Counted from the first letter of the stretch, positions 1 through 64,000 are shown. The stretch: 64,000 nucleotides of DNA from Gekko japonicus (GCF_001447785.1 NW_015164190.1:640877-704876); one strand, 5' to 3'. Notes: generated from the sequence alone by a model not told the origin. Made by a program: numbers and translations.

Positions 1-1726
1 GTATTTTAATTCTCAATATCTTTTGCATCATCTTGTGGATCCATCTCCAGTATCTCTTTGTTACATCGCAAAGCCACCACATATGATAAAATGTACCTAT
101 CTTATTTTTACATTTCCAACATTTATCTGAACAATTTTCATTCTGCTTAGCAAGCTTTGATGCTTACTGCACTTGTCCTCATAATAATTCTGCAAGGTGA
201 ATTATTATTATTCTAGTTTTAATCTAGGGCACTTACAGTTTGACCCAGAACATTCAATAAGTTAATAACCACAGCAGGAGTTTGAACTCTGCAGGTGCCA
301 CACTCTATCAAATTGACTGCACTGGCTGCTTTGGAATTCAGTGATGGCTTTCTGCAAACTTTTTGGAAGGGTGTGGAAGGAAATTGATGTTTTCCAGTTT
401 GGTGTATTTTTGCTTTTGTTCTCTACTTGGCAGTTACCACCCCACATTCAAGAACTTTATGTCATTGTGTTGATCAAGCTGGATCTTGTTTTAACTCCAC
501 ACAATGGCTGCGGATGGCTCTTAGCTGATCTAAAGAAGTTTATTGACTGCATTTTATTTAAAAAGCACAGACCCCATGGAATTCTAGGCAGTACTTATTA
601 CAGAGGAAGGATCTCTTTCAGGAAAAGAACTTCAGTGAAAATTTCTTCCCTTAACCACCTTGCAGGGTTGTAGTGTGGATAAAATGGACAGAGGAGGTTT
701 TTGTACGCTGCTCCAAGCTTCTTGGTGGAAAAGTGGGGCAAAAATGTAATTGATTAATTGTACATTGCAACCTGTGGGTGTCAGAGAACATGAGTAACGA
801 GATGGTATTTTCAACAAAGAGTAAAGAAAACCAAAGACGGAGAAGAACCTGCACACAAAGTCAATGATACAAAGCCTGCATTCAAAGCCTGGCCCTTTCT
901 GTATTGATCTTCAGGATTCCGTTGAAGACAGTTTAATTTAGGAATGCATTTGACAGATTTAGTTTCTTTTATCGGCAGTCCTAATTGGAGTTTTTTAAAA
1001 TGAAACTTTATATGGTTTTTTAATTGTTGTTCTATTTATATTGTTTTTATTGTGTTTTTATAATCTTTTTATTTATTTTGTAAGCTTCTTTGAGCTCCAT
1101 GATATTAAAATAATAAATATTTTAAATAAATAAATGATGAGACAGAACAGATAAGAAAGAAAATGAAAACGTGTTGTAAGATTCCTTACTCAAATAAATT
1201 ATGGTAGTGTCAGTCAGAGCAAATCGATACATTGTCTCTTGGAATGAGAATGATGGCATTTGCTGTTTCTTCAAGGAGGGCAAATATACCTACTGGAGAG
1301 AAACTGGAGACTGCTCCTAGCAGGTACTGAACACAAAGCCACCTTGGCTGTTGCAGAGTTCTTTTCCCAAGCTGTAGCAAGATATGATAATATGAATAAA
1401 TAAATGAGTCTGGACTCAGGTTATTAGGATTGTTTTTAACTTTATTATTGTGATACTGGTCATGACCATTGGGTTGAAGGAGTAGTTTCACGTAAGTAAT
1501 TGAAACACTTTGTAAATGTTTAGCATGCCAGTAAAAGCTAGTTAAATTAAATTAAATCCTGTTATAGGCCCTGCCCCCAAAAGCATAGAAGTTTTGTTCA
1601 GTGCCAATAATTACATTAATATCTAATAAGTATTTATACAGAATATTTTCACGTCACCATGGAGTAACACAGCCTCATTTCATCTGAGGTAACAGAATTT
1701 TTGTAGGGTAAGAGCCTATATCCTTG

Positions 1727-2269
1727 TTTGACGGCCTGCACTTTTAAAAGCTTAGAAGTGCTGTACAAGCAGATAAAGGACTAGGAAGGGTTAATTATTC
1801 ACAGAGAGCCTTGAGTGACAGGCTGCTCCAAGGAATCTGATTGGTTAGCATCAGCTGAGCAGAAAAAGACTTGAGAGCTGAATGCTGAGGAGAGATTCAG
1901 TAGCATTGACTGAGTTTAGTACTGAGCTTTCTGCATTCTCATCTCCGTTTCAAAGCCGAAGAGCCAGCACTGTCCGAAGACGTTTCCGTGGTCATGTGGC
2001 CGGCTTTCGAGCAAGGGAACCTTTACCTTTACCTTTTTTCTGCATTCAGCCTGGAGAGAAGAAATTTCCCTACCAGATAAAACAGGGAGAGCGCTCCGTG
2101 GAGTGGAGAAATCCTTGGTCTGGTGTAATTACAGACTGCCTTGTGTGATCTTAAGAGTCAATTAAAACTCAAGCAGAAGAGTACTGGTATCTTTAGAGGG
2201 ATGTACTAAAAGGAAGGACAGGATTGCCCATTGGAAACAATGTGTGACGCTTGAAGGCCCATTGGAAAA
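1727..2269 (+). mobile_element. Solo-LTR family copy 1 (truncated at assembly gap)
   Basis: Aligns by eye to 58565-59040 (gagccttgagtgacaggctgctcc, ctgattggttagcatcag, gtcaattaaaactcaag shared). Confidence 0.65.
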
Positions 2270-2419
2270 NNNNNNNNNNNNNNNNNNNNNNNNNNNNNNN
2301 NNNNNNNNNNNNNNNNNNNNNNNNNNNNNNNNNNNNNNNNNNNNNNNNNNNNNNNNNNNNNNNNNNNNNNNNNNNNNNNNNNNNNNNNNNNNNNNNNNNN
2401 NNNNNNNNNNNNNNNNNNN
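2270..2419. other. Assembly gap (150 N)
   Basis: Run of N. Confidence 1.
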
Positions 2420-2540
2420 ATGCCAACTGACTTGCATGGGCTCCATTGAAATACAATACAGTACAAGTAGAGTTGCAAAAAAAAATGCGGAATGGATCTT
2501 CCATTAGGGTCTCAAGGCCCAAACACACTACTCGGGGGGT

Positions 2541-3081
2541 GGAATGAGAGACCACGGAGTGGAACGACAGCCCCAGGGTGTACCAGGAGTGTTTAGGGAC
2601 TTGAATGAGAGACCACGGAGTGGACTGACAGCCCCAGGGTGTACCAGGAGTGTTTAGGGACTTGAATGAGAGACCACAGAGTGGAATGACAGCCCCAGGG
2701 TGTAGCAGGAGTGTTCTGGGACTGGGATGACGGGCCTCAAAATGGACTGACAGCCCCAGGGTGTAGCAGGAGTGTTCAGGGACTGGAATGAGAAAGAATG
2801 GAGTGGAATGACAGCCCCAGGGAATAGCAGGAGTGTTCTGGGATTGGGATGATGGGCCTCAGAATGGACTGACAGCCCCTGGGGGTAGCAGGAGTGTTCA
2901 GGGACTGGAATGAGAGACCACGGAGTGGAATGACAGCCCCAGGGTGTAGCAAAAGTGTTCAGGGATTGGAATGACAGGTCCCAGAGTGGAATGACAGCCC
3001 CAGGGTGTAGCATGCGTGTTCAGGGTCTGGAATGAGAGACCACAGAGTAGAATGACAGCCCCAGGGTGTAGCAGGAGTGTT
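2541..3081. repeat. 61-bp minisatellite, about 9 units
   Basis: Units start at 2541, 2602, 2663, 2724, 2785, 2846, 2907, 2968, 3029; core gacagccccagggtgtagcaggagtgtt. Confidence 0.95.
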
Positions 3082-3722
3082 CCACCTCTCGCGTGTGATG
3101 TCCACGTGTGATGTCCGTTGCCGCTCGGACATCACACGTGAGAGGTCATTCTGGCTCCTCCAGCTCTCGTGAGAGGCTCTTTAAAACGTTATGGCTGCCG
3201 GCACCAGCGCCAACAATGGCGGCGGCCGTGGGGGGCCCGAGTGGTTCCTCCGCCTCCCTGTAACCCGGAGTGGTGGCCTTGGACTCCTAGGGGCAAATTC
3301 CACCTCTCGCATGTGATGTCATTTTGGCTCCTCCAGATCTCCTATGGGGCTCTTTAAAAAGTTATGGCTGCCGCTGCCAGCAGCAGCAATGGCCATTCTG
3401 GCTCCTCCAGCTCTGGTGAGAGGCTCTTTAAAAAGTTATGGCTGCCGCCACCAGCGTCAGCAATGGCAGCGGCCGCGGGGGTGGGGGCCGAGTGGTTCCT
3501 CAGCCTCCCTGAGCCCCGGGGTGGTGGCCTTGGACTCCTAGGGGCAAATTCCCTAGGTGGCCTTGGACTTCTAGGGGCAAATTCCACCTCGGCAACGCCA
3601 CTCGGACATCACACGCAAATTCCACCTCTCGTGTGTGATGTCCGAGTGGTGTTGCCGCTCGGACATCACACGCGAGAGGTCATTCTGGCTTCCCCAGCTC
3701 ACCTCACGTGTGATGTCGGGCA
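3082..3722. repeat. GC-rich composite repeat with internal inverted repeats
   Basis: Module ggctcctccag...ggctctttaaaa.gttatggctgcc occurs 3 times; 27-bp-arm hairpin at 3624-3680 and a variant at 3084-3146. Confidence 0.8.
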
Positions 3723-3952
3723 TTCTAAATTATCTTATACACTGTATGTGCAAACTTCACTTAAATCTGAAGCATCTTGGCATGTGTGTACTGGGAACTA
3801 AAGGTACAACATGAAGTAACTTAAGATACTATCATACTGTTGATGATTACTACTCCATGGATGAAAGCAGATTATTTCTATGCTCACTGGTCAATGTTGC
3901 AATTGGTGAAATGATGGCCCTTCGCTTCCGCATCGCAAAGTGCCATATCCTC

Positions 3953-3966
3953 ATGACTTTGCGTTT
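3953..3966 (+). promoter_or_regulatory. Antioxidant response element (Nrf2/sMaf) candidate
   Basis: ATGACTTTGCGTTTT matches RTGAYnnnGCRwwww; about 420 bp upstream of PRDX1 TATA. Confidence 0.55.
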
Positions 3967-4139
3967 TCAATTGTGAAATACAGATCAGCTGCACAACGAG
4001 CTTCAGCAAAACATTAACATTCTCTTCCCCGACACTTAGTAAATTAGAAAGGGCTTATAATTTGCCACTGTAAAGCGATCCAACACTGCATTTAAAGTGT
4101 AACACTCTCTTTTAAAAACAACAACAGCAGGAGGCATGT

Positions 4140-4459
4140 AACTAAACGGCGGCCGAGAGGCGGCCAAGAGAACATCCGCCGGCACTCATAGCGTGAGATC
4201 TACTTCCATCACCTCTCTCGCTGCCAGGAAACTAAAAGCAGATAAAGGCTAAAATGCAAAGTCACGCTGTCGCTGCAACTACACAAGCTGGGATGGGAAA
4301 GGCGCGGAGGAGGAGGAGTCAGGAGATAGCGTCACCACCTTCAGATCAGTTTCCTCGCGAGATTCTAGAAGGTATAAAATCCGGCGGGGCACACCCTAAA
4401 GAGCTGGAGCAGGCTGTGCGTTGCAGAAGCGAGTGTTGGCGTTTGCGGTTTCTTGGTAG
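4140..4459 (+). promoter_or_regulatory. PRDX1: PRDX1 CpG-rich promoter, TATA box (4373-4379) and probable non-coding exon 1
   Basis: CpG enrichment, TATAAAA, CCTCGCGAGA (BANP-like motif, one mismatch), candidate donors after 4455 or 4459; PRDX1 orthologues have a non-coding first exon. Confidence 0.6.
4251..4265 (-). promoter_or_regulatory. Antioxidant response element (Nrf2/sMaf) candidate
   Basis: Minus strand reads GTGACTTTGCATTTT, matching RTGAYnnnGCRwwww, about 110 bp upstream of TATA. Confidence 0.6.
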
Positions 4460-5579
4460 GTAATGGTTGCTGTAGACACTAAGCTAGAAGGAAGGGATCA
4501 TTTTATTAGCGGAGACGTTTCCTTTTGGTCGCTGTAGCAAAGTCTTCTAAGGAGCAGTGCTCTATGGTGCTTTATGCCGTTTGCAAGTTTGTCGGATTTG
4601 TTTGCATGCTTTAAAATGAGCGGCTTTTTTAAAATGAAGACAGTGCAGTATATTGAGTGCACAGTATTAGTGCTGGGTTCTCTGTTCCTTTTTGTTGATA
4701 CTCTGTCGTGTGGTGGAAGGGCCGAGCGGCGTATGGTTTTCTGCTTTTTGCTTTTAGGGGTTTTGCGTTTTCCTTTGTTGCCTCTTCTCTCGGGTGTAAG
4801 AGGAAGAAAAATTCCGCTTCAAACCGCCTGGAGGGTGGGGAGGAATTGAGTGCAATTAAGGCAGAGCTGTTAAGCTAAGCGGCAGTTCAAACGCCCTTGA
4901 TTTTTTTCCAGCGCCGAGTGCCAGCAGCTTCAGTCGGATCGTAGAGGTGTGGGCTGTGCTGCAGATTTCAGTGGCTCAAAAGCTACTGATGGTGTTCAGA
5001 GGTGGATCTCTTGGCAGTGTGTTTATCGGGAGTTCCTCATTACAAATCAGAGACTAGCAATTCAAAGAGGTGTGCCATTGCTTTGAATATTTAGACAGTT
5101 GTATGTTTTAACACCGGGAGATACTGCCTTTTAATTAGCTACAGGAAATATGCAGCAAGGCCAAGTGGCCGTTGAATTTCTCGGTTCCCTCACTGGAGTA
5201 AGTTTCTTTGACCCCAGTGGAACGTCTGTATAAATACGCTTGTGAGCGCTTAGTGTAGCTCAAGAGCTTTGATCTGGCTGGTTCGTAAATCGGCTTCCTC
5301 TTTTGAGGTTTCAGATTTCCCTAACAGAAAATTAAGGTAGCTGCCTTTGAGTAGCAGCTTTAATTGTATTTCTTAGAAAAGGACTGGTGAGTGTTTGGGA
5401 TTCTGGGAAGCGACCAGGTTGTATAAACGTCGATGTTAGGAGCTTTAAAGACTGCTGATGGTATGCAAGTTCATATAAAATTCCTGGTTTGATCCTTGGA
5501 ATATTTGAAATGAATTGCATGTACTACCTTGTCAATTCTAAGAACATTCTACATGGGTAGTTGGTCCGTGGTCTGTGGC

Positions 5580-5765
5580 CTGTATAGCCCCAGATAGCCA
5601 AATCTCAAAAGCTAAGCAGGGTTGGCCCTGCTTAGTATTTGGATGGGATACCACCAAGGGATACCAGGGTCACTATTCAGAGGCAGGCAGTGGTGAACCA
5701 CCTCTGTCTCTTGCCTTGAAAACCCTAAAACCCAGTGGGGTTTCCATAACTTGGTTGGGATGAGA
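5580..5765 (+). mobile_element. 5S rRNA-derived SINE (5S-Sauria-like)
   Basis: aagctaagcagggttggccctgcttagtatttggatgggataccacc resembles 5S rRNA, followed by Sauria/BovB-like tail ctcttgccttgaaaaccc. Confidence 0.7.
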
Positions 5766-5774
5766 GCAAAAGGC

Positions 5775-5856
5775 CAACAGAAGTCTAGTGGCTTAAAGAT
5801 CAATATTTATTCCAGCATAAGCTTTTGTGAGTCAGAGCTCACGTCTTCAGATGCAG
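5775..5856 (-). mobile_element. Penelope-like element terminal relic with decayed hammerhead motif
   Basis: Minus strand GCAT-CTGAAGA-C-GTGAG-CTCTGA-CTCAC-AAAA-GCTT-ATGC. Confidence 0.55.
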
Positions 5857-6899
5857 TCTCTAAGAAACCCTCTGAAATAGTTGTGACTATAATATTGCTG
5901 CATTAAAAACTGCATAATGAGCATTGAAATGTTCTGTATGATGGCAGTTACCTTCAGCATTCTTCCTGTTGCCAGCATTGCTTCCCTTCCTAGGGAATCT
6001 GTCACAAGAAAAAATTCAAGCACTTCACTCAAGTTAAACTGTTTTTTGCAGAATTGTTAACATAGTTTGCTGAAGCCTGCATAAGCACATGCCTACTTGG
6101 CTGAGCTTTTCCTTAAGCTGACATGGGAGAATATGGCTGGCAAGGCCTCTTTAATTGAATAAACTTTAATTGCTAGGTGCATACATGAAGTGTCAGAAAT
6201 TAGTGTGGAAATACTATCCCACTTGCAGAGTTATACATTTTTAACCTTTACCTGGACTTTGCTAGCAACACAGAATTTCTGTGGTTCAGTTGTCCCTAAT
6301 CACACTTCACAAATGAATTTGCATCTAATAGGGTTCAGGATCTAAAAATCTTGTAACCTTGGTTGAAGTTCATGCTCCCTGTAAATGTAGTGCTTGGTTT
6401 TGCTTCAAAGTATCTCAGCAATGCTTTTGAGAGGAGGGTTGCAGGGAAGAACAGAAGTTCTTCACTGCTCATCCTCTGAAGAAAATTTCACAGTCGTGCA
6501 GGTAAAACTTGTTTTTCCCACCTAGCAGTAATGGTTGAATTGGTAACAATACTTTATAGAAGTGTTCGTAATACTTGTATTAACAGCGGCTGACAGTCCT
6601 TATCTGTGCACAGTGAGGTTAGAGGCAAAGTTCTGCAACTAATGCTGAGTTTTCTATTACTTTCAGTATTTTAGTGTACTTTAAAGTACTAAAATTCAGT
6701 CTGTACCACTTCTTTGTTAATTATGCCTGAGTACTGAAAACCCTACATCTATAGTACTTTTGCAAATCTGTACTTGTTCTGGTCAATCTCGAAATTATAA
6801 ATGTGGTGTTAATTAATGCTAGATGGTTTCTTTCTCTGGGGAGGGGTTCAAAAAACCACAAAACCTAACAAATTCCATTTTTTTTCAGTTCCTGCCAGA

Positions 6900-7005
6900 A
6901 TGTCATCCGGAAATGCTTATATTGGTAAGCCGGCCCCTGACTTCCAGGCCACAGCTGTAATGCCTGATGGACAATTCAAAGAAATCAAGCTCTCAGACTA
7001 CAAAG
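6900..7005 (+). CDS. PRDX1: Peroxiredoxin-1 coding exon 1
   Basis: [35 protein letters not shown]; acceptor at 6888, donor gtaaat. Confidence 0.96.
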
Positions 7006-7557
7006 GTAAATGTATTAAAAATTGTTGGATTTGTGGGCAGGGGATTGCAAAATAGAGGGATTGCAAAATAGAAGCAGTGTGATGTTCTACATGTAAAATC
7101 CTAATGCCACTTGTACTGAAAACATGATCCTGAAATGGAACAGCTTTCCGGCATATAGAATATGAAAATATAAGTGTGTTGCAAAAAGAACCGTTTGCAT
7201 ACTATGTTACGTTACGTTGCTGTATTGCAAAATTTCTATCGTGACTGGAGTATAGTCTTGGGATTTGTTTCATTTTGCTGTAACCCAGTTGTAATAAGGA
7301 TTTTGAAATACAGCAAGCTACTTAATGTAGCTTGCAAAAGATTGCTTTTGTGACACTGATTAGTTTTCTCATTCTAGAATAGTTACATTTCAAGAACAAG
7401 AATCATGGACCTGAATAAATGAATTCTTTCTCATAGGCTAGCAAACTGCGTTGGTAACATGTAACTGTCAGTTACTGCCCATAGAAACATGTATTAGTTA
7501 TCTGTGGGCCAGCTTCTTTGTCTGGTTACTAAGAAGCCTTTGAATCATCGGGGGCCT

Positions 7558-7930
7558 GCCAGGGGTCATTTCGTAGAAAAAGAGGTGCAGGAGCTCATTA
7601 GCATAACTTATTTGCATATGCCACACCCCTTGGCATCTCTGGAAGTGTTTCAGAAGGCAACACCCACCGCTCAGGCTCCACTGGACTGTTTTGGATTGCT
7701 AGCTATTGGGGGGGGGGGTTCTGCAGATCTGCCCTCACAGAGGAGGGAGAGCTTGTACCTGAAGGTGGGCGGGGGGGGGGACTCTGCAACTTACCTGGCT
7801 GCTTCTTGCTCCTTGTGGCCTGACTGAGGGCTGCTGGGAGCAGGGGGCGGGGCTTGTTGAATGTGCTCGCCCCCTGGGCTCCTTACTGCCGGAGCTCCGC
7901 TCCTGTGCGCTCCCACCTGACCATGGTTTC
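7558..7930. mobile_element. Non-autonomous DNA transposon (MITE-like) relic
   Basis: cagggg..tttcgtagaaaaagaggtgcaggagctcattagcat..atttgcatatgccacacccc resembles common squamate MITE ends; GC-rich body. Confidence 0.45.
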
Positions 7931-8784
7931 ACTTCAGTTACCAACAAATAAGCAGCACCAACTTCTCATTGACTTATTTGCAGGCTAGAGCCTCTAACAT
8001 CTTAGATTCCTGAAAGCAGTGTCTCTCCTCCCTGTCTGATCTTTGTGCCCCACTTACAAACATTGTTCTTTTCTGCTGGATGAGAGATTTCTTTTGTCAT
8101 TATCTTCTCTCCTATATTTCCTTCAGCATCTCTGATTAGCTGTGCTTGGCAGGCTGAACAAGGAGGACTGTAGTCCAAAAGCTGTAGATCAAATCAAATG
8201 AATAAATAAGTGGTAAAGGGCTTTGCTTCTCCTGTGTTCAGCCTACTGTGGACTGCAAGCAGGCAGAACAACAGTATGTTGAGATACAGCAAATGAACCA
8301 AGCTTTCACACCCCCAACTCAGAGCATTATGAAGGCAAAGTGGAAGCTGGGGAAGCATTCCCAAGACATTAGTACTGAATGCAGATTGGCTGGGCCAGAT
8401 ACATCCTTCAAGTTGCTAGGCTATCAGTGGAACAGACAAAGACCTGGCTGTCTTATCAGTGGGACAGACAAAGGATCTGGCCCAGAAATAGCTTCCCTGG
8501 TGCTTAGGCCCAGCAAGGGCAGGTGTTCACCACCCCCTAGAGGCTTTCTAAGTGCTTATGGAGCACATGCTGGTTCTTTAGCTGAACCATATGCCACTTC
8601 TGCCAGTTTAGTGACATGTAGCTTTTGTTTGTAACATATGGGTATTCAGCTGGATTGAGTACAACAGAATGTCCCAAAGGACAGGCTACTGATCTTTAGA
8701 TTTTATATTTTTTTATTTCTAAACTCTGAGGCTGTTGTTGCTTTACTTTATGCAAAAATACTAACTTGGTTACTTTTTCCTTAG

Positions 8785-8938
8785 GCAAATATGTTGTGCT
8801 GTTTTTCTATCCGCTTGATTTCACCTTTGTTTGTCCAACTGAGATTATTGCATTCAGTGACAGATCTGAGGAGTTTCGGAAAATAAACTGTGAAGTGATT
8901 GGAGCTTCTGTCGACTCCCACTTCTGCCACCTTGCCTG
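8785..8938 (+). CDS. PRDX1: Peroxiredoxin-1 coding exon 2 (peroxidatic Cys)
   Basis: [52 protein letters not shown]; ttag / gtaag. Confidence 0.97.
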
Positions 8939-9985
8939 GTAAGAGGAGTCCTTGGGTTACAAGCTTTGTTTCTTCTCTGCAGGTCCTCCCAAACCTTACA
9001 GAGACAGAAGTAGCTGCTGCCAAGGAGTAATTTAATCTGAAGTTTTTGTTTTGGTCCAGTCTAGGAATAAGTTTTTACTAGTGACAAAATACTTCGTGGC
9101 TTACAGAGGCTTGGTTCTCATAGTTAATAGTCATAAGATATCCATCTGTTACAGTCTTGTCACATGAGAAAATAGATCAGCGAGTCTCTGAAGACTAGAG
9201 CTAATGGAACATGGTGGGATCTATTTCCTCAGTGTCTGTTTCATCATTGTTAATAACTGTGAGCTCCTGTGGTTCCTTCTCAGAGAGGCCCCCCCTTGCT
9301 CGTTTTCTTCTCCACAGTCTCTGCTTTCCTTTCCCTCCTGTCTCCCATTCTCTTGTTTCCCCCCTGCCTCTCTCTCTCTTGTTCCTCCTTCCTTTTTTCC
9401 AAGTTGCCTTGAGTTTCAAAATAAACCTGGCAGCCATTTCAAATTTTTGTTGGCAACCACAGACAATGGTGATGTTATTAGTTGATTAGGCATTCCAAAA
9501 TGACTTTGAAGATCTAGTGAGGTGATCTTCTAAAAGTTTGGATTTATCTCCTCCAATAAAAAATTAAGATTTTTCTACAGACCTGGGGGTTACCCCAGAT
9601 TTGTAGAAACATCTCCCTGATTGCTACATTGCCTCCATTTTGCAGAGTTTCTGATTTGCAGTCTGGCACCACCACGTTCAGAATTAAGATACAAGAGTGC
9701 TATAGGATTGGATCACTGGGTAGCTGCTCTTGTGTCACTCCAGCAGTGTAAGAAACATATTAAAGGCATTTTCATGTCATTCTGGAAATTGGAGTGACTT
9801 TTCTTAGGTTAATGCTCTCTAACGTCTAAATTGCAAAAAATGACTAAACAGCAGAAGTTGCACATATATACTTAAGTAATTATCTTACTGTGCTGCATTT
9901 GAAATTAATGATATTCCTATGACCTCTCCTTAATTTCCTGAAATATGATGTGGTTTTCTAAAATCCCTTTTTGCTACCTTTACAG

Positions 9986-10108
9986 GATCAACACTCCTAA
10001 GAAGCAAGGTGGCCTGGGTAGTATGCACATTCCCTTGGTATCTGACACAAAGCGTGTGATTGCTAAAGATTATGGAATACTAAAAGAAGATGAAGGCATT
10101 TCTTACAG
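9986..10108 (+). CDS. PRDX1: Peroxiredoxin-1 coding exon 3
   Basis: [41 protein letters not shown]; tacag / gtaaag. Confidence 0.97.
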
Positions 10109-11048
10109 GTAAAGCTAAAATTACACCCTCTAAGTGACTTGCTTAGAGAGCATGGTATGATGACAAGCAGCATCCCTCTTATGCCATTGTGATTCTCAAT
10201 ATTTTTTTCTTAGTAACTTTGTTAAATGTTTTCTTGTGGTGTTTTGGGAAGAAGAGCTTTGAAGTCCTGTGCATGTTTCCTTTCTTCACGGTAAAACATA
10301 GTGCAAGAATATATGAAACTGTATCTGGGACTTCCTAGAACCAGTAATGAGTCTAAAAGAGGGAAACAAGAAAGGTTCAGAAAGATCCTAGCTAAGTAAG
10401 TCTAGTAATGAATGTATTTGTACTACTACTGATACATAGAAGAAGGGTTTAGGGCATGTACAGTCCAAAAGCTCTATTTAAAAATTATTCCCGTATGAAG
10501 TTAAGGCCTTGGCAATTATCATTGTTTTGCTCTACTGAAGTGAAAGGACATTGCTTTACACTTAATCTTGTGTACAGATATTTGCCAGAAATGCATTGAT
10601 CTGATACTGATAGGAAGATTTTTCTGTAAGGTACATGAATAAGGTGTTATATGACATTCTTATAAGTAATTTTCTTTGGTCTGACTGTGTTTTATATTAT
10701 AAAATCTTAACTCTGCACCAGTTACAACTTTAACTTTATTCTGATGGACTGAATTTATGATATAATCCGTTATAACTAAGTCTGCAGCACAGGACATTGT
10801 CTGTTCTGCCATCACCCCACTTAACTTTTGAGTTTTTTGCTATTAAATATGTTCTGTGTTTTATGACAAGAATTACAAATTATGCTGTATGTAGTCTTAC
10901 ATTTCTTGGTTTTTAGAATGAGAATTATATGCTACAACTTGACAGATCAGAACTGAAAACACTGTTAACTATTGGGGTACAAATACTAAGTTGTAGTGTT
11001 GGAAATGGTTTTTTAAAAATTTCTGATTTGTGCTCATCTTTCCTTAAG

Positions 11049-11179
11049 GGGTCTCTTTATCATTGATGACAAAGGAACTTTACGCCAGATCACAATTAAT
11101 GATCTCCCAGTTGGCCGTTCAGTTGATGAAACACTCCGGCTAGTTCAGGCTTTTCAGTTTACAGACAAACATGGAGAAG
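11049..11179 (+). CDS. PRDX1: Peroxiredoxin-1 coding exon 4
   Basis: [43 protein letters not shown]; taag / gtaag. Confidence 0.97.
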
Positions 11180-12182
11180 GTAAGATTATCATGTATCATA
11201 CTTCTCTGGCTGATGTTTTATTCATTTTTATTTATTTATGCAGGGTCCCTGAAGGCAGTGAGCAATCACCAGCTTTAAAATAAAACAAAAGTAACAGTTA
11301 AAGTATAAACACATGACTAGGAGGGAGGACCACTGAGGGAATGTCAAACAAAACAGAAATTTTCACCTGCTGGCAGAAGACAGCCATTGTGGTGGGGAGA
11401 CAGATTATTCTCCCTGGGGAGGGCATAGTTTTGGTGCCATGGCCAAGAAGTCCCATTCTCAGGTTGCAGCTCATCTAGCCTCAGATGTTGGGGGTACCTG
11501 AAGCAGGGTGCTAGAGGAACTCTCTTGCATAAGGAAGCTTTTAATAACTCGTCATGAATTTGTCTTTAAACACAAAGAGTGTATAGGAATACTCAATTTC
11601 TGCACAATTTTATAAGGATGGCCACTAAGACTTCAAGATTTGGGGTTTTGGCTTACCTTTGTCTTCATTTTACATTGTATTCAACCAAATGTATAAATTC
11701 AGTGACCTTGAAGGACATTCAGTAGAAGGGTCATTCAATAGATGTCTTAGGTTTATAGAAGTCTAGAACAAATGCCATGAGCCCCCTTATTGCTTGATTA
11801 CAGTTCTGGGGATTTCCAGTTTCCCTTGTGATGAAGCTAAAACATGTTCCCCAGTTCTGGCTGAAATTCTAGGTAGAAATCAGTATGCTTGCTTGCATAT
11901 CTAAGAGGATAGAGATTAAAGTTGCCAATAGGCTGCAGGAGCCAAGGAGATAAAGCCTTTCATGGGGAAACTACAGGAGAAGAATGGAAAGGGAACAACA
12001 TGGGAGTATAAATAAAAAGAAGGAAGGGACATATAGAGGTCACCGGGGGTAGCCCAGGAAGTCTCCGGTAGGCTTTTGCTTCCAAGCAACTTCAGCCATT
12101 TTCATGTTACAGTGAACGTGCATACATCTGTTCATGAGAAAGAGCTAATGTGCATTCACTTCAGAAATGCAACCAGGAACTG

Positions 12183-12746
12183 GTACCTGGGGGACCGCCT
12201 TTCCCCATATATACCCCAGCGAGCACTACGGTCAGGGGCCCAACATCGTTTGACTATTCCTGGCCTCAAGGATGCAAGGCTCACCAGTACCAGGACCAGA
12301 GCCTTTTCTATGGCAGCTCCTTACTGGTGGAACGAGCTCCCGGAGGAGATCAGGGCCCCGCAGGACCTTTTACAGTTTCGCAGGGCCTGCAAGACGGAAC
12401 TCTTCTGCCAGGCTTTTAAATAGGAGTCACCACCACTATTGTTGCCATCAATGATTCCATCGAACTTCTGGAACTTAGGACTGGCCCAGTTGCATCACCA
12501 GGCCTGTATTTGCTCGAGGGATGATGGTCGGAAGGACAAGTGGACAGATTTGAAGAGCACGAATTTGTCAGCATTGCGAGCATTTTATTGTTAACTGTCA
12601 TGTTATTATATGATATGAGTTAGTATGTATTTTATGTAGTTTAAAATGTTATGGCTATGTTAATTAGGTACATTGTGCCACTCTTGCTAGCCACCCTGAG
12701 CCTGTTCATAGGATGGGCAGGGTATAACTATAATTAATAAATAATA
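12183..12746 (+). mobile_element. L2-clade LINE 3' fragment
   Basis: YLGDRLSPYIPQRALRS...RAFSMAAPYWWNELP...FRRACKTELF, then 3'UTR ending (TAAA)n; related to 39717-40195 and 53760-56457. Confidence 0.8.
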
Positions 12747-14399
12747 AGTATGTGCTTAAATCACATGTTCAGCTGTACATAAGTTACATGCACATTGAGT
12801 AATACAATGCATTCAAAGAAAAATCAAAATTCTCACTGTACTTGGACTGTAAGTGCCTTCACTGTAACTTGTGAACCGGGCTCCTCTGTTGCAGTGCAGA
12901 AGTGAGGGGAACTTTAATAACATTCTGAAGCTTGCAACCAGCATTCCTTTCTCCTTCTGTGGACTGAGTGGTCTTATTTAAAGGGTCACAGCTTTGCCCT
13001 GTTGAAGACTAGGCCAATAACCATGTTCTGGTGGTGAAAAACTTGGCTCTGACTGGTTTCTGAGAGAGACAATGTTGGCAACATTCATAGTTTTTGTTGG
13101 CTCCTTACGATCACTGGCAATCCATTTGCACTTGAAACTATGAATGTTGCCAACATTATCAGCAAGAAAAGAAACTGCACAGAGTTTCATGCACCAAAGT
13201 TGTTCAGTACTGAACAAGATGGTCCAACAGGGCCTGTGACTATGGAAATTTTTTGGCACCCTCAGAAATCAGTCAGAGCAAAGTAACACCTGCTGGCAAG
13301 CAGATGATAGCCCAGGACCATACTTCCCTTTAACAGTGACTCATTGTAGTTTAAAAAAAAAATCCTTCCAGGGTGCCATTTGTGCCATGCTCTAGAGTAG
13401 CTAAGAAACAGAACTGAAGGCAGATAGAACTAGGTTTCTTTTAAGAGGCTTCTGTTGAGTTCCATAGGTCGGGAGCAAACAGTAAGATGGTTAGGTGAGT
13501 AGGGTGGATTGAGTCCACTCCAAACATTGTTGCTGTGTGTGGACTTCTGCAGTCTCCTGCATAAGTGACTGGCTGCTGTTCATTCCTGTGGGGGAAAGTA
13601 GCAAATGCAACAGCACTGGATGGTAGCTTTGCTGCCATCACCACCACTTTGGAAAGGAGGGGGCAAAGGCCTCTAACATGCGATGACCACAGCAGTGTTT
13701 GAGCAGAGTTACCTTACAGTGCAGCAGTAATGAGACTGGATGGCTTTTTTTCTTGTTGCTCGTATCATGGTGGCATTCTTTCCACAGCATGGCCTGGACA
13801 GTGTGAAGTCTAGTCTCATTTTTTACAGTATGCCTCCTCTATAACAGCCTATTCTTTCCTTGAGGCAAAGTAATGCAGTGAACAGGAGCACTCTTCTACC
13901 TCCGGATGTTTATAACCACCTATGAAGCCACAGTCCTCCCTCTTCCCTCATACTTGCACTAAATCAAGAAACTCTTGCTGTTCGTTTGTCCGGCAGCCTC
14001 AGTATCCATTCTTCACTTTTTGTCTTCATTACTTGCACCTATTAACATCCCTGCTTGTTTCCCTCTTCCCCGTATTTCTTGCATTTACTTTCTTCTTCAG
14101 TGTCCCACTTTCCCAACACATTAGCTTTCCATTTCACAGGGTCTTCCTTTGCTTTTTCCCCACTGGAGGTAATCCAAAGGGATAGACCACAATGTTGTCA
14201 TAGATCTGATAACACTGGATAGCCACTAAGTATGCTATGGTCAAATAAGTGCAGCCACTGTTAATAATTTTTCACTGGCCCAGGTCATTGTAGGTCCATA
14301 ACTGCACTTTAGACTTTGATGTGCTTTTCAGCCTATGGCTTTGACTTTGGCATGCTTTGTCCCTGTGCATTTAAGTAACATTGTTTATTGTCTCTTTAG

Positions 14400-14485
14400 T
14401 GTGTCCTGCTGGCTGGCAACCTGGAAGTGACACAATCAAGCCTGATGTTCAGAAGAGTAAAGAGTATTTCTCCAAGCACAAATAA
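14400..14485 (+). CDS. PRDX1: Peroxiredoxin-1 last coding exon (resolving Cys)
   Basis: [28 protein letters not shown]; tttag acceptor. Confidence 0.97.
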
Positions 14486-14816
14486 ACGTGTTTCATTTCT
14501 GTGTTTTGTACAAGGAAACTATTATGTAATTTGTATAAAAACATAAGCCTGCCATTGTTTAAAGAGTAACCCTATTGTGTGAGCTAAGATATTTACAACT
14601 ACATTTCATAAGCCATTTATTTCAAATCAGTCTGACTGACAAGTACCATGACACTGGAGTAAATAGATTACAAGTAAAATTTATTTGGCAGCAGCTATTA
14701 AGTATTGGGGAAATTTACTTCCTTATTTATCTGTACTGCTATAGAGATTTTTTTCGTTTCTTGTGCTCACATGGATAATTGAGGACCAGATGGTTTTTCT
14801 AGTATTTTGTATTGTC

Positions 14817-14822
14817 ATTAAA
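14817..14822 (+). terminator. Candidate PRDX1 poly(A) signal ATTAAA
   Basis: About 330 nt after the stop codon. Confidence 0.45.
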
Positions 14823-15180
14823 CTTGTGGGGAAAATGGAATACTGTCAGATTTGTGGAGTTAATGGCAAAGAAGTGGAACAGTTCTTCTGAAACTGCACT
14901 TCAGGCAGCATATGCTGTGAAACAGAGGGCCTCAACATCATATGCAAGATGCTAGCAGAGATCAGCCCCAAATTTTGCTTCCATTTGTACTTCAAGTTTG
15001 ATATGCATTTATGATGGACCCCGTTACTCTCCCTACTTTGAGGCAGATTTTTCCCACCGAAATTCTTAGTTTCCTTCAGGTACTGAGCTGGCCTTCCAGT
15101 ACTGTTACATTTGCAGCTTTATAAATCTGAATGTCCCACCCATTGACAATCTAATTTGGCTTTTGCCCAGCCCAGGAACT

Positions 15181-16184
15181 TGTCAGGAGAAAACCGGAAC
15201 CCTCTTTTTAGATCCCTTGAGATGGCACTGGAGACACTGTAAAAGTGAACAATAATAAAGATTTTATTTAATAGGCAGGGGTGGTATGGGGTAGTCAGGA
15301 ATTGGAAAGGCTGAGGTAAACAGTGGTAAAAATAATATATATTTCAGTTGACAGACAAGATGGGGTTGAGGCAACTTCACAAATTCTTGGTTCTTACCAG
15401 TGAGAGACTATCAGTTACTAGTGTTCCTGCCACAAATTCTTGGTTCTTACCAGTGAGAGTCTTATCAGTTACTAGTGTTTCTGCATACTTTCCTAATAAC
15501 TGTTCAGGTTTTCTGGGAAGGTGTATCAAATTCTTTCCCTTTTTTTGAAATTGCAGTATTTCTTCTTTTTCCTGAGTAGTTGATCACCATTTCCTTTCAC
15601 AACAAACCAGGGACTGTCTCAGTGCCAATTCCCTGTCTAACTGAACAGGACTTAAACTTCTTCTCTCAAAATATAATCCTATTCCTTTTGTCCTGATTGG
15701 GAGCTTCAGTCTGCTACCTAATCACTCTTTGCCAAATTCTCAAACCCCAGTTCATGGTGTCTGTGTGATAATGTAGTTCAGCATATGCTGTCACTAGACT
15801 CTGAATTCTTAGATGGAATTCTTTATGCTTAACACAGCTAAAACCAGGAGTCACTCCCTTTATTCAAAAGGTGAACCTGTCTGACAGACTTTTAGTCAGA
15901 TTCTTCAGACATCCACGCCTGTAGCTGAACTTTTACTTGCTGAACAGTAACTGCTGCCATACTCAAAGTGAACTAACTTGTCAGCACACAGCTGATTTTA
16001 TATTTCCTTCAGGTGGTGTTGGCCAATCAGAAAAGGAGCAGCCTGTCACTCAAGCTCAACATTCTAGATCAGAGTTAACTATTCACATCCCTTTGTGTGC
16101 CCTCAAGACCCTTCTTACAGAGCAGAGTTAACTATTCACCTCCCTTTGTGTGCCCTCAAGACCCTCCTTACCAATAGCATCACA
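15181..16184 (-). mobile_element. Solo-LTR family copy 2 (inverted)
   Basis: Minus strand begins TGTGATG and ends CTGACA; shares gagc.ttgagtgacaggctgctcc, CCAAT box and aataaaat.tttattatt..gtgccat with 58565-59428; internal 50-55 bp tandem duplications near 15380-15480 and 16070-16170. Confidence 0.6.
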
Positions 16185-17759
16185 TCAAGTGACGATACTT
16201 TGCAGTCACATTTGGTACTTGGTCTCTTTCTGCCTGCTTCTTCCCCTCCCCACTTGAGTAGCAAGTTAGCTAATGTCCCTTGGCTTTCCAGTCAGTTCTT
16301 TACAATAGAGCCATTCACCATTCAGCTTGGAAGTGTTCTGTTGAATATGGTACCTTCTAAGCCAGCTATGCCTTACCTTGCTGTAAAATATATGTAATTC
16401 TCCATTTTTGGAATGAGAAGGCTCCCTTTTTCTCCTAAGTAATAACTCCTTAGTTGGCATACCCAAATAAAGGGGGGAAATTAGAGCTATGGGTTAGGTA
16501 TAAAGCCTGTACACTTTGAACAATTGTCATAAGTCATTTCTTGAGTTCTGAAGCTGAAATGCCGTAGGTTGAATAAAGAGTCTTTCTGTAGTTTTAGGCA
16601 GTGGTGCTTGAATCTGTAAAGCACTTCATACCCAAGGCTAGTGGTAACAAAGGCTCCAACAGGGCCATGATGCAGTTGCAGCAATGAGAGGAAGTAAAAT
16701 ACATGGTACCCCTTGATGCTGCAGCCTTTCCCTGACCTGCATTTTGCCTTCAAGGCTCCCCAAATACTTACAGTAGATTTGGAACAAAAAGACTACTTTG
16801 AGAAAGATATGTTCTGCCACCACTTTCTGTTACAAGTCTGGGTCTAACCTGAGATGACACACTACTAGTGTCAACATGCATGTAAATAGCTGGTCATAGC
16901 CTGCTGAAGACTGGGTTAATTCCATTTTGTCTAAAACTGCCCACTTCCAACAGAATATCTGAGCATTCAAGTTAACATATCAGCACATGTGATAGTATCA
17001 AAGTATGACTTTTGAAGACAGATGAGGAAAATAGGTTGATGGTTGTAGAACATTAAAGAGCAAAGTAAATGCTTTCTTAATTGCAAGTCATGTTTAGCTT
17101 AGGTTGACTTCTGGTGAAAGCTGTTTCTGAATGATTCAGATTGCTTTTTGTGACCAACAGAACAATTTAGCAAGAAAAGATACAGTAGCTGGTGAGGGGT
17201 TATGCTAACAATTTTTCAACTAATCTGCAACAAATGCATTTTCTAGCTCCTTTAATGAAATGTAATAGATGCTTTGACATTTCTTAAGTGTCTTTAGTAA
17301 AGAGGCTACTTTTTTACCCAGCACATAAAACACAGGAGTTAGAACAGCAATGATGTTTTTGTGCTCAAGATAGGTGAGTCAAAGCAGGATATCAAATACT
17401 ACATGGGGAAAAAAAGCCATCTGAGATAAACAGCTCTGTGAAGCAAAATGAAGTATCTTGAGCCAACACACACACGACAATGTGATGGAATATTGCTACC
17501 GCTAGGTGGCTCTGCTAAATCTTGTAAACATGTCTAGAAGCACATGCAAATTGACATACTTTCCTGTAATCTGACATCTTTGCTTACTGTAAAATGGGAT
17601 TTCATGGTATGAGTTACACCTGACACGCCCACCAATATCCTTATCGCCCCAGCTGTTGGTAAGCAGCAGTTGCCATATCTGTCTTTGTGGTTTGCTAAGT
17701 GTACAGCTTTTTCAGCATCATAATATGAAGGTAACTGTGGGTTGTGAAAAGCACCCTAT

Positions 17760-18230
17760 GTCTTTCCTTCCCTTATCATAACCCAGATACTTTCCACTGG
17801 ACTGTTGCCCTTCCCCTCCAGTATTTTCTGACAAACCCTCGCCTCATATACAGCAGCACTCCACAACCTCTTTGACCCTTTAGATTTTTCTTGAACAACT
17901 TGTGTCCATCCACTACTACATTTCAGTCATAGGAATCATCCCACCAAGTCTCTGTAATGCCTACTAAATCATATCCCTCTGTCTGCATTAGAAGCTCAAG
18001 CTCTTCCTTCTTATTGCCCAAACTTTGGGCATTGGTACATAGACACCTGAAGCCCCGCACCTTTGGCTCCATTAGACCTGGCCCTCCCAGGTGGGGCTCT
18101 GTTGTTTGCTCTGCTTCATTTAACTCCCTATGTTGGTCATCTCCTTCCCCTTGTGGTGTCAGTTTAAAGCCCTCTTGATGAGTCTCCCCAGGTTTCTGCC
18201 AAACACTTTCTTCCCTGACCTTGATAGGTG
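17760..18230 (-). mobile_element. CR1 LINE fragment (ORF2 endonuclease N-terminus)
   Basis: FRCLCTNAQSLGNKKEELELL...YDLVGITETWWDDSYD. Confidence 0.8.
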
Positions 18231-19104
18231 AAGTCCAAGAGTTACACCAAAACATGGATAAAATAAGAGGAAAATAGTTTGAACAGTGGGTAGGAAAAGA
18301 GTGGTGGCTAAGGGATATTAGAATGCTAATGAACTCAACATTTAGCTTTTTGCAGTCTAATTTTCTCCCATTTTTCAGCCTCCAAGTGAGCAAAAGTACT
18401 GCCTCTCTTCAAGGCAAGATCCACTGTGTGTGGAATTTGAGACTGGAGAATGGAAACATACACTACTTCCTCAAATATTAATCTCCTGGCTGGCTGCCCC
18501 CTCAAGTGGCCAAAAGTTCGAGAGCTGCTAGGCCAAAAGGTGGTGATATGTAAAAGATAAAGAAGTAACTTGCAAATTTACACAACCCCTATGATCCTTA
18601 GTGCTAGTCAGGGAAAGAACACTGTGCATGCAAAAACATGGCAGTAGGGAATAAGGTTAACAGAACTCACAAAGAAGTGAACGGGATAGTTTTGATTTTC
18701 AAGAGAACGCAGACTAGCACACTTATTTTGCAGAATCCTGGGTTCCAGATTCTGTAATTCTATGCACCTCACACAGGGCTGATTCCAGGTTTTATGGACC
18801 CCTGGACAGAGAGTATCCAGCCCCTCATGCTCATCCACAAATGTGCCCCCACCTGCCTGTGCATCCTGGCCTCACTTTTTTGTGTGTGTCTGTGTGCTAT
18901 GCTATTAACTCTTCATGGACACGTTAGCTGTGACAGCAACAGATACCTCATCACTCTCTCTGCCCCCATCACTCTCCCACACCCTCATGCAGCAGCAGTA
19001 GTGGTGGCAGTGCTCCCAGCCACTCGCCTGCTTCCTCTCCCCCCACAGCAGCAGTGGCAGCTCTCCGGGAATCACAACAGATCTGAATTCACCTTAGCAC
19101 TGTC

Positions 19105-19415
19105 AGCTCCAGGTTGGGAACTTCCTGGAGATTTGGGGGTGAGCCTTGGGACCGTGAGGTTTGGGGAGGCAAGCAGCCTCAGCAGGGTATAATGCCATAG
19201 ACTCAGCTTTCCAAAGCAGCCATTTTATCCAGGGTAACTGATCTCTGTCACCTGGACAACGGTTGTAATTCTGGGTGATCTCCAGCCCTCACCTGGAGGC
19301 TGGCAATGGTAGTTCTAGTGGAGGAAATGGCTGGTTTGGAGGGGGAGTCTATGACATTATACCGGTCTGAAGTTCCACCCCTCCTCAAATCCCACCCTCC
19401 CCAGGCTCCACCCCT
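19105..19415. mobile_element. hAT-type MITE fragments
   Basis: ctccaggttggg..cctggagatttggggg..tggcaa pattern shared with 42939-43143. Confidence 0.5.
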
Positions 19416-19444
19416 AGCTCCACTCACCTAGTTCACAAAAACCT

Positions 19445-20975
19445 TATTCATACATATCCAAAAGTAGCCTGATAACCATAGTGCAGGAGGTGCCAATGGC
19501 CCCCCATTTTATGGAAGCTGGACATACTATGGATTTGTAATTAACAAATATCAAAGCCAGCTTCGGAGTCAGTGAGGATGTCCAGAGGGTGTTATTGAAA
19601 CAAGAAACTTTCTGGAGTATACAGCACTTTAAATCTCTAAGGAAGTCTTTGAAGACACATCTATTCAAAAAACAAGACAGCTGCTATTAATAAAGCACTT
19701 TATTGGATATGATACACAGTTTGTCTTGGCTCAATCCCCACCTCTTTACTTCTTTATGCTGATGACGCAGTGCTATTGTCTCTAACTCGTATAGGGCTGA
19801 AACGCCTTTTGAAGAGCTTTGTAGACTATTGTGAAAAGAATAGGTTCTGAATTTTGATAAATCCAAAATTATGATCTTCAGTAAGAGTTGGAAGTCATCC
19901 AGATGGAACATTGGAGGCCATTTCATTGAACAAATCAAAAGCTTTAAGTATTTGGGTATCCACTTTTACTATAACACCAAATGGGTCTATCATAGAGAGA
20001 GCAATTGAGGCAGCGAACAACATTGCTGCGGCAATTACATGTTTCCATTATACCAGGGGTAACCAGTACGTGCCGGCGGCCCTTGAAGTTTTTAATGCCA
20101 AATTAGCTGCTCAATTATTCTACAGAGTACCAATCTAGATTGAAGCCTTAAATAGGGACTTGGAAAGAATTCAGTCCAGATTCTTGCGGAAAATTCTTGG
20201 ACTTCCCTCTTGTGTTCCTTATGCAGCTTTATGCTTAGAAACCAATCAAAGGCTTCTATCGACCAGAGCATGGTTGATAACAACTCAGTTCTGGCTTAAA
20301 CTTCATTTCCATGCTAAAGCTAAAAGTATTATTACTCACATGTTAACTGAGTCCCATCTCTCTCCATGGCTTAGATATGTAGAGGAGAAACTCTCTACAA
20401 TGGGAATATCCCCGGATTATTTAGCCCCCTTTTCAGATAAACAAGCCTATGCTATTATTAAACAGATTTCTTGACATCGAAAGGCAAGAACTTAGGGAAC
20501 AGATGCTCCCCAAGCAGGTTGTGGACTTTTTGACATGGGCTCTACTGCGAAGTATCTGTCAAGTTTAACAGCCTCACATCATCGCAGAGCATACATGCTT
20601 GCACGCTTTAATGTTCTGCCATCACAGGTGCTTTTAGGGAGGTACCACCAGATACCATATGTAGACAGACTTTGTCCTTGCTCTCTAAAAGATATAGAAT
20701 CCACTACACACGCCATACTTCATGGCCCCCTCTATAGGGATATCTGATCTCGTGTTATTACTCCATTTCTAGAGGGTAAGAGCTGGCACTCTGATGACTC
20801 AATTGTTCACTTTCTTCTGTTTAATTCTAATTGCGAAATAATAGAGACTGTTGCAAAATTTTTATATTATGCAATCAGAAGACGAGGCTTGAATAGCCAA
20901 GTGTAAGTGACTGATGCATCTTAGTATTTTCCCGTATTTCCATGATGTTTTGTGCTTTCATGCCAATAAAGGTTT
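19445..20975 (+). mobile_element. Degenerate non-LTR retrotransposon 3' part (RTE-X-like RT plus C-terminal Cys/His region)
   Basis: LLYADDAVLLS, KSFKYLGIHF, ARFNVLPS, RLCPC..ESTTHAILH, 3' aataaagg; several frameshifts and stops. Confidence 0.7.
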
Positions 20976-22687
20976 TGTGTGTGATATACAGTTTGTGGAC
21001 TGTCTGAAGACTTGCATGGTTCCTTATCTGTCTGAGGTTTGATATTGCAGATTTTGAAACTAATGATGCAATATACATTGTATTTCTTATTGTACTTGTG
21101 ATTGACTATTGTACATTGTAAATGGAACTTTAAGATAACCTTAAGAGTTGCATTTCAGTATATTCATAACATTCAATCACAGTGTTTTTGTATTGTTTTT
21201 TACTTATTTCCCATCATTCTCTCTTTGTATTGCTTTCACCTGGAGAAAACGGCCACTTTGTAAATTGGACTCTTGCATTATGCTCCAAACCCTGCCCTCC
21301 TTAGGCCCCATCCCCAAAATCTCCAGGTATGTCTGAGCCTGGAGTTGGCAATCCTAATTTAGTAAGATATCAGGTTCCCATATTTGGGGGGGGGGGGAGG
21401 CAGTGACCAGGATTTTCAGAGGGCAGAGTTTCAGTGTCCTGGCAGCTCTTTGTGTTGTGCAAAAGAAGCAAACATGGAACATTAATACATCTTTACAAAT
21501 TACATAACGTGGGGTACCTTGGTGCACAATGTTGACGGTTTTTGGGTTTTTTTAACAGTTGCCCCTGGTGTAGTGTTGCCAGCCCTGGGTTGGGAAATTC
21601 CTGGATAATCATATATACATCACCCTTCAATCCAATCCAAGACAAGTATATTTCAAAGACAGAAATATAGCGCCAACATAAAGAAAACCAGCCTTTATTC
21701 CATATGGCTTTATTCTCATGTGGCTGTGTGGGAAAAGCTTTCCATGTGTCTCTAAAATCTCTAGAAGGTACCAGGCACCAGCTGCATTCTTATGGGGCTT
21801 ATTCTGTTTTAACAATATACAGAGTTAGTGCATGGAAGCAGGAAAATTGTATATAGAATTTGCAGCTGAAGCAGATTTACTTAATGGTTTGCTAATTCAA
21901 GATCCCGCAGCTGCAAAACACTGTTAACTCTGTACAGAGAAAGTCAAACAAGCACTGGGTACCCTGCAGGACGTTTCTCTGAACATGACCTAGATGGAAC
22001 CTCAGTTAAAAAGTTGACTGTTTTCCAGCTTTAGTTTTCTTTGCTGTTAAACACCAAAACTTCCTAATCTGTCAACAGTAAGGGGGGGGGGGAACCCTAC
22101 ACTGCTTCAGCTCTTCCAACTTAACCACTTGAGAAGCATCTTTAAAAAAAAAACCTCTTATTAATGTGTTGATCTTAAAGAAGGAGGAAATGCCTTTTGT
22201 TGAACCAGAACTTGTCAGACTGTCCTCCTTGTCTACATAGTACGCATGGGACCATTGTTCTTTTCAGTGGCTTGGAAAGGGGAACAGTATTTCTGAACAC
22301 CCTTCCCCATAATAAGATGATTCTCGGTGCCCCTTCTTTTCTCATTCCAGGCACTGTGCATCTCCATTGGTGGTTCAGCATGTTCCACACACACTACCTT
22401 CTCACCTCTAAAGGCTTCTTAGATTTTGCTTTCCTTCTTTGAACTCTTACTGTCCTTCACTTTCTATTTAAAAATTATCTGAAATTGAACCTGAATTCCC
22501 ATGTCTAAATCCAGCACTCTTCTACTCCAAACTGCCTATTAATGAGGGCCTCTTGTTTATTTTGGAGCTAGGTTCCATTGGGGTTTGTTTATTATAACAG
22601 CAATCTACCAAACAACCAGCATCAAAATCAGCCCTATTTGCACTAATGAATTCATTGCCATCATGTAGTAATAAGAGTCCTCTGTGA

Positions 22688-22766
22688 AGCAAAGAATCTA
22701 AACCCCTTTTTGATGGAAGAGGGAACTGTTTCCTCTTCCATCAAAAAGAGGTTTAGATTCTTTGCT
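22688..22766. repeat. Near-perfect 79-nt palindrome
   Basis: 39-bp arms, 1-nt centre, 2 mismatches. Confidence 0.9.
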
Positions 22767-23995
22767 GGTTGTTGTGAAATGGAGAGGCCAACTAGGAGAC
22801 TAACTTTAGCAAATATTTTACCAGCATGTTAACTGGGATCGGAACTAAACATGATAAGAAAGCAAGGTCCTGTCGTAGTTCTGTTGTGAACCCATGGACT
22901 CTACTGCAAAGGGTTCACAAAGGATCTAAGTTGAGTTAATGATCTGGGCTCCTGGGAGATTACAAATTACCCACCTGTCTTTCTCCGGTAGCTATGTAGT
23001 CTGTGATGTGGAAGACTGGGTCTTCTTTACATTCCTTTTTAATATCAGTATTATTGGCATAAAATCCAAAAAGAAGCTTTGTTTTCAGGTGGTCACTTCA
23101 ATATCTTCCCAAGGCAGACCCTGTCATACTTCTCACCAGTTCTATATAGCAGTATTGATTTTTGTTGAGCTACCAGAGGGTTTGGCTGCTGTGATTTTTC
23201 ATGTGCCTAAAGACTGCTCCTCTCACTAGGGCACTGATACAATTGATAAGGCATTCTGAGCCATACTTTTTTAAAATCAGAGGTTGACATATTGATATAC
23301 TGCTATAATGGCATATCAGCATATCAATTACTGGGGAGAAAAATCTTGAAAAAGCCCACCAGTGGTACATATGGGGAGAAAACGGCTGAGACGGGGACTC
23401 AGAGAGGGGAAAAGAGAGATGATAAAACTCCTGGGAACAAGGAGGGAGGGCTCTTTTTGAGTGCTGATTTCATCGAAACAGACAGAACTCTGAACATGTA
23501 CTGGCCTGGACAGCTGAATGCAAGATAAAGGAAACACTGCAGAGATCTATAACATTCTAAGCTTAGGAGCCTATCCTATATTTTACATCTGATAGGGCAT
23601 GTATAGAGAGATGGACAGAGGAATTATGTTTTACCCTTTTCTTTTGAATCCCTTGCTCAAGCTGGTGCTATGCTAAGAGTACGCTTGTAAACATTTCATT
23701 CTTTTAAAAATACTTTATAATGTTTGATCATGGTAGTGGTTCTCTGTACTACATAGACCTCCATTGTCTTGGACACGCTATTTTAAAAGCAGCACCGGAG
23801 AAAGGCAGTCAGTTGGCAAGCGGCTATTCCTCCAGGGGCACACAAGGCAGTAAACTGTCCCTGTGGTGAACGGGTGCTGGGCAGTAGGAGCCACAGAGAC
23901 AAGGCCTCAGAACTTGGATGGGAAGCTGGGAGTTCTGACCCTCCCAGAGGGCAGTTCCTACAAAGGTCAGGTGACGGTGGTGGGTTACCAGAGAG

Positions 23996-24370
23996 TAGGG
24001 TTGCCAGGTCCTACCTGGCACCTGGCAGGGGACTCCCAAGTCCTTCCCAGGATCTGCTGCAATTGCTGCACAATGACCTCATCTGGAAGTAATGTCATTG
24101 CGCCGCCAACATCAGGTGGTGACGCTCTAGTTTTGGGGCAAAACTCTATTTTTTCCCCTTCAAAACTATGGAGTTTGCCCCCCCCAGTGCCCCCCCAACG
24201 TTGGTGATGCAATGACGTCACTTCCGGGTGATGTCATTGCATTGGGGATGTCGCACAGCAACATCCCTATTTGCTGGTGGGGTTTCCTCCGTTGGCCAGC
24301 TGGCTGGTGGCAGATTAGAGCCCCCCAAAGTGGGGGAGCCCCCACTAAGACCTGGGGACTGGGAACCCTA
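23996..24370. mobile_element. hAT-type MITE
   Basis: TIRs TAGGGTTGCCA / TGGGAACCCTA; flanks CCAGAGAG and CTGGAGAA compatible with a CpG-decayed 8-bp TSD. Confidence 0.75.
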
Positions 24371-24879
24371 CTGGAGAAAGAGAAAAGCCTCTCCAGGTGT
24401 TAAAAACCTTGGACATCGCTTATTTGTGCTGTGATGGGTTTTAAGAGTTCTGCAATGGTGGCCGTCATATTTTTTTCTAGAGTGTGTATTGTCTCTAGAA
24501 ACTCTTGCCTTAGAACTGTGAGGCCGTTTTGAGCACGCTTGTCTGCTTCTGCCGCCATTTTGTTTACCGTTTCGGAGGTTTCTTTGCTGGGTATTGAGTT
24601 GTTTTTTACGAGTAAAATAGGTCGAAACAGAGGTGCTGACTACGTTAGACTTCTTTCCTCTTGCTGTAGAGTTTCTTCCCATAACTTTTGAGGAGAGTCG
24701 ATGTCGGAATATTGTTGATTTTTGCTTGTCAGGGGAAAATTTGACGGGAGCCTCCCGTTCAGGCGTCTGCCATCTCTCGCTCAGACGCCACGCCCCCTTA
24801 AAAACCTTGGAGGGCAGGGTGGAACAGAGCTTGCACACCGGAGCAGGACTGTTCTGCCACTGGATGTAACTACATTCAA

Positions 24880-25530
24880 ATACCATCAAGCCTCATGAAG
24901 CCAAGATAACCAGTATCAGGGATTGGCCCTGACCTGTTACCAAGAAAAATGTGCAGGCCTTCTTAGGCCTCACAGGTTTCTATTGGTGTTTCATTGCCCA
25001 TTTCACTCAACCTGCTTCACCTTTCTTAGATCTGTGCAAAAAGAAGGCGCCCACGAGTGTTTTCTGGAAACCTGAGCGTCGACATGCCTTTGAAATTTTG
25101 AAACAGAGACTGTCTCAAGCACCTATCTTGGTTCCAACAGATTATGACAAGCCCTTTGTGGCCCAAACCGATGCTTCTTCCAGAGGCCTTGGTGCAGTTT
25201 TGTTGCAGAGGGGGGAATGGATGTTGAACTTCACCCTATTGTTTATTTGAGCAGGAAATTGGTGCCATGAGAACTGGCTTACGCTACAGTAGAGAAAGAA
25301 TGTCTGGGGATTGTGTGGGCCCTCAACAAGCTGAAACCTACTCTGTGTGGCATCAACTTTTCTAGGAAACTGATCATAACCCTTTGTCTTTCATCCATAG
25401 AATGAAAGGAAATAACACTTGAGTGTTGAGGTGGGCCTTAAGCCTGCAAGATTTCAGCGTTGAGATTACTGACACTAAAGGTAGCCAGAATGTGGTAGTA
25501 GACAGCCTGTCACGTATGGGGAGTAAGTAA
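24880..25530 (+). mobile_element. Gypsy LTR retrotransposon pol relic (RT thumb and RNase H)
   Basis: VQAFLGLTGFY, QTDASSRGLGAVLLQ, YATVEKECLGIVWAL, TDHNPL, KGSQNVVVDSLSR*; frameshifted. Confidence 0.85.
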
Positions 25531-25659
25531 ATCTCAGAAGGAGGTCACTTCAGTAGTTCCTGCTTCAGTTTCTGCTTTGCTCATTGTATTCATACTACTA
25601 AAATACCATTAATCTACCTTGCTTCATAGGAATGTAAATGTAGATGTACCTAGTTGTGG

Positions 25660-25966
25660 TAGGGTTGCCAAATCCAAATTGTCTGGGAGCGGGGGGCTCC
25701 CGGACGGCATCCTCTTCGTGCACGTGCGCACGTCGCGTGTGCGTCACCCGGAAGTGACGTCACACGCTGGGGGCGGGGCCACACCATTTGAGGGAAAAAC
25801 GAAGTTTTCCCCTCAAATGGCGTGGCTCCGCCCCCAGCGTGCAACGTCACTTCTGGGTGACGCACATGGGGGTGGGGTTTCCCCCGGGCCCCGATTCCAT
25901 GGGAGTGGGAATCGGGGCTCGAAACCGGGGGGAATTCCGCCCCCCGGGGGGGGGTTGGGAACCCTA
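25660..25966. mobile_element. Young hAT-type MITE with perfect 8-bp TSD
   Basis: TIRs TAGGGTTGCCAA / TTGGGAACCCTA; TSD AGTTGTGG at 25652-25659 and 25967-25974; internal palindrome 25738-25866. Confidence 0.9.
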
Positions 25967-26013
25967 AGTTGTGGTGAGCTTCAACCATGATAATACCATG
26001 GATTTCAGCTTCC

Positions 26014-26340
26014 AGAAAAGGGGGGGCATGAGGCAATTTCCCTCAAAGGTTAATGTGATTATTTGAGGGCCTAGTCCGGCTTGCAGGTGTTCATGATTTG
26101 GGCTTTCCTGCATATACCATTCTTATCTCTTCCAAGACCAGACTTAAGAATGCGGTAATTGGTTAATCGTGAAAACCTGTACTCAGTTGTTTAACCAGAT
26201 GGGAGGGGAGAATTAGGAGCAGATGTTAACATCTTCTAGAAAGTTTCATCAAGAGAGATTCTTGATCGGATCCAAGAGACCACCTGGTGCCAGTGGGCCA
26301 AAAGCTATAATAAGGGTATAAGCCAAAGGGAAACCATGCT
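26014..26340 (+). mobile_element. Polypurine tract and probable start of the 3' LTR of the Gypsy relic
   Basis: AGAAAAGGGGGGG at 26014-26026 followed by TG at 26029. Confidence 0.5.
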
Positions 26341-26349
26341 AACTTCTAG

Positions 26350-26471
26350 CGTCCTGGCCCCACTGATGGACCTCCTGATGGTATCTGGTATTTTTGGCCA
26401 CTGTGTGACAGAGTGTTGGACTGGATGGGCCATTAGCCTGATCCAACATTGGCTTCTCTTATGTTCTTATG
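26350..26471 (+). mobile_element. CR1 LINE 3' end
   Basis: ggccactgtgtgacagagtgttggactggatgggcc..gatccaaca..(ttcttatg)n tail. Confidence 0.75.
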
Positions 26472-26924
26472 CTTATGCCATGCTAGTATGTTTTGATATG
26501 TTATGCTTCATCATGAGGGACTGCAGTGTATAGAATGCTGTTAGGCTATTCCTTGGATTTTATGCTGCAAGAAGATTTGCCATCTAGTACCAGGTATTCA
26601 GTGTATTCGATAGAACAGTTCACTTTTTTATTTTATCTGTTGCTAAGCTATAGAGATTGTACTGCATAGTGAAACTTTTAAAAAATCCTTTAATAAACCT
26701 TTATATATTTTAAAGGTATGTTTTATTGGGGCTGGGTACTGCTTGAGGGACGAGGAACAATAACAACCCAGTGGGACCCAGGCTTGAGTTCTGGACAGAG
26801 AGCATCTTGCATTAGGAGAAGGCACCATCAACTGGTGGAAATGCACAGGCACTGACTGAACAAAATGATATCATAGAACCAATTATGCCAATGTATGCTG
26901 TGGCAAAAAGTAGCAGAGAAAGAC

Positions 26925-27095
26925 TCATAAGAACATAAGAGCCCTGCTGGATCAGACTAGTGGTCCATATAGTCCAGTATCCTGTCTCATGCAGTGGGCA
27001 ACCAGTTCCTTTGGAGGTCCAACAACGGGGCATAGAGGCTGAGGCTTTCCCCTGAAGTGGCCTCCTGGCACTGGCATTCAGAGGTTTACTGTCTC
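26925..27095 (-). mobile_element. CR1 LINE 3' end
   Basis: cataagaacataagagccctgctggatcagac..tccatatagtccag. Confidence 0.7.
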
Positions 27096-27303
27096 TGTTA
27101 GGAAACAATCCCAAGCGAAAGTTCTTAGAAAGCTGGAGTATTCTGAATAAGGCTTCTCTAGAGTTCCTTACAGTTATCCTGTGGGACATTCTCTGCATCC
27201 TGAAGCTAACGCTATACTTCAGTGCTGAAGTGTATGTGAAACAAAAGACAGCATTCACATTTGTAAAGATGAGCAAAGACTCTAAGCACAGAATTTCAGA
27301 AGA

Positions 27304-27309
27304 TTTATT
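27304..27309 (-). terminator. Candidate SELENOP2 poly(A) signal AATAAA
   Basis: First minus-strand AATAAA noticed downstream of the SECIS. Confidence 0.45.
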
Positions 27310-27628
27310 TCTGCTAGGATATTTTTTACCACTTTTTTTCCATTTCAGCACTCAGTAAATCACCACTTTTACCCAGGCCTGCCCTCAACTCTTTCTACTG
27401 GGCTATGTGCATCGTCTATAGAAATAAATACTTTACCCCCCATACTGCCTAAACTTGGCTAATTCCATGTCACCAACTTCAATCTATGTGTGGATCTCAG
27501 TGTACAAAGCTTTGAGCTCCAGGCACAAAGCCAGCTTTGCTCTTATTTCATTCTTTCATATGCTAACAGTTAGTCATCCACTTGCCAATACTGGTTTCTG
27601 ATCCTGTCCATCTAGTTCCTTTGACATA

Positions 27629-27704
27629 CTTTTCTATACAGTGTCAGCCTGCAGTGACTGGAGTACTCTAGTTTACACTGCATACTTCATTGAGTGCAGA
27701 AAAG
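27629..27704 (-). promoter_or_regulatory. SECIS element (type II-like) in the SELENOP2 3'UTR
   Basis: Minus RNA: CUUUUCUGCAC-UCA-AUGAA-GUAUGCAGUG-U-AAA-CUAGAGUACUCCAG-U-CACUGCAGGC-UGAC-ACU-GUAUAGAAAAG; helix I, AUGA/GA core, 10-bp helix II and apical AAA. Confidence 0.9.
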
Positions 27705-28313
27705 CAGGAAATGTGAAAGGGAACCAAGCCTGGCTTCCCAGCAGGCAGAAACCATGACACTTCTGTGACCTGAATAAGGCAAGATGGTCACTGTCACCAC
27801 AGGCAAAGTGGAGAATAAAAATTGCTTGATATTTGTGCTCCAGAACAATAACACTGTTGGCTTTGTAAAACACAGTTTTTTATATAAAGCTACATCCATA
27901 CATCATTGGATATTGTATGCTGATTGCACTGTCCATAAAGGAAAATCCAGTTGTGAATTATTGCTATAGCACAGCAATAGCACAATATCCAGTGATATGT
28001 GCCTGAAGCCCAAGTGTAATCAGAGACCAGTTCAAAATGAGAAGTCAGATTGCATCAAGTACATGCAGTTAGACTTATGGTGGTGCATGCCACATAACAA
28101 AAAGCCATGTTATAAGAAGAGTCTTAAGAGCTTGTGTTGATTTAGGAAGGGAATAGAAAATTCAGTATCCTTGCTGCTCTGAATACTGAATGATCACGAT
28201 GCTTTCTTCTGAAACAAGTAGGTTTGACCCACGGTTTAAAAAAATAGGCCCCCCCCATTTAAACTGAAGCTATCTGCCTCACAGTTATATCTTGCCAACA
28301 CAAAAGCAAATTT

Positions 28314-28565
28314 TTAAGATTCTGCTTCCTGCTGCTTCTGCAGCTGGCTCTGAGACTGGGGAACTGACTGGTGTGTACTGGCCAGATCCAAGGCCCTGTG
28401 GCTGCTGCTCACTGAAGGATGAGAAAAGTGATGGGCTGTGTGCTCTGTAGAGTTGGGTGCCTCTTTGCTCTTCCCATTATGCCTGTGACTGGAAACTTCC
28501 TGGTTCTTTTCACTGTGTCTGGAAGCCTCAGTCGTCATCATACTAGTCTCTGCTGTGCTACTTAT
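28314..28565 (-). CDS. SELENOP2: Selenoprotein P2 last coding exon (Ser/His/Gln-rich tail)
   Basis: ttttcacag acceptor in phase 0; ISSTAETS...HTAHHFSHPS...QQEAES* (TAA). Confidence 0.8.
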   Translation of the reverse strand: MSSTAETSMMTTEASRHSEKNQEVSSHRHNGKSKEAPNSTEHTAHHFSHPSVSSSHRALDLASTHQSVPQSQSQLQKQQEAES

Positions 28566-29050
28566 CTGTGAAAACAACATCAAGTTCTGGTTCATTATAC
28601 CAATGGACTTAAGGTGAAAATAGATATCTGGCAGTTTGATGCAAGGGGTCTGAATAGGCATTATCTGCATCTTTTGTTTTTAGGGCAGAAAATTCATGTC
28701 CATTTAAAATGTGACATCTGTCTGTGTAACATGAGTCTAAATGATAATTTCAGATGGTTCAGATGCTTTGCAGTATCCCAGCATCATTTTTAGCTTGCTG
28801 GAACAGAGGCTGGGAAAGAGGCATCATATTGTTCCAATTTTCTTCACAGTAAACTAGCACAGAGACCCATGGAACAAGGATATGCAGTCCTCCTTCTACC
28901 CTCTGCACCTCACTGTAAGGGGAATGCAAGAAGAAATCTTACATAAATCCTGTCAGAGGATCAGGCTGGACCAATGTCCAGAGAATGAAGAAGCTTCATC
29001 AAATGAGCAAGTGTCTGGCTTGAAGAGGGAGCAAGAGCTCAAATTCCTAC

Positions 29051-29189
29051 CTCTTGGTTGCTATTAGAATGGTACCAGGAACAATTGCCACAGTAGTCCT
29101 TGTGGTACGTGTGGTGTACAGCAGCTTCAACATAAGGGAAGTGCAGGAAACTGTATGGCAGCTGGATGTGGAAAGTCAGCTTGCTGCAC
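29051..29189 (-). CDS. SELENOP2: Selenoprotein P2 coding exon 3
   Basis: CSKLTFHIQLPYSFLHFPYVEAAVHHTYHKDYCGNCSWYHSNSNQE; tttatag / gtagga. Confidence 0.93.
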
Positions 29190-30586
29190 CTATAAAGTCC
29201 AGGAGTAATGGAGGGGAGAAAATACAGAATTGGTGTCAGGATCCATTCATACCAGGAATGACTCTGGTCTGGTCTAAATTGGCCTTCTGTTTTCTATAAA
29301 GTCAGAAAAGAATAAGAAAAAAATTGCCTAGTAAAGACAGTGAGTTGGTTGGAGAGTTCCAAAATAACATAAGGAGCACATTCATCTTTTGGCCCCTCAG
29401 TTCAAAAGCTAAAGTATTCAAGTTTAATTATGCTGCTTCACTTCCCAGTGTTCAAGCTGCCCCAGTGTGTGCTGCATAATATAACGCAGACACACCATCT
29501 CCACATTTTTTCCTAGATAGCTCCACAAACAGCCAAAGTTCAAGGCCCTCTGGTGCACATGATGTCTGGAAAAGAAAGCAACAACAAGCAGCTTTACACA
29601 ATTCTCAAGCCCTTGGGAGAGGTTAGGCAGGATGCTAATAAGCTATGGAGTCCAACAGAGGAAGAAAATGGCAAGGTACAGGCTGGCCATCCCCGAGTCT
29701 GTCGAGCCATCTTTACATTCATGTAGATGGAAGAGCACCTACTGAGTTAGGCTACACGCATCCATCATGAATAAAGACAAATAAGGCAGTTTGGAGACAT
29801 TGCTGGACATAAGACAGTTTGAAGGCATTATTGGCTGGGAAGTTCATGTTGCTGTGCCTCTTTGGCAGTTCGTGTTGATGTGCAGTCCTGATGAAGGGAT
29901 TGAAAATTTATTGACTAATCTGGAGGATGAGTTGACTGCAGCTTATTTCTTATTGTTTGTCTCAAATCCTAAGTAAGAAGTGGATGTACTTGCTTTATGG
30001 ACATTTGAAGATCATGTTTTTCAGTCCATTGGAATTGGAATTTGTGAAGTCTTTCTTTAGGGAGTGTTAAAAAGTTAGATATTACTTTAAATCCCCAGCC
30101 TATCTATGGTATTTCTTGTATTTCATGCATTGAATGCTATTGTATATTTGAAAAATATTTGAAGCTTTATTTGATGTTAAGTCATACAAGATTTATATTT
30201 ATTCATCTATTTCCTTAAATTATTGTTAGGATACAGACCAGAGATTTAGACTGGTACTTTAGATCCTATATTGAGGAATTTGGGGTTCCAATCCCCACCA
30301 TGTACTACAATTCTCATAGCTCACTCCCTTCTCTGTCTGCATGCTGCGTTAGTTGCTTTTCACATAGAAGCAAGTACAGGTTTAAGCAATTCCTTGGAGA
30401 CCCATCTTGTCTTGATGAGTTATAGGAGTTTGTAACCCTGCAAACTGCCTTGCATATTACCTCGATGGTTCACAGCCCTTTAAGATATCCAGAGCTTGGT
30501 CTCTTCTAAGGAGAGATGCATAAAAATTGTCCCTTCTCCATGCCCTTGCTATAAAGACAGCAGGAGAAATGTGTTTAAGCACTGAC

Positions 30587-30799
30587 CTGTCATAGATCAG
30601 GAAGTCATCCTTGTCCCCATGTAGAATTTGCCAGACGTCAGGTTCCAAGATCTCCTGCTGGTAAACAGGAATTCCCTCTGGAGCATGCCGCTTGAGCTCC
30701 CAATACATTGCCCGGGAAAAAGGAGTCTTCTCATTCACAATCATGAAGCTTATATTGACCATCCCTTTATGGGACAGCTTCTTCTGCAAGCTGCCAAGG
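30587..30799 (-). CDS. SELENOP2: Selenoprotein P2 coding exon 2
   Basis: LGSLQKKLSHKGMVNISFMIVNEK...IPVYQQ...DVWQILHGDKDDFLIYDR; ttaccag / gtcagt. Confidence 0.95.
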
Positions 30800-31413
30800 C
30801 TGGTAATAGGAAGCAGCAAGAAAATTTAGGAAATGATGGAGAGAAACTCACCCCTCCCTCTGCATACACTCAAGACAGGCAGGCTCACAAGCTCAACTAT
30901 CTGGCAAAAGCCAGAGGTCTTACCCTCATTTTAAACCCACTGAGTTGGCATTTATAGCGTCCAGTTCTGCACAGCTCTAGTTGCATGCAATATTAGAATA
31001 TGTGTAAATTCTAATTCAGGAGCAAAATTACATCCATCTTGTGTATGTGTATTGTATCTGGCCAACTGTAGCTAATGTTTGTTTGCAACCTCAGATCTGG
31101 AGTTCACTAGAGGGGGACCTGGCAACTCCAGCCAGGGATAGAAGTAAATGTAGCTCTTTTGCTTGATGGAAATTGTGAATGTGGCTCTCCACAAGCCATG
31201 GAGTGAGTACCACTGTCTTAGAATGTCTCAAAAGGGCTATGGAGGACTGATTCAATTCAGTATTTTACGGCAGACAGTCTAGTCCTTCCTGATCCAAATT
31301 AATGATTCTAGGTTCACCATGATGTTAGTGAATTCTGACACATATGTGATACTACGTCTTGCGCCTATTGACAGCCCCAGGGACAGGTGGTCTTCTCCAT
31401 GTAGTGAACTCAC

Positions 31414-31628
31414 CTGGCAGCTTGCTTGAGACAGAACTGTCAGCTTGCTTTTAACAGGGCCACTACTGTCACTTGGCCCTCCACCCCATCCATTGGGACT
31501 GTCCCATTGATCTTCCAGAGTGGTGCAGGCTGGCATATTTGGCTCCTGTTCTCAGCCACATCTGCCAGTGTGGCAGTAATCACCAATCCCACCAGGAAGG
31601 TTGTTGTGGCTAGGGCAGGACAGCCCAT
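31414..31628 (-). CDS. SELENOP2: Selenoprotein P2 coding exon 1 with Sec codon (TGA 31440-31442)
   Basis: MGCPALATTTFLVGLVITATLA..CQPAPLWKING..GQVTVVALLKAS-U-QFCLKQAA; exon starts at 31648 after tcctag; donor gtgagt. Confidence 0.94.
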
Positions 31629-33794
31629 CTTTTCCACTTCCCTTCAGCCTAGGATAAATACGGTACAATTAAGAATACAAGCTCCCTTTCCAGGTCAGAC
31701 TCAGGTTGCAATCCTCAACAGATTAACTTCTGAGTAAACTCAGTTGAGCTTAATTTGTGAAGATCCATATTTTCTGGTATCTTGTTTCTGAACATGGTCA
31801 ATGAACAATGGATGCTGAAGGTACATTCACATGGCAGCTACCAAGGCTTGAGCCCCTTTGTGTCATGTTCAGGGCTGCTCAGGGTTCAGTTATACTGGAG
31901 ATCTATAGGTACCTTTGTCTTCCCTCAGATATGAGCTCCAGCTCCTGGAGGACAGCATTTGCATCAGAAAGAAGGTTCAAGGGAATACATTAACTCTCTT
32001 GATCCATAGCAGCCCTGTTGCAAATTGCCCCCTCAGGGATCTCCTGAACCCATGCGTAAATGGATCCTGAGTCAACATTCCCCTGCGCTCTTCCTTTCTA
32101 GCAGCATATTCCAGTTCAGCAAATTCAGTATCCTCAACATGCACAACTTCTGAGATGCTGCAATCAAATTGTTTTTCAGCACTGTTCATAGCACTAACAG
32201 ATATGCAATGGGGGTCAGTTTTCCTGACATTTTTGTTTTAAATTACTTGCAGGTGGAGAAGGCACCAATTTTAATTGTGTTTAATTGGATTTTTATTTAA
32301 TTTAATTTAGTTCAATTTAATTTAACTTTGTGGGAGCAAGTGTTTAATCAGGGTCATTATTAGAGTAGGGGCAGTAGGTGTACTGAGCTTGGAACTTTTT
32401 CAGCCCACCTAAGAATTTGTCAAGAAAATGTTGTTTCTTCCCTTTTCTCTTCTTTCAGTTCAAATTTGCTACCTTCAGTTGTACATGCTGTGCCATGCAC
32501 ACAATGCAGAAAATACTCCTACAGTTTAAAGAATGAGATCTTCTTTGTAGGCTAGAAAATTATCTTGTTTTTAAAAAAATGACAACTAACAAGAGATAGT
32601 GGCTCCATATTTGTAGTTCCCCAAATTCCACCCTCTTCGAATTTTTTTGTTCACCAAAGATCCACCATGGTTGGTTTTTTAAAAATACAGTCTCCTATGC
32701 TATGATCTTGAAAATAATCCCTCTTTAGTGAGTATGGCAGGTTGCTCAGAGGTGGGTGATTCTAAAAGCTTCAAGGGGGTAATGGGTAACTAAGAAAGTT
32801 AGGAACATGTTCATTATACGGGAAGTTTTCTGAATTAAAAAAACCCCAAGCAAATGAATTTCTGATAGTAACAATTCACAGACAGTAAAATACACAAAAG
32901 TCCTGGGCTTGGTGTTGGTGGTGTCATGGTCATGAACATTTCCATTAGTTGTAATACTGATTTTGCAATAATTTCCTTGAAACTCCACTAACAAATGTGG
33001 CAGCCACATCTAGTGAAGAAGACTGCTTACAACTGTGTGTTTAACTCTTTCATCCAAGGAAGCTGCTATTAGCTCTGCAGAGGGGAAAAATACAACCATA
33101 ATAAAAGTCCCTGTGATCCCCCCCCCCCCCCCCGCAGGAAAAAAAACTTCAGGGTATGTGTGTGTGACAGATTTAGACTGGTAAAACTGCACTGGTTAGA
33201 AAAATGTCCTGTCCCTTTACCAGAGGCCTAATGTGTGGAAATAGGCAGCTGAAGCTCTTCATGGCATCCTATTGTCAAAGAATTAGGGCATTTCCCCCCT
33301 CCAGTCAGATGCAACCTGAGTGGTGAAAGAATTAAACTCCCCATGCACTTACTCGTTTCAAACCCATCTTAACCGCCTTAAAATGTAAAAATGTATTGGG
33401 AGATCTTATCCTGTATGTCCCATATGTGTCCAATCTGTTTCAGCCTAGTCTAAGATCACTAGATCTCAGAGGCAGCGTATGGGAACATACTGCATAAAAT
33501 CTCCCTAAGCCCCAAGTAATGTTAATAATATAGAAAGCCCCTTCCTCATGCCTGTAGAAAGTTGACGAAAATGACAGAGATTCTTATTCTGTTACTGAAC
33601 TGCCCTGTCCACACCAGCCTTGGAGGGGAGGAATCCTAAGTCGATCTACTCAGAAGTAGATTCCATTTTATTCAACTGGGCTTTCTCTCAAAGTTCTTAG
33701 GACTAGCCATAGACATTGTCAAGCCTAACATAAAGCCCCTTTTCAAACTGCCTTTGTATTCCATTTTAATAACGTTGCTAATGGATTTTTAAGT

Positions 33795-34262
33795 TATTTA
33801 TATTTATTTATTTATACATTAGATTTATGAATAACCCAATCCAATTACTCAGGGCTCTGGGCGATGAACGACAAAACACTATAACATCAAACAATGAAAC
33901 ACAATAACAAGCCGGTTTAGATTAAAACAATTCTCAGATGGCATTAACATAAACTGACTGATGGGTCAGTTTTCAGACTGCGTACCACCCTGCAGGAAGG
34001 GGGGGGGTATTAGAATAGGTGGGAAAGGAATTGGGAAAAGGATAGGGAGTGCCAGCCAGGATGGTGCCCGTTGCTGTCCTCAGCCAAAAGCCTGGCAGAA
34101 CATCTCTGGCTTGCAGGCCCTGTGAAATTGCATCAAGTCCTGCAGGGCCCAAGTGTCACTTGGCAGAGTGTTCCACCAGGAACGAGCCAGGGCCATAAAA
34201 GCCTTGGCTCTGGTTGATGACAGCTGGATGTCTTTTGGGCCAGGGATCACCAGATGCATTTT
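33795..34262 (-). mobile_element. L2-clade LINE 3' fragment
   Basis: (TTTA)n tail; reverse strand resembles RAFMALA..WNTLP..RAL.DL..F.RACK. Confidence 0.6.
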
Positions 34263-34336
34263 AGTAACTGGCTGTTAGCAGAATTTATTTACCTGTTTAT
34301 ACCAAACCACTTGTATTGGGTTAGTAAAGCGTGGTT

Positions 34337-34765
34337 AAGAACATAAGAGACGCCAATGTTGGATCAGGCCAAAGGCCCATCCAGTCCAACACTCTGTGTC
34401 ACACAGTGGCCATAAATACCAGGTGCCATCAGGAGGTCCACCAGTGGGGCCAGGACACTAGAAGCCCTCCCACTGTTGACCCCCCCCAAGCACCAAGAAG
34501 ACAGAGCATCACTTGCCCCAGAGCCCCTATCTATACCTTGTGGCTAGTAGCCACTGATGGACCTCTGCTCCATATGCTTATCTAATTCCCTTTTGAAGCC
34601 GTCCATGCTTGTAGCCACCACCACTTCCTGTGGCAGTGAATTCCATGGGTTAATCACTCTTTGGGTGAAGAAGTACTTCCTTTTATCTGTTCTAACCCGA
34701 CCGCTCAGCAATTTCATGGAGTGCCCACGAGTTCTTGTATTGTGAGAAAGGGAGAAAAGTACCTC
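34337..34765 (-). mobile_element. CR1 LINE 3' fragment
   Basis: aagaacataagaga..gttggatcaggcc..catccagtccaacactctgtgtcac; ggcagtgaattccatgggttaat..gtgaagaagtacttcc. Confidence 0.8.
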
Positions 34766-34873
34766 TTTTGAGCCACTTTAGAGGGAAACTGCTTTTCCCC
34801 ATTTTTCAACTCCTTCACTGCACTTCTGAATCGCTGTGGTGTGCTGTTAAAATGTCCATAGCACTTCCTACAA

Positions 34874-35154
34874 TGCTGCTTTTTCCCTGCCTTTTTTGCC
34901 GCACAGTCTTCCACAGACCTTTTGAATGTTCTAAGTTCAGCGCTATAGTGCTAAACCAATATAGCACTTCAGTGCTATAGTGACACCATTGAGATGCCTT
35001 GACTCTATTGACTCAAAAGAGTCAAGGCATCTCAATGGTGCCACTACAGCACTGAAGTGCTATATTGACTTAGTGCTATAGTGCTTAACTTAGAACATTA
35101 TTTTAAAAAAACCCAAAAACACTGTGGAAGATCGCACGGGGGGGAAAAGCAGCA
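34874..35154. repeat. Long foldback palindrome (MITE-like)
   Basis: Core 34925-35099 with arms of about 85 bp; looser pairing extends outward. Confidence 0.8.
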
Positions 35155-37115
35155 CTGTTTGAGATGACCATAGCACTTCTGAGGCGGCTCATTAATGGAA
35201 GGAAATTCACTGTATGAAACCCCCCTCCCTGTATTGCTTTACTTGAAATTGGGACAACAACAAATAACATCCGGTTTAGAATGGTAATGTGAAAAGGGCC
35301 AGTAAGTCAAAATCACATTCTCACATTAATAATTTTTAAAAATGCAGAAATGGAAGTTGAAGAGACTAAAAACTACCCCTTCTGAAATTTGCTAACTAAC
35401 ACAAAACACACAGGTTCACATACACATTACCTTGAGAAATAAAATGATCCCGGTAGGACTTTTCATGTACTTATACTCTGGAAAAGGATTTAAATGAGTC
35501 TGGATTCAACCTTATTGTTACTGCAGTGGTGTTACAGTATGTGCCAGTGTGAGGAATATTTGTGCAGAAAAATACACCCAGATTTTGAGCCACCATGTGC
35601 TCTTGCATATACGCTGACCACTTTAACACATCCTTCAAAAGGCTGATTCCAATTGTCTTATTTTCTTGAAAATCATTCTGGATTAACTTTTTCACAGGCT
35701 TGCTTCACACATGACAAAGTAGGAAATCCATGTGCAGAAAGATAGTCGTAATGTGTGGGGGAAAACAATTTTGACACAATACCACACAGAGGCTAAATCT
35801 GCCAAAATCGCAAGGGGCGGTGCTATCCCCAATGTTGATAAATATAAATAAATAAATAAATATAAAATACTTGGGCCAAAATAGACACCCAGACTATTTT
35901 CACACGATAAAGTCAACACTGTCTGCAGAAAATCTGTAAACTTTACAAGTGGATTTGGAAATAAAATTTAAGACTAGGAAGTAAATTCAATACTAAATAA
36001 TAAGCAAAGAAGCAAAACTTCCTATATCATAACTGCAAGGCTGCTCTGCAACTGAAACTCTTTATGAACAACTGGTGGGTCCAACTGCTTGAATCCCTAG
36101 TATATCTTGCAAGAAAAGAAAAGCAACTCCTTAGCAAGTTAGGAGAACCTGTGAACACATATGACTCAGATACATGCCAAATTACAAATCCTGCAGAAAC
36201 CCCACACAGAAGAGCACAATAACAAAGTTTGACTCAAACTTTGCTCTGCTGCTTCAGACCAACACAGCTACCCACCAGAAGCATACAATATCACTCTCTT
36301 CGTTCACTAACATAATCATAGTAAGGAATTGTCAACATCTCTTCCCCATTATGACAGCCCTTTGTCTTCCTTCCTTCTTCCTGAAAGTTGCCCTTTTTCA
36401 TACAGTTAAAGCACTGTTTTCCTCCCTTCTGTCTTTGATGTTATCTGCAGCTTGCACATTTTATAAATCCTACAGTGTTATTTAGCTTTGATTTGAAATT
36501 TAGCATCCTCAAACGAAAGCAAAAATGATCACAAGAAGATTAATTTAATACAGAGTCTAGATGCCCAGGGCTGCTTCTGTGAAGATCATATCAATGAAAC
36601 CTCAACAACAATTTTCATCTCCCAGTTAAAAACAAAAACAAATCATCAATCCTTCTTACACTAATAATAAAAAATTGGAAGTGATTCATGTCTTCCAATT
36701 TATAACCTGTTAAAATCTTTATTTTCCTCGAGCTTCTTGATCCTGGAAAAGAGGAGGCATAAAAACAGGGAAGGAAATGTCTTTTGTTGAACTAAATCTT
36801 GCCAGGCTGTCCTCTGTTCCACTGGAGAAAGGGGACAACACCAGTGGCCACAGGAGGCCTAGCTGAACACATCACCAGCAGCTGCTGCAGGGGCATCTCA
36901 GTATCTCTCCTCTCTCTCACTACTCACCACTGCACGGATTGTCTGCAATTTCTACCTCTAGCTCAGCATTGCCTTCACAGAAACACCTCATCTTCCCAGG
37001 TCCCTCAAACCCTGAATCTTGGGGGGATTGGGGGTGTAGGGTCAGCTCTGAGGTTCTGATTATGGAACACAATCTATGTCTATGTATCAATGCATTCTCA
37101 TCCATACAAGCCAGT

Positions 37116-37296
37116 TAGGATTGCCAACATATCTAGTGAAAAATATTTTGTGCTTTTATGAAGGGCTTAATGTATGGAAATAGCCAACTGAAACTTTTCA
37201 TGCCATGGAAGTAAATAACATCACCTGGTAAAAATATATCATTCAGCCTCTGTTAAAGGGACAGGACATTTTTTCTCAAGACAGTTGGCAAACCTA
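37116..37296. mobile_element. Old hAT-type MITE
   Basis: TAGGATTGCCAAC ... GTTGGCAAACCTA; body similar to 33195-33265. Confidence 0.55.
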
Positions 37297-38243
37297 GTTC
37301 AATCAAACCTTACAGGTCTTATGCCTCAGGGAACCAGCAGGTCTTTAACCTAGGGAAAAAATGCTGATTGCTCACATACCTCCCCGCTTCTCTTTTGTGT
37401 CAAATCTCACAGCTAGAGAACTTGACCATTTTCAGAATGTGTCCCAGAGGACACCCTCCCCAATTAATTTCCACACAGAATTCCTAATAAGGTGATACTC
37501 TGCCTTTTCCCGGTGACTCCAGCTTTTGTTCTATGCCGTCCTTTGAGGGAACTCTGATTTCTCTGACCTTCCACCCCTAGGCTGGCCTCAGCATGCTTTA
37601 TCTCCCATTCCAGTCCTCTCCTCCCAAAAGGGGCTGGGACAGGGCGTGCGTGTTGAGCTGGCAGTTACCCACCCAGATGTCCCTGAAGAATCAACCAGCA
37701 CCCAGCAGTACTTGTTTACTTGGGGAGATCAAGTGTAGCAGCTTGAAGAGATATCTTTCAGTGCTAGACAGTCAGTGCTGGGAGAGCATTGTCCTCTTCC
37801 AGAGTGCTAGCAAGCTGCCTGACAGTTTCCAGTTACATCTAGTTGGCTCAACAGCTACATCCCAGTTGGCTCAACACTGGGTGAGCCCCATCATGAGGCA
37901 ACATGACGGAGACAAACTGAGAAGCAAGTTCCAGAGGGTATACCACATTCTTGCATTCAACCTGCATCTCTTTATTTGTTGTCATTCTGCTTGTTTTCCT
38001 ACAGGTACAAAAAATCCAGGATCAGCTGTGCATTATAAGATATTCAAAGATTAAGTATATAGGAAATAGAGTTCCTTTGTGTCTCCTACTCTGACATGAA
38101 CTTCCTAACCTTGTATCTTCAAAACGTTCCAAGGAACAGATGGAACAATAAACTGTTATCCTTAAAGTAATTGTGCAATTGTCTTTGCCAGGCAATTTCC
38201 TTTATCAGGGCACATTTGGATTGCCCAGATGTAAGTAAAACTG

Positions 38244-39370
38244 AGGCCGATTCCACACTAATGGTTTACTTTCCGTTCCCCCCGGGTCTAATTGACCCGA
38301 TTCTGGGGGGGGATTTCCGCATTACAGAAATCTGACCCGGATTTGTCCCCGGTCTGCATTTCTGCATGTCGCGTTGCCCGAAATCTAGCGCCCCTCCCCT
38401 CTCTTCTGCCTCCTTTTTTAAATCAGAGGCGTGGTTGCATTGAAACGCACCCGCCCACTTTGGGAAACAGGCGTGCTTCATGCATGCGTGGTTGTGTTGT
38501 GACGCATCCACCAGCGAAACAGCAAAGAACTAGGCACGTGCAGTTTGCACATGCCTGGTTGTGTTACAACACAACTGGTCCGTGATTGGTCCCTTTAATT
38601 TTTTTGAACTTGAATGCCCGCTGTTATGTCCATGGACTGCCACCAGGGGTCTGCGGCCTCAGTCCTTAGCTTGGTTCCAAACGCAATAGGGACCAAGGAT
38701 CCTAGACCACCCTGAGTCCTCCAATAGGACCTTTGGCGGGTAATTCAAACCCCCCAGTGGAACTGTGGGTGTGCCTGGGTGGAATGTATATAGTTGGCCC
38801 TTGCCGGACCGTGTGTGTTCTCTTGTTGTGAAGTACAATAAACGCGTCTAGATAGCATGTCGTAGTCTGAGTCTCCATGTGTGAACCCAGTACTTTACAC
38901 TTGTGAAAAGAGGAAACCCACCAAAACAGCTGTGGATTACGCATGCATGCTTTGCGCATGCGTGGTTGCATTGTAACGTGACCGCGATTGGTCCCTTTAA
39001 TTTTTTTGAACATCAATGCCCATGAAAAGCAGAAACTCCATTGAAGATAGGTGCGTCCAGCAACTGTCACTGCCATCATGTCTCCTAGGTGAGTGAGAGC
39101 GCTAGGAGTTATCCTGTCCCTGTTACAGGTGATAACACTCAGCCTGACTTCCTCCCTCAATGTGATTTTTGCTCTACAGCCCTTAGGTTACCCCCCTCCA
39201 CGAAAAAAATTGTCTACGCCTCCATGCCACCCTTAATGTATGTTTTTAACAATGGCGCTACTTTTATACAAATGGCAAATTACCACCGAGAAATGGGAAA
39301 ACAGTATACGGACATTTAAAAGCCAGTCAACGACGGCTCATTATTGCATTGCAATGCAACACCGGGGGGG
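38244..39370. mobile_element. CpG-rich non-autonomous DNA-transposon-like segment (possibly PIF/Harbinger)
   Basis: Starts gaggccgattccacac; repeated gcgtggttg motifs and duplicated gattggtccctttaatttttttgaac (38584, 38986). Confidence 0.4.
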
Positions 39371-39421
39371 GGGACCTGTGCACCAAGGAGGGGGGTAGCA
39401 GGTGGGAGCGGGTGGGGGGAA

Positions 39422-39700
39422 AGAAGCAGAGGGAGGAGGAGGAGATAGGATTTATACCCTGCCTTTTACTACCCAAAGGAGTCTCAGAGCGGCTTACAAA
39501 CTCCTTTCCTTCCCCCTCTCCACAACAGACACCCTGTGAGGTAGGTGGGGCTGAGAGAGCTCTGACAGAAACGGCTCTTTTTCAAGAACAGCTGTGCCAG
39601 AACTATGGCTTGCCCAAGGTCATCCAGCAGGTTCAAGTGGAGGAGTGGGGAATCAAACCCAGTTCTCCAAGATCAGAGTCTGCACACTTAACCACTACCT
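39422..39700 (-). mobile_element. Squam3-like tRNA-derived SINE
   Basis: ggatttataccc..gagtctcagagcggcttaca..gtgaggtaggtggggctgagagag..gggaatcaaacccagttctcc..cttaaccactac. Confidence 0.75.
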
Positions 39701-39716
39701 CCCTCATGCTCTCCCT

Positions 39717-40195
39717 CACTACCTCCCATGCTCTCTACATGGGGCTGCCTTTGTCGCAAATCCGGAAGCTGCAGCTAGTGCAGAATGCTGCGGCCAGGCT
39801 GTTGGTGGGTCTCCCAAATGGAAGCACATCCAGCCTGTGCTGAAAGTGCTGCACTGGCTGCCAATAGCGTACCGGGTTCGCTTCAAAGTGCTGGTTCTTA
39901 CCTTTAAAGCCCTATATGGCCGGGGTCCGACATACCTGAGGGACCGCCTTTCCCCGTATATACCCCAAAGAGCACTACAGTCTGGGGCACAACATCGCCT
40001 AGTGATTCCAGGCCCCAAGGAGGCCCGGCTTGCTGCAACCAGGGCCAGGGCCTACTCAGTGGCAGCTCCTACCTGGTGGAATGAGCTCCCGGAGGAGATC
40101 AGGGCCCTGCGGGACCTTGTACAGTTCTGCAGGGCCTGCAGGATGGAGCTCTTCCACCAGGCTTTCGATTAGGAGCCGCCACTACCACCATCACC
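39717..40195 (+). mobile_element. L2-clade LINE 3' ORF2 fragment
   Basis: LQLVQNAAARLL..HIQPVLKVLHWLPI..FKVLVLTFKALYG..WNELPEEIR. Confidence 0.85.
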
Positions 40196-41419
40196 AACAA
40201 ACCCGGTTGATAACAGGTAATAGTTCTGCTTTTTAAAACAAATTTCCTCTTGTTCATTACTTTTGCAGACCCATTAATTACTTCCTGTTCTCTCTTGAGG
40301 CTTCAGAATTCATGATTTGATAATGAGCAACTGGAGGGGAATTAATAGCGCAATCCTAGTTGATTTAGAAGGGTGTAACTGTTTACAATTGCACTGTAAT
40401 TGCTGCTTTGTACTTTGCAGTCAAAGCTATTGGTCATTTTTAAATTTTATTTTTATTATCTTAATAGCACAATCACAAAATTACAATATTAAAAACTTAA
40501 AATTAGCAATGGTTTTGGCTGCAGAGTGAAAAGTGATACTTAATTTCTCCCTCCTGAACTATTGTAAATATTTAACAACTGATTCAGGAATGCTATCTGT
40601 GAGAGAAAAGAAAATAATTAATTATGCCATAAAAAGAAGGGAAGAAACAAAATGTAAAGGGACAGTATGTCTGAGAAATTTTAGCACTAATTTGACTATC
40701 CATATGGGTTAGCCTTTCAGTGCAATTGCATTTTAATATTTTTAAAAATCACCACAAGCCTGGTCTGAAAAAAATGGGAGATAATGGCTGCTTCCACAGA
40801 CTGCGGACAGCAGAATGCCCTTGCTGTTTTAAGGGATATCCACATGATGTCATGCTCGACATTCTGAGTACCATGTGTGGGGTTCCTGGAGCTTTCCTCT
40901 TTGAGATAAGATTAAAGGAAAATCTCCTTTGATCCTATTCAGAGGAAAAAAGGGGGGCTGAGGGTGGATACAGAACTAAGCTCTGCTTCCAAAATGGCCT
41001 TTTAACTGGCTTTTCCCCTTCTCATCTGAACTATAAAGGGGGAGCAGATTGCCTGGCACAAGGGGCCCCTAGCATGATTGTTGTTGTCATGTTAGTGTTT
41101 TTCACCAATATAATAGAGGAAAAGAGGGAGAGACAGGTGATGGAGCAACTTCAACAGTGATTGGCACATGGATGAACCTCCTGCTCCACTCACTACTGCA
41201 TCCACAGCAAAGGTGCACCTTTTCTCACCCCTTTGTGGAAGCAGCCAATAGGGACATTCTGGGATGCACTGAGTTGCCAGTTGTGTTATCTGAATTCTCA
41301 GAACTGAGTGAATGAATTATGGCAGTTGCAGACTAAATGGCTAGTGTGGAAGCACCCACAGAGGGCAGAGGAATGAGTCTTCATTAGGCTAGAGTCACGA
41401 TTCCAAATTAAAAAATTCT

Positions 41420-42041
41420 ATCAGAGTTGTTCTCTCAAGAGCAGTTCTCAAAAGAACTCTCTCAGCCCCACCTACCCTCTGTCAGCAAGCTGCCAAAGAA
41501 CTCTGTGTAGCATAAGAGCTGTGCCTGGATCCCCCCCCCCCCCCATGGTTCCTATAGATTCCCAACTGCATATTATGCTTGTTGTCTCATGCATTCCTTT
41601 CGGTGAACGCTAGTACAGCTTTGAAACGTGCTTATCTGCAAGGTCACAGGTGCTGAGAGGAGACGGCTTCGCTTAGTCTATAATGAGCTAAAGTGTGAGA
41701 ACAACTAATTGTTAGCTTTTAGGAAACCGTTGCTTCTCAGACTAGGGGTGCGAATCTGAGAGTCAACCCGTGCGAGCAGGAACCAAGTCCATTGGTTATT
41801 GTCGGTTTGATTTTGCTTTACTATCCCCTGCTTGGACCTTCCCCAGTTATTCTAAACAGTGAACGTGTTCCTGTTCCATCATGGCTTCAATAAAATACTA
41901 CTTTGCTACAATCGTGTATTGATTGCAAGTTGCATGTGTCTGTTGTGGGAAGGGGAAGGGGAAGGGAAGGGAGATTGTAAACTGCTCTGAGACTCCTTTG
42001 AGTAGTGAAGGGTGGGGTATAAATCCAATCTCTTCTTCTTC
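41420..42041 (+). mobile_element. Squam3-like SINE interrupted by a solo-LTR-like insert (41480-41934)
   Basis: SINE halves ctctctcagccccacctacc and tgtctgttgtggg..ggtataaatccaatctcttcttcttc are separated by a TG...CA insert carrying AATAAA at about 41889. Confidence 0.6.
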
Positions 42042-42884
42042 TCATACCAAAGGTGATTATTTTTCATGTTAGCACTAGCTGAGAGGCACTGGCTGTACCT
42101 GACCTTGAAACTAGCCATTGTGTGAGATGTTTCCGTTATCTTCCAAAGGACAACAGCCTTTCTGTCACAGGATAGAACCTTGTCACAGTATAACAAGCCT
42201 TCAGTAGAAACAAACAGCCATTCAAGAGGAGAATATTCATTAGAGTCAGAAAGCTAGATTAAAGTTACAAATTAAAGCTATGCAACTGAAGCCAACTAAC
42301 CCAACAGTAAAAGGGAGCAAAAAGTAACACAGATGTAGATTCAGGTCAATAAAGTGTATTGCTATAGTAGGAGAGCTGGGAAATACTGAGTTCTGAGAGG
42401 AAAGTAAATAAAACCAGAAAAAATGCCATGCACTTAGTCTTGGTTTTTAAGGGACACGGTGAAAGCCTTTTACCCTGTCCCGTTTTTTAAGATTCATCCT
42501 GGCCCTCTCTACATATTACATGTCCATCGCTTCCTATGTGCAATCACTGCCTTGTGTCCACAAAGTCTTACATATGTGGGATGTGTATGCATGCAGGCTC
42601 CATTGCTATGATCAGGAAGGCTCCTATCAGGAAAGATAAGCCTTGCTGATCTCAGACTCTCTCTCTGTACCTATTATGTTTGTGCCTCTTTACTGAGATC
42701 CAGAATTTATAGTATAATGGTGCGTGTGTAGATTCAGTAAGGTCTAAACAAGGTCTATAACCAAGCCCACCCTTCCAATTAATTAAAGTACATTTAATTA
42801 ATTGGAAATGGGGCTTTTCTTGGGATAAACCCCCCCTCACAGTATAACTGCAGTGATATTAACACTAATCAAACACATTATAGA

Positions 42885-43265
42885 GGAGGCATGCTAGTCT
42901 GCTGCAACCAATATAACAGTTTGTGGCACCTTAAAGACTATGGTTGTCAACTCCAAGTGGTGGCTGGAGATCTCCTGGGATTACAACCGATCTCCAGGTG
43001 ACCGACCTCATCAGGAGGAAAGAGCAACGGAAGGTGGACTCTATGGTATTATACTCCATCGAAGTACCTCCCGAAACCCCACCCTCTCCAGGCTCCACCC
43101 CCCAAATTTCCAGTTATTTCTCAAGCCAGCGCTGGCAATCCTATTAAAGGCTAACGAATAATGTCATAGCTTTCGTATGTCTGTCTGAGGAAGCGTGTTT
43201 GCACACGAAAGCTCATACCTTGAATAAAACTTTGTTGGTCTTAAAGGTGCCACTGGACTCAAATT
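42885..43265. mobile_element. Penelope-like element relic (inverted termini) with nested hAT MITE 42939-43143
   Basis: gtggcaccttaaagac / gtcttaaaggtgccac inverted ends; MITE TSD ttaaagac / ttaaaggc. Confidence 0.7.
43182..43218 (+). ncRNA. Minimal type I hammerhead ribozyme motif
   Basis: CUGAGGA-A-GCGUG-UUUG-CACAC-GAAA-GC-UC; palindromic AGCU stem III; weak stem I. Confidence 0.45.
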
Positions 43266-43339
43266 CTATAGGTTTCCTAAGTCAGAGGCCACTTTGACCA
43301 GGTCACGTATTTTACGAACAGTCCACCTTTCAACTTTTT

Positions 43340-44210
43340 TCTTTGAAGCACGAGGACTACGGTCCTAGCATGTTCATCTGATCTAAACCCTTGATTTACA
43401 ACGATAATTACAGCATGCCTGGTACGTGTGTTCCTGAGGGACGACTAGATAAATGTCCCTCCCCCCGCATATCTGACTGGATGTCTTGAAGCTCCTCCTT
43501 GAGATTCAAGTCAGAGGCGGGAGGAGGAGTTCTGCGCCTGCTTGCTGGAGCCGATGATAAAGCCCACCACCGGCATCAGAAATCCGAGACAAAGAGAAAC
43601 GGCTTGAGGCAAGTTATGAAGGGGAAAGGGACGGGTGGGCCTGGGGAGTTGGAAATGGTCAGGTAGCGACTGATGAGCAGGCCCAGAACGAGAATGAGAG
43701 AAAGTGTGGTGGTAATGCTGAATTCATGGACTACATTTCCCATCAGCCCCTGCTGCTTGACAGTGACCTTCAGAAACAGTTGCCTTTATCCAGAGACTAG
43801 AAACGAGGACGGAAGGGGAAAAAGGAGAACACAGAAGAGGGATTGAGCGTGTTCGAAAGAGTTCAAATTAAAAAAGCATTAACCCCCAAGCAGATTGAAA
43901 GAAAAATGTAGGCTGACGCGACTGATTGTANNNNNNNNNNNNNNNNNNNNNNNNNNNNNNNNNNNNNNNNNNNTGACTGCAAATCTGCTGCTGCAGCCGG
44001 TGTCTAGTTAAAGCAGTCTTGAGGACTGCAAGGTACTCACCCCGTTTAAAGACCGGTCATTGTTAATCCGGTATTTTTAGCCCTCTTTAGACAAAATACC
44101 TGCGTAGAAGCCATAGTGTTTAAACGAGGAACGGATGAAACAGGCTTGCTTTGCTCTACACTGGGCCGAAGAGCTCATAGAAGCCACACGTGAGGTCGGC
44201 TTCTGACTAG
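43340..44210 (+). promoter_or_regulatory. CpG-enriched promoter with ZNF143/Staf SBS motifs, probable HPDL promoter and 5' non-coding exon
   Basis: ACTACATTTCCCATCAGCCC at 43730-43749, variant ACTACGGTCCTAGCATG at 43356-43372, candidate donor tag/gtatgt after 44210. Confidence 0.55.
43931..43973. other. Assembly gap (43 N)
   Basis: Run of N. Confidence 1.
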
Positions 44211-44929
44211 GTATGTGGTCTGCAGGATACTAATGTGATTGCTAGAACACACCAGAATTAATATAGAGAGAGGTGGTAAAGCCTTTAGTACTTGCCTCCA
44301 ATACTGGTTCCACAGCCCCCTCCCAGATTACGGTCCTGTTATTTTTGTTTTTAAAAAAATGCAAACTAGGTGCAAGATGTGGAGGAGAAATGTAAATTTA
44401 ATGAGGCAGGAAACGGGAGGGATTTAAGAAAAAGTAGTTCTATTCTGGTGTAGGGATGAGGAGCAGAGCTTGTGAGGAATGTTTTAGTAAACCTGGAGAA
44501 AGGAGGGGTGATGTGAACAAAGAAGCCCATTTTTTAAAAATGTGTGAGGAAGAAGCAAATTGTAAAAGAAAATTGAAGATGAAAGAATAGGTAAAATGGC
44601 TTAAATTAAAAATTGCTTGATTTTTCCATCTCCCAGGTATTAATTCCCAGACAACCTGATAGGTGGCCTGCTTGATTGGAAAGCCCTTGAAAATTATTTT
44701 TTTAAAGCAGCATTACAAATATCCCCCCTCCCTTCCACTGAGAATAGGGATAAGGAATTAATTTAAAACACAGAATGACAGTCTCATAGCAAACAAACAC
44801 CCTGCCCAGGAAGCTTGATTTGAAGGCATGAGACTCCAATCAGTGCTACAAAAGACCCAATGGGAATGATGCAATGAGCCATGAGGCTTCCGAAGAACTT
44901 GCTTTTCAGTGTCTGTTCTCCACTTGCAC

Positions 44930-45116
44930 CTGGCTTGATGACCTTGGGCAAGCCATAGCTCTGAGCTGTTCTTGAAAAAGAGTACTGTCTGTCAAAGCTC
45001 TCTCGGCCCCACCTACCTCACAGGGTGACTGTTGTGGGAAGGGAAAGGATTTTGTAAGCCGCTCTGAGACTCCTTTGGGTAGTGAAGGGCGGGGTATAAA
45101 TCCAATCTCTTTTTCT
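44930..45116 (+). mobile_element. Squam3-like SINE 3' part
   Basis: gaccttgggcaag..ccccacctacctcacagggt..gtaagccgctctgagactcc..gggcggggtataaatcc. Confidence 0.7.
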
Positions 45117-45124
45117 TGACAACC

Positions 45125-45580
45125 TCCGTGTAAATGTAGATAAAGGTCAGACCTCCTTGTTACTCCTATTGGATTTATCTGCTCCCTTTGATACAGTGGA
45201 CCATGTCATTTTGTTGAGGCACCTGGAGGCAGAAGCAGACATCAGGGGTTGTGTGTTGAACTGGTTCAAATAATTCCTCATGGACTGGACCCAAAGAATT
45301 GCCATGGGAGACCAGTTATTGTCAGTATGGAACCCATCCTGTGAGGTCCCACAGAGTGCAATCCTATCCCCCACACTCTTCACTCTTTATGTAAAGCCCT
45401 TAGGCCAAATTATTTGTAGTTTTGGGGTTGGCTGTCATCAATATGCAGATGATACACAGCTATATATATATATCCTTATCCAAATATCCTGGGGATACAG
45501 TACAGGCCCTAAATTGCTGCCTGGCTGCTGTGGTTTAATAGCTCAGAGCGAACAAATTGAGACGAAACACTAGAAGGACA
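45125..45580 (+). mobile_element. L2-clade RT fragment
   Basis: LLLLDLSAPFDTVDH, VPQSAILSPTLF, CHQYADDTQLY. Confidence 0.8.
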
Positions 45581-45584
45581 GAAG

Positions 45585-46420
45585 TAGAGTACATTGCAAC
45601 AGTTCAATCTAGATGTAACTAAGGCATGGATCACTGTGGCTAGATCTGACTAATCCAGGAATGGATGCAGCTGATGCACCAGATGGAGCTGGGCAAAAGT
45701 ACTTTGAGCCACAGCAGCTGCCTGGTCTTGAAAGGTCACCGCTGTGTCAAGCAGCATTCCCAAACTATGAATCTGGCTTTTCAAGGGGAATATAATCCCA
45801 TCCAAGACAGGGGAGATCTTAAATCCCTGGTCTGCATTTCTACTAACTCAGAGAACCTCTGTCTTGTCAGAATTAAGTTTCATCTTATTCACCCTCATCC
45901 AGCCCATTACTGACTCAAAGCACTGGTTCAGAACATCAGAACATCAACAGCATCCTTGGAATTAGGTGGAAAGGAAAGGTAGAGCTGGGTATCATCCTCA
46001 TATTGGCGACATCACAGCCCATGCCTCCTGATGACCTCTCCCAGTGGCTTCATATAGATATTAAATAGCATAAGATGGAACCCTGCAGCACTCTGCCATG
46101 AGGCAGAGCAGGAATCCCCCAACACTACCTTCTGAGACCAGCCCCCCCAGATAGGACGTGAACCACTGTAATATAGTGCCCTTTAGTCCCAGTGTTGAGA
46201 GGTGGCCTAGTAGGCTACTATGGTCAATAGTATCAAAGGTTGCTAAGAAATCCAGCAGAACTAGCAGGGTCACATTCCCCCTGTGTAGTTCTCGATAGAG
46301 GTGACCAAAGCAGGCTCTGCTGTCAATTCTGACCTGAAGCCAAATTGAAAAGGGTCCAGAAAATGAGTTTCTTCTGGAGCTGAGAAGCAACAATCTGCTC
46401 TAGCACTTTGCTCAAGAATG
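45585..46420 (-). mobile_element. L2-clade RT fragment, opposite orientation
   Basis: [24 protein letters not shown]; QYEDDTQLYLSF. Confidence 0.7.
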
Positions 46421-47693
46421 GAAAATCAGAGCCTGGCTGAAAATTTTCTAATGTTGTAGGGCTCAGGGACACCCCCCCAAACCCCCCCACCCCAACAAAA
46501 CAGATCTGATGACTGCCTCCTTGAGCATGGGTGGCTCAACTCCCACTCTTAAGAAAGCATTTACCACTCCCCTTACCCACTCAGCCAGTTCCCCCTCTGG
46601 CAGCTGTTATCAGCCAGGAAGGGCAAGGGTCAACAACACAATGGGTAGGTCTCACCTGTCCAAGGTTCTTACCTGTATCCTTGGGGTCCACAAGCTGAAA
46701 GGTGTCCATATAAATCATATTTTTTGAAGCAGTTGTGATAGTTTCAGTAGTATTTCTCTCTCTATTTTAACAATTCTGTAACCCACTTAAATAGTATATG
46801 TTACTGCAGATGTTCCAGTGTAACCAGGGATAGGTGTATCTTGAGGGTCATCTTACTAGTGTTGATTTGGAAACCAAAGGCTATTAATAAATAAATGCTT
46901 GTAAAATCAGAGGACTAGAAATAGAACTGTATCATCTGCATACTGTCCTAGTTTATGCTGGTGTTATCCAGTAATTGCATTTATGTTATTTTGGCTGATA
47001 ATATTAGCAATACATAAGTGCAAGTAATACAGGAGTCTTTTCTTTGTGCCCTAATTATTCTGAAAATATAGGGGGGAAAGCCATTAACTGAGATGTAGGC
47101 TTGTAAAGTGGAATGTAGCACATTGCAAGTTCTACAAAAATTGGGTCCAGATTCAATCATTTTTGTTAGGTGGTCAAGAATGGCCATTTTTGCATTTTGA
47201 TTGATTAAAGATATTAATTAGGACTGGCTGAATCTTTTGCTGGCTTTGAGATAGTGATAATTGCTCTTCAGTTTCTGACATATGTATAAGACAGTTGAGA
47301 GGAATGGTAAAACAAAGACTACAAAGTGTCTTTTAGCTCAGGAAGTGCAGACCTACAAGTTCCCTTTTATTGATGGCTGCTTATGTCTAAAAATCCAGCA
47401 GCAGTTGGCTTGATCCTGTGCCATACAACCGAAGTGCTGGATTATGTAGGTGAATATTTTAATTGGCCAACTGCTCCACTCTCCTCGACCAGCTCTAGAT
47501 TCCTTTGGCTTTTTGATAACATGGAACGAGAAGAGGAGGCGCTAGAGTTTTTCCTTTCTCCTCCTGTCCTATGAAAGCTGGGACACTTCTCCTAGCTATC
47601 TGACCCTGCTGTCTAACCACTGAGTTTGCTTTATTTTTCTGTAGATCTCACAGAAAGCCTGTGTTTCAGCCCACTGCCTTTTCCAACTGCGTT

Positions 47694-48893
47694 ATGTCTG
47701 TGAAGCAGTTGTGCTACATTGGTTTCCATGCTCCTGAGAAACAGCAGCTGGCCAAGAACCTGGTACAAAAGTTTGGCTTTGAACTCTTTGCTGCACGGGT
47801 GACAGCATGGAGCAAGCAGTTGGCCTTAAGAAGAGGCGCTGCCGTCTTTGTTGTCAATGAGAGGCTGAAGGCAGCGAGAGAAGTTCCACTTATTTTCTCC
47901 TCTGGTCCCTGCAAAGATCAAGGAATCCTGTATGACGTGGATCTGCAGTATGTAGTCAGCACAGCTTCTAACATTTGTTTTGAGATAGAGAATGTACCTG
48001 GCATCTCCCAGAGCCTTCAGGAACAAGGTTGCCAGATCCTTATCCCTCCTACTAATGTAGCAGATGAGGGTGGTTGTGTCACTTATGCAGTGGTGAGATC
48101 CATTGTGGGTAACATCAGTCACACTCTGCTTGACCGATCACGGTATTGTGGACCTTTCCTGCCTGGCTTTCATGGTGTAAAGAGTGCCTCGGAAAACTTT
48201 AGTGAAGCTAGGGAGGTCACACATTTTGACCACATCACCTATGCTTGTCTCCCAGGTAGTTCTCTAGCAGTACTGGACTGGTACAAGAACTGTTTTGGTT
48301 TCCAGCGCTTCTCTGTCCACCACCAAGATGCTGCTGCTGAAGGTTACAGTATCCAGGGAGCTGGCATGGGCCTTCGTCTTACTGCCATGCATTGCAATGG
48401 GAGTGGCTTGACTCAGCTAGACCGTGACTGTAAGCTTGTTCTTGCTGAGTCGTTGCCACAGCAAAGGAAGAACCAGGTAGATACTTTCTTAGAGCAGCAT
48501 GGAGGGGCTGGCATCCAACATGTGGCACTCTACACCACTGATATCGTAAGAACTGCTGCCGCCATGGCAAAGGCTGGTGCAAACTTTGTAGAACCACCCT
48601 TAACCTACTACAGTGAGAAAGGGAGGGAGAAAGAGATACAGCAAGTTGGGCAGGATCCTCATCTTCTGGAACACTACGGCATCCTCCTGGATTCCGAGGT
48701 AGCTGGGGAAGGAAGCAACATCAGTCCTGGCCTTCATGGTAAACAATACCTGATGCAGATATTCACTAAACCTCTCTTTGCAGAGGACACATTCTTCCTA
48801 GAGCTCATAGAACGATGTGGGGCTGTAGGTTTCGGTGAGAGAAACATCCGTGCTCTCTGGAAAGCAGTGCAGAACTACATGGACAAGCAATAG
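47694..48893 (+). CDS. HPDL: 4-hydroxyphenylpyruvate dioxygenase-like protein, 399 aa, single coding exon
   Basis: N-terminus QLCYIGFH..KFGF..QLALRRGAAVFVVNE; iron-binding FDHIT / GIQHVAL / FLELIER; C-terminal GFGERNIRALW; tail-to-tail with MUTYH as in human. Confidence 0.96.
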   Translation: MSVKQLCYIGFHAPEKQQLAKNLVQKFGFELFAARVTAWSKQLALRRGAAVFVVNERLKAAREVPLIFSSGPCKDQGILYDVDLQYVVSTASNICFEIENVPGISQSLQEQGCQILIPPTNVADEGGCVTYAVVRSIVGNISHTLLDRSRYCGPFLPGFHGVKSASENFSEAREVTHFDHITYACLPGSSLAVLDWYKNCFGFQRFSVHHQDAAAEGYSIQGAGMGLRLTAMHCNGSGLTQLDRDCKLVLAESLPQQRKNQVDTFLEQHGGAGIQHVALYTTDIVRTAAAMAKAGANFVEPPLTYYSEKGREKEIQQVGQDPHLLEHYGILLDSEVAGEGSNISPGLHGKQYLMQIFTKPLFAEDTFFLELIERCGAVGFGERNIRALWKAVQNYMDKQ

Positions 48894-48939
48894 AGACTGA
48901 CTTCAATTTCCTCTTAAGAATGAACATTAATAATAATGA

Positions 48940-49125
48940 AGTGCTGTCAAGTCACAAGCAACTTATGGCAACCCCCCTCATTGGGCAGAAGTGATTTGCC
49001 ATTGCCTTCCTCTGCACAGCAACCTTGGTTTTCTTTAGTGGTCCCCCATTCAAGTGCTAACCATTGTCAATCCTGTTCCGCTTCCAAGCTTTGGCAAGCT
49101 CAGACTAGTCTGGGCTATTCAGGCA
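48940..49125 (-). mobile_element. 5S-derived SINE (5S-Sauria-like), antisense in the HPDL 3'UTR
   Basis: Minus strand ggttagcacttgaatgggggacc..gctgtgcagaggaaggcaatggcaaa..gttgccataag..gacttgacagcac. Confidence 0.6.
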
Positions 49126-50735
49126 GCTACAAGAATGAACATTATATTATGCAATTACTGGACCTCATTGTTGGGCCAACCATCTTTGTGATATGAGTGC
49201 TGCTACAAACCTGCCTCTCTGTGGTTAGTTCTTGTACCACATCAATAATATGTATAGAGGTTCTGATCAAGGTTATCTGGATCATAGAAGGTTGCATCTG
49301 TATCAGAGCCACTGATAGTGCTGTAGAAAGTACAACTGAGGGCCCGCAAATTCGCAGGAGGGAATCCCATCTCCCCCCACACACTCTTGCTGAGCTCAGC
49401 GTGGCCCCCAGGCTCTCCAGCAGCTGCAGCTGGATCCAGCATGGAACCCAGGGCTGTTTGGCAGCTGCTGCCAGACCTGGCGTGGCCCTTGGGCTCTCCC
49501 TGGGCTGCACTGCCACTGCTGGGGCCCAGCCCAGTTGCTGGGCTGCGCCAATGACAACAGCATGCCCAGTGGAGCTCCTGGGCTTCAGTGGCAGCATGCC
49601 CAGTGCAGCTCTCAGCCTGCGCCACCAGTGCCATGCCTAGCATATCTCCTGGGGTGTGTGATCACTGCTGGGCCCAGCGCAACTCCCAGGCTATGTGGCC
49701 GCCACCACTGGGCCTGGCGTGGATCCCTGGCTGCACAGCCACTGACTGCCTGAGGCAAGCACAGAGAACTCTATTTTTCAGGGGATGTAACACCCCCCTG
49801 GTGTATTTTTTCTTCCGATTTTTCTGCAAAGCTGGGGAGTTTCTGTGAACAACAGCCTCTGTTTCCAGATATGAATCTGTTGTAACAAGTTCTTTGGCGC
49901 AGATTGTATTAGGCGTTCCAGTTGCTAGCCAATGGAATGGCAAAAGGGGCACCAACATGCTGGGCCTCGGTTTAAGGTTCAAGGGAGATAAAAATTACTT
50001 TACCAAACCTGGCTGTGCTGATAAACCAAATCACTTTTATGGAGGCAGGTACAACTAAATAACTGACACTGGTACAATCTCTGTAGAAAATAATGAAAAG
50101 TTTATTAGTAAAACTGGAAATAAAAGCAGGATATTGCAAACTCTAAAAACAGCTGACTCATGGAACTCCAACAAGAATCACAGTAAGATATGGTGGTGTG
50201 TGACTGGTTTTTGTCATAATTGTATACAGTTATTTGCCTATGGGAAGCAATTGCGCTAAGAAAACAATATTGGATGCATAAGATATCTCTTGTTGAACTG
50301 TTTTGCTCTGCAGACACTGGAGAAGGGGAGTTGTCTCACCCAGCATGGTTAATCTACCCCCATGCACTTCAATTTTGTTACATACCACAGTGACGCCAAG
50401 AAATCCCTACCTTCTTCTTTGGAGCATCCACAGTTACTTGTATGGTGTACGTAAACAGAGCAGATTGTTAAATCCTCAGCGTTCTCCCCTCTGATCACAG
50501 CCATTTCCCTTCAAGACATCTACAAGTTTGCTGAAAATCCAGGGCTATCTCTTTTTATCATCCAGGTTATAGGCTGAGACACTCAAAAGATGGGTGGGGA
50601 GGAAACCCCCACACCACTAAGCTTTGCTCATACTGTTTGACACCACCCCCACCATGCACTGCCAGGAGAGTTCTAAAACCTGAGATTCTAATTACAGGCA
50701 TCTGAGGGAGCCACCAGTGGTGCTCCTAAGTACTG

Positions 50736-50741
50736 TTTATT
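50736..50741 (-). terminator. MUTYH poly(A) signal AATAAA
   Basis: About 65 nt after the MUTYH stop codon. Confidence 0.55.
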
Positions 50742-50807
50742 ATTGCTTGGATTGAAGAGAGGTGTATCCCTGCATGTGTTAGTTCAGGAAGGTTACAGAC
50801 AGTATAG

Positions 50808-50927
50808 TCAGCTCTTTGGGTGAGATGCAAGAAAAGAATCCAGAGAAAGTTGCTTCTTGGAAGAGCTGCTCTCTGCTTCAAGTACTGGCTTGCTGGCACA
50901 CAGAGAGTCCCGTTTCCTCTTGGCAAC
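50808..50927 (-). CDS. MUTYH: MUTYH last exon (PIP box)
   Basis: VAKRKRDSLCASKPVLEAESSSSKKQLSLDSFLASHPKS*. Confidence 0.82.
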   Translation of the reverse strand, partial: VAKRKRDSLCASKPVLEAESSSSKKQLSLDSFLASHPKS

Positions 50928-51207
50928 CTGTTAATGTGCACATGTTTAAATACAGGGGGAGGGGGGGAAGCCTGCAGCTCTCTACCTGCCATCCCCCCCT
51001 GCTTACTGGCCTAGGATTTCTAGGCAACCTTTACTAAGCAGAGTCAAACAACTGGAAACTATTCAGTTTAGCTAGAAGGAACTGTAATGGACAAACCACA
51101 AGCTGACTGCTTCTGATCACAGGACCAGTGTGGAAGTTCAGTAGGAGGGGGACAAGACGCTAGGAATATTAATAAATCTGCAGGTGAGAGAAAATAATGA
51201 AACCCAC

Positions 51208-51255
51208 CTTGGAAACACTGACTGCAGAGCTCCATTTTTCATAGGCTTTCAAGAC
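51208..51255 (-). CDS. MUTYH: MUTYH exon
   Basis: VLKAYEKWSSAVSVSK; ttttcag / gtgggt. Confidence 0.82.
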
Positions 51256-51631
51256 CTGAAAAAAGCAAGACACCTCACATGACATGCAAAGCATCTCTAG
51301 CACCATAGTTAAGTAGATAGTTGGATACTAGTTCCTCCATCCTGGGAGTAGGCTATTGGCAGCTTTCATAGAAACTTAGCTGTATCAAATGCCCCCAGAC
51401 AGCTTGCTTGAGGCACAAAGACAGTGAGATAGAGAAAACAGAGTTCCTGGAAGAGGGTATCTCTTGTCATTTAGCCAGGTACTACCACACTCCTGGTAGT
51501 AGTGAACAGTTGTTCCTTTTCAGTTTTCAGTGGCTAACATTTCTTGTTGTTGCTACATTTTTAGTACTCTGGAGAAAAGAACTTGGATCTAGTGGGAAAT
51601 GTGAAGTAGCTGATGCCTAGATTCTCAGTAC

Positions 51632-51793
51632 CTTCTTCATGGCAGTGGAAACAGCTGAATTCTGGAATTTCACTTTGGTCACCCATTTGCATGGTGGCAA
51701 TGTGGCTTCCATTTTGCAATTTCCTTCATACTTGTCCAGGTTCAAAAAGTAGATTGTGTATGTTTGGCGAATGTGGGAGAACATATGAAGAAC
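51632..51793 (-). CDS. MUTYH: MUTYH exon (FSH loop)
   Basis: VLHMFSHIRQTY...CKWVTKVKFQNSAVSTAMKK. Confidence 0.92.
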
Positions 51794-52451
51794 CTACAGA
51801 TGACAGCAAGATTTGCATGTGAGGGCAGGGAAGGAAAAAGATCCATGGCTCAATAGCGCCTTCTTCATCTCTTGGCAGGCAGGCAGACCTTCAGAGGCTG
51901 AACAGTCAGGGTTTGAATAGAAAGGAACCGCTGGGCTTCTCCTTAACTGTCAGTCACCACTGCTTTCAGATAAGGACATAAGGAGATGGTATCATATGAC
52001 CCCCAAGGCCTATGGCAAGGTAAGGATAATCTCAGAGGTGAATGGCTGGAACCTCAAGACTTATCTTACCTGACCCCTCTGTACTATGACAAGATCTTTT
52101 TAATCTGTTCCTTTTAGGTTCTGATTCATACAGTGTTTAGGGAACAAATTTCCTTACTGAATAAAGCCACCTGCAACTATCCACCAGTCAGTTATAAAGC
52201 AACTGTTCTTTCCACAGGTATTATAAAAACAGCTCATACACTGCACATGTCCTGATACCTTGCTAAGAGGCTAACTGGCAACAGAGCCTCTGCTGCTACC
52301 TGCCCCCTGCCACTGGTGGGTTGTAAATACTATGTACTACAGGGGTGGGAAGAGGAGGGTTTGTTGTGAGATGTGGTTAAACAATGGCCAGTCAACACTA
52401 TTGACAATGCCCAAAATACTTAGCACAAGTCTTGTGTAGGGTCTGATTTAC

Positions 52452-52594
52452 CTCTCCAACATGCTGCAAGCGTCCCACAGCCACTTCACTGCCAACCCAT
52501 GCGCGAAGGTGATTGGCCACTGTTGCTTTTTGCTGCTTCTCCTGCCCTGGGCCAAGGAGGAGGCTAGGAAACTCCCACAGCCCTGCCAGCAGAC
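52452..52594 (-). CDS. MUTYH: MUTYH exon
   Basis: GLLAGLWEFPS...LQHVGE. Confidence 0.94.
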
Positions 52595-53403
52595 CTGTGA
52601 GAAAAGGCACAGCTCCATCATCAGCACAAACTGATACAACATCGCTTTTAAAGGCTTGGTCTGGAAATCTCTGGTTCAATCTCAGCCTTGGTATGAACAG
52701 TGCCCTCAAATAAAACTACCTGCTCTTAACTTTGGCTAAAATAAAGACTACTGTAAAAATTCTTGCGATAAGGTATGGTAGAATAACTTTTGGCACTTAA
52801 GGAAAGCAATACATAAACAGTGAAGTATTTATTGTTCTACTGAAACACAGCTTTCCCCTTATCAGGCAGACAAGATATTCAGAAAACAATGCTTCCATAG
52901 TAACAGTGCTGCTCCCAAGGCTGGCGTTTGCATCAGGGCTGAGTGCTCTCTGCTGGCTAGTGCAGGAGAAACAGACCGTGCCTTAAATAATTCAGTTTGC
53001 TTCCTTTCATTTTAGCTGCAACATGAACTTTGCAATTGCTGTCTCAGAAAGATCAGGTTGCCTATCCCACAGGGTATATTAACTTAGGATGGACAGGACC
53101 CAGCTCTGACATACAGACATCCAAGTTCTTCAAGCTCTTGCTCAAAATCACCACTGTGCTTCAACTTACAAGTGGCTGCCTCAGCCAAATCAAATGGTTC
53201 AATGGCCTTTGCTGGCAAAGTCAATTGCCCCCATACAAGCAACCCTTCTTTGCAATGCAGTTTCTGACCCAAAAGGATATACTGTGGTTTGATAAAAGAT
53301 AAGACAACATCCAAGTTTGCCTTAAGAGTATGGGGAACGAAGATTGTAAAAGTGACTTCAGACTTATTCTTTCTCATTCCCTGCCCACTTATGAGCTAGT
53401 TAC

Positions 53404-53595
53404 CTGTGCTGGGTCTCTGTACAATAAGGTACTCTGGCTTGTCTTCATGGCATTTCCTCTGTAGCACACATGTAGCCGTTCTCTCTATCCTGGGCTGTTT
53501 CTTGGAAGCTTTCCTGGGGAAGTTGGTCACACCAAGACTACGGTCCCACAGCTCTGAAGGAGGCAGGCAAAGGGAGCAACTTCCTGTGAGGTTGG
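53404..53595 (-). CDS. MUTYH: MUTYH exon
   Basis: [32 protein letters not shown]...YLIVQRPST. Confidence 0.93.
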
Positions 53596-53759
53596 CTGCA
53601 GATCAGAAGAATGGAGCAGGTAAGATGCTTGGTTCTGGAGTCTTAGCAAAAACCCAGTGATTTCAGACCTACTCTATAGTAGCAGAGGAGTTTAAGCCAG
53701 GAAAGTTTGGCAATACAAACCAGAATTCATCTGACACTGCCTAGCCCATGGTGCCTGAC

Positions 53760-56457
53760 CCCCCCTCCGACATTGGTGCTGTGTGCAACGCCAGGTCTAT
53801 AAATAATAAGGCCATGGTCCTTCGGGAACAGAAGGTAGACTAGGCGTGTGTGACTGATACCTAGGTGTACGACTGGGAAACCGTAGCTCTCTCCCAGCTT
53901 GCCCCTCCTGGGTTCTCGGTCCTACACCAATCATGGACTAGGGGGCAGGGGGGAGGAGTGGCTATTTTCATTCGGGAGGTTTACTCCTTCAGGGCGCTCC
54001 CATCGTTGGAGATCATGGGCATTGAGTGTGTCGGCCTGGTGTGGGAGGCCAGGGAGAGTGTGGCGATTTGGCTGGTGTACCAACCACCTAACACACCGGC
54101 CAACAGCCTGCCGTCCCTGATGGAGGCCATATCAGGCTGGGCGCTGGAACACCCTAGGCTAATAGTCCTGGGTGACTTCAATGTCCATGCCAATGACGTG
54201 GCTTCCATTCAGGCAGCGCACCTAGTGTCGTCCATGGCAGCACTGGGACTCTCCCGATTTATAACGACCCCCACTCACCGAGCTGGGCACACGCTTGATT
54301 TGATCTTCATGGTGGGGGTAACAGTGGACTGGATTACTGCTTTGGCAGTACAATGCCCTGAGGGCCCGTCTGAATGTTGCACCCCAATCCTGTTTAGGCA
54401 GCAAGCGAATTTTAGCTTGCCCACGGAGCCAAATGGACCCAGTGCGGCTCCAGATGGCCCTGCGGGATCTGATGCCCCCTGGTGGCTCGTTGGATGAGCT
54501 TGTAGACGACTGGCACAGTTGGCTCTCTGCAGCCATCAATGAGATTGCTCCCCAACACCCTCTGCGCCCTCGCTCTAGGCTTGCTCCCTGGTTTACCCAG
54601 GAGCTGCGGCTTATGAAGCGAGAGCTGAGACAGTTAGAGAGATGGTGGCGCCGTGCTCAAGACAAAGCTACAAGAGCATCTTATAGGATGTTTATGAGAT
54701 CATATGAGATGGCAGTCAAAGCTGCTTAGAGAGAGTTCTATGCGGCTACGATTGCGTCTGAGAGCTTACGCCCAGCCCAATTGTTTAGAACAATTCAGCT
54801 TATAACAGCTCTGCCATAGGGCAGACTAAAAGCTAGGGAATTGGATATTGGCTGTGAGGCATTTGCGAGCTATTTCGCGGATAAAGTCTTGGTGCTCCGC
54901 CGCGACCTCCCCGCCACAGTTGAAGCAGTGAGTGAACTTGAGGCCCCTTGCGCGTCTTCCATTCCGGCTTTGGATTATTTCAGCCCACTCAGCCTGGAGG
55001 AAGTCGACAGATTGCTCGCAGCTGTATGCCCAACCACATGCAGCCTTGATCCGTGCCCTTCCTGGCTCATTAAAGCGGGCCATGAGGGGTTTCAAGGTGC
55101 CCTAAGGGAGATTATCAACAAGTCCCTCTCTGAGGGGCGGTTCCTGGGGGCACTCAAGGAAGTGATGATCCGCCTTGCAATGGCTTGTCTCCTTTCTCCA
55201 AGGTCGGGGACAAAGGGTGGCCATTGGGGAGCAGCGGTCCCAAAAGCACCCACTAGTGTGCCCCAAGGGGCTGTGCTCTCCCCGATGTTACTTAACATCT
55301 ATATGCGCCCCCTTGCCCAGATTGCCCGGAGGCATGGGCTGGTCTGTCACCAATATGCGGATGACACCTAGCTCTATCTGATGTTGGGCGGTCAGTCTGA
55401 CTCTACCCCGGAAGATCTGGACCGGGCGTTGCAGGATGTGGCTGGATGGCTTAGATTGAGTCGATTGAAACTGAACCCGACGAAGACAGAGGTCCTGTGC
55501 CTGAATCGGAGCGGTACGGGGGTAGGGATCCCACTCCCAGCCTTTGGTGGGGTGCCACTGGTGCCAGCTCCGAGGGGCAGGAGTTTGGGAGTACTCCTGG
55601 ATGCTTCTTTAACAATGGAGGCCCAGGCAGCAGCTGCTGCCAAGGCAGCCTTTTACCATCTTCGGCTGATTAGGCAGTTGGTTCCCTTCCTCAAACGCAA
55701 TGATCTGGCTGCAGTGATCCATGCTATGGTCACCTCGAGGTTGGACTACTGCAGTGCTCTCTACATGGGGCTGCCCTTGGTGCAACTCCGGAAGCTGCAG
55801 CTGGTGCAGAATGCGGCGGCCAGGCTGTTGATAAGTCTCCCCAGGTGGGAGCACATCCAGCCTGTGCTTAAGACTCTGCACTGGCTCCCAATAGCATTCC
55901 GGATTCGTTTCAAGGTTCTGGTTTTGACCTTTAAAGCCCTTTATGGTCAGGGACTGGCCTACCTGAGGGACTGCCTTTCCTGTATGTTCCCCAGAGAGCA
56001 CTGCGATCAGGATCCCAAAACCGCCTGGACCTCCCTGGCCCAAAGGAAGTCAGGTTGATGGCAACCAGGACTAGGGCTTTCTCGTTTGTAGCTCCGTCCT
56101 ATTGGAACGAGCTTCCTGCCGAGATCAGGGCCCTGTGGGACTTGTCACAGTTCCGCAGGGCCGTGAAAACAGAACTTTTTAGGCAGGCGTTCCGCTAGGA
56201 GTGGCATCCTACCAGCAGTGCCCTGTGTGAACTCCGATCCAACACGACCTAGTGCGATGGCACCGCTGAATGTGTCCCTAAACTGCAATTTATTTTTATC
56301 TATCACCATCGAATGAATGTTTTATATTGACCTGTCTATGTTTTTAAATGATGTATTTTATGCTATTACTGTAAAATGTATACTGCTTATCAGTTTTTGG
56401 AAGCTGCCCTGAGCCCGCCTGGCGGGGAGGGCGGGGTAGAAGTGAAATAAATAAATC
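53760..56457 (+). mobile_element. Degenerate L2-clade LINE (APE endonuclease plus RT ORF2, 3'UTR), antisense in a MUTYH intron
   Basis: LIVLGDFNVH, PTHRAGHTLDL, VPQGAVLSP, HQYADDT, LKLNPTKTE, HWLPI; stops and frameshifts; (TAAA)n tail. Confidence 0.9.
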
Positions 56458-57204
56458 AGTATATTGATGGCACCTCATTTTACAGTTGCAGACTCTCTCA
56501 TCCAAACACCACACCAAACTGTTCAGTGCTAATATTGACTGTGGTGGAATAGCAAAGAGTTGTTCCCAATGAATGGCAGTTCCCCCCCCCCCCCCCAGCC
56601 CACCCTTTTTGAATGAAAGGAAAACACAAAAAAGTTTGAGAATGAATGGCAAAAACCAAATTAGAGCCAGATCAAAGCCATCTCTCCTACACCTACAGTT
56701 TTGTTAATCCACCCTAGGAGAATCTGGCAGCTCATAGCACTGCATGCTGCTGAGAAGTCTAGGAAAATCTCTTCTCCATTTCCAAATGCTGGTAGTCCAG
56801 AAGGGCCATCGAGGGGTTCTTGGCTCCAAGATCAGGTTGAAATGTACATTCAATCCAGTCAAGTGAGATTTACGCATGCAGGATTCCTGGAGCTTGGAGG
56901 CCATTACATAATCTATTTTATACTAGAAACAGAAGATTGGCCTATAGTTAGCGGGGTCATCTGAACAGAAGGATCACTTTATCAGAAGGATCTGGGTTTG
57001 TTGGTTACAGGTGTGGTTCTTCCCCTTCCTATAAATCAAGTATGCTGAATAAAGAAAGGGCAGTGGGTGTAAGGGAAAAGAACATAAGAAGTGTGTTTGG
57101 AGTGGTGAGCTGTTGGGGTTTTTCCCCACCTTGAAAAAACTTTGAAAGAATGCAACCCTATATTCCAAAAAAGCCCTCCTGAAGGGCCAAACCTCAGCAC
57201 TTAC

Positions 57205-57292
57205 CACATTCTTCTACATCCAGCACCCAGGAACTCTTGGAGGCAGATCTTCCTGTCAGTCTCTTGGCAGAGTCTTCCAGCTCCTTCTCTAC
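57205..57292 (-). CDS. MUTYH: MUTYH exon
   Basis: VEKELEDSAKRLTGRSASKSSWVLDVEEC. Confidence 0.9.
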
Positions 57293-57339
57293 CTGCAGAA
57301 GAGAAGGTGTCAGTCTGTGACTGCCCAGAGGTGTGTGTC

Positions 57340-57560
57340 TATTAATTTGCTACATTATTAGTCTGCCCTTCCTTCAATGAGCTCAGGGTGGGGTACATCA
57401 TTTCTGCTTTCCTCCATTTAAGCTCACAACCTTGTGAGGTAGGTTAGGCAAAGAGAGAGAGGCAGAGAGAGAGAGACTCTTAGTGAGCTTTGTGGCAGAG
57501 CAGGGACTTGAACCTGGTTCTTCCAGATCCTAAGCTGGCATTCTAACCACTAAACTAAGT
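57340..57560 (-). mobile_element. Old Squam3-like SINE
   Basis: gagctcagggtggg..cacaaccttgtgaggtaggttaggc..gggacttgaacctgg..ctaaccacta. Confidence 0.55.
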
Positions 57561-58058
57561 TGGTTCTTCAGGCTTCCTCCAGAACTCTCATGACCCCAGC
57601 ATATTTTAACATTAATCACAATTTCATGATCTAAACCAACTCAAGTTAGAACAAAACTGAGAAATATATTATACATACCCAATGCTAAGAAAAATTATTG
57701 ATTTGGTATGGTAATATAGAAGGAACCTGTGTTTTAGTGTCTAATAAAGACAAAATGGAGAAGAAAAGTAATTCTTTAGGATTTTTTATTAGATTCACAG
57801 TGCAATGCTATGTAGGAGTTACTCCAGACTATATGCATGGATTTCAAGGTACTTAGACTGGAGTAACTGTGGGTGCCTTCCCCCCCATCACTGTGTGGGC
57901 ATACACATATTTAGGAAAAATGTTTTTTAAGTTTACAATACACGGTATCTGGGCCAAATTGCGCATAGAACAAATTCCTTCCTGGCAGACATTAGTCGGA
58001 CTCCACAACAAAACAACCGATCCTGGTATAGGGAAAAGAGAGAAAGGTGCCCACTTAC

Positions 58059-58203
58059 CCTGTGGTGAGCTCTGCAGTGCTGCCTCACTGGACACTTCAT
58101 GCACAATGGGGCCCTGGGAGTGCACACCATTGCCCCCAGTTCCATCATAGCTTGGTTAAAGTCCCCTGGATGGGCTGGATCCACCAGCGCGTGTGATAAA
58201 GCC
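58059..58203 (-). CDS. MUTYH: MUTYH exon (4Fe-4S cluster)
   Basis: LVDPAHPGDFNQAMMELGAMVCTPRAPLCMKCPVRQHCRAHHR. Confidence 0.96.
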
Positions 58204-58564
58204 CTAAGATGAACAGCAACCTACATTGGCAAGCACAACAGGGAAGCCCAAGGCAGCCAGGTGAAAGAGATCTTGAGCCTTCTCTGTCTACAACCACAGT
58301 CATGGGGAAGGATGCAGAGAATTGCATCCAAATAATTCTGTGTAAAATAAGGGACCGAGGAAATGAAGTAAAGGTTTTGCATAGAGCTGTCCTTGCAGCT
58401 TGCAGTAGGGAAGTATTGCTTAAAAAGGTAGACTTGGTTCTCTAATATTATCTAACACAGAATCTGATGACCCTGAAAGAAGCTTGACAATTATTTCTGT
58501 TTTTTTCCTTAACGAGACCATTTCTTGTCCTAAACAATATGAACAGTGTCTTCTAAAAACTCAC

Positions 58565-59428
58565 TGTGATGGACTGCACTTTAAAGTCTTATAAGTGTTG
58601 TGTAAACAGGTAAAGGACTGTGAAGGGTTAATTCTTCACAGAGCCTGAGAGCCTTGAGTGACAGGCTGCTCCAAGAGATCTGATTGGTTAGCATCAGTTG
58701 ATCATAGAAAGACTTCTGAACTGAAAACTGAGGAGAATTCAATCTGAGTCTAGCCCTGACGGAGAAGAGTTTAGTACTGACAGGGTTTGTGCTTAGCCCT
58801 AACTGAGAGCAGTTTAACACTGATGGAGTACTGGGAAGGTTAGCAAGAGGAGTGAGTAGTTAGGTGCAGACTCCCATTCAGGCAAGAAAAGGGGATAGAT
58901 CTTCCAGTGAGAAAAGAATTTCCCTACCCAGTTAAAACAGGCAGATAGCTCTGAAGAATGGAGAGATCCCTGGTCTGGTGTGTTTAGAAACTGCCTTTTA
59001 AATCCTGAGAAGTCAATTAAAACTCAAGAAGAGCACTGGTGTGTTTAGTGAAGGTGTTTGGGTACTGGACAGAGTATCCTGGAAACCAAAAGAACCACAT
59101 ACACTCAAGAAAGTGTACTGGAATGTTTAGAAAACACTGAAACAAAAGCCTCTCATTTTAAAGATTCTAAGTCACTGTGAAAAGCATCTCTCAGTTGCTT
59201 GAAACATATGAACTGTAGTCTATGCCTGTACTGAATTACTTCAGAGGTCTATATTGATTTACTTCAGAAACATTACCCTTGATTTCACCTGACCTTTACA
59301 CTGAATAAAATATTTTATTATTTTTGAACTTTAAAAGTCTTTGAGTGCCATTTCAGTGGTTAAGGGGGATCTCAACCCTTCCCTCAGGTTCCAGGGCTGT
59401 GCCAGCAGCGAAATATCATATTGTGACA
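58565..59428 (+). mobile_element. Solo-LTR family copy 3 (most complete)
   Basis: TGTGATGG...GTGACA termini, CCAAT box, AATAAA near 59304; homologous to 1727-2269 and 15181-16184; no clear TSD. Confidence 0.65.
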
Positions 59429-60186
59429 GGGTGGGACAGCAACTGTTCTTCAGAAAGGAAGAAAATAGATTCAAAGGGCTGCTCAGTGAGAAAGGGAGAG
59501 AAAAACAGGGAGAATCTTGTCTCAGAGGGAGGGAAGTGTGGAAGGTCGTGATACTCCTCTTAGAGGGGTTTGGAGGGGCACCCACATATTTATTTGTAAG
59601 CTTTGCTCAGTGTCTCCCTTCTACAGCCCCTACCCTTTCCCAGGAGCTATTCTCACCCTAGTCCTGAGCATACTTGGCTGGTAGTGGAATTTATTTATTT
59701 AAATATTTATACCCCACCTTTTTTGATGGCTCAAGGCAGTTTACAAACTCAAATTTAACAATGCAAAACAAAATACAACAAAATCCCACCTAAGCCCCTG
59801 CTAAAAATTCTGGCAGCTTGCATCCCTTGCCCCAAATTCTCCTTTTCCTAGTCCTACAGTACACCACCTTTTTCAGTAACAGAAATTATGGCCTTTTGAT
59901 TTCAAGGATCGAGCCCCCTTGTTCCATGCTAGTGGTGGGTATGGCTAATCCAGACTCAGGAACCTCTGCCTAAACTACTAGCAAGGAAGACCGATTAAAA
60001 AACATCTGCATACAGTAAAGGGCTGGCTGGGAACCATCCAAAACAAGTATGATTTTGTCAGGTAGCTGCCATTATTCTCTAGCTGGGATTTCAGATGAGG
60101 AATAAGAGGCAAAAATCTGTCTCCTTATTTGACCCTTGCATCCTAAAGCTCCACCTGCACCATTACAACCACATTCCTTTTCTTAC

Positions 60187-60284
60187 CAGACTTTATCGGT
60201 AACAGCAGAATTGGTGGGATCAGCCCCAATGGCTCGTACACGGCACAAGACCCGAATTACATTTCCATCCACCACACCTGTCAC
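60187..60284 (-). CDS. MUTYH: MUTYH exon (catalytic Asp)
   Basis: [33 protein letters not shown]. Confidence 0.96.
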
Positions 60285-60767
60285 CTGGAAGCATTGAGCA
60301 ACAACAACAGTCAGTGATCATCCCTGTGAGAGTTCATATTCAAGTGTCACTTAGCTAAGGGAAGGGCAATGTAAGAGCAAAGGGACCTTTCTGCTCATAA
60401 AACTAGAGCATTGTTATTTTCAGAAGCAAGTATGAGAAATACAATACACAACGGGTCCCATTCTTGTAGTAAATCATTGTATTTTCCCACTCTTTGAACG
60501 TTTCCAGTGTGACTACCGAGAGAATTAAATTACAACTCAATTCATGATGTTTAGGGCATTCCAAAGACCTCCCCCAACACATGTAAATGTGAAATGAGCT
60601 GCAAAGAGCAGTTGGGCAGGAGATGAGAAGTCTATGTCTCTCAACCAATGGTGGACTCTGTGTGTTCTGGGGTTAATCAAGGCAAGCCAGGCCCAGTCTG
60701 AGGTACCATCTGCTTCATGCAAATTCCCTAAGGCAAAGCTGCCTATCCAGAGTGCAGCCTTATTCAC

Positions 60768-60881
60768 CTGGCCAAATGCTATGGATGCAATAGCTCCTGC
60801 AGTGTACTTCCCTACTCCTGGCAACAGCTTCTGCAGCTCCTCTGCTGTCCTGGGCACATGACCTGCCATCTCTGATACAAT
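60768..60881 (-). CDS. MUTYH: MUTYH exon (HhH)
   Basis: [38 protein letters not shown]. Confidence 0.96.
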
Positions 60882-61830
60882 CTGCAAAAGATCAGTGAAT
60901 TCATTTATTCACCTCATTTATACCCCACCTTTCTCCACAGTGGACTTAAGTCACCTGGCAATTTCATTATGAACATCTCCAATTTATATGGAAACACACA
61001 ACTGCCAATCCAACAGTCAGTGCAGAGAATTAGGGACAATCCAAATCAAAGAAAGGAAGTGAAATAGTGACACGCAAATCTGCTATGAAAAAGCCAGCTG
61101 TGCAAAGGCCAGCTTAACAATAGAGGGCCTTGTGCTACATGCCAAACTACAGTGGACAGCTGTGCCCACAGAAGCCAAAGCCACAACGGCAGCAATGTAA
61201 GAAGGACCACCTTTACAGGTTTTATAATACACCCCTATTACTCACACCAGCCCTTTTAAGAAGGAAGTGATTCCACGGCTGAGAGTAATAGGGGTGGGGG
61301 AAGAGTCTATACAGGCAATACAGTGCAGTGTCTCATGCACTGGAACTGGATATGGAAAAGCATTCCCCACATCTGTACTTGGTTATGAAAATTCATTGCA
61401 TGGCCAAATTATTTTCTCCCAGCCTTAAATACTCTGCTTACTCTCGGGCAGTTAAAGTACTCTGAAATTTTTGGAGGAAGGTGGGACACAAATTCAATAC
61501 ACATATTTGAAGGTCTGGGACGCATCTCACCCATAAACTATGCATTTACCTTCAGGGAGCTGCTCAGAGCAGGCCCTCAATAGTAAGCTCTTTGTAGATA
61601 CTGATCTTGTCATCTAAGAACATTTTCCACTCTCCTACTAGTGAGACAAACTATGACATGGGTCACAAGAGCTAATTGTCTGCTCTGGGTCCCTTCCAAA
61701 GTGGCTATCTATAGCCAACAACCTTCCTTTATCACCAGTCATTAAAGGATGGGAATGATTCTCCTTGCCAAAACCAACCACCACCAGCCACATGCACACA
61801 GACAATGACTCATCCATGCCCATAGAGTAC

Positions 61831-61902
61831 CTTATGTGCACCTTCCTGGAGCCGCTTCCCTCGAGAATAGTAGCCAAGCCCTGCCCACAGTTCATTCACT
61901 TC
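61831..61902 (-). CDS. MUTYH: MUTYH exon
   Basis: [24 protein letters not shown]. Confidence 0.95.
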
Positions 61903-62038
61903 CTACTCCCAAACAGAAGGAGATGTTAGGGGAAACCAGAACATGGCGAAGGAAAGATCAATTTTTCTTGAATACATGCAAGTGTACTCATGTATGTTTG
62001 TGCAGATACAGTTAACGATCTTGCATTCTCTTTCTTAC

Positions 62039-62080
62039 CTCCAGTGAAGCTCCAGCTAGATCCTGTAAGGTTGGCCATTT
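62039..62080 (-). CDS. MUTYH: MUTYH exon
   Basis: KWPTLQDLAGASLE. Confidence 0.94.
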
Positions 62081-62192
62081 CTGCATCACAAAGAAAAAGG
62101 TTTACTGATCTACAAAACAGCCTGCATGAATCTGTTCCAGAAACCAAAAGCTAATGCAAATGAGAAGGTGCCACAGGGTAGTTTAGCATCAC

Positions 62193-62266
62193 CTGCATCC
62201 AGCGATTGTAGTAGTTGATCACAGAAGCCACTTGAGTCTGTTGGAGCATGATCTCAGATACCCACA
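62193..62266 (-). CDS. MUTYH: MUTYH exon (catalytic Glu)
   Basis: [25 protein letters not shown]. Confidence 0.96.
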
Positions 62267-62733
62267 CTGCAAACACAAACCGGGAAATGTAAGCATTAGG
62301 GATTCTGATTTCTTCCAGAACCTTCTCAGTCTTGCCTAGCAAATAGGAAATGCTGCTCCATGAATAACAGAAAGGAAACTAGTGGCCTATTTCAGTATCC
62401 CTCAGTTGCAGAAGGGCAATGCAGCTGAGGATAACTAGTTCCGCTTGCCGTTTTCTTCTTTCCCTTTGACTGGTGCCACCCACATGCTGTGACCTGATGG
62501 ATTTGCCATCTTGCTTTTTCTGGGGCCCCAATAACTCTACACGGGCCTAGTTGGTAACACACACAAAGTGATTTTCTCTGCAGTGAAACAGATTACCCAC
62601 CGCCTGCCTACATATCCCCTGAAGCTGCCAGCAGGACACTTTTATATACTGGTTGTGCAGTTAGCTCCAGAGCAGCATAAAAGCAGATCAGTGACAGGAA
62701 CTCCTAGCCAAACTCTTTCAAGTTGTCTCTCAC

Positions 62734-62773
62734 CAGCATATGCTCGTCTGTCAGCATCAGCTTCAATTGTGGC
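62734..62773 (-). CDS. MUTYH: MUTYH exon
   Basis: ATIEADADRRAYA; ttacag / gtgag. Confidence 0.9.
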
Positions 62774-64000
62774 CTGTAACAGCATGAAGAGGGGAATTCA
62801 TGAAAAAGGACACAACAACACAGCCACTGCTTGCACCTTTCAAAAAAGGCTCTTTTCTAAGTGGCTTGGAATCTGCATATAGCAGGCCATACCAGTTTTC
62901 TCCAAGGAAGGTCCCGTTTGCAATTATTGTACCAGGCAAGCAGCCTTTTCCGAAACAGTTCAATTTCAACTGCACTGCTGAATGTATGAAATGAAGACTG
63001 CTGGCTGGGCACTCCTGCAACAGTAAGAGCATAGTTAACAATTTTTAGGAGCTAATTTTATGAGTAATTAGAGAAGTAAAAAAAAAAGCACCCACATGCT
63101 CCATAATGCTCACTGGTGTATTTCCTGGTGCCCACTTGCTCATTTCCTAAAGCAAACAGCTAATCCTAGCTTTTCTTCAACTTACTGGAGGAGGTGCTTC
63201 TGAAGATCCCAAGAAGCATCACCATTGTGTCTGGAAGGAACCTTCATTTGGAAATACCTTCTTCCATTATACAAGGATGCTTGGCTTGGAACCTCCCAAC
63301 ACGTGATTGGCCACAGTCACCCATAGCAGCTATTTTATGGTGATGCTTACTACCTGCTCTTAAAATTCCAAAAATGCCCACAGTCTCAACAAGGCTGGGA
63401 ACTCCTGCCCTAGGCGATGTCTCTTTTCACCTTGACAGTATACAGATAAAAGCAGGAAAAATGTGACACCCTGAGTACAGTTTTCTAGAACTTTCTGTGT
63501 GGCCATGCAAGTCTATTGTGCTGGGCAAACAGAGTTCTCACTTTACACAGTCCATATGCATTTCTATTTTTAATTTTTAAAAATGTGTGTGTGTTAAGTG
63601 TCATCACTTCTGACTTATGGTGGCCCTATGAATTAAAATACCACCAAATAAATGCCTAGAATATTTCTACAATCATAGTACTACAAGAATGGAGACAAAG
63701 TATACATTTTCAGGTTTTGTGTGGTGGTCTTAAGTCAGATCTCTATTAAAGTTCTAATGAATGTGTTAGATATTAAGAAAGGGGAAATGCAGATTCACAT
63801 GAATGTCCTTCAACATGAACTAAGCAGCAGGTTACTATAATGCTCTGTACTTGCTGTCTATTACAAAGTCCGTTCCTGGAATCATTGAGAGCATCCAGGC
63901 TGACTCTATAATCTGGGAAAGTACAACTAGACTGCAGAATCCAAAGAAGGCACATTGATATCAACATCTAGATACATCTCTCTCAAGGGCAAGGGATGAA

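Follow-up and report, generated by a model that had tools for sequence, protein, structure and literature searches.

An intact SELENOP2 gene in Gekko japonicus, with an in-frame UGA most likely read as selenocysteine, a SECIS-shaped hairpin and a second hairpin resembling SRE1

The minus strand of a 64,000-nt stretch of Gekko japonicus DNA (GCF_001447785.1 NW_015164190.1:640877-704876; hereafter the window, in which positions are counted from the first letter) carries an open reading frame that ends in a TGA at 31440 and can be continued, in phase, through three further exons. An earlier note had proposed that this TGA is recoded and that the locus is a hidden SELENOP2. The locus raises the question of whether the TGA is a stop or a selenocysteine (Sec) codon, to which selenoprotein P paralogue the gene belongs, and what a product with a single selenium atom would do. 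We conclude with high confidence, on comparative sequence grounds, that it is a functional orthologue of SELENOP2 (SelPb), the UGA of which would be read as Sec by way of a SECIS element; somewhat more likely than not, the job of its product is that of an extracellular thiol oxidoreductase or peroxidase.

Direct reading of the minus strand from 31628 to 28314 gives a coding sequence (CDS) of 819 nt, which specifies 272 aa in four coding exons:

31414..31628, minus strand: coding exon 1, with the ATG, a hydrophobic N-terminus, the first thioredoxin-fold strand and UxxC
31440..31442, minus strand: inferred Sec codon TGA, codon 63; the column is Cys in sharks and frogs
30587..30799, minus strand: coding exon 2, SelP_N positions 47-116
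29051..29189, minus strand: coding exon 3, SelP_N positions 118-162, with a conserved CGNC at its end
28314..28565, minus strand: coding part of the last exon, an 83-aa Ser/Thr-rich tail with moderate His, then TAA

A GT donor or an AG acceptor is present at each of the six junction coordinates, and among the GT/AG combinations lying up to 4 nt from these sites only 31414/30799, 30587/29189 and 29051/28565 stay in frame; orthologous proteins agree with these three junctions, which are the ones that the earlier note had put forward. The first coding donor is GTGAGT, again as described, and the exon that it closes holds the single internal TGA (codon 63, 31442-31440) in the context LLKAS-U-QFC, giving the motif U63-Q-F-C66. 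Apart from this codon, the 272 codons are free of stops and frameshifts up to the terminator TAA at 28316-28314. The coordinates thus yield the product that had been claimed, 272 aa with one in-frame TGA in UxxC, and its five N-glycosylation sequons (N27, N41, N87, N178 and N227) stand where they had been placed. Scanned singly, exons 1–3 match the Pfam profile SelP_N (PF04592, 234 positions) collinearly and each above the curated cut-off, at profile positions 2-44 (E 8e-13), 47-116 (E 6e-26) and 118-162 (E 6e-17), while exon 4, also scanned alone, has no Pfam match. Matches at consecutive profile positions in three successive exons argue that the gene model is not due to chance. The distance from the UGA to the first coding junction is exactly 26 nt, and a 26-nt UGA-intron distance is conserved among SELENOP genes (PMC5133445).

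The 83-aa tail contains 26 Ser and Thr residues and neither Cys nor another in-frame TGA, in line with the earlier claim that a Sec-rich C-terminus is absent. The same tail had been called His-rich; His is indeed present, but with 9 in 83 residues and no run longer than 2 the term is too generous. The acceptor at 28565 agrees with the proteins of Sphaerodactylus, Podarcis, Phrynocephalus, Crotalus and Alligator. An alternative last acceptor at 28610, the one used in the Gekko kuhli database entry, was rejected, as six other reptile proteins lack that insert or end there. At the other end of the protein, the N-terminus is hydrophobic, the top 15-residue window by hydrophobicity beginning at residue 11; this stretch, together with homology, suggests that the product is secreted.

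The gene reaches past 28314..31628 at its 3′ side, with a SECIS candidate at 27706-27627 and candidate poly(A) signals from 27309 down, and probably at its 5′ side as well. An AG acceptor at 31650-31649 lies 20 nt 5′ of the ATG, an in-frame TGA occurs six codons upstream of the ATG, and the first exon of SelP genes is non-coding (PMC6301783), so coding exon 1 is probably exon 2 of the gene. A donor belonging to that first exon was sought over 6.3 kb; one consensus-like site came up, at 34292, and we do not accept it as evidence. Matches to an HNF1-type consensus number 5 in the window against 2.85 expected, and none is near the 5′ end of the gene. Two RNA parts of the gene, the SECIS candidate and a hairpin after the UGA, are absent from the earlier note. 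The 3′ features are:

27627..27706, minus strand: candidate type II SECIS, with helix I, core, helix II, unpaired AAA and a small apical helix
27304..27309, minus strand: candidate poly(A) signal, the first AATAAA 3′ of the SECIS, with further AATAAA at 26727, 26694 and 26632

The identity of the paralogue was approached with a maximum-likelihood tree of 43 rows, comprising the window protein, 29 named rows on the SELENOP2 side, 12 on the SELENOP1 side and one scorpion outgroup, many of these rows being partial, mis-annotated models. The gecko protein is sister to Gekko kuhli (99/86) and then to Sphaerodactylus (99/97), within a nine-row squamate SELENOP2 clade (100/99) and a 30-row SELENOP2 side (96/93). 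Forcing it to group with the 12 SELENOP1 rows costs 94 log-likelihood units and is rejected by the AU test (p = 1.9e-66); four of those 12 are labelled independently (two fish by the names SelP/SelPa, two eutherians) and eight are placed by the tree, and these rows were drawn from 20 of 150 listed representatives, with 5 unnamed ones excluded. BLAST separates the two sides in the same way, with 154-356 bits to the 29 SELENOP2-side rows versus 102-134 bits to the 12 SELENOP1-side rows; for the two paralogues of Phrynocephalus the values are 213 bits (SELENOP2-side) and 132 bits. Identity to the G. kuhli entry is 99/99 over residues 91-189 and 74/83 in the tail. The SELENOP2/SelPb architecture recognized in the earlier note is borne out by the SelP_N match, by this placement and by the alignment of the TGA column with Cys, and clustering with SELENOP1, named there as an outcome that would speak against it, is not what the tree gives.

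The neighbourhood points the same way. Pfam scans of 407 stop-to-stop frames of at least 55 aa and PDB sequence searches located the following neighbours:

6.8-10.1 kb, plus strand: PRDX1-like exons
47.6-48.9 kb, plus strand: an intronless HPD-like ORF, which we take to be HPDL
51.6-62.4 kb, minus strand: MUTYH exons

MUTYH lies upstream of the gene on the same strand. A sturgeon protein model (P0132) wrongly fuses MUTYH, SELENOP2 and ELOVL, and its first two parts keep their order and strand when mapped to the window; ELOVL, which is fused behind SELENOP2 in three fish models, leaves no trace in the window (best E >3 among the matches listed). The gecko gene resembles other vertebrate SELENOP2 (SelPb, Sepp1b) genes in its single Sec within UxxC, its four coding exons, an intron at 26 nt from the UGA, a single type 2 SECIS, the lack of a Sec-rich C-terminus and a locus adjoining MUTYH. 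With SELENOP1 and its N-terminal fragment it shares the SelP_N thioredoxin-like domain, the first Sec in UxxC and the intron positions, whereas the many Sec codons, two SECIS elements and ApoER2-binding C-terminal domain of SELENOP1 are missing; SELENOP2 amounts to the N-terminal UxxC part of SELENOP alone. A reading of the locus as SELENOP1, whole or as a truncated duplicate, is ruled out by the tree, the BLAST bits and the AU test, with the single SECIS and the MUTYH neighbourhood also against it, and the features that might have suggested it (SelP_N, UxxC and the 26-nt UGA-intron distance) are common to both paralogues.

Decoding of the UGA would require a SECIS element, and the hairpin 624 nt 3′ of the stop codon has the expected form. 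Its core pairs AUGAA (27690-27686) opposite UGAC (27646-27643), and helix II forms 9 of 10 pairs (27685-27676 with 27647-27656). In the available part of PMC3753652 the 3′ core is given as KGAW; the gecko candidate reads UGAC. The pattern describing the element matches once in a scan of both strands of the 64 kb and not at all when the 1613-nt 3′ region is dinucleotide-shuffled 300 times, a control that is optimistic because the pattern was devised after the candidate was known. Judged by folding energy alone the signal is modest: z is about -2.1, and 4 of 200 shuffles are equally stable. Rfam returns no matches for the whole window at gathering thresholds, and an E-value scan (E <= 10) of 26000-28320 gives two chance matches, neither a SECIS. 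No repeat that recurs elsewhere in the window contains the element, and SelPb is reported to have a type 2 SECIS (PMC5133445). We therefore describe a SECIS-shaped hairpin in the 3′ UTR, which by its anatomy would be a type II SECIS and on which Rfam makes no call.

The Sec column was counted in a 69-row protein alignment. The TGA aligns with Cys in 6/6 shark orthologues and in 19 of 20 frogs, the twentieth having a gap, so the concern raised in the earlier note, that the TGA might not align with the Sec or Cys of orthologues, does not materialize; Sec-to-Cys conversion of SELENOP2 in sharks and frogs is reported in PMC13134290, as far as its accessible text goes. These proteins are orthologues with the motif at the same position, and differ in carrying CxxC instead of the gecko UxxC, so that recoding is not needed. 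Two other rows, Callorhinchus and Cirrhinus, also show C, possibly a U stored as C; Geotrypetes has R and Xiphias W, and most of the remaining rows are gapped or garbled at this point. Among the 23 named non-avian reptile entries, not one shows an intact motif with a residue in the Sec column, a count that may be inflated if the library under-represents correct U-bearing records, and which bears out the earlier remark that the gene is prone to mis-annotation. The Pelodiscus (turtle) entry omits the Sec codon, and other reptile entries skip it by splicing, begin later or shift frame; that of G. kuhli begins in exon 2, without signal peptide and active site, and uses the other last acceptor. Breakage in many ways at one spot matches the signature of Sec mis-annotation published in PMC12822975, which, in the part available, puts the share of well-annotated selenoprotein genes at 11% in Ensembl, 5% in GenBank and 77% in RefSeq. 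The entry of the rattlesnake Crotalus adamanteus is frame-shifted here and crosses the same first junction, which limits the codon to T-N-A; in this one species Cys is excluded and TGA fits.

The absence of an intact motif from the 23 reptile entries, and the start of the G. kuhli entry in exon 2, could also be taken to mean that the TGA is a true premature stop, which would leave a pseudogene, a 62-aa product or an N-terminally truncated product. We consider this very unlikely, given the variety of ways in which the database models fail at the same codon, a frame that is otherwise open over 272 codons, the presence of the SECIS candidate and a rattlesnake codon that fits TGA and not Cys. UGA 63 is most likely read as selenocysteine. 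In the mechanism that we propose, the SECIS would bind SECISBP2, which would recruit eEFSec with Sec-tRNA so that the UGA is read as Sec, and a hairpin directly 3′ of the UGA may raise the efficiency of insertion. The product would enter the secretory route, become N-glycosylated and fold as one thioredoxin-like domain that leads into a disordered tail; in this domain UxxC would open the helix next to follow the first core strand. The Sec selenolate would be oxidized by substrate and resolved by Cys66 as a selenenylsulfide, which thioredoxin or small thiols would re-reduce, like the N-terminal fragment of mammalian SELENOP.

For the fold we used as a proxy the AlphaFold model of a shark orthologue (P0031) that is 48-66% identical to gecko exons 1–3. 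Its pLDDT is 94-98 over residues 31-170, with a low-confidence tail, and the first core strand (48-54) is followed by helix 59-77, which C58xxC61 opens. Foldseek with this model returns thioredoxin-fold proteins, 440 of 500 counted matches having E <= 0.001 (best 9e-7), with DsbE/ResA-like proteins first and then peroxiredoxins and glutathione peroxidases (GPx); these oxidoreductases share with the shark proxy the fold and the position of the redox motif, but at 10-18% identity the likeness is one of fold only. A PDB sequence search with the family profile gave no matches at E <= 1. The mammalian SELENOP N-terminal UxxC fragment reduces phospholipid hydroperoxide with several thiols, while selenium delivery and ApoER2 binding fall to the Sec-rich C-terminal part, according to the consulted sections of a review (PMC8193087). 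In the turkey, liver was the one tissue in which SELENOP2 was detected (PMC5708738, available in part), and selenop2 serves as a liver marker in zebrafish in the portion seen of a cachd1 preprint that gives no synteny there (bioRxiv 2022.05.16.492129). A literature search on SELENOP2 function yielded expression studies and no enzymology or knockout. By analogy, we lean towards SELENOP2 being a thiol-dependent oxidoreductase or lipid-hydroperoxide peroxidase that would work outside the cell and is probably made in the liver. The earlier note's suggestion of a redox enzyme in place of a selenium transporter is thus a reasonable one.

Within this broad role, extracellular proteins may instead be the substrates of the active site, which would then be a thiol-disulfide oxidoreductase or isomerase and not a peroxidase. 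At the head of the Foldseek matches for the shark model stand DsbE, ResA and other thioredoxin-like thiol-disulfide proteins, with E from 9e-7 to 2e-5, before the peroxiredoxins and GPx; however, the E-values barely differ at such low identities, and the paralogous domain has a measured peroxidase activity in the partly available PMC8193087. We regard this restriction as rather unlikely.

Slightly better placed, and still doubtful, is the view that the same gene, with the same recoding, serves as a minor selenium carrier or scavenger, or as a plasma protein that binds metal or matrix through its tail. As a carrier it would bring one Se per molecule, perhaps recovered in the kidney. In its favour, bird SELENOP2 is liver-expressed and secreted like SELENOP1 (PMC5708738, in the part available), kidney megalin takes up SELENOP (PMC8193087, likewise), and the tails of fish orthologues are strongly His-rich. 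Lamprey SELENOP2 has 139-162 UGAs in the available text of PMC13134290, so that in some lineages this paralogue can act as a carrier. Yet one Se atom without a C-terminal domain rich in Sec would make a poor bulk carrier, the ApoER2-binding C-terminal domain is absent, and His makes up only a small part of the gecko tail. Moreover, the shark and frog Cys forms, though unable to carry selenium, have been retained with their CxxC, which we take to favour catalysis over transport. The oxidoreductase or peroxidase role thus stays the preferred one.

Recoding elements (SRE) sit just after the UGA in other selenoprotein genes, and for this reason the 60 nt that follow it in the spliced mRNA were folded. 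They form a perfect 11-bp stem whose arms lie in different exons and whose 4-nt loop holds the splice junction:

31415..31425, minus strand: 5′ arm of the hairpin, at the 3′ end of coding exon 1, nt +15 to +25 past the UGA
30786..30796, minus strand: 3′ arm of the hairpin, at the 5′ end of coding exon 2

The folding energy is -26.3 kcal/mol spliced versus -14.8 unspliced. Among synonymous recodings that keep the peptide fixed, 0/5000 (uniform) and 11/5000 (codon-weighted) are as stable, and 1/5000 and 2/5000, respectively, have a stem as long. The best 9 of 254 energy windows along the CDS all overlap the hairpin. In a 26-window scan of the CDS, the window at codon 141 (-15.4 kcal/mol) is equally extreme (2/500 versus 3/500), so the signal of the hairpin would be marginal had its place not been chosen beforehand. 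The snake hairpin, deduced indirectly from two species that are assumed to share the peptide, keeps 9 of the 11 pairs; both differences break pairs, and no compensatory base change occurs in it. The first window of the CDS shows no initiation stem-loop signal (254 of 500 synonymous shuffles are as stable), in which the gecko gene differs from SELENOP1.

With moderate statistical support, the hairpin resembles SRE1 of SELENOP1, a stem at the same place 3′ of the first UGA that raises recoding by up to 50% (PMC5727441, as far as available). The accessible main text of that article makes no mention of SelPb, and we found no description of an SRE, or of a junction-spanning hairpin, for SELENOP2, in which the gecko gene differs from the SELENOP2 genes described; a metazoan SELENOP paper cited in the part of PMC13134290 consulted may cover one. 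We suggest, as a speculative extension, that SELENOP2 mRNA has its own SRE1-like hairpin, formed across the exon end and start and inherited from before the SELENOP1/SELENOP2 duplication, and that Sec insertion is coupled to splicing. The splice junction, 26 nt past the UGA, would fall in the loop, and the lower stem would overlap the site of exon junction complex deposition. Such coupling would explain the conserved position of the intron.

Reptile SELENOP2, its single UGA, the type 2 SECIS and the mis-annotation problem are already published, and the gecko locus is an intact copy of a known vertebrate gene, of a kind that gene finders often miscall. In Figure S22 of PMC13134290, from the part available, the squamates of the SELENOP tree fall into two separate groups; no gecko name appears in the accessible supplement text, and its genome table or sequence file could hold one. 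A literature search found no work on selenoprotein Pb in lizards and nothing specific on gecko selenoproteins, and for the tuatara the available text of PMC7116210 reports 26 selenoprotein genes without naming SELENOP2. The practical value lies in a corrected gene model, the nearest entry, that of G. kuhli, being devoid of signal peptide and active site. The biochemical role of SELENOP2, on which we found no direct biochemistry in the literature, is a real question and one not specific to the gecko. Cooperation between hairpin and intron at the first UGA of SELENOP is a published hypothesis, for which a single-UGA gene offers a simple test; if the hairpin of SELENOP2 is what we suggest, this single-UGA, single-SECIS gene would provide a clean test of the published exon-junction hypothesis for the first SELENOP UGA.

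The alignment column occupied by the in-frame TGA of SELENOP2 (the Sec column) holds Arg in the caecilian Geotrypetes (database entry P0059) and Trp in the swordfish Xiphias (P0064), each of which is a single base from TGA. These residues reflect either true loss of selenocysteine or an error of sequence or annotation. The Crotalus adamanteus model (P0049) bypasses the UGA because it translates coding exon 1 in a shifted frame, and this frame is open in the window too (31279–31536, minus strand). At the other end of the gene, a second AG acceptor lies in frame at 28610 (minus strand), 45 nt upstream of the last SELENOP2 exon. This acceptor is the choice of the G. kuhli database model, and a minor isoform may arise through it.

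The two assembly gaps leave SELENOP2 untouched, and the repeat in its 3' flank sits downstream of the first AATAAA, a candidate poly(A) signal. These features, and the others surrounding the gene, are as follows.

2270–2419 and 43931–43973, assembly gaps (N runs; 193 bases in total)
6813–7052, 8730–8939 and 9942–10109, plus strand, peroxiredoxin exons (6813–10109) with the AhpC-TSA domain
24933–25247, plus strand, broken retroelement (reverse transcriptase, RNase H-like)
27031–26926, 3' flank of SELENOP2, short interspersed repeat (copies at 26357–26471 and 34336–34450)
45274–45570, plus strand, broken retroelement (reverse transcriptase)
47604–48890, plus strand, intronless open frame of 429 codons
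51599–62378, minus strand, MUTYH exons (HhH-GPD, HHH, Fe-S and NUDIX_4 pieces)
53865–56055, plus strand, broken LINE-type element (endonuclease and reverse transcriptase) within a MUTYH intron

The top PDB matches of the peroxiredoxin exons are to peroxiredoxin-1. The intronless frame, whose first ATG is at 47694, resembles 4-hydroxyphenylpyruvate dioxygenase (E 4e-30), and we take it to be, most likely, HPDL.

The MUTYH exons lie upstream of SELENOP2 on the same strand. On the downstream side, three fish gene models (P0123, P0132 and P0138) fuse SELENOP2 with an ELOVL elongase. ELOVL was not found among the matches listed for the window, where 11000–28000 is the region concerned. This neighbor of SELENOP2 therefore seems to have been lost or moved in Gekko japonicus.
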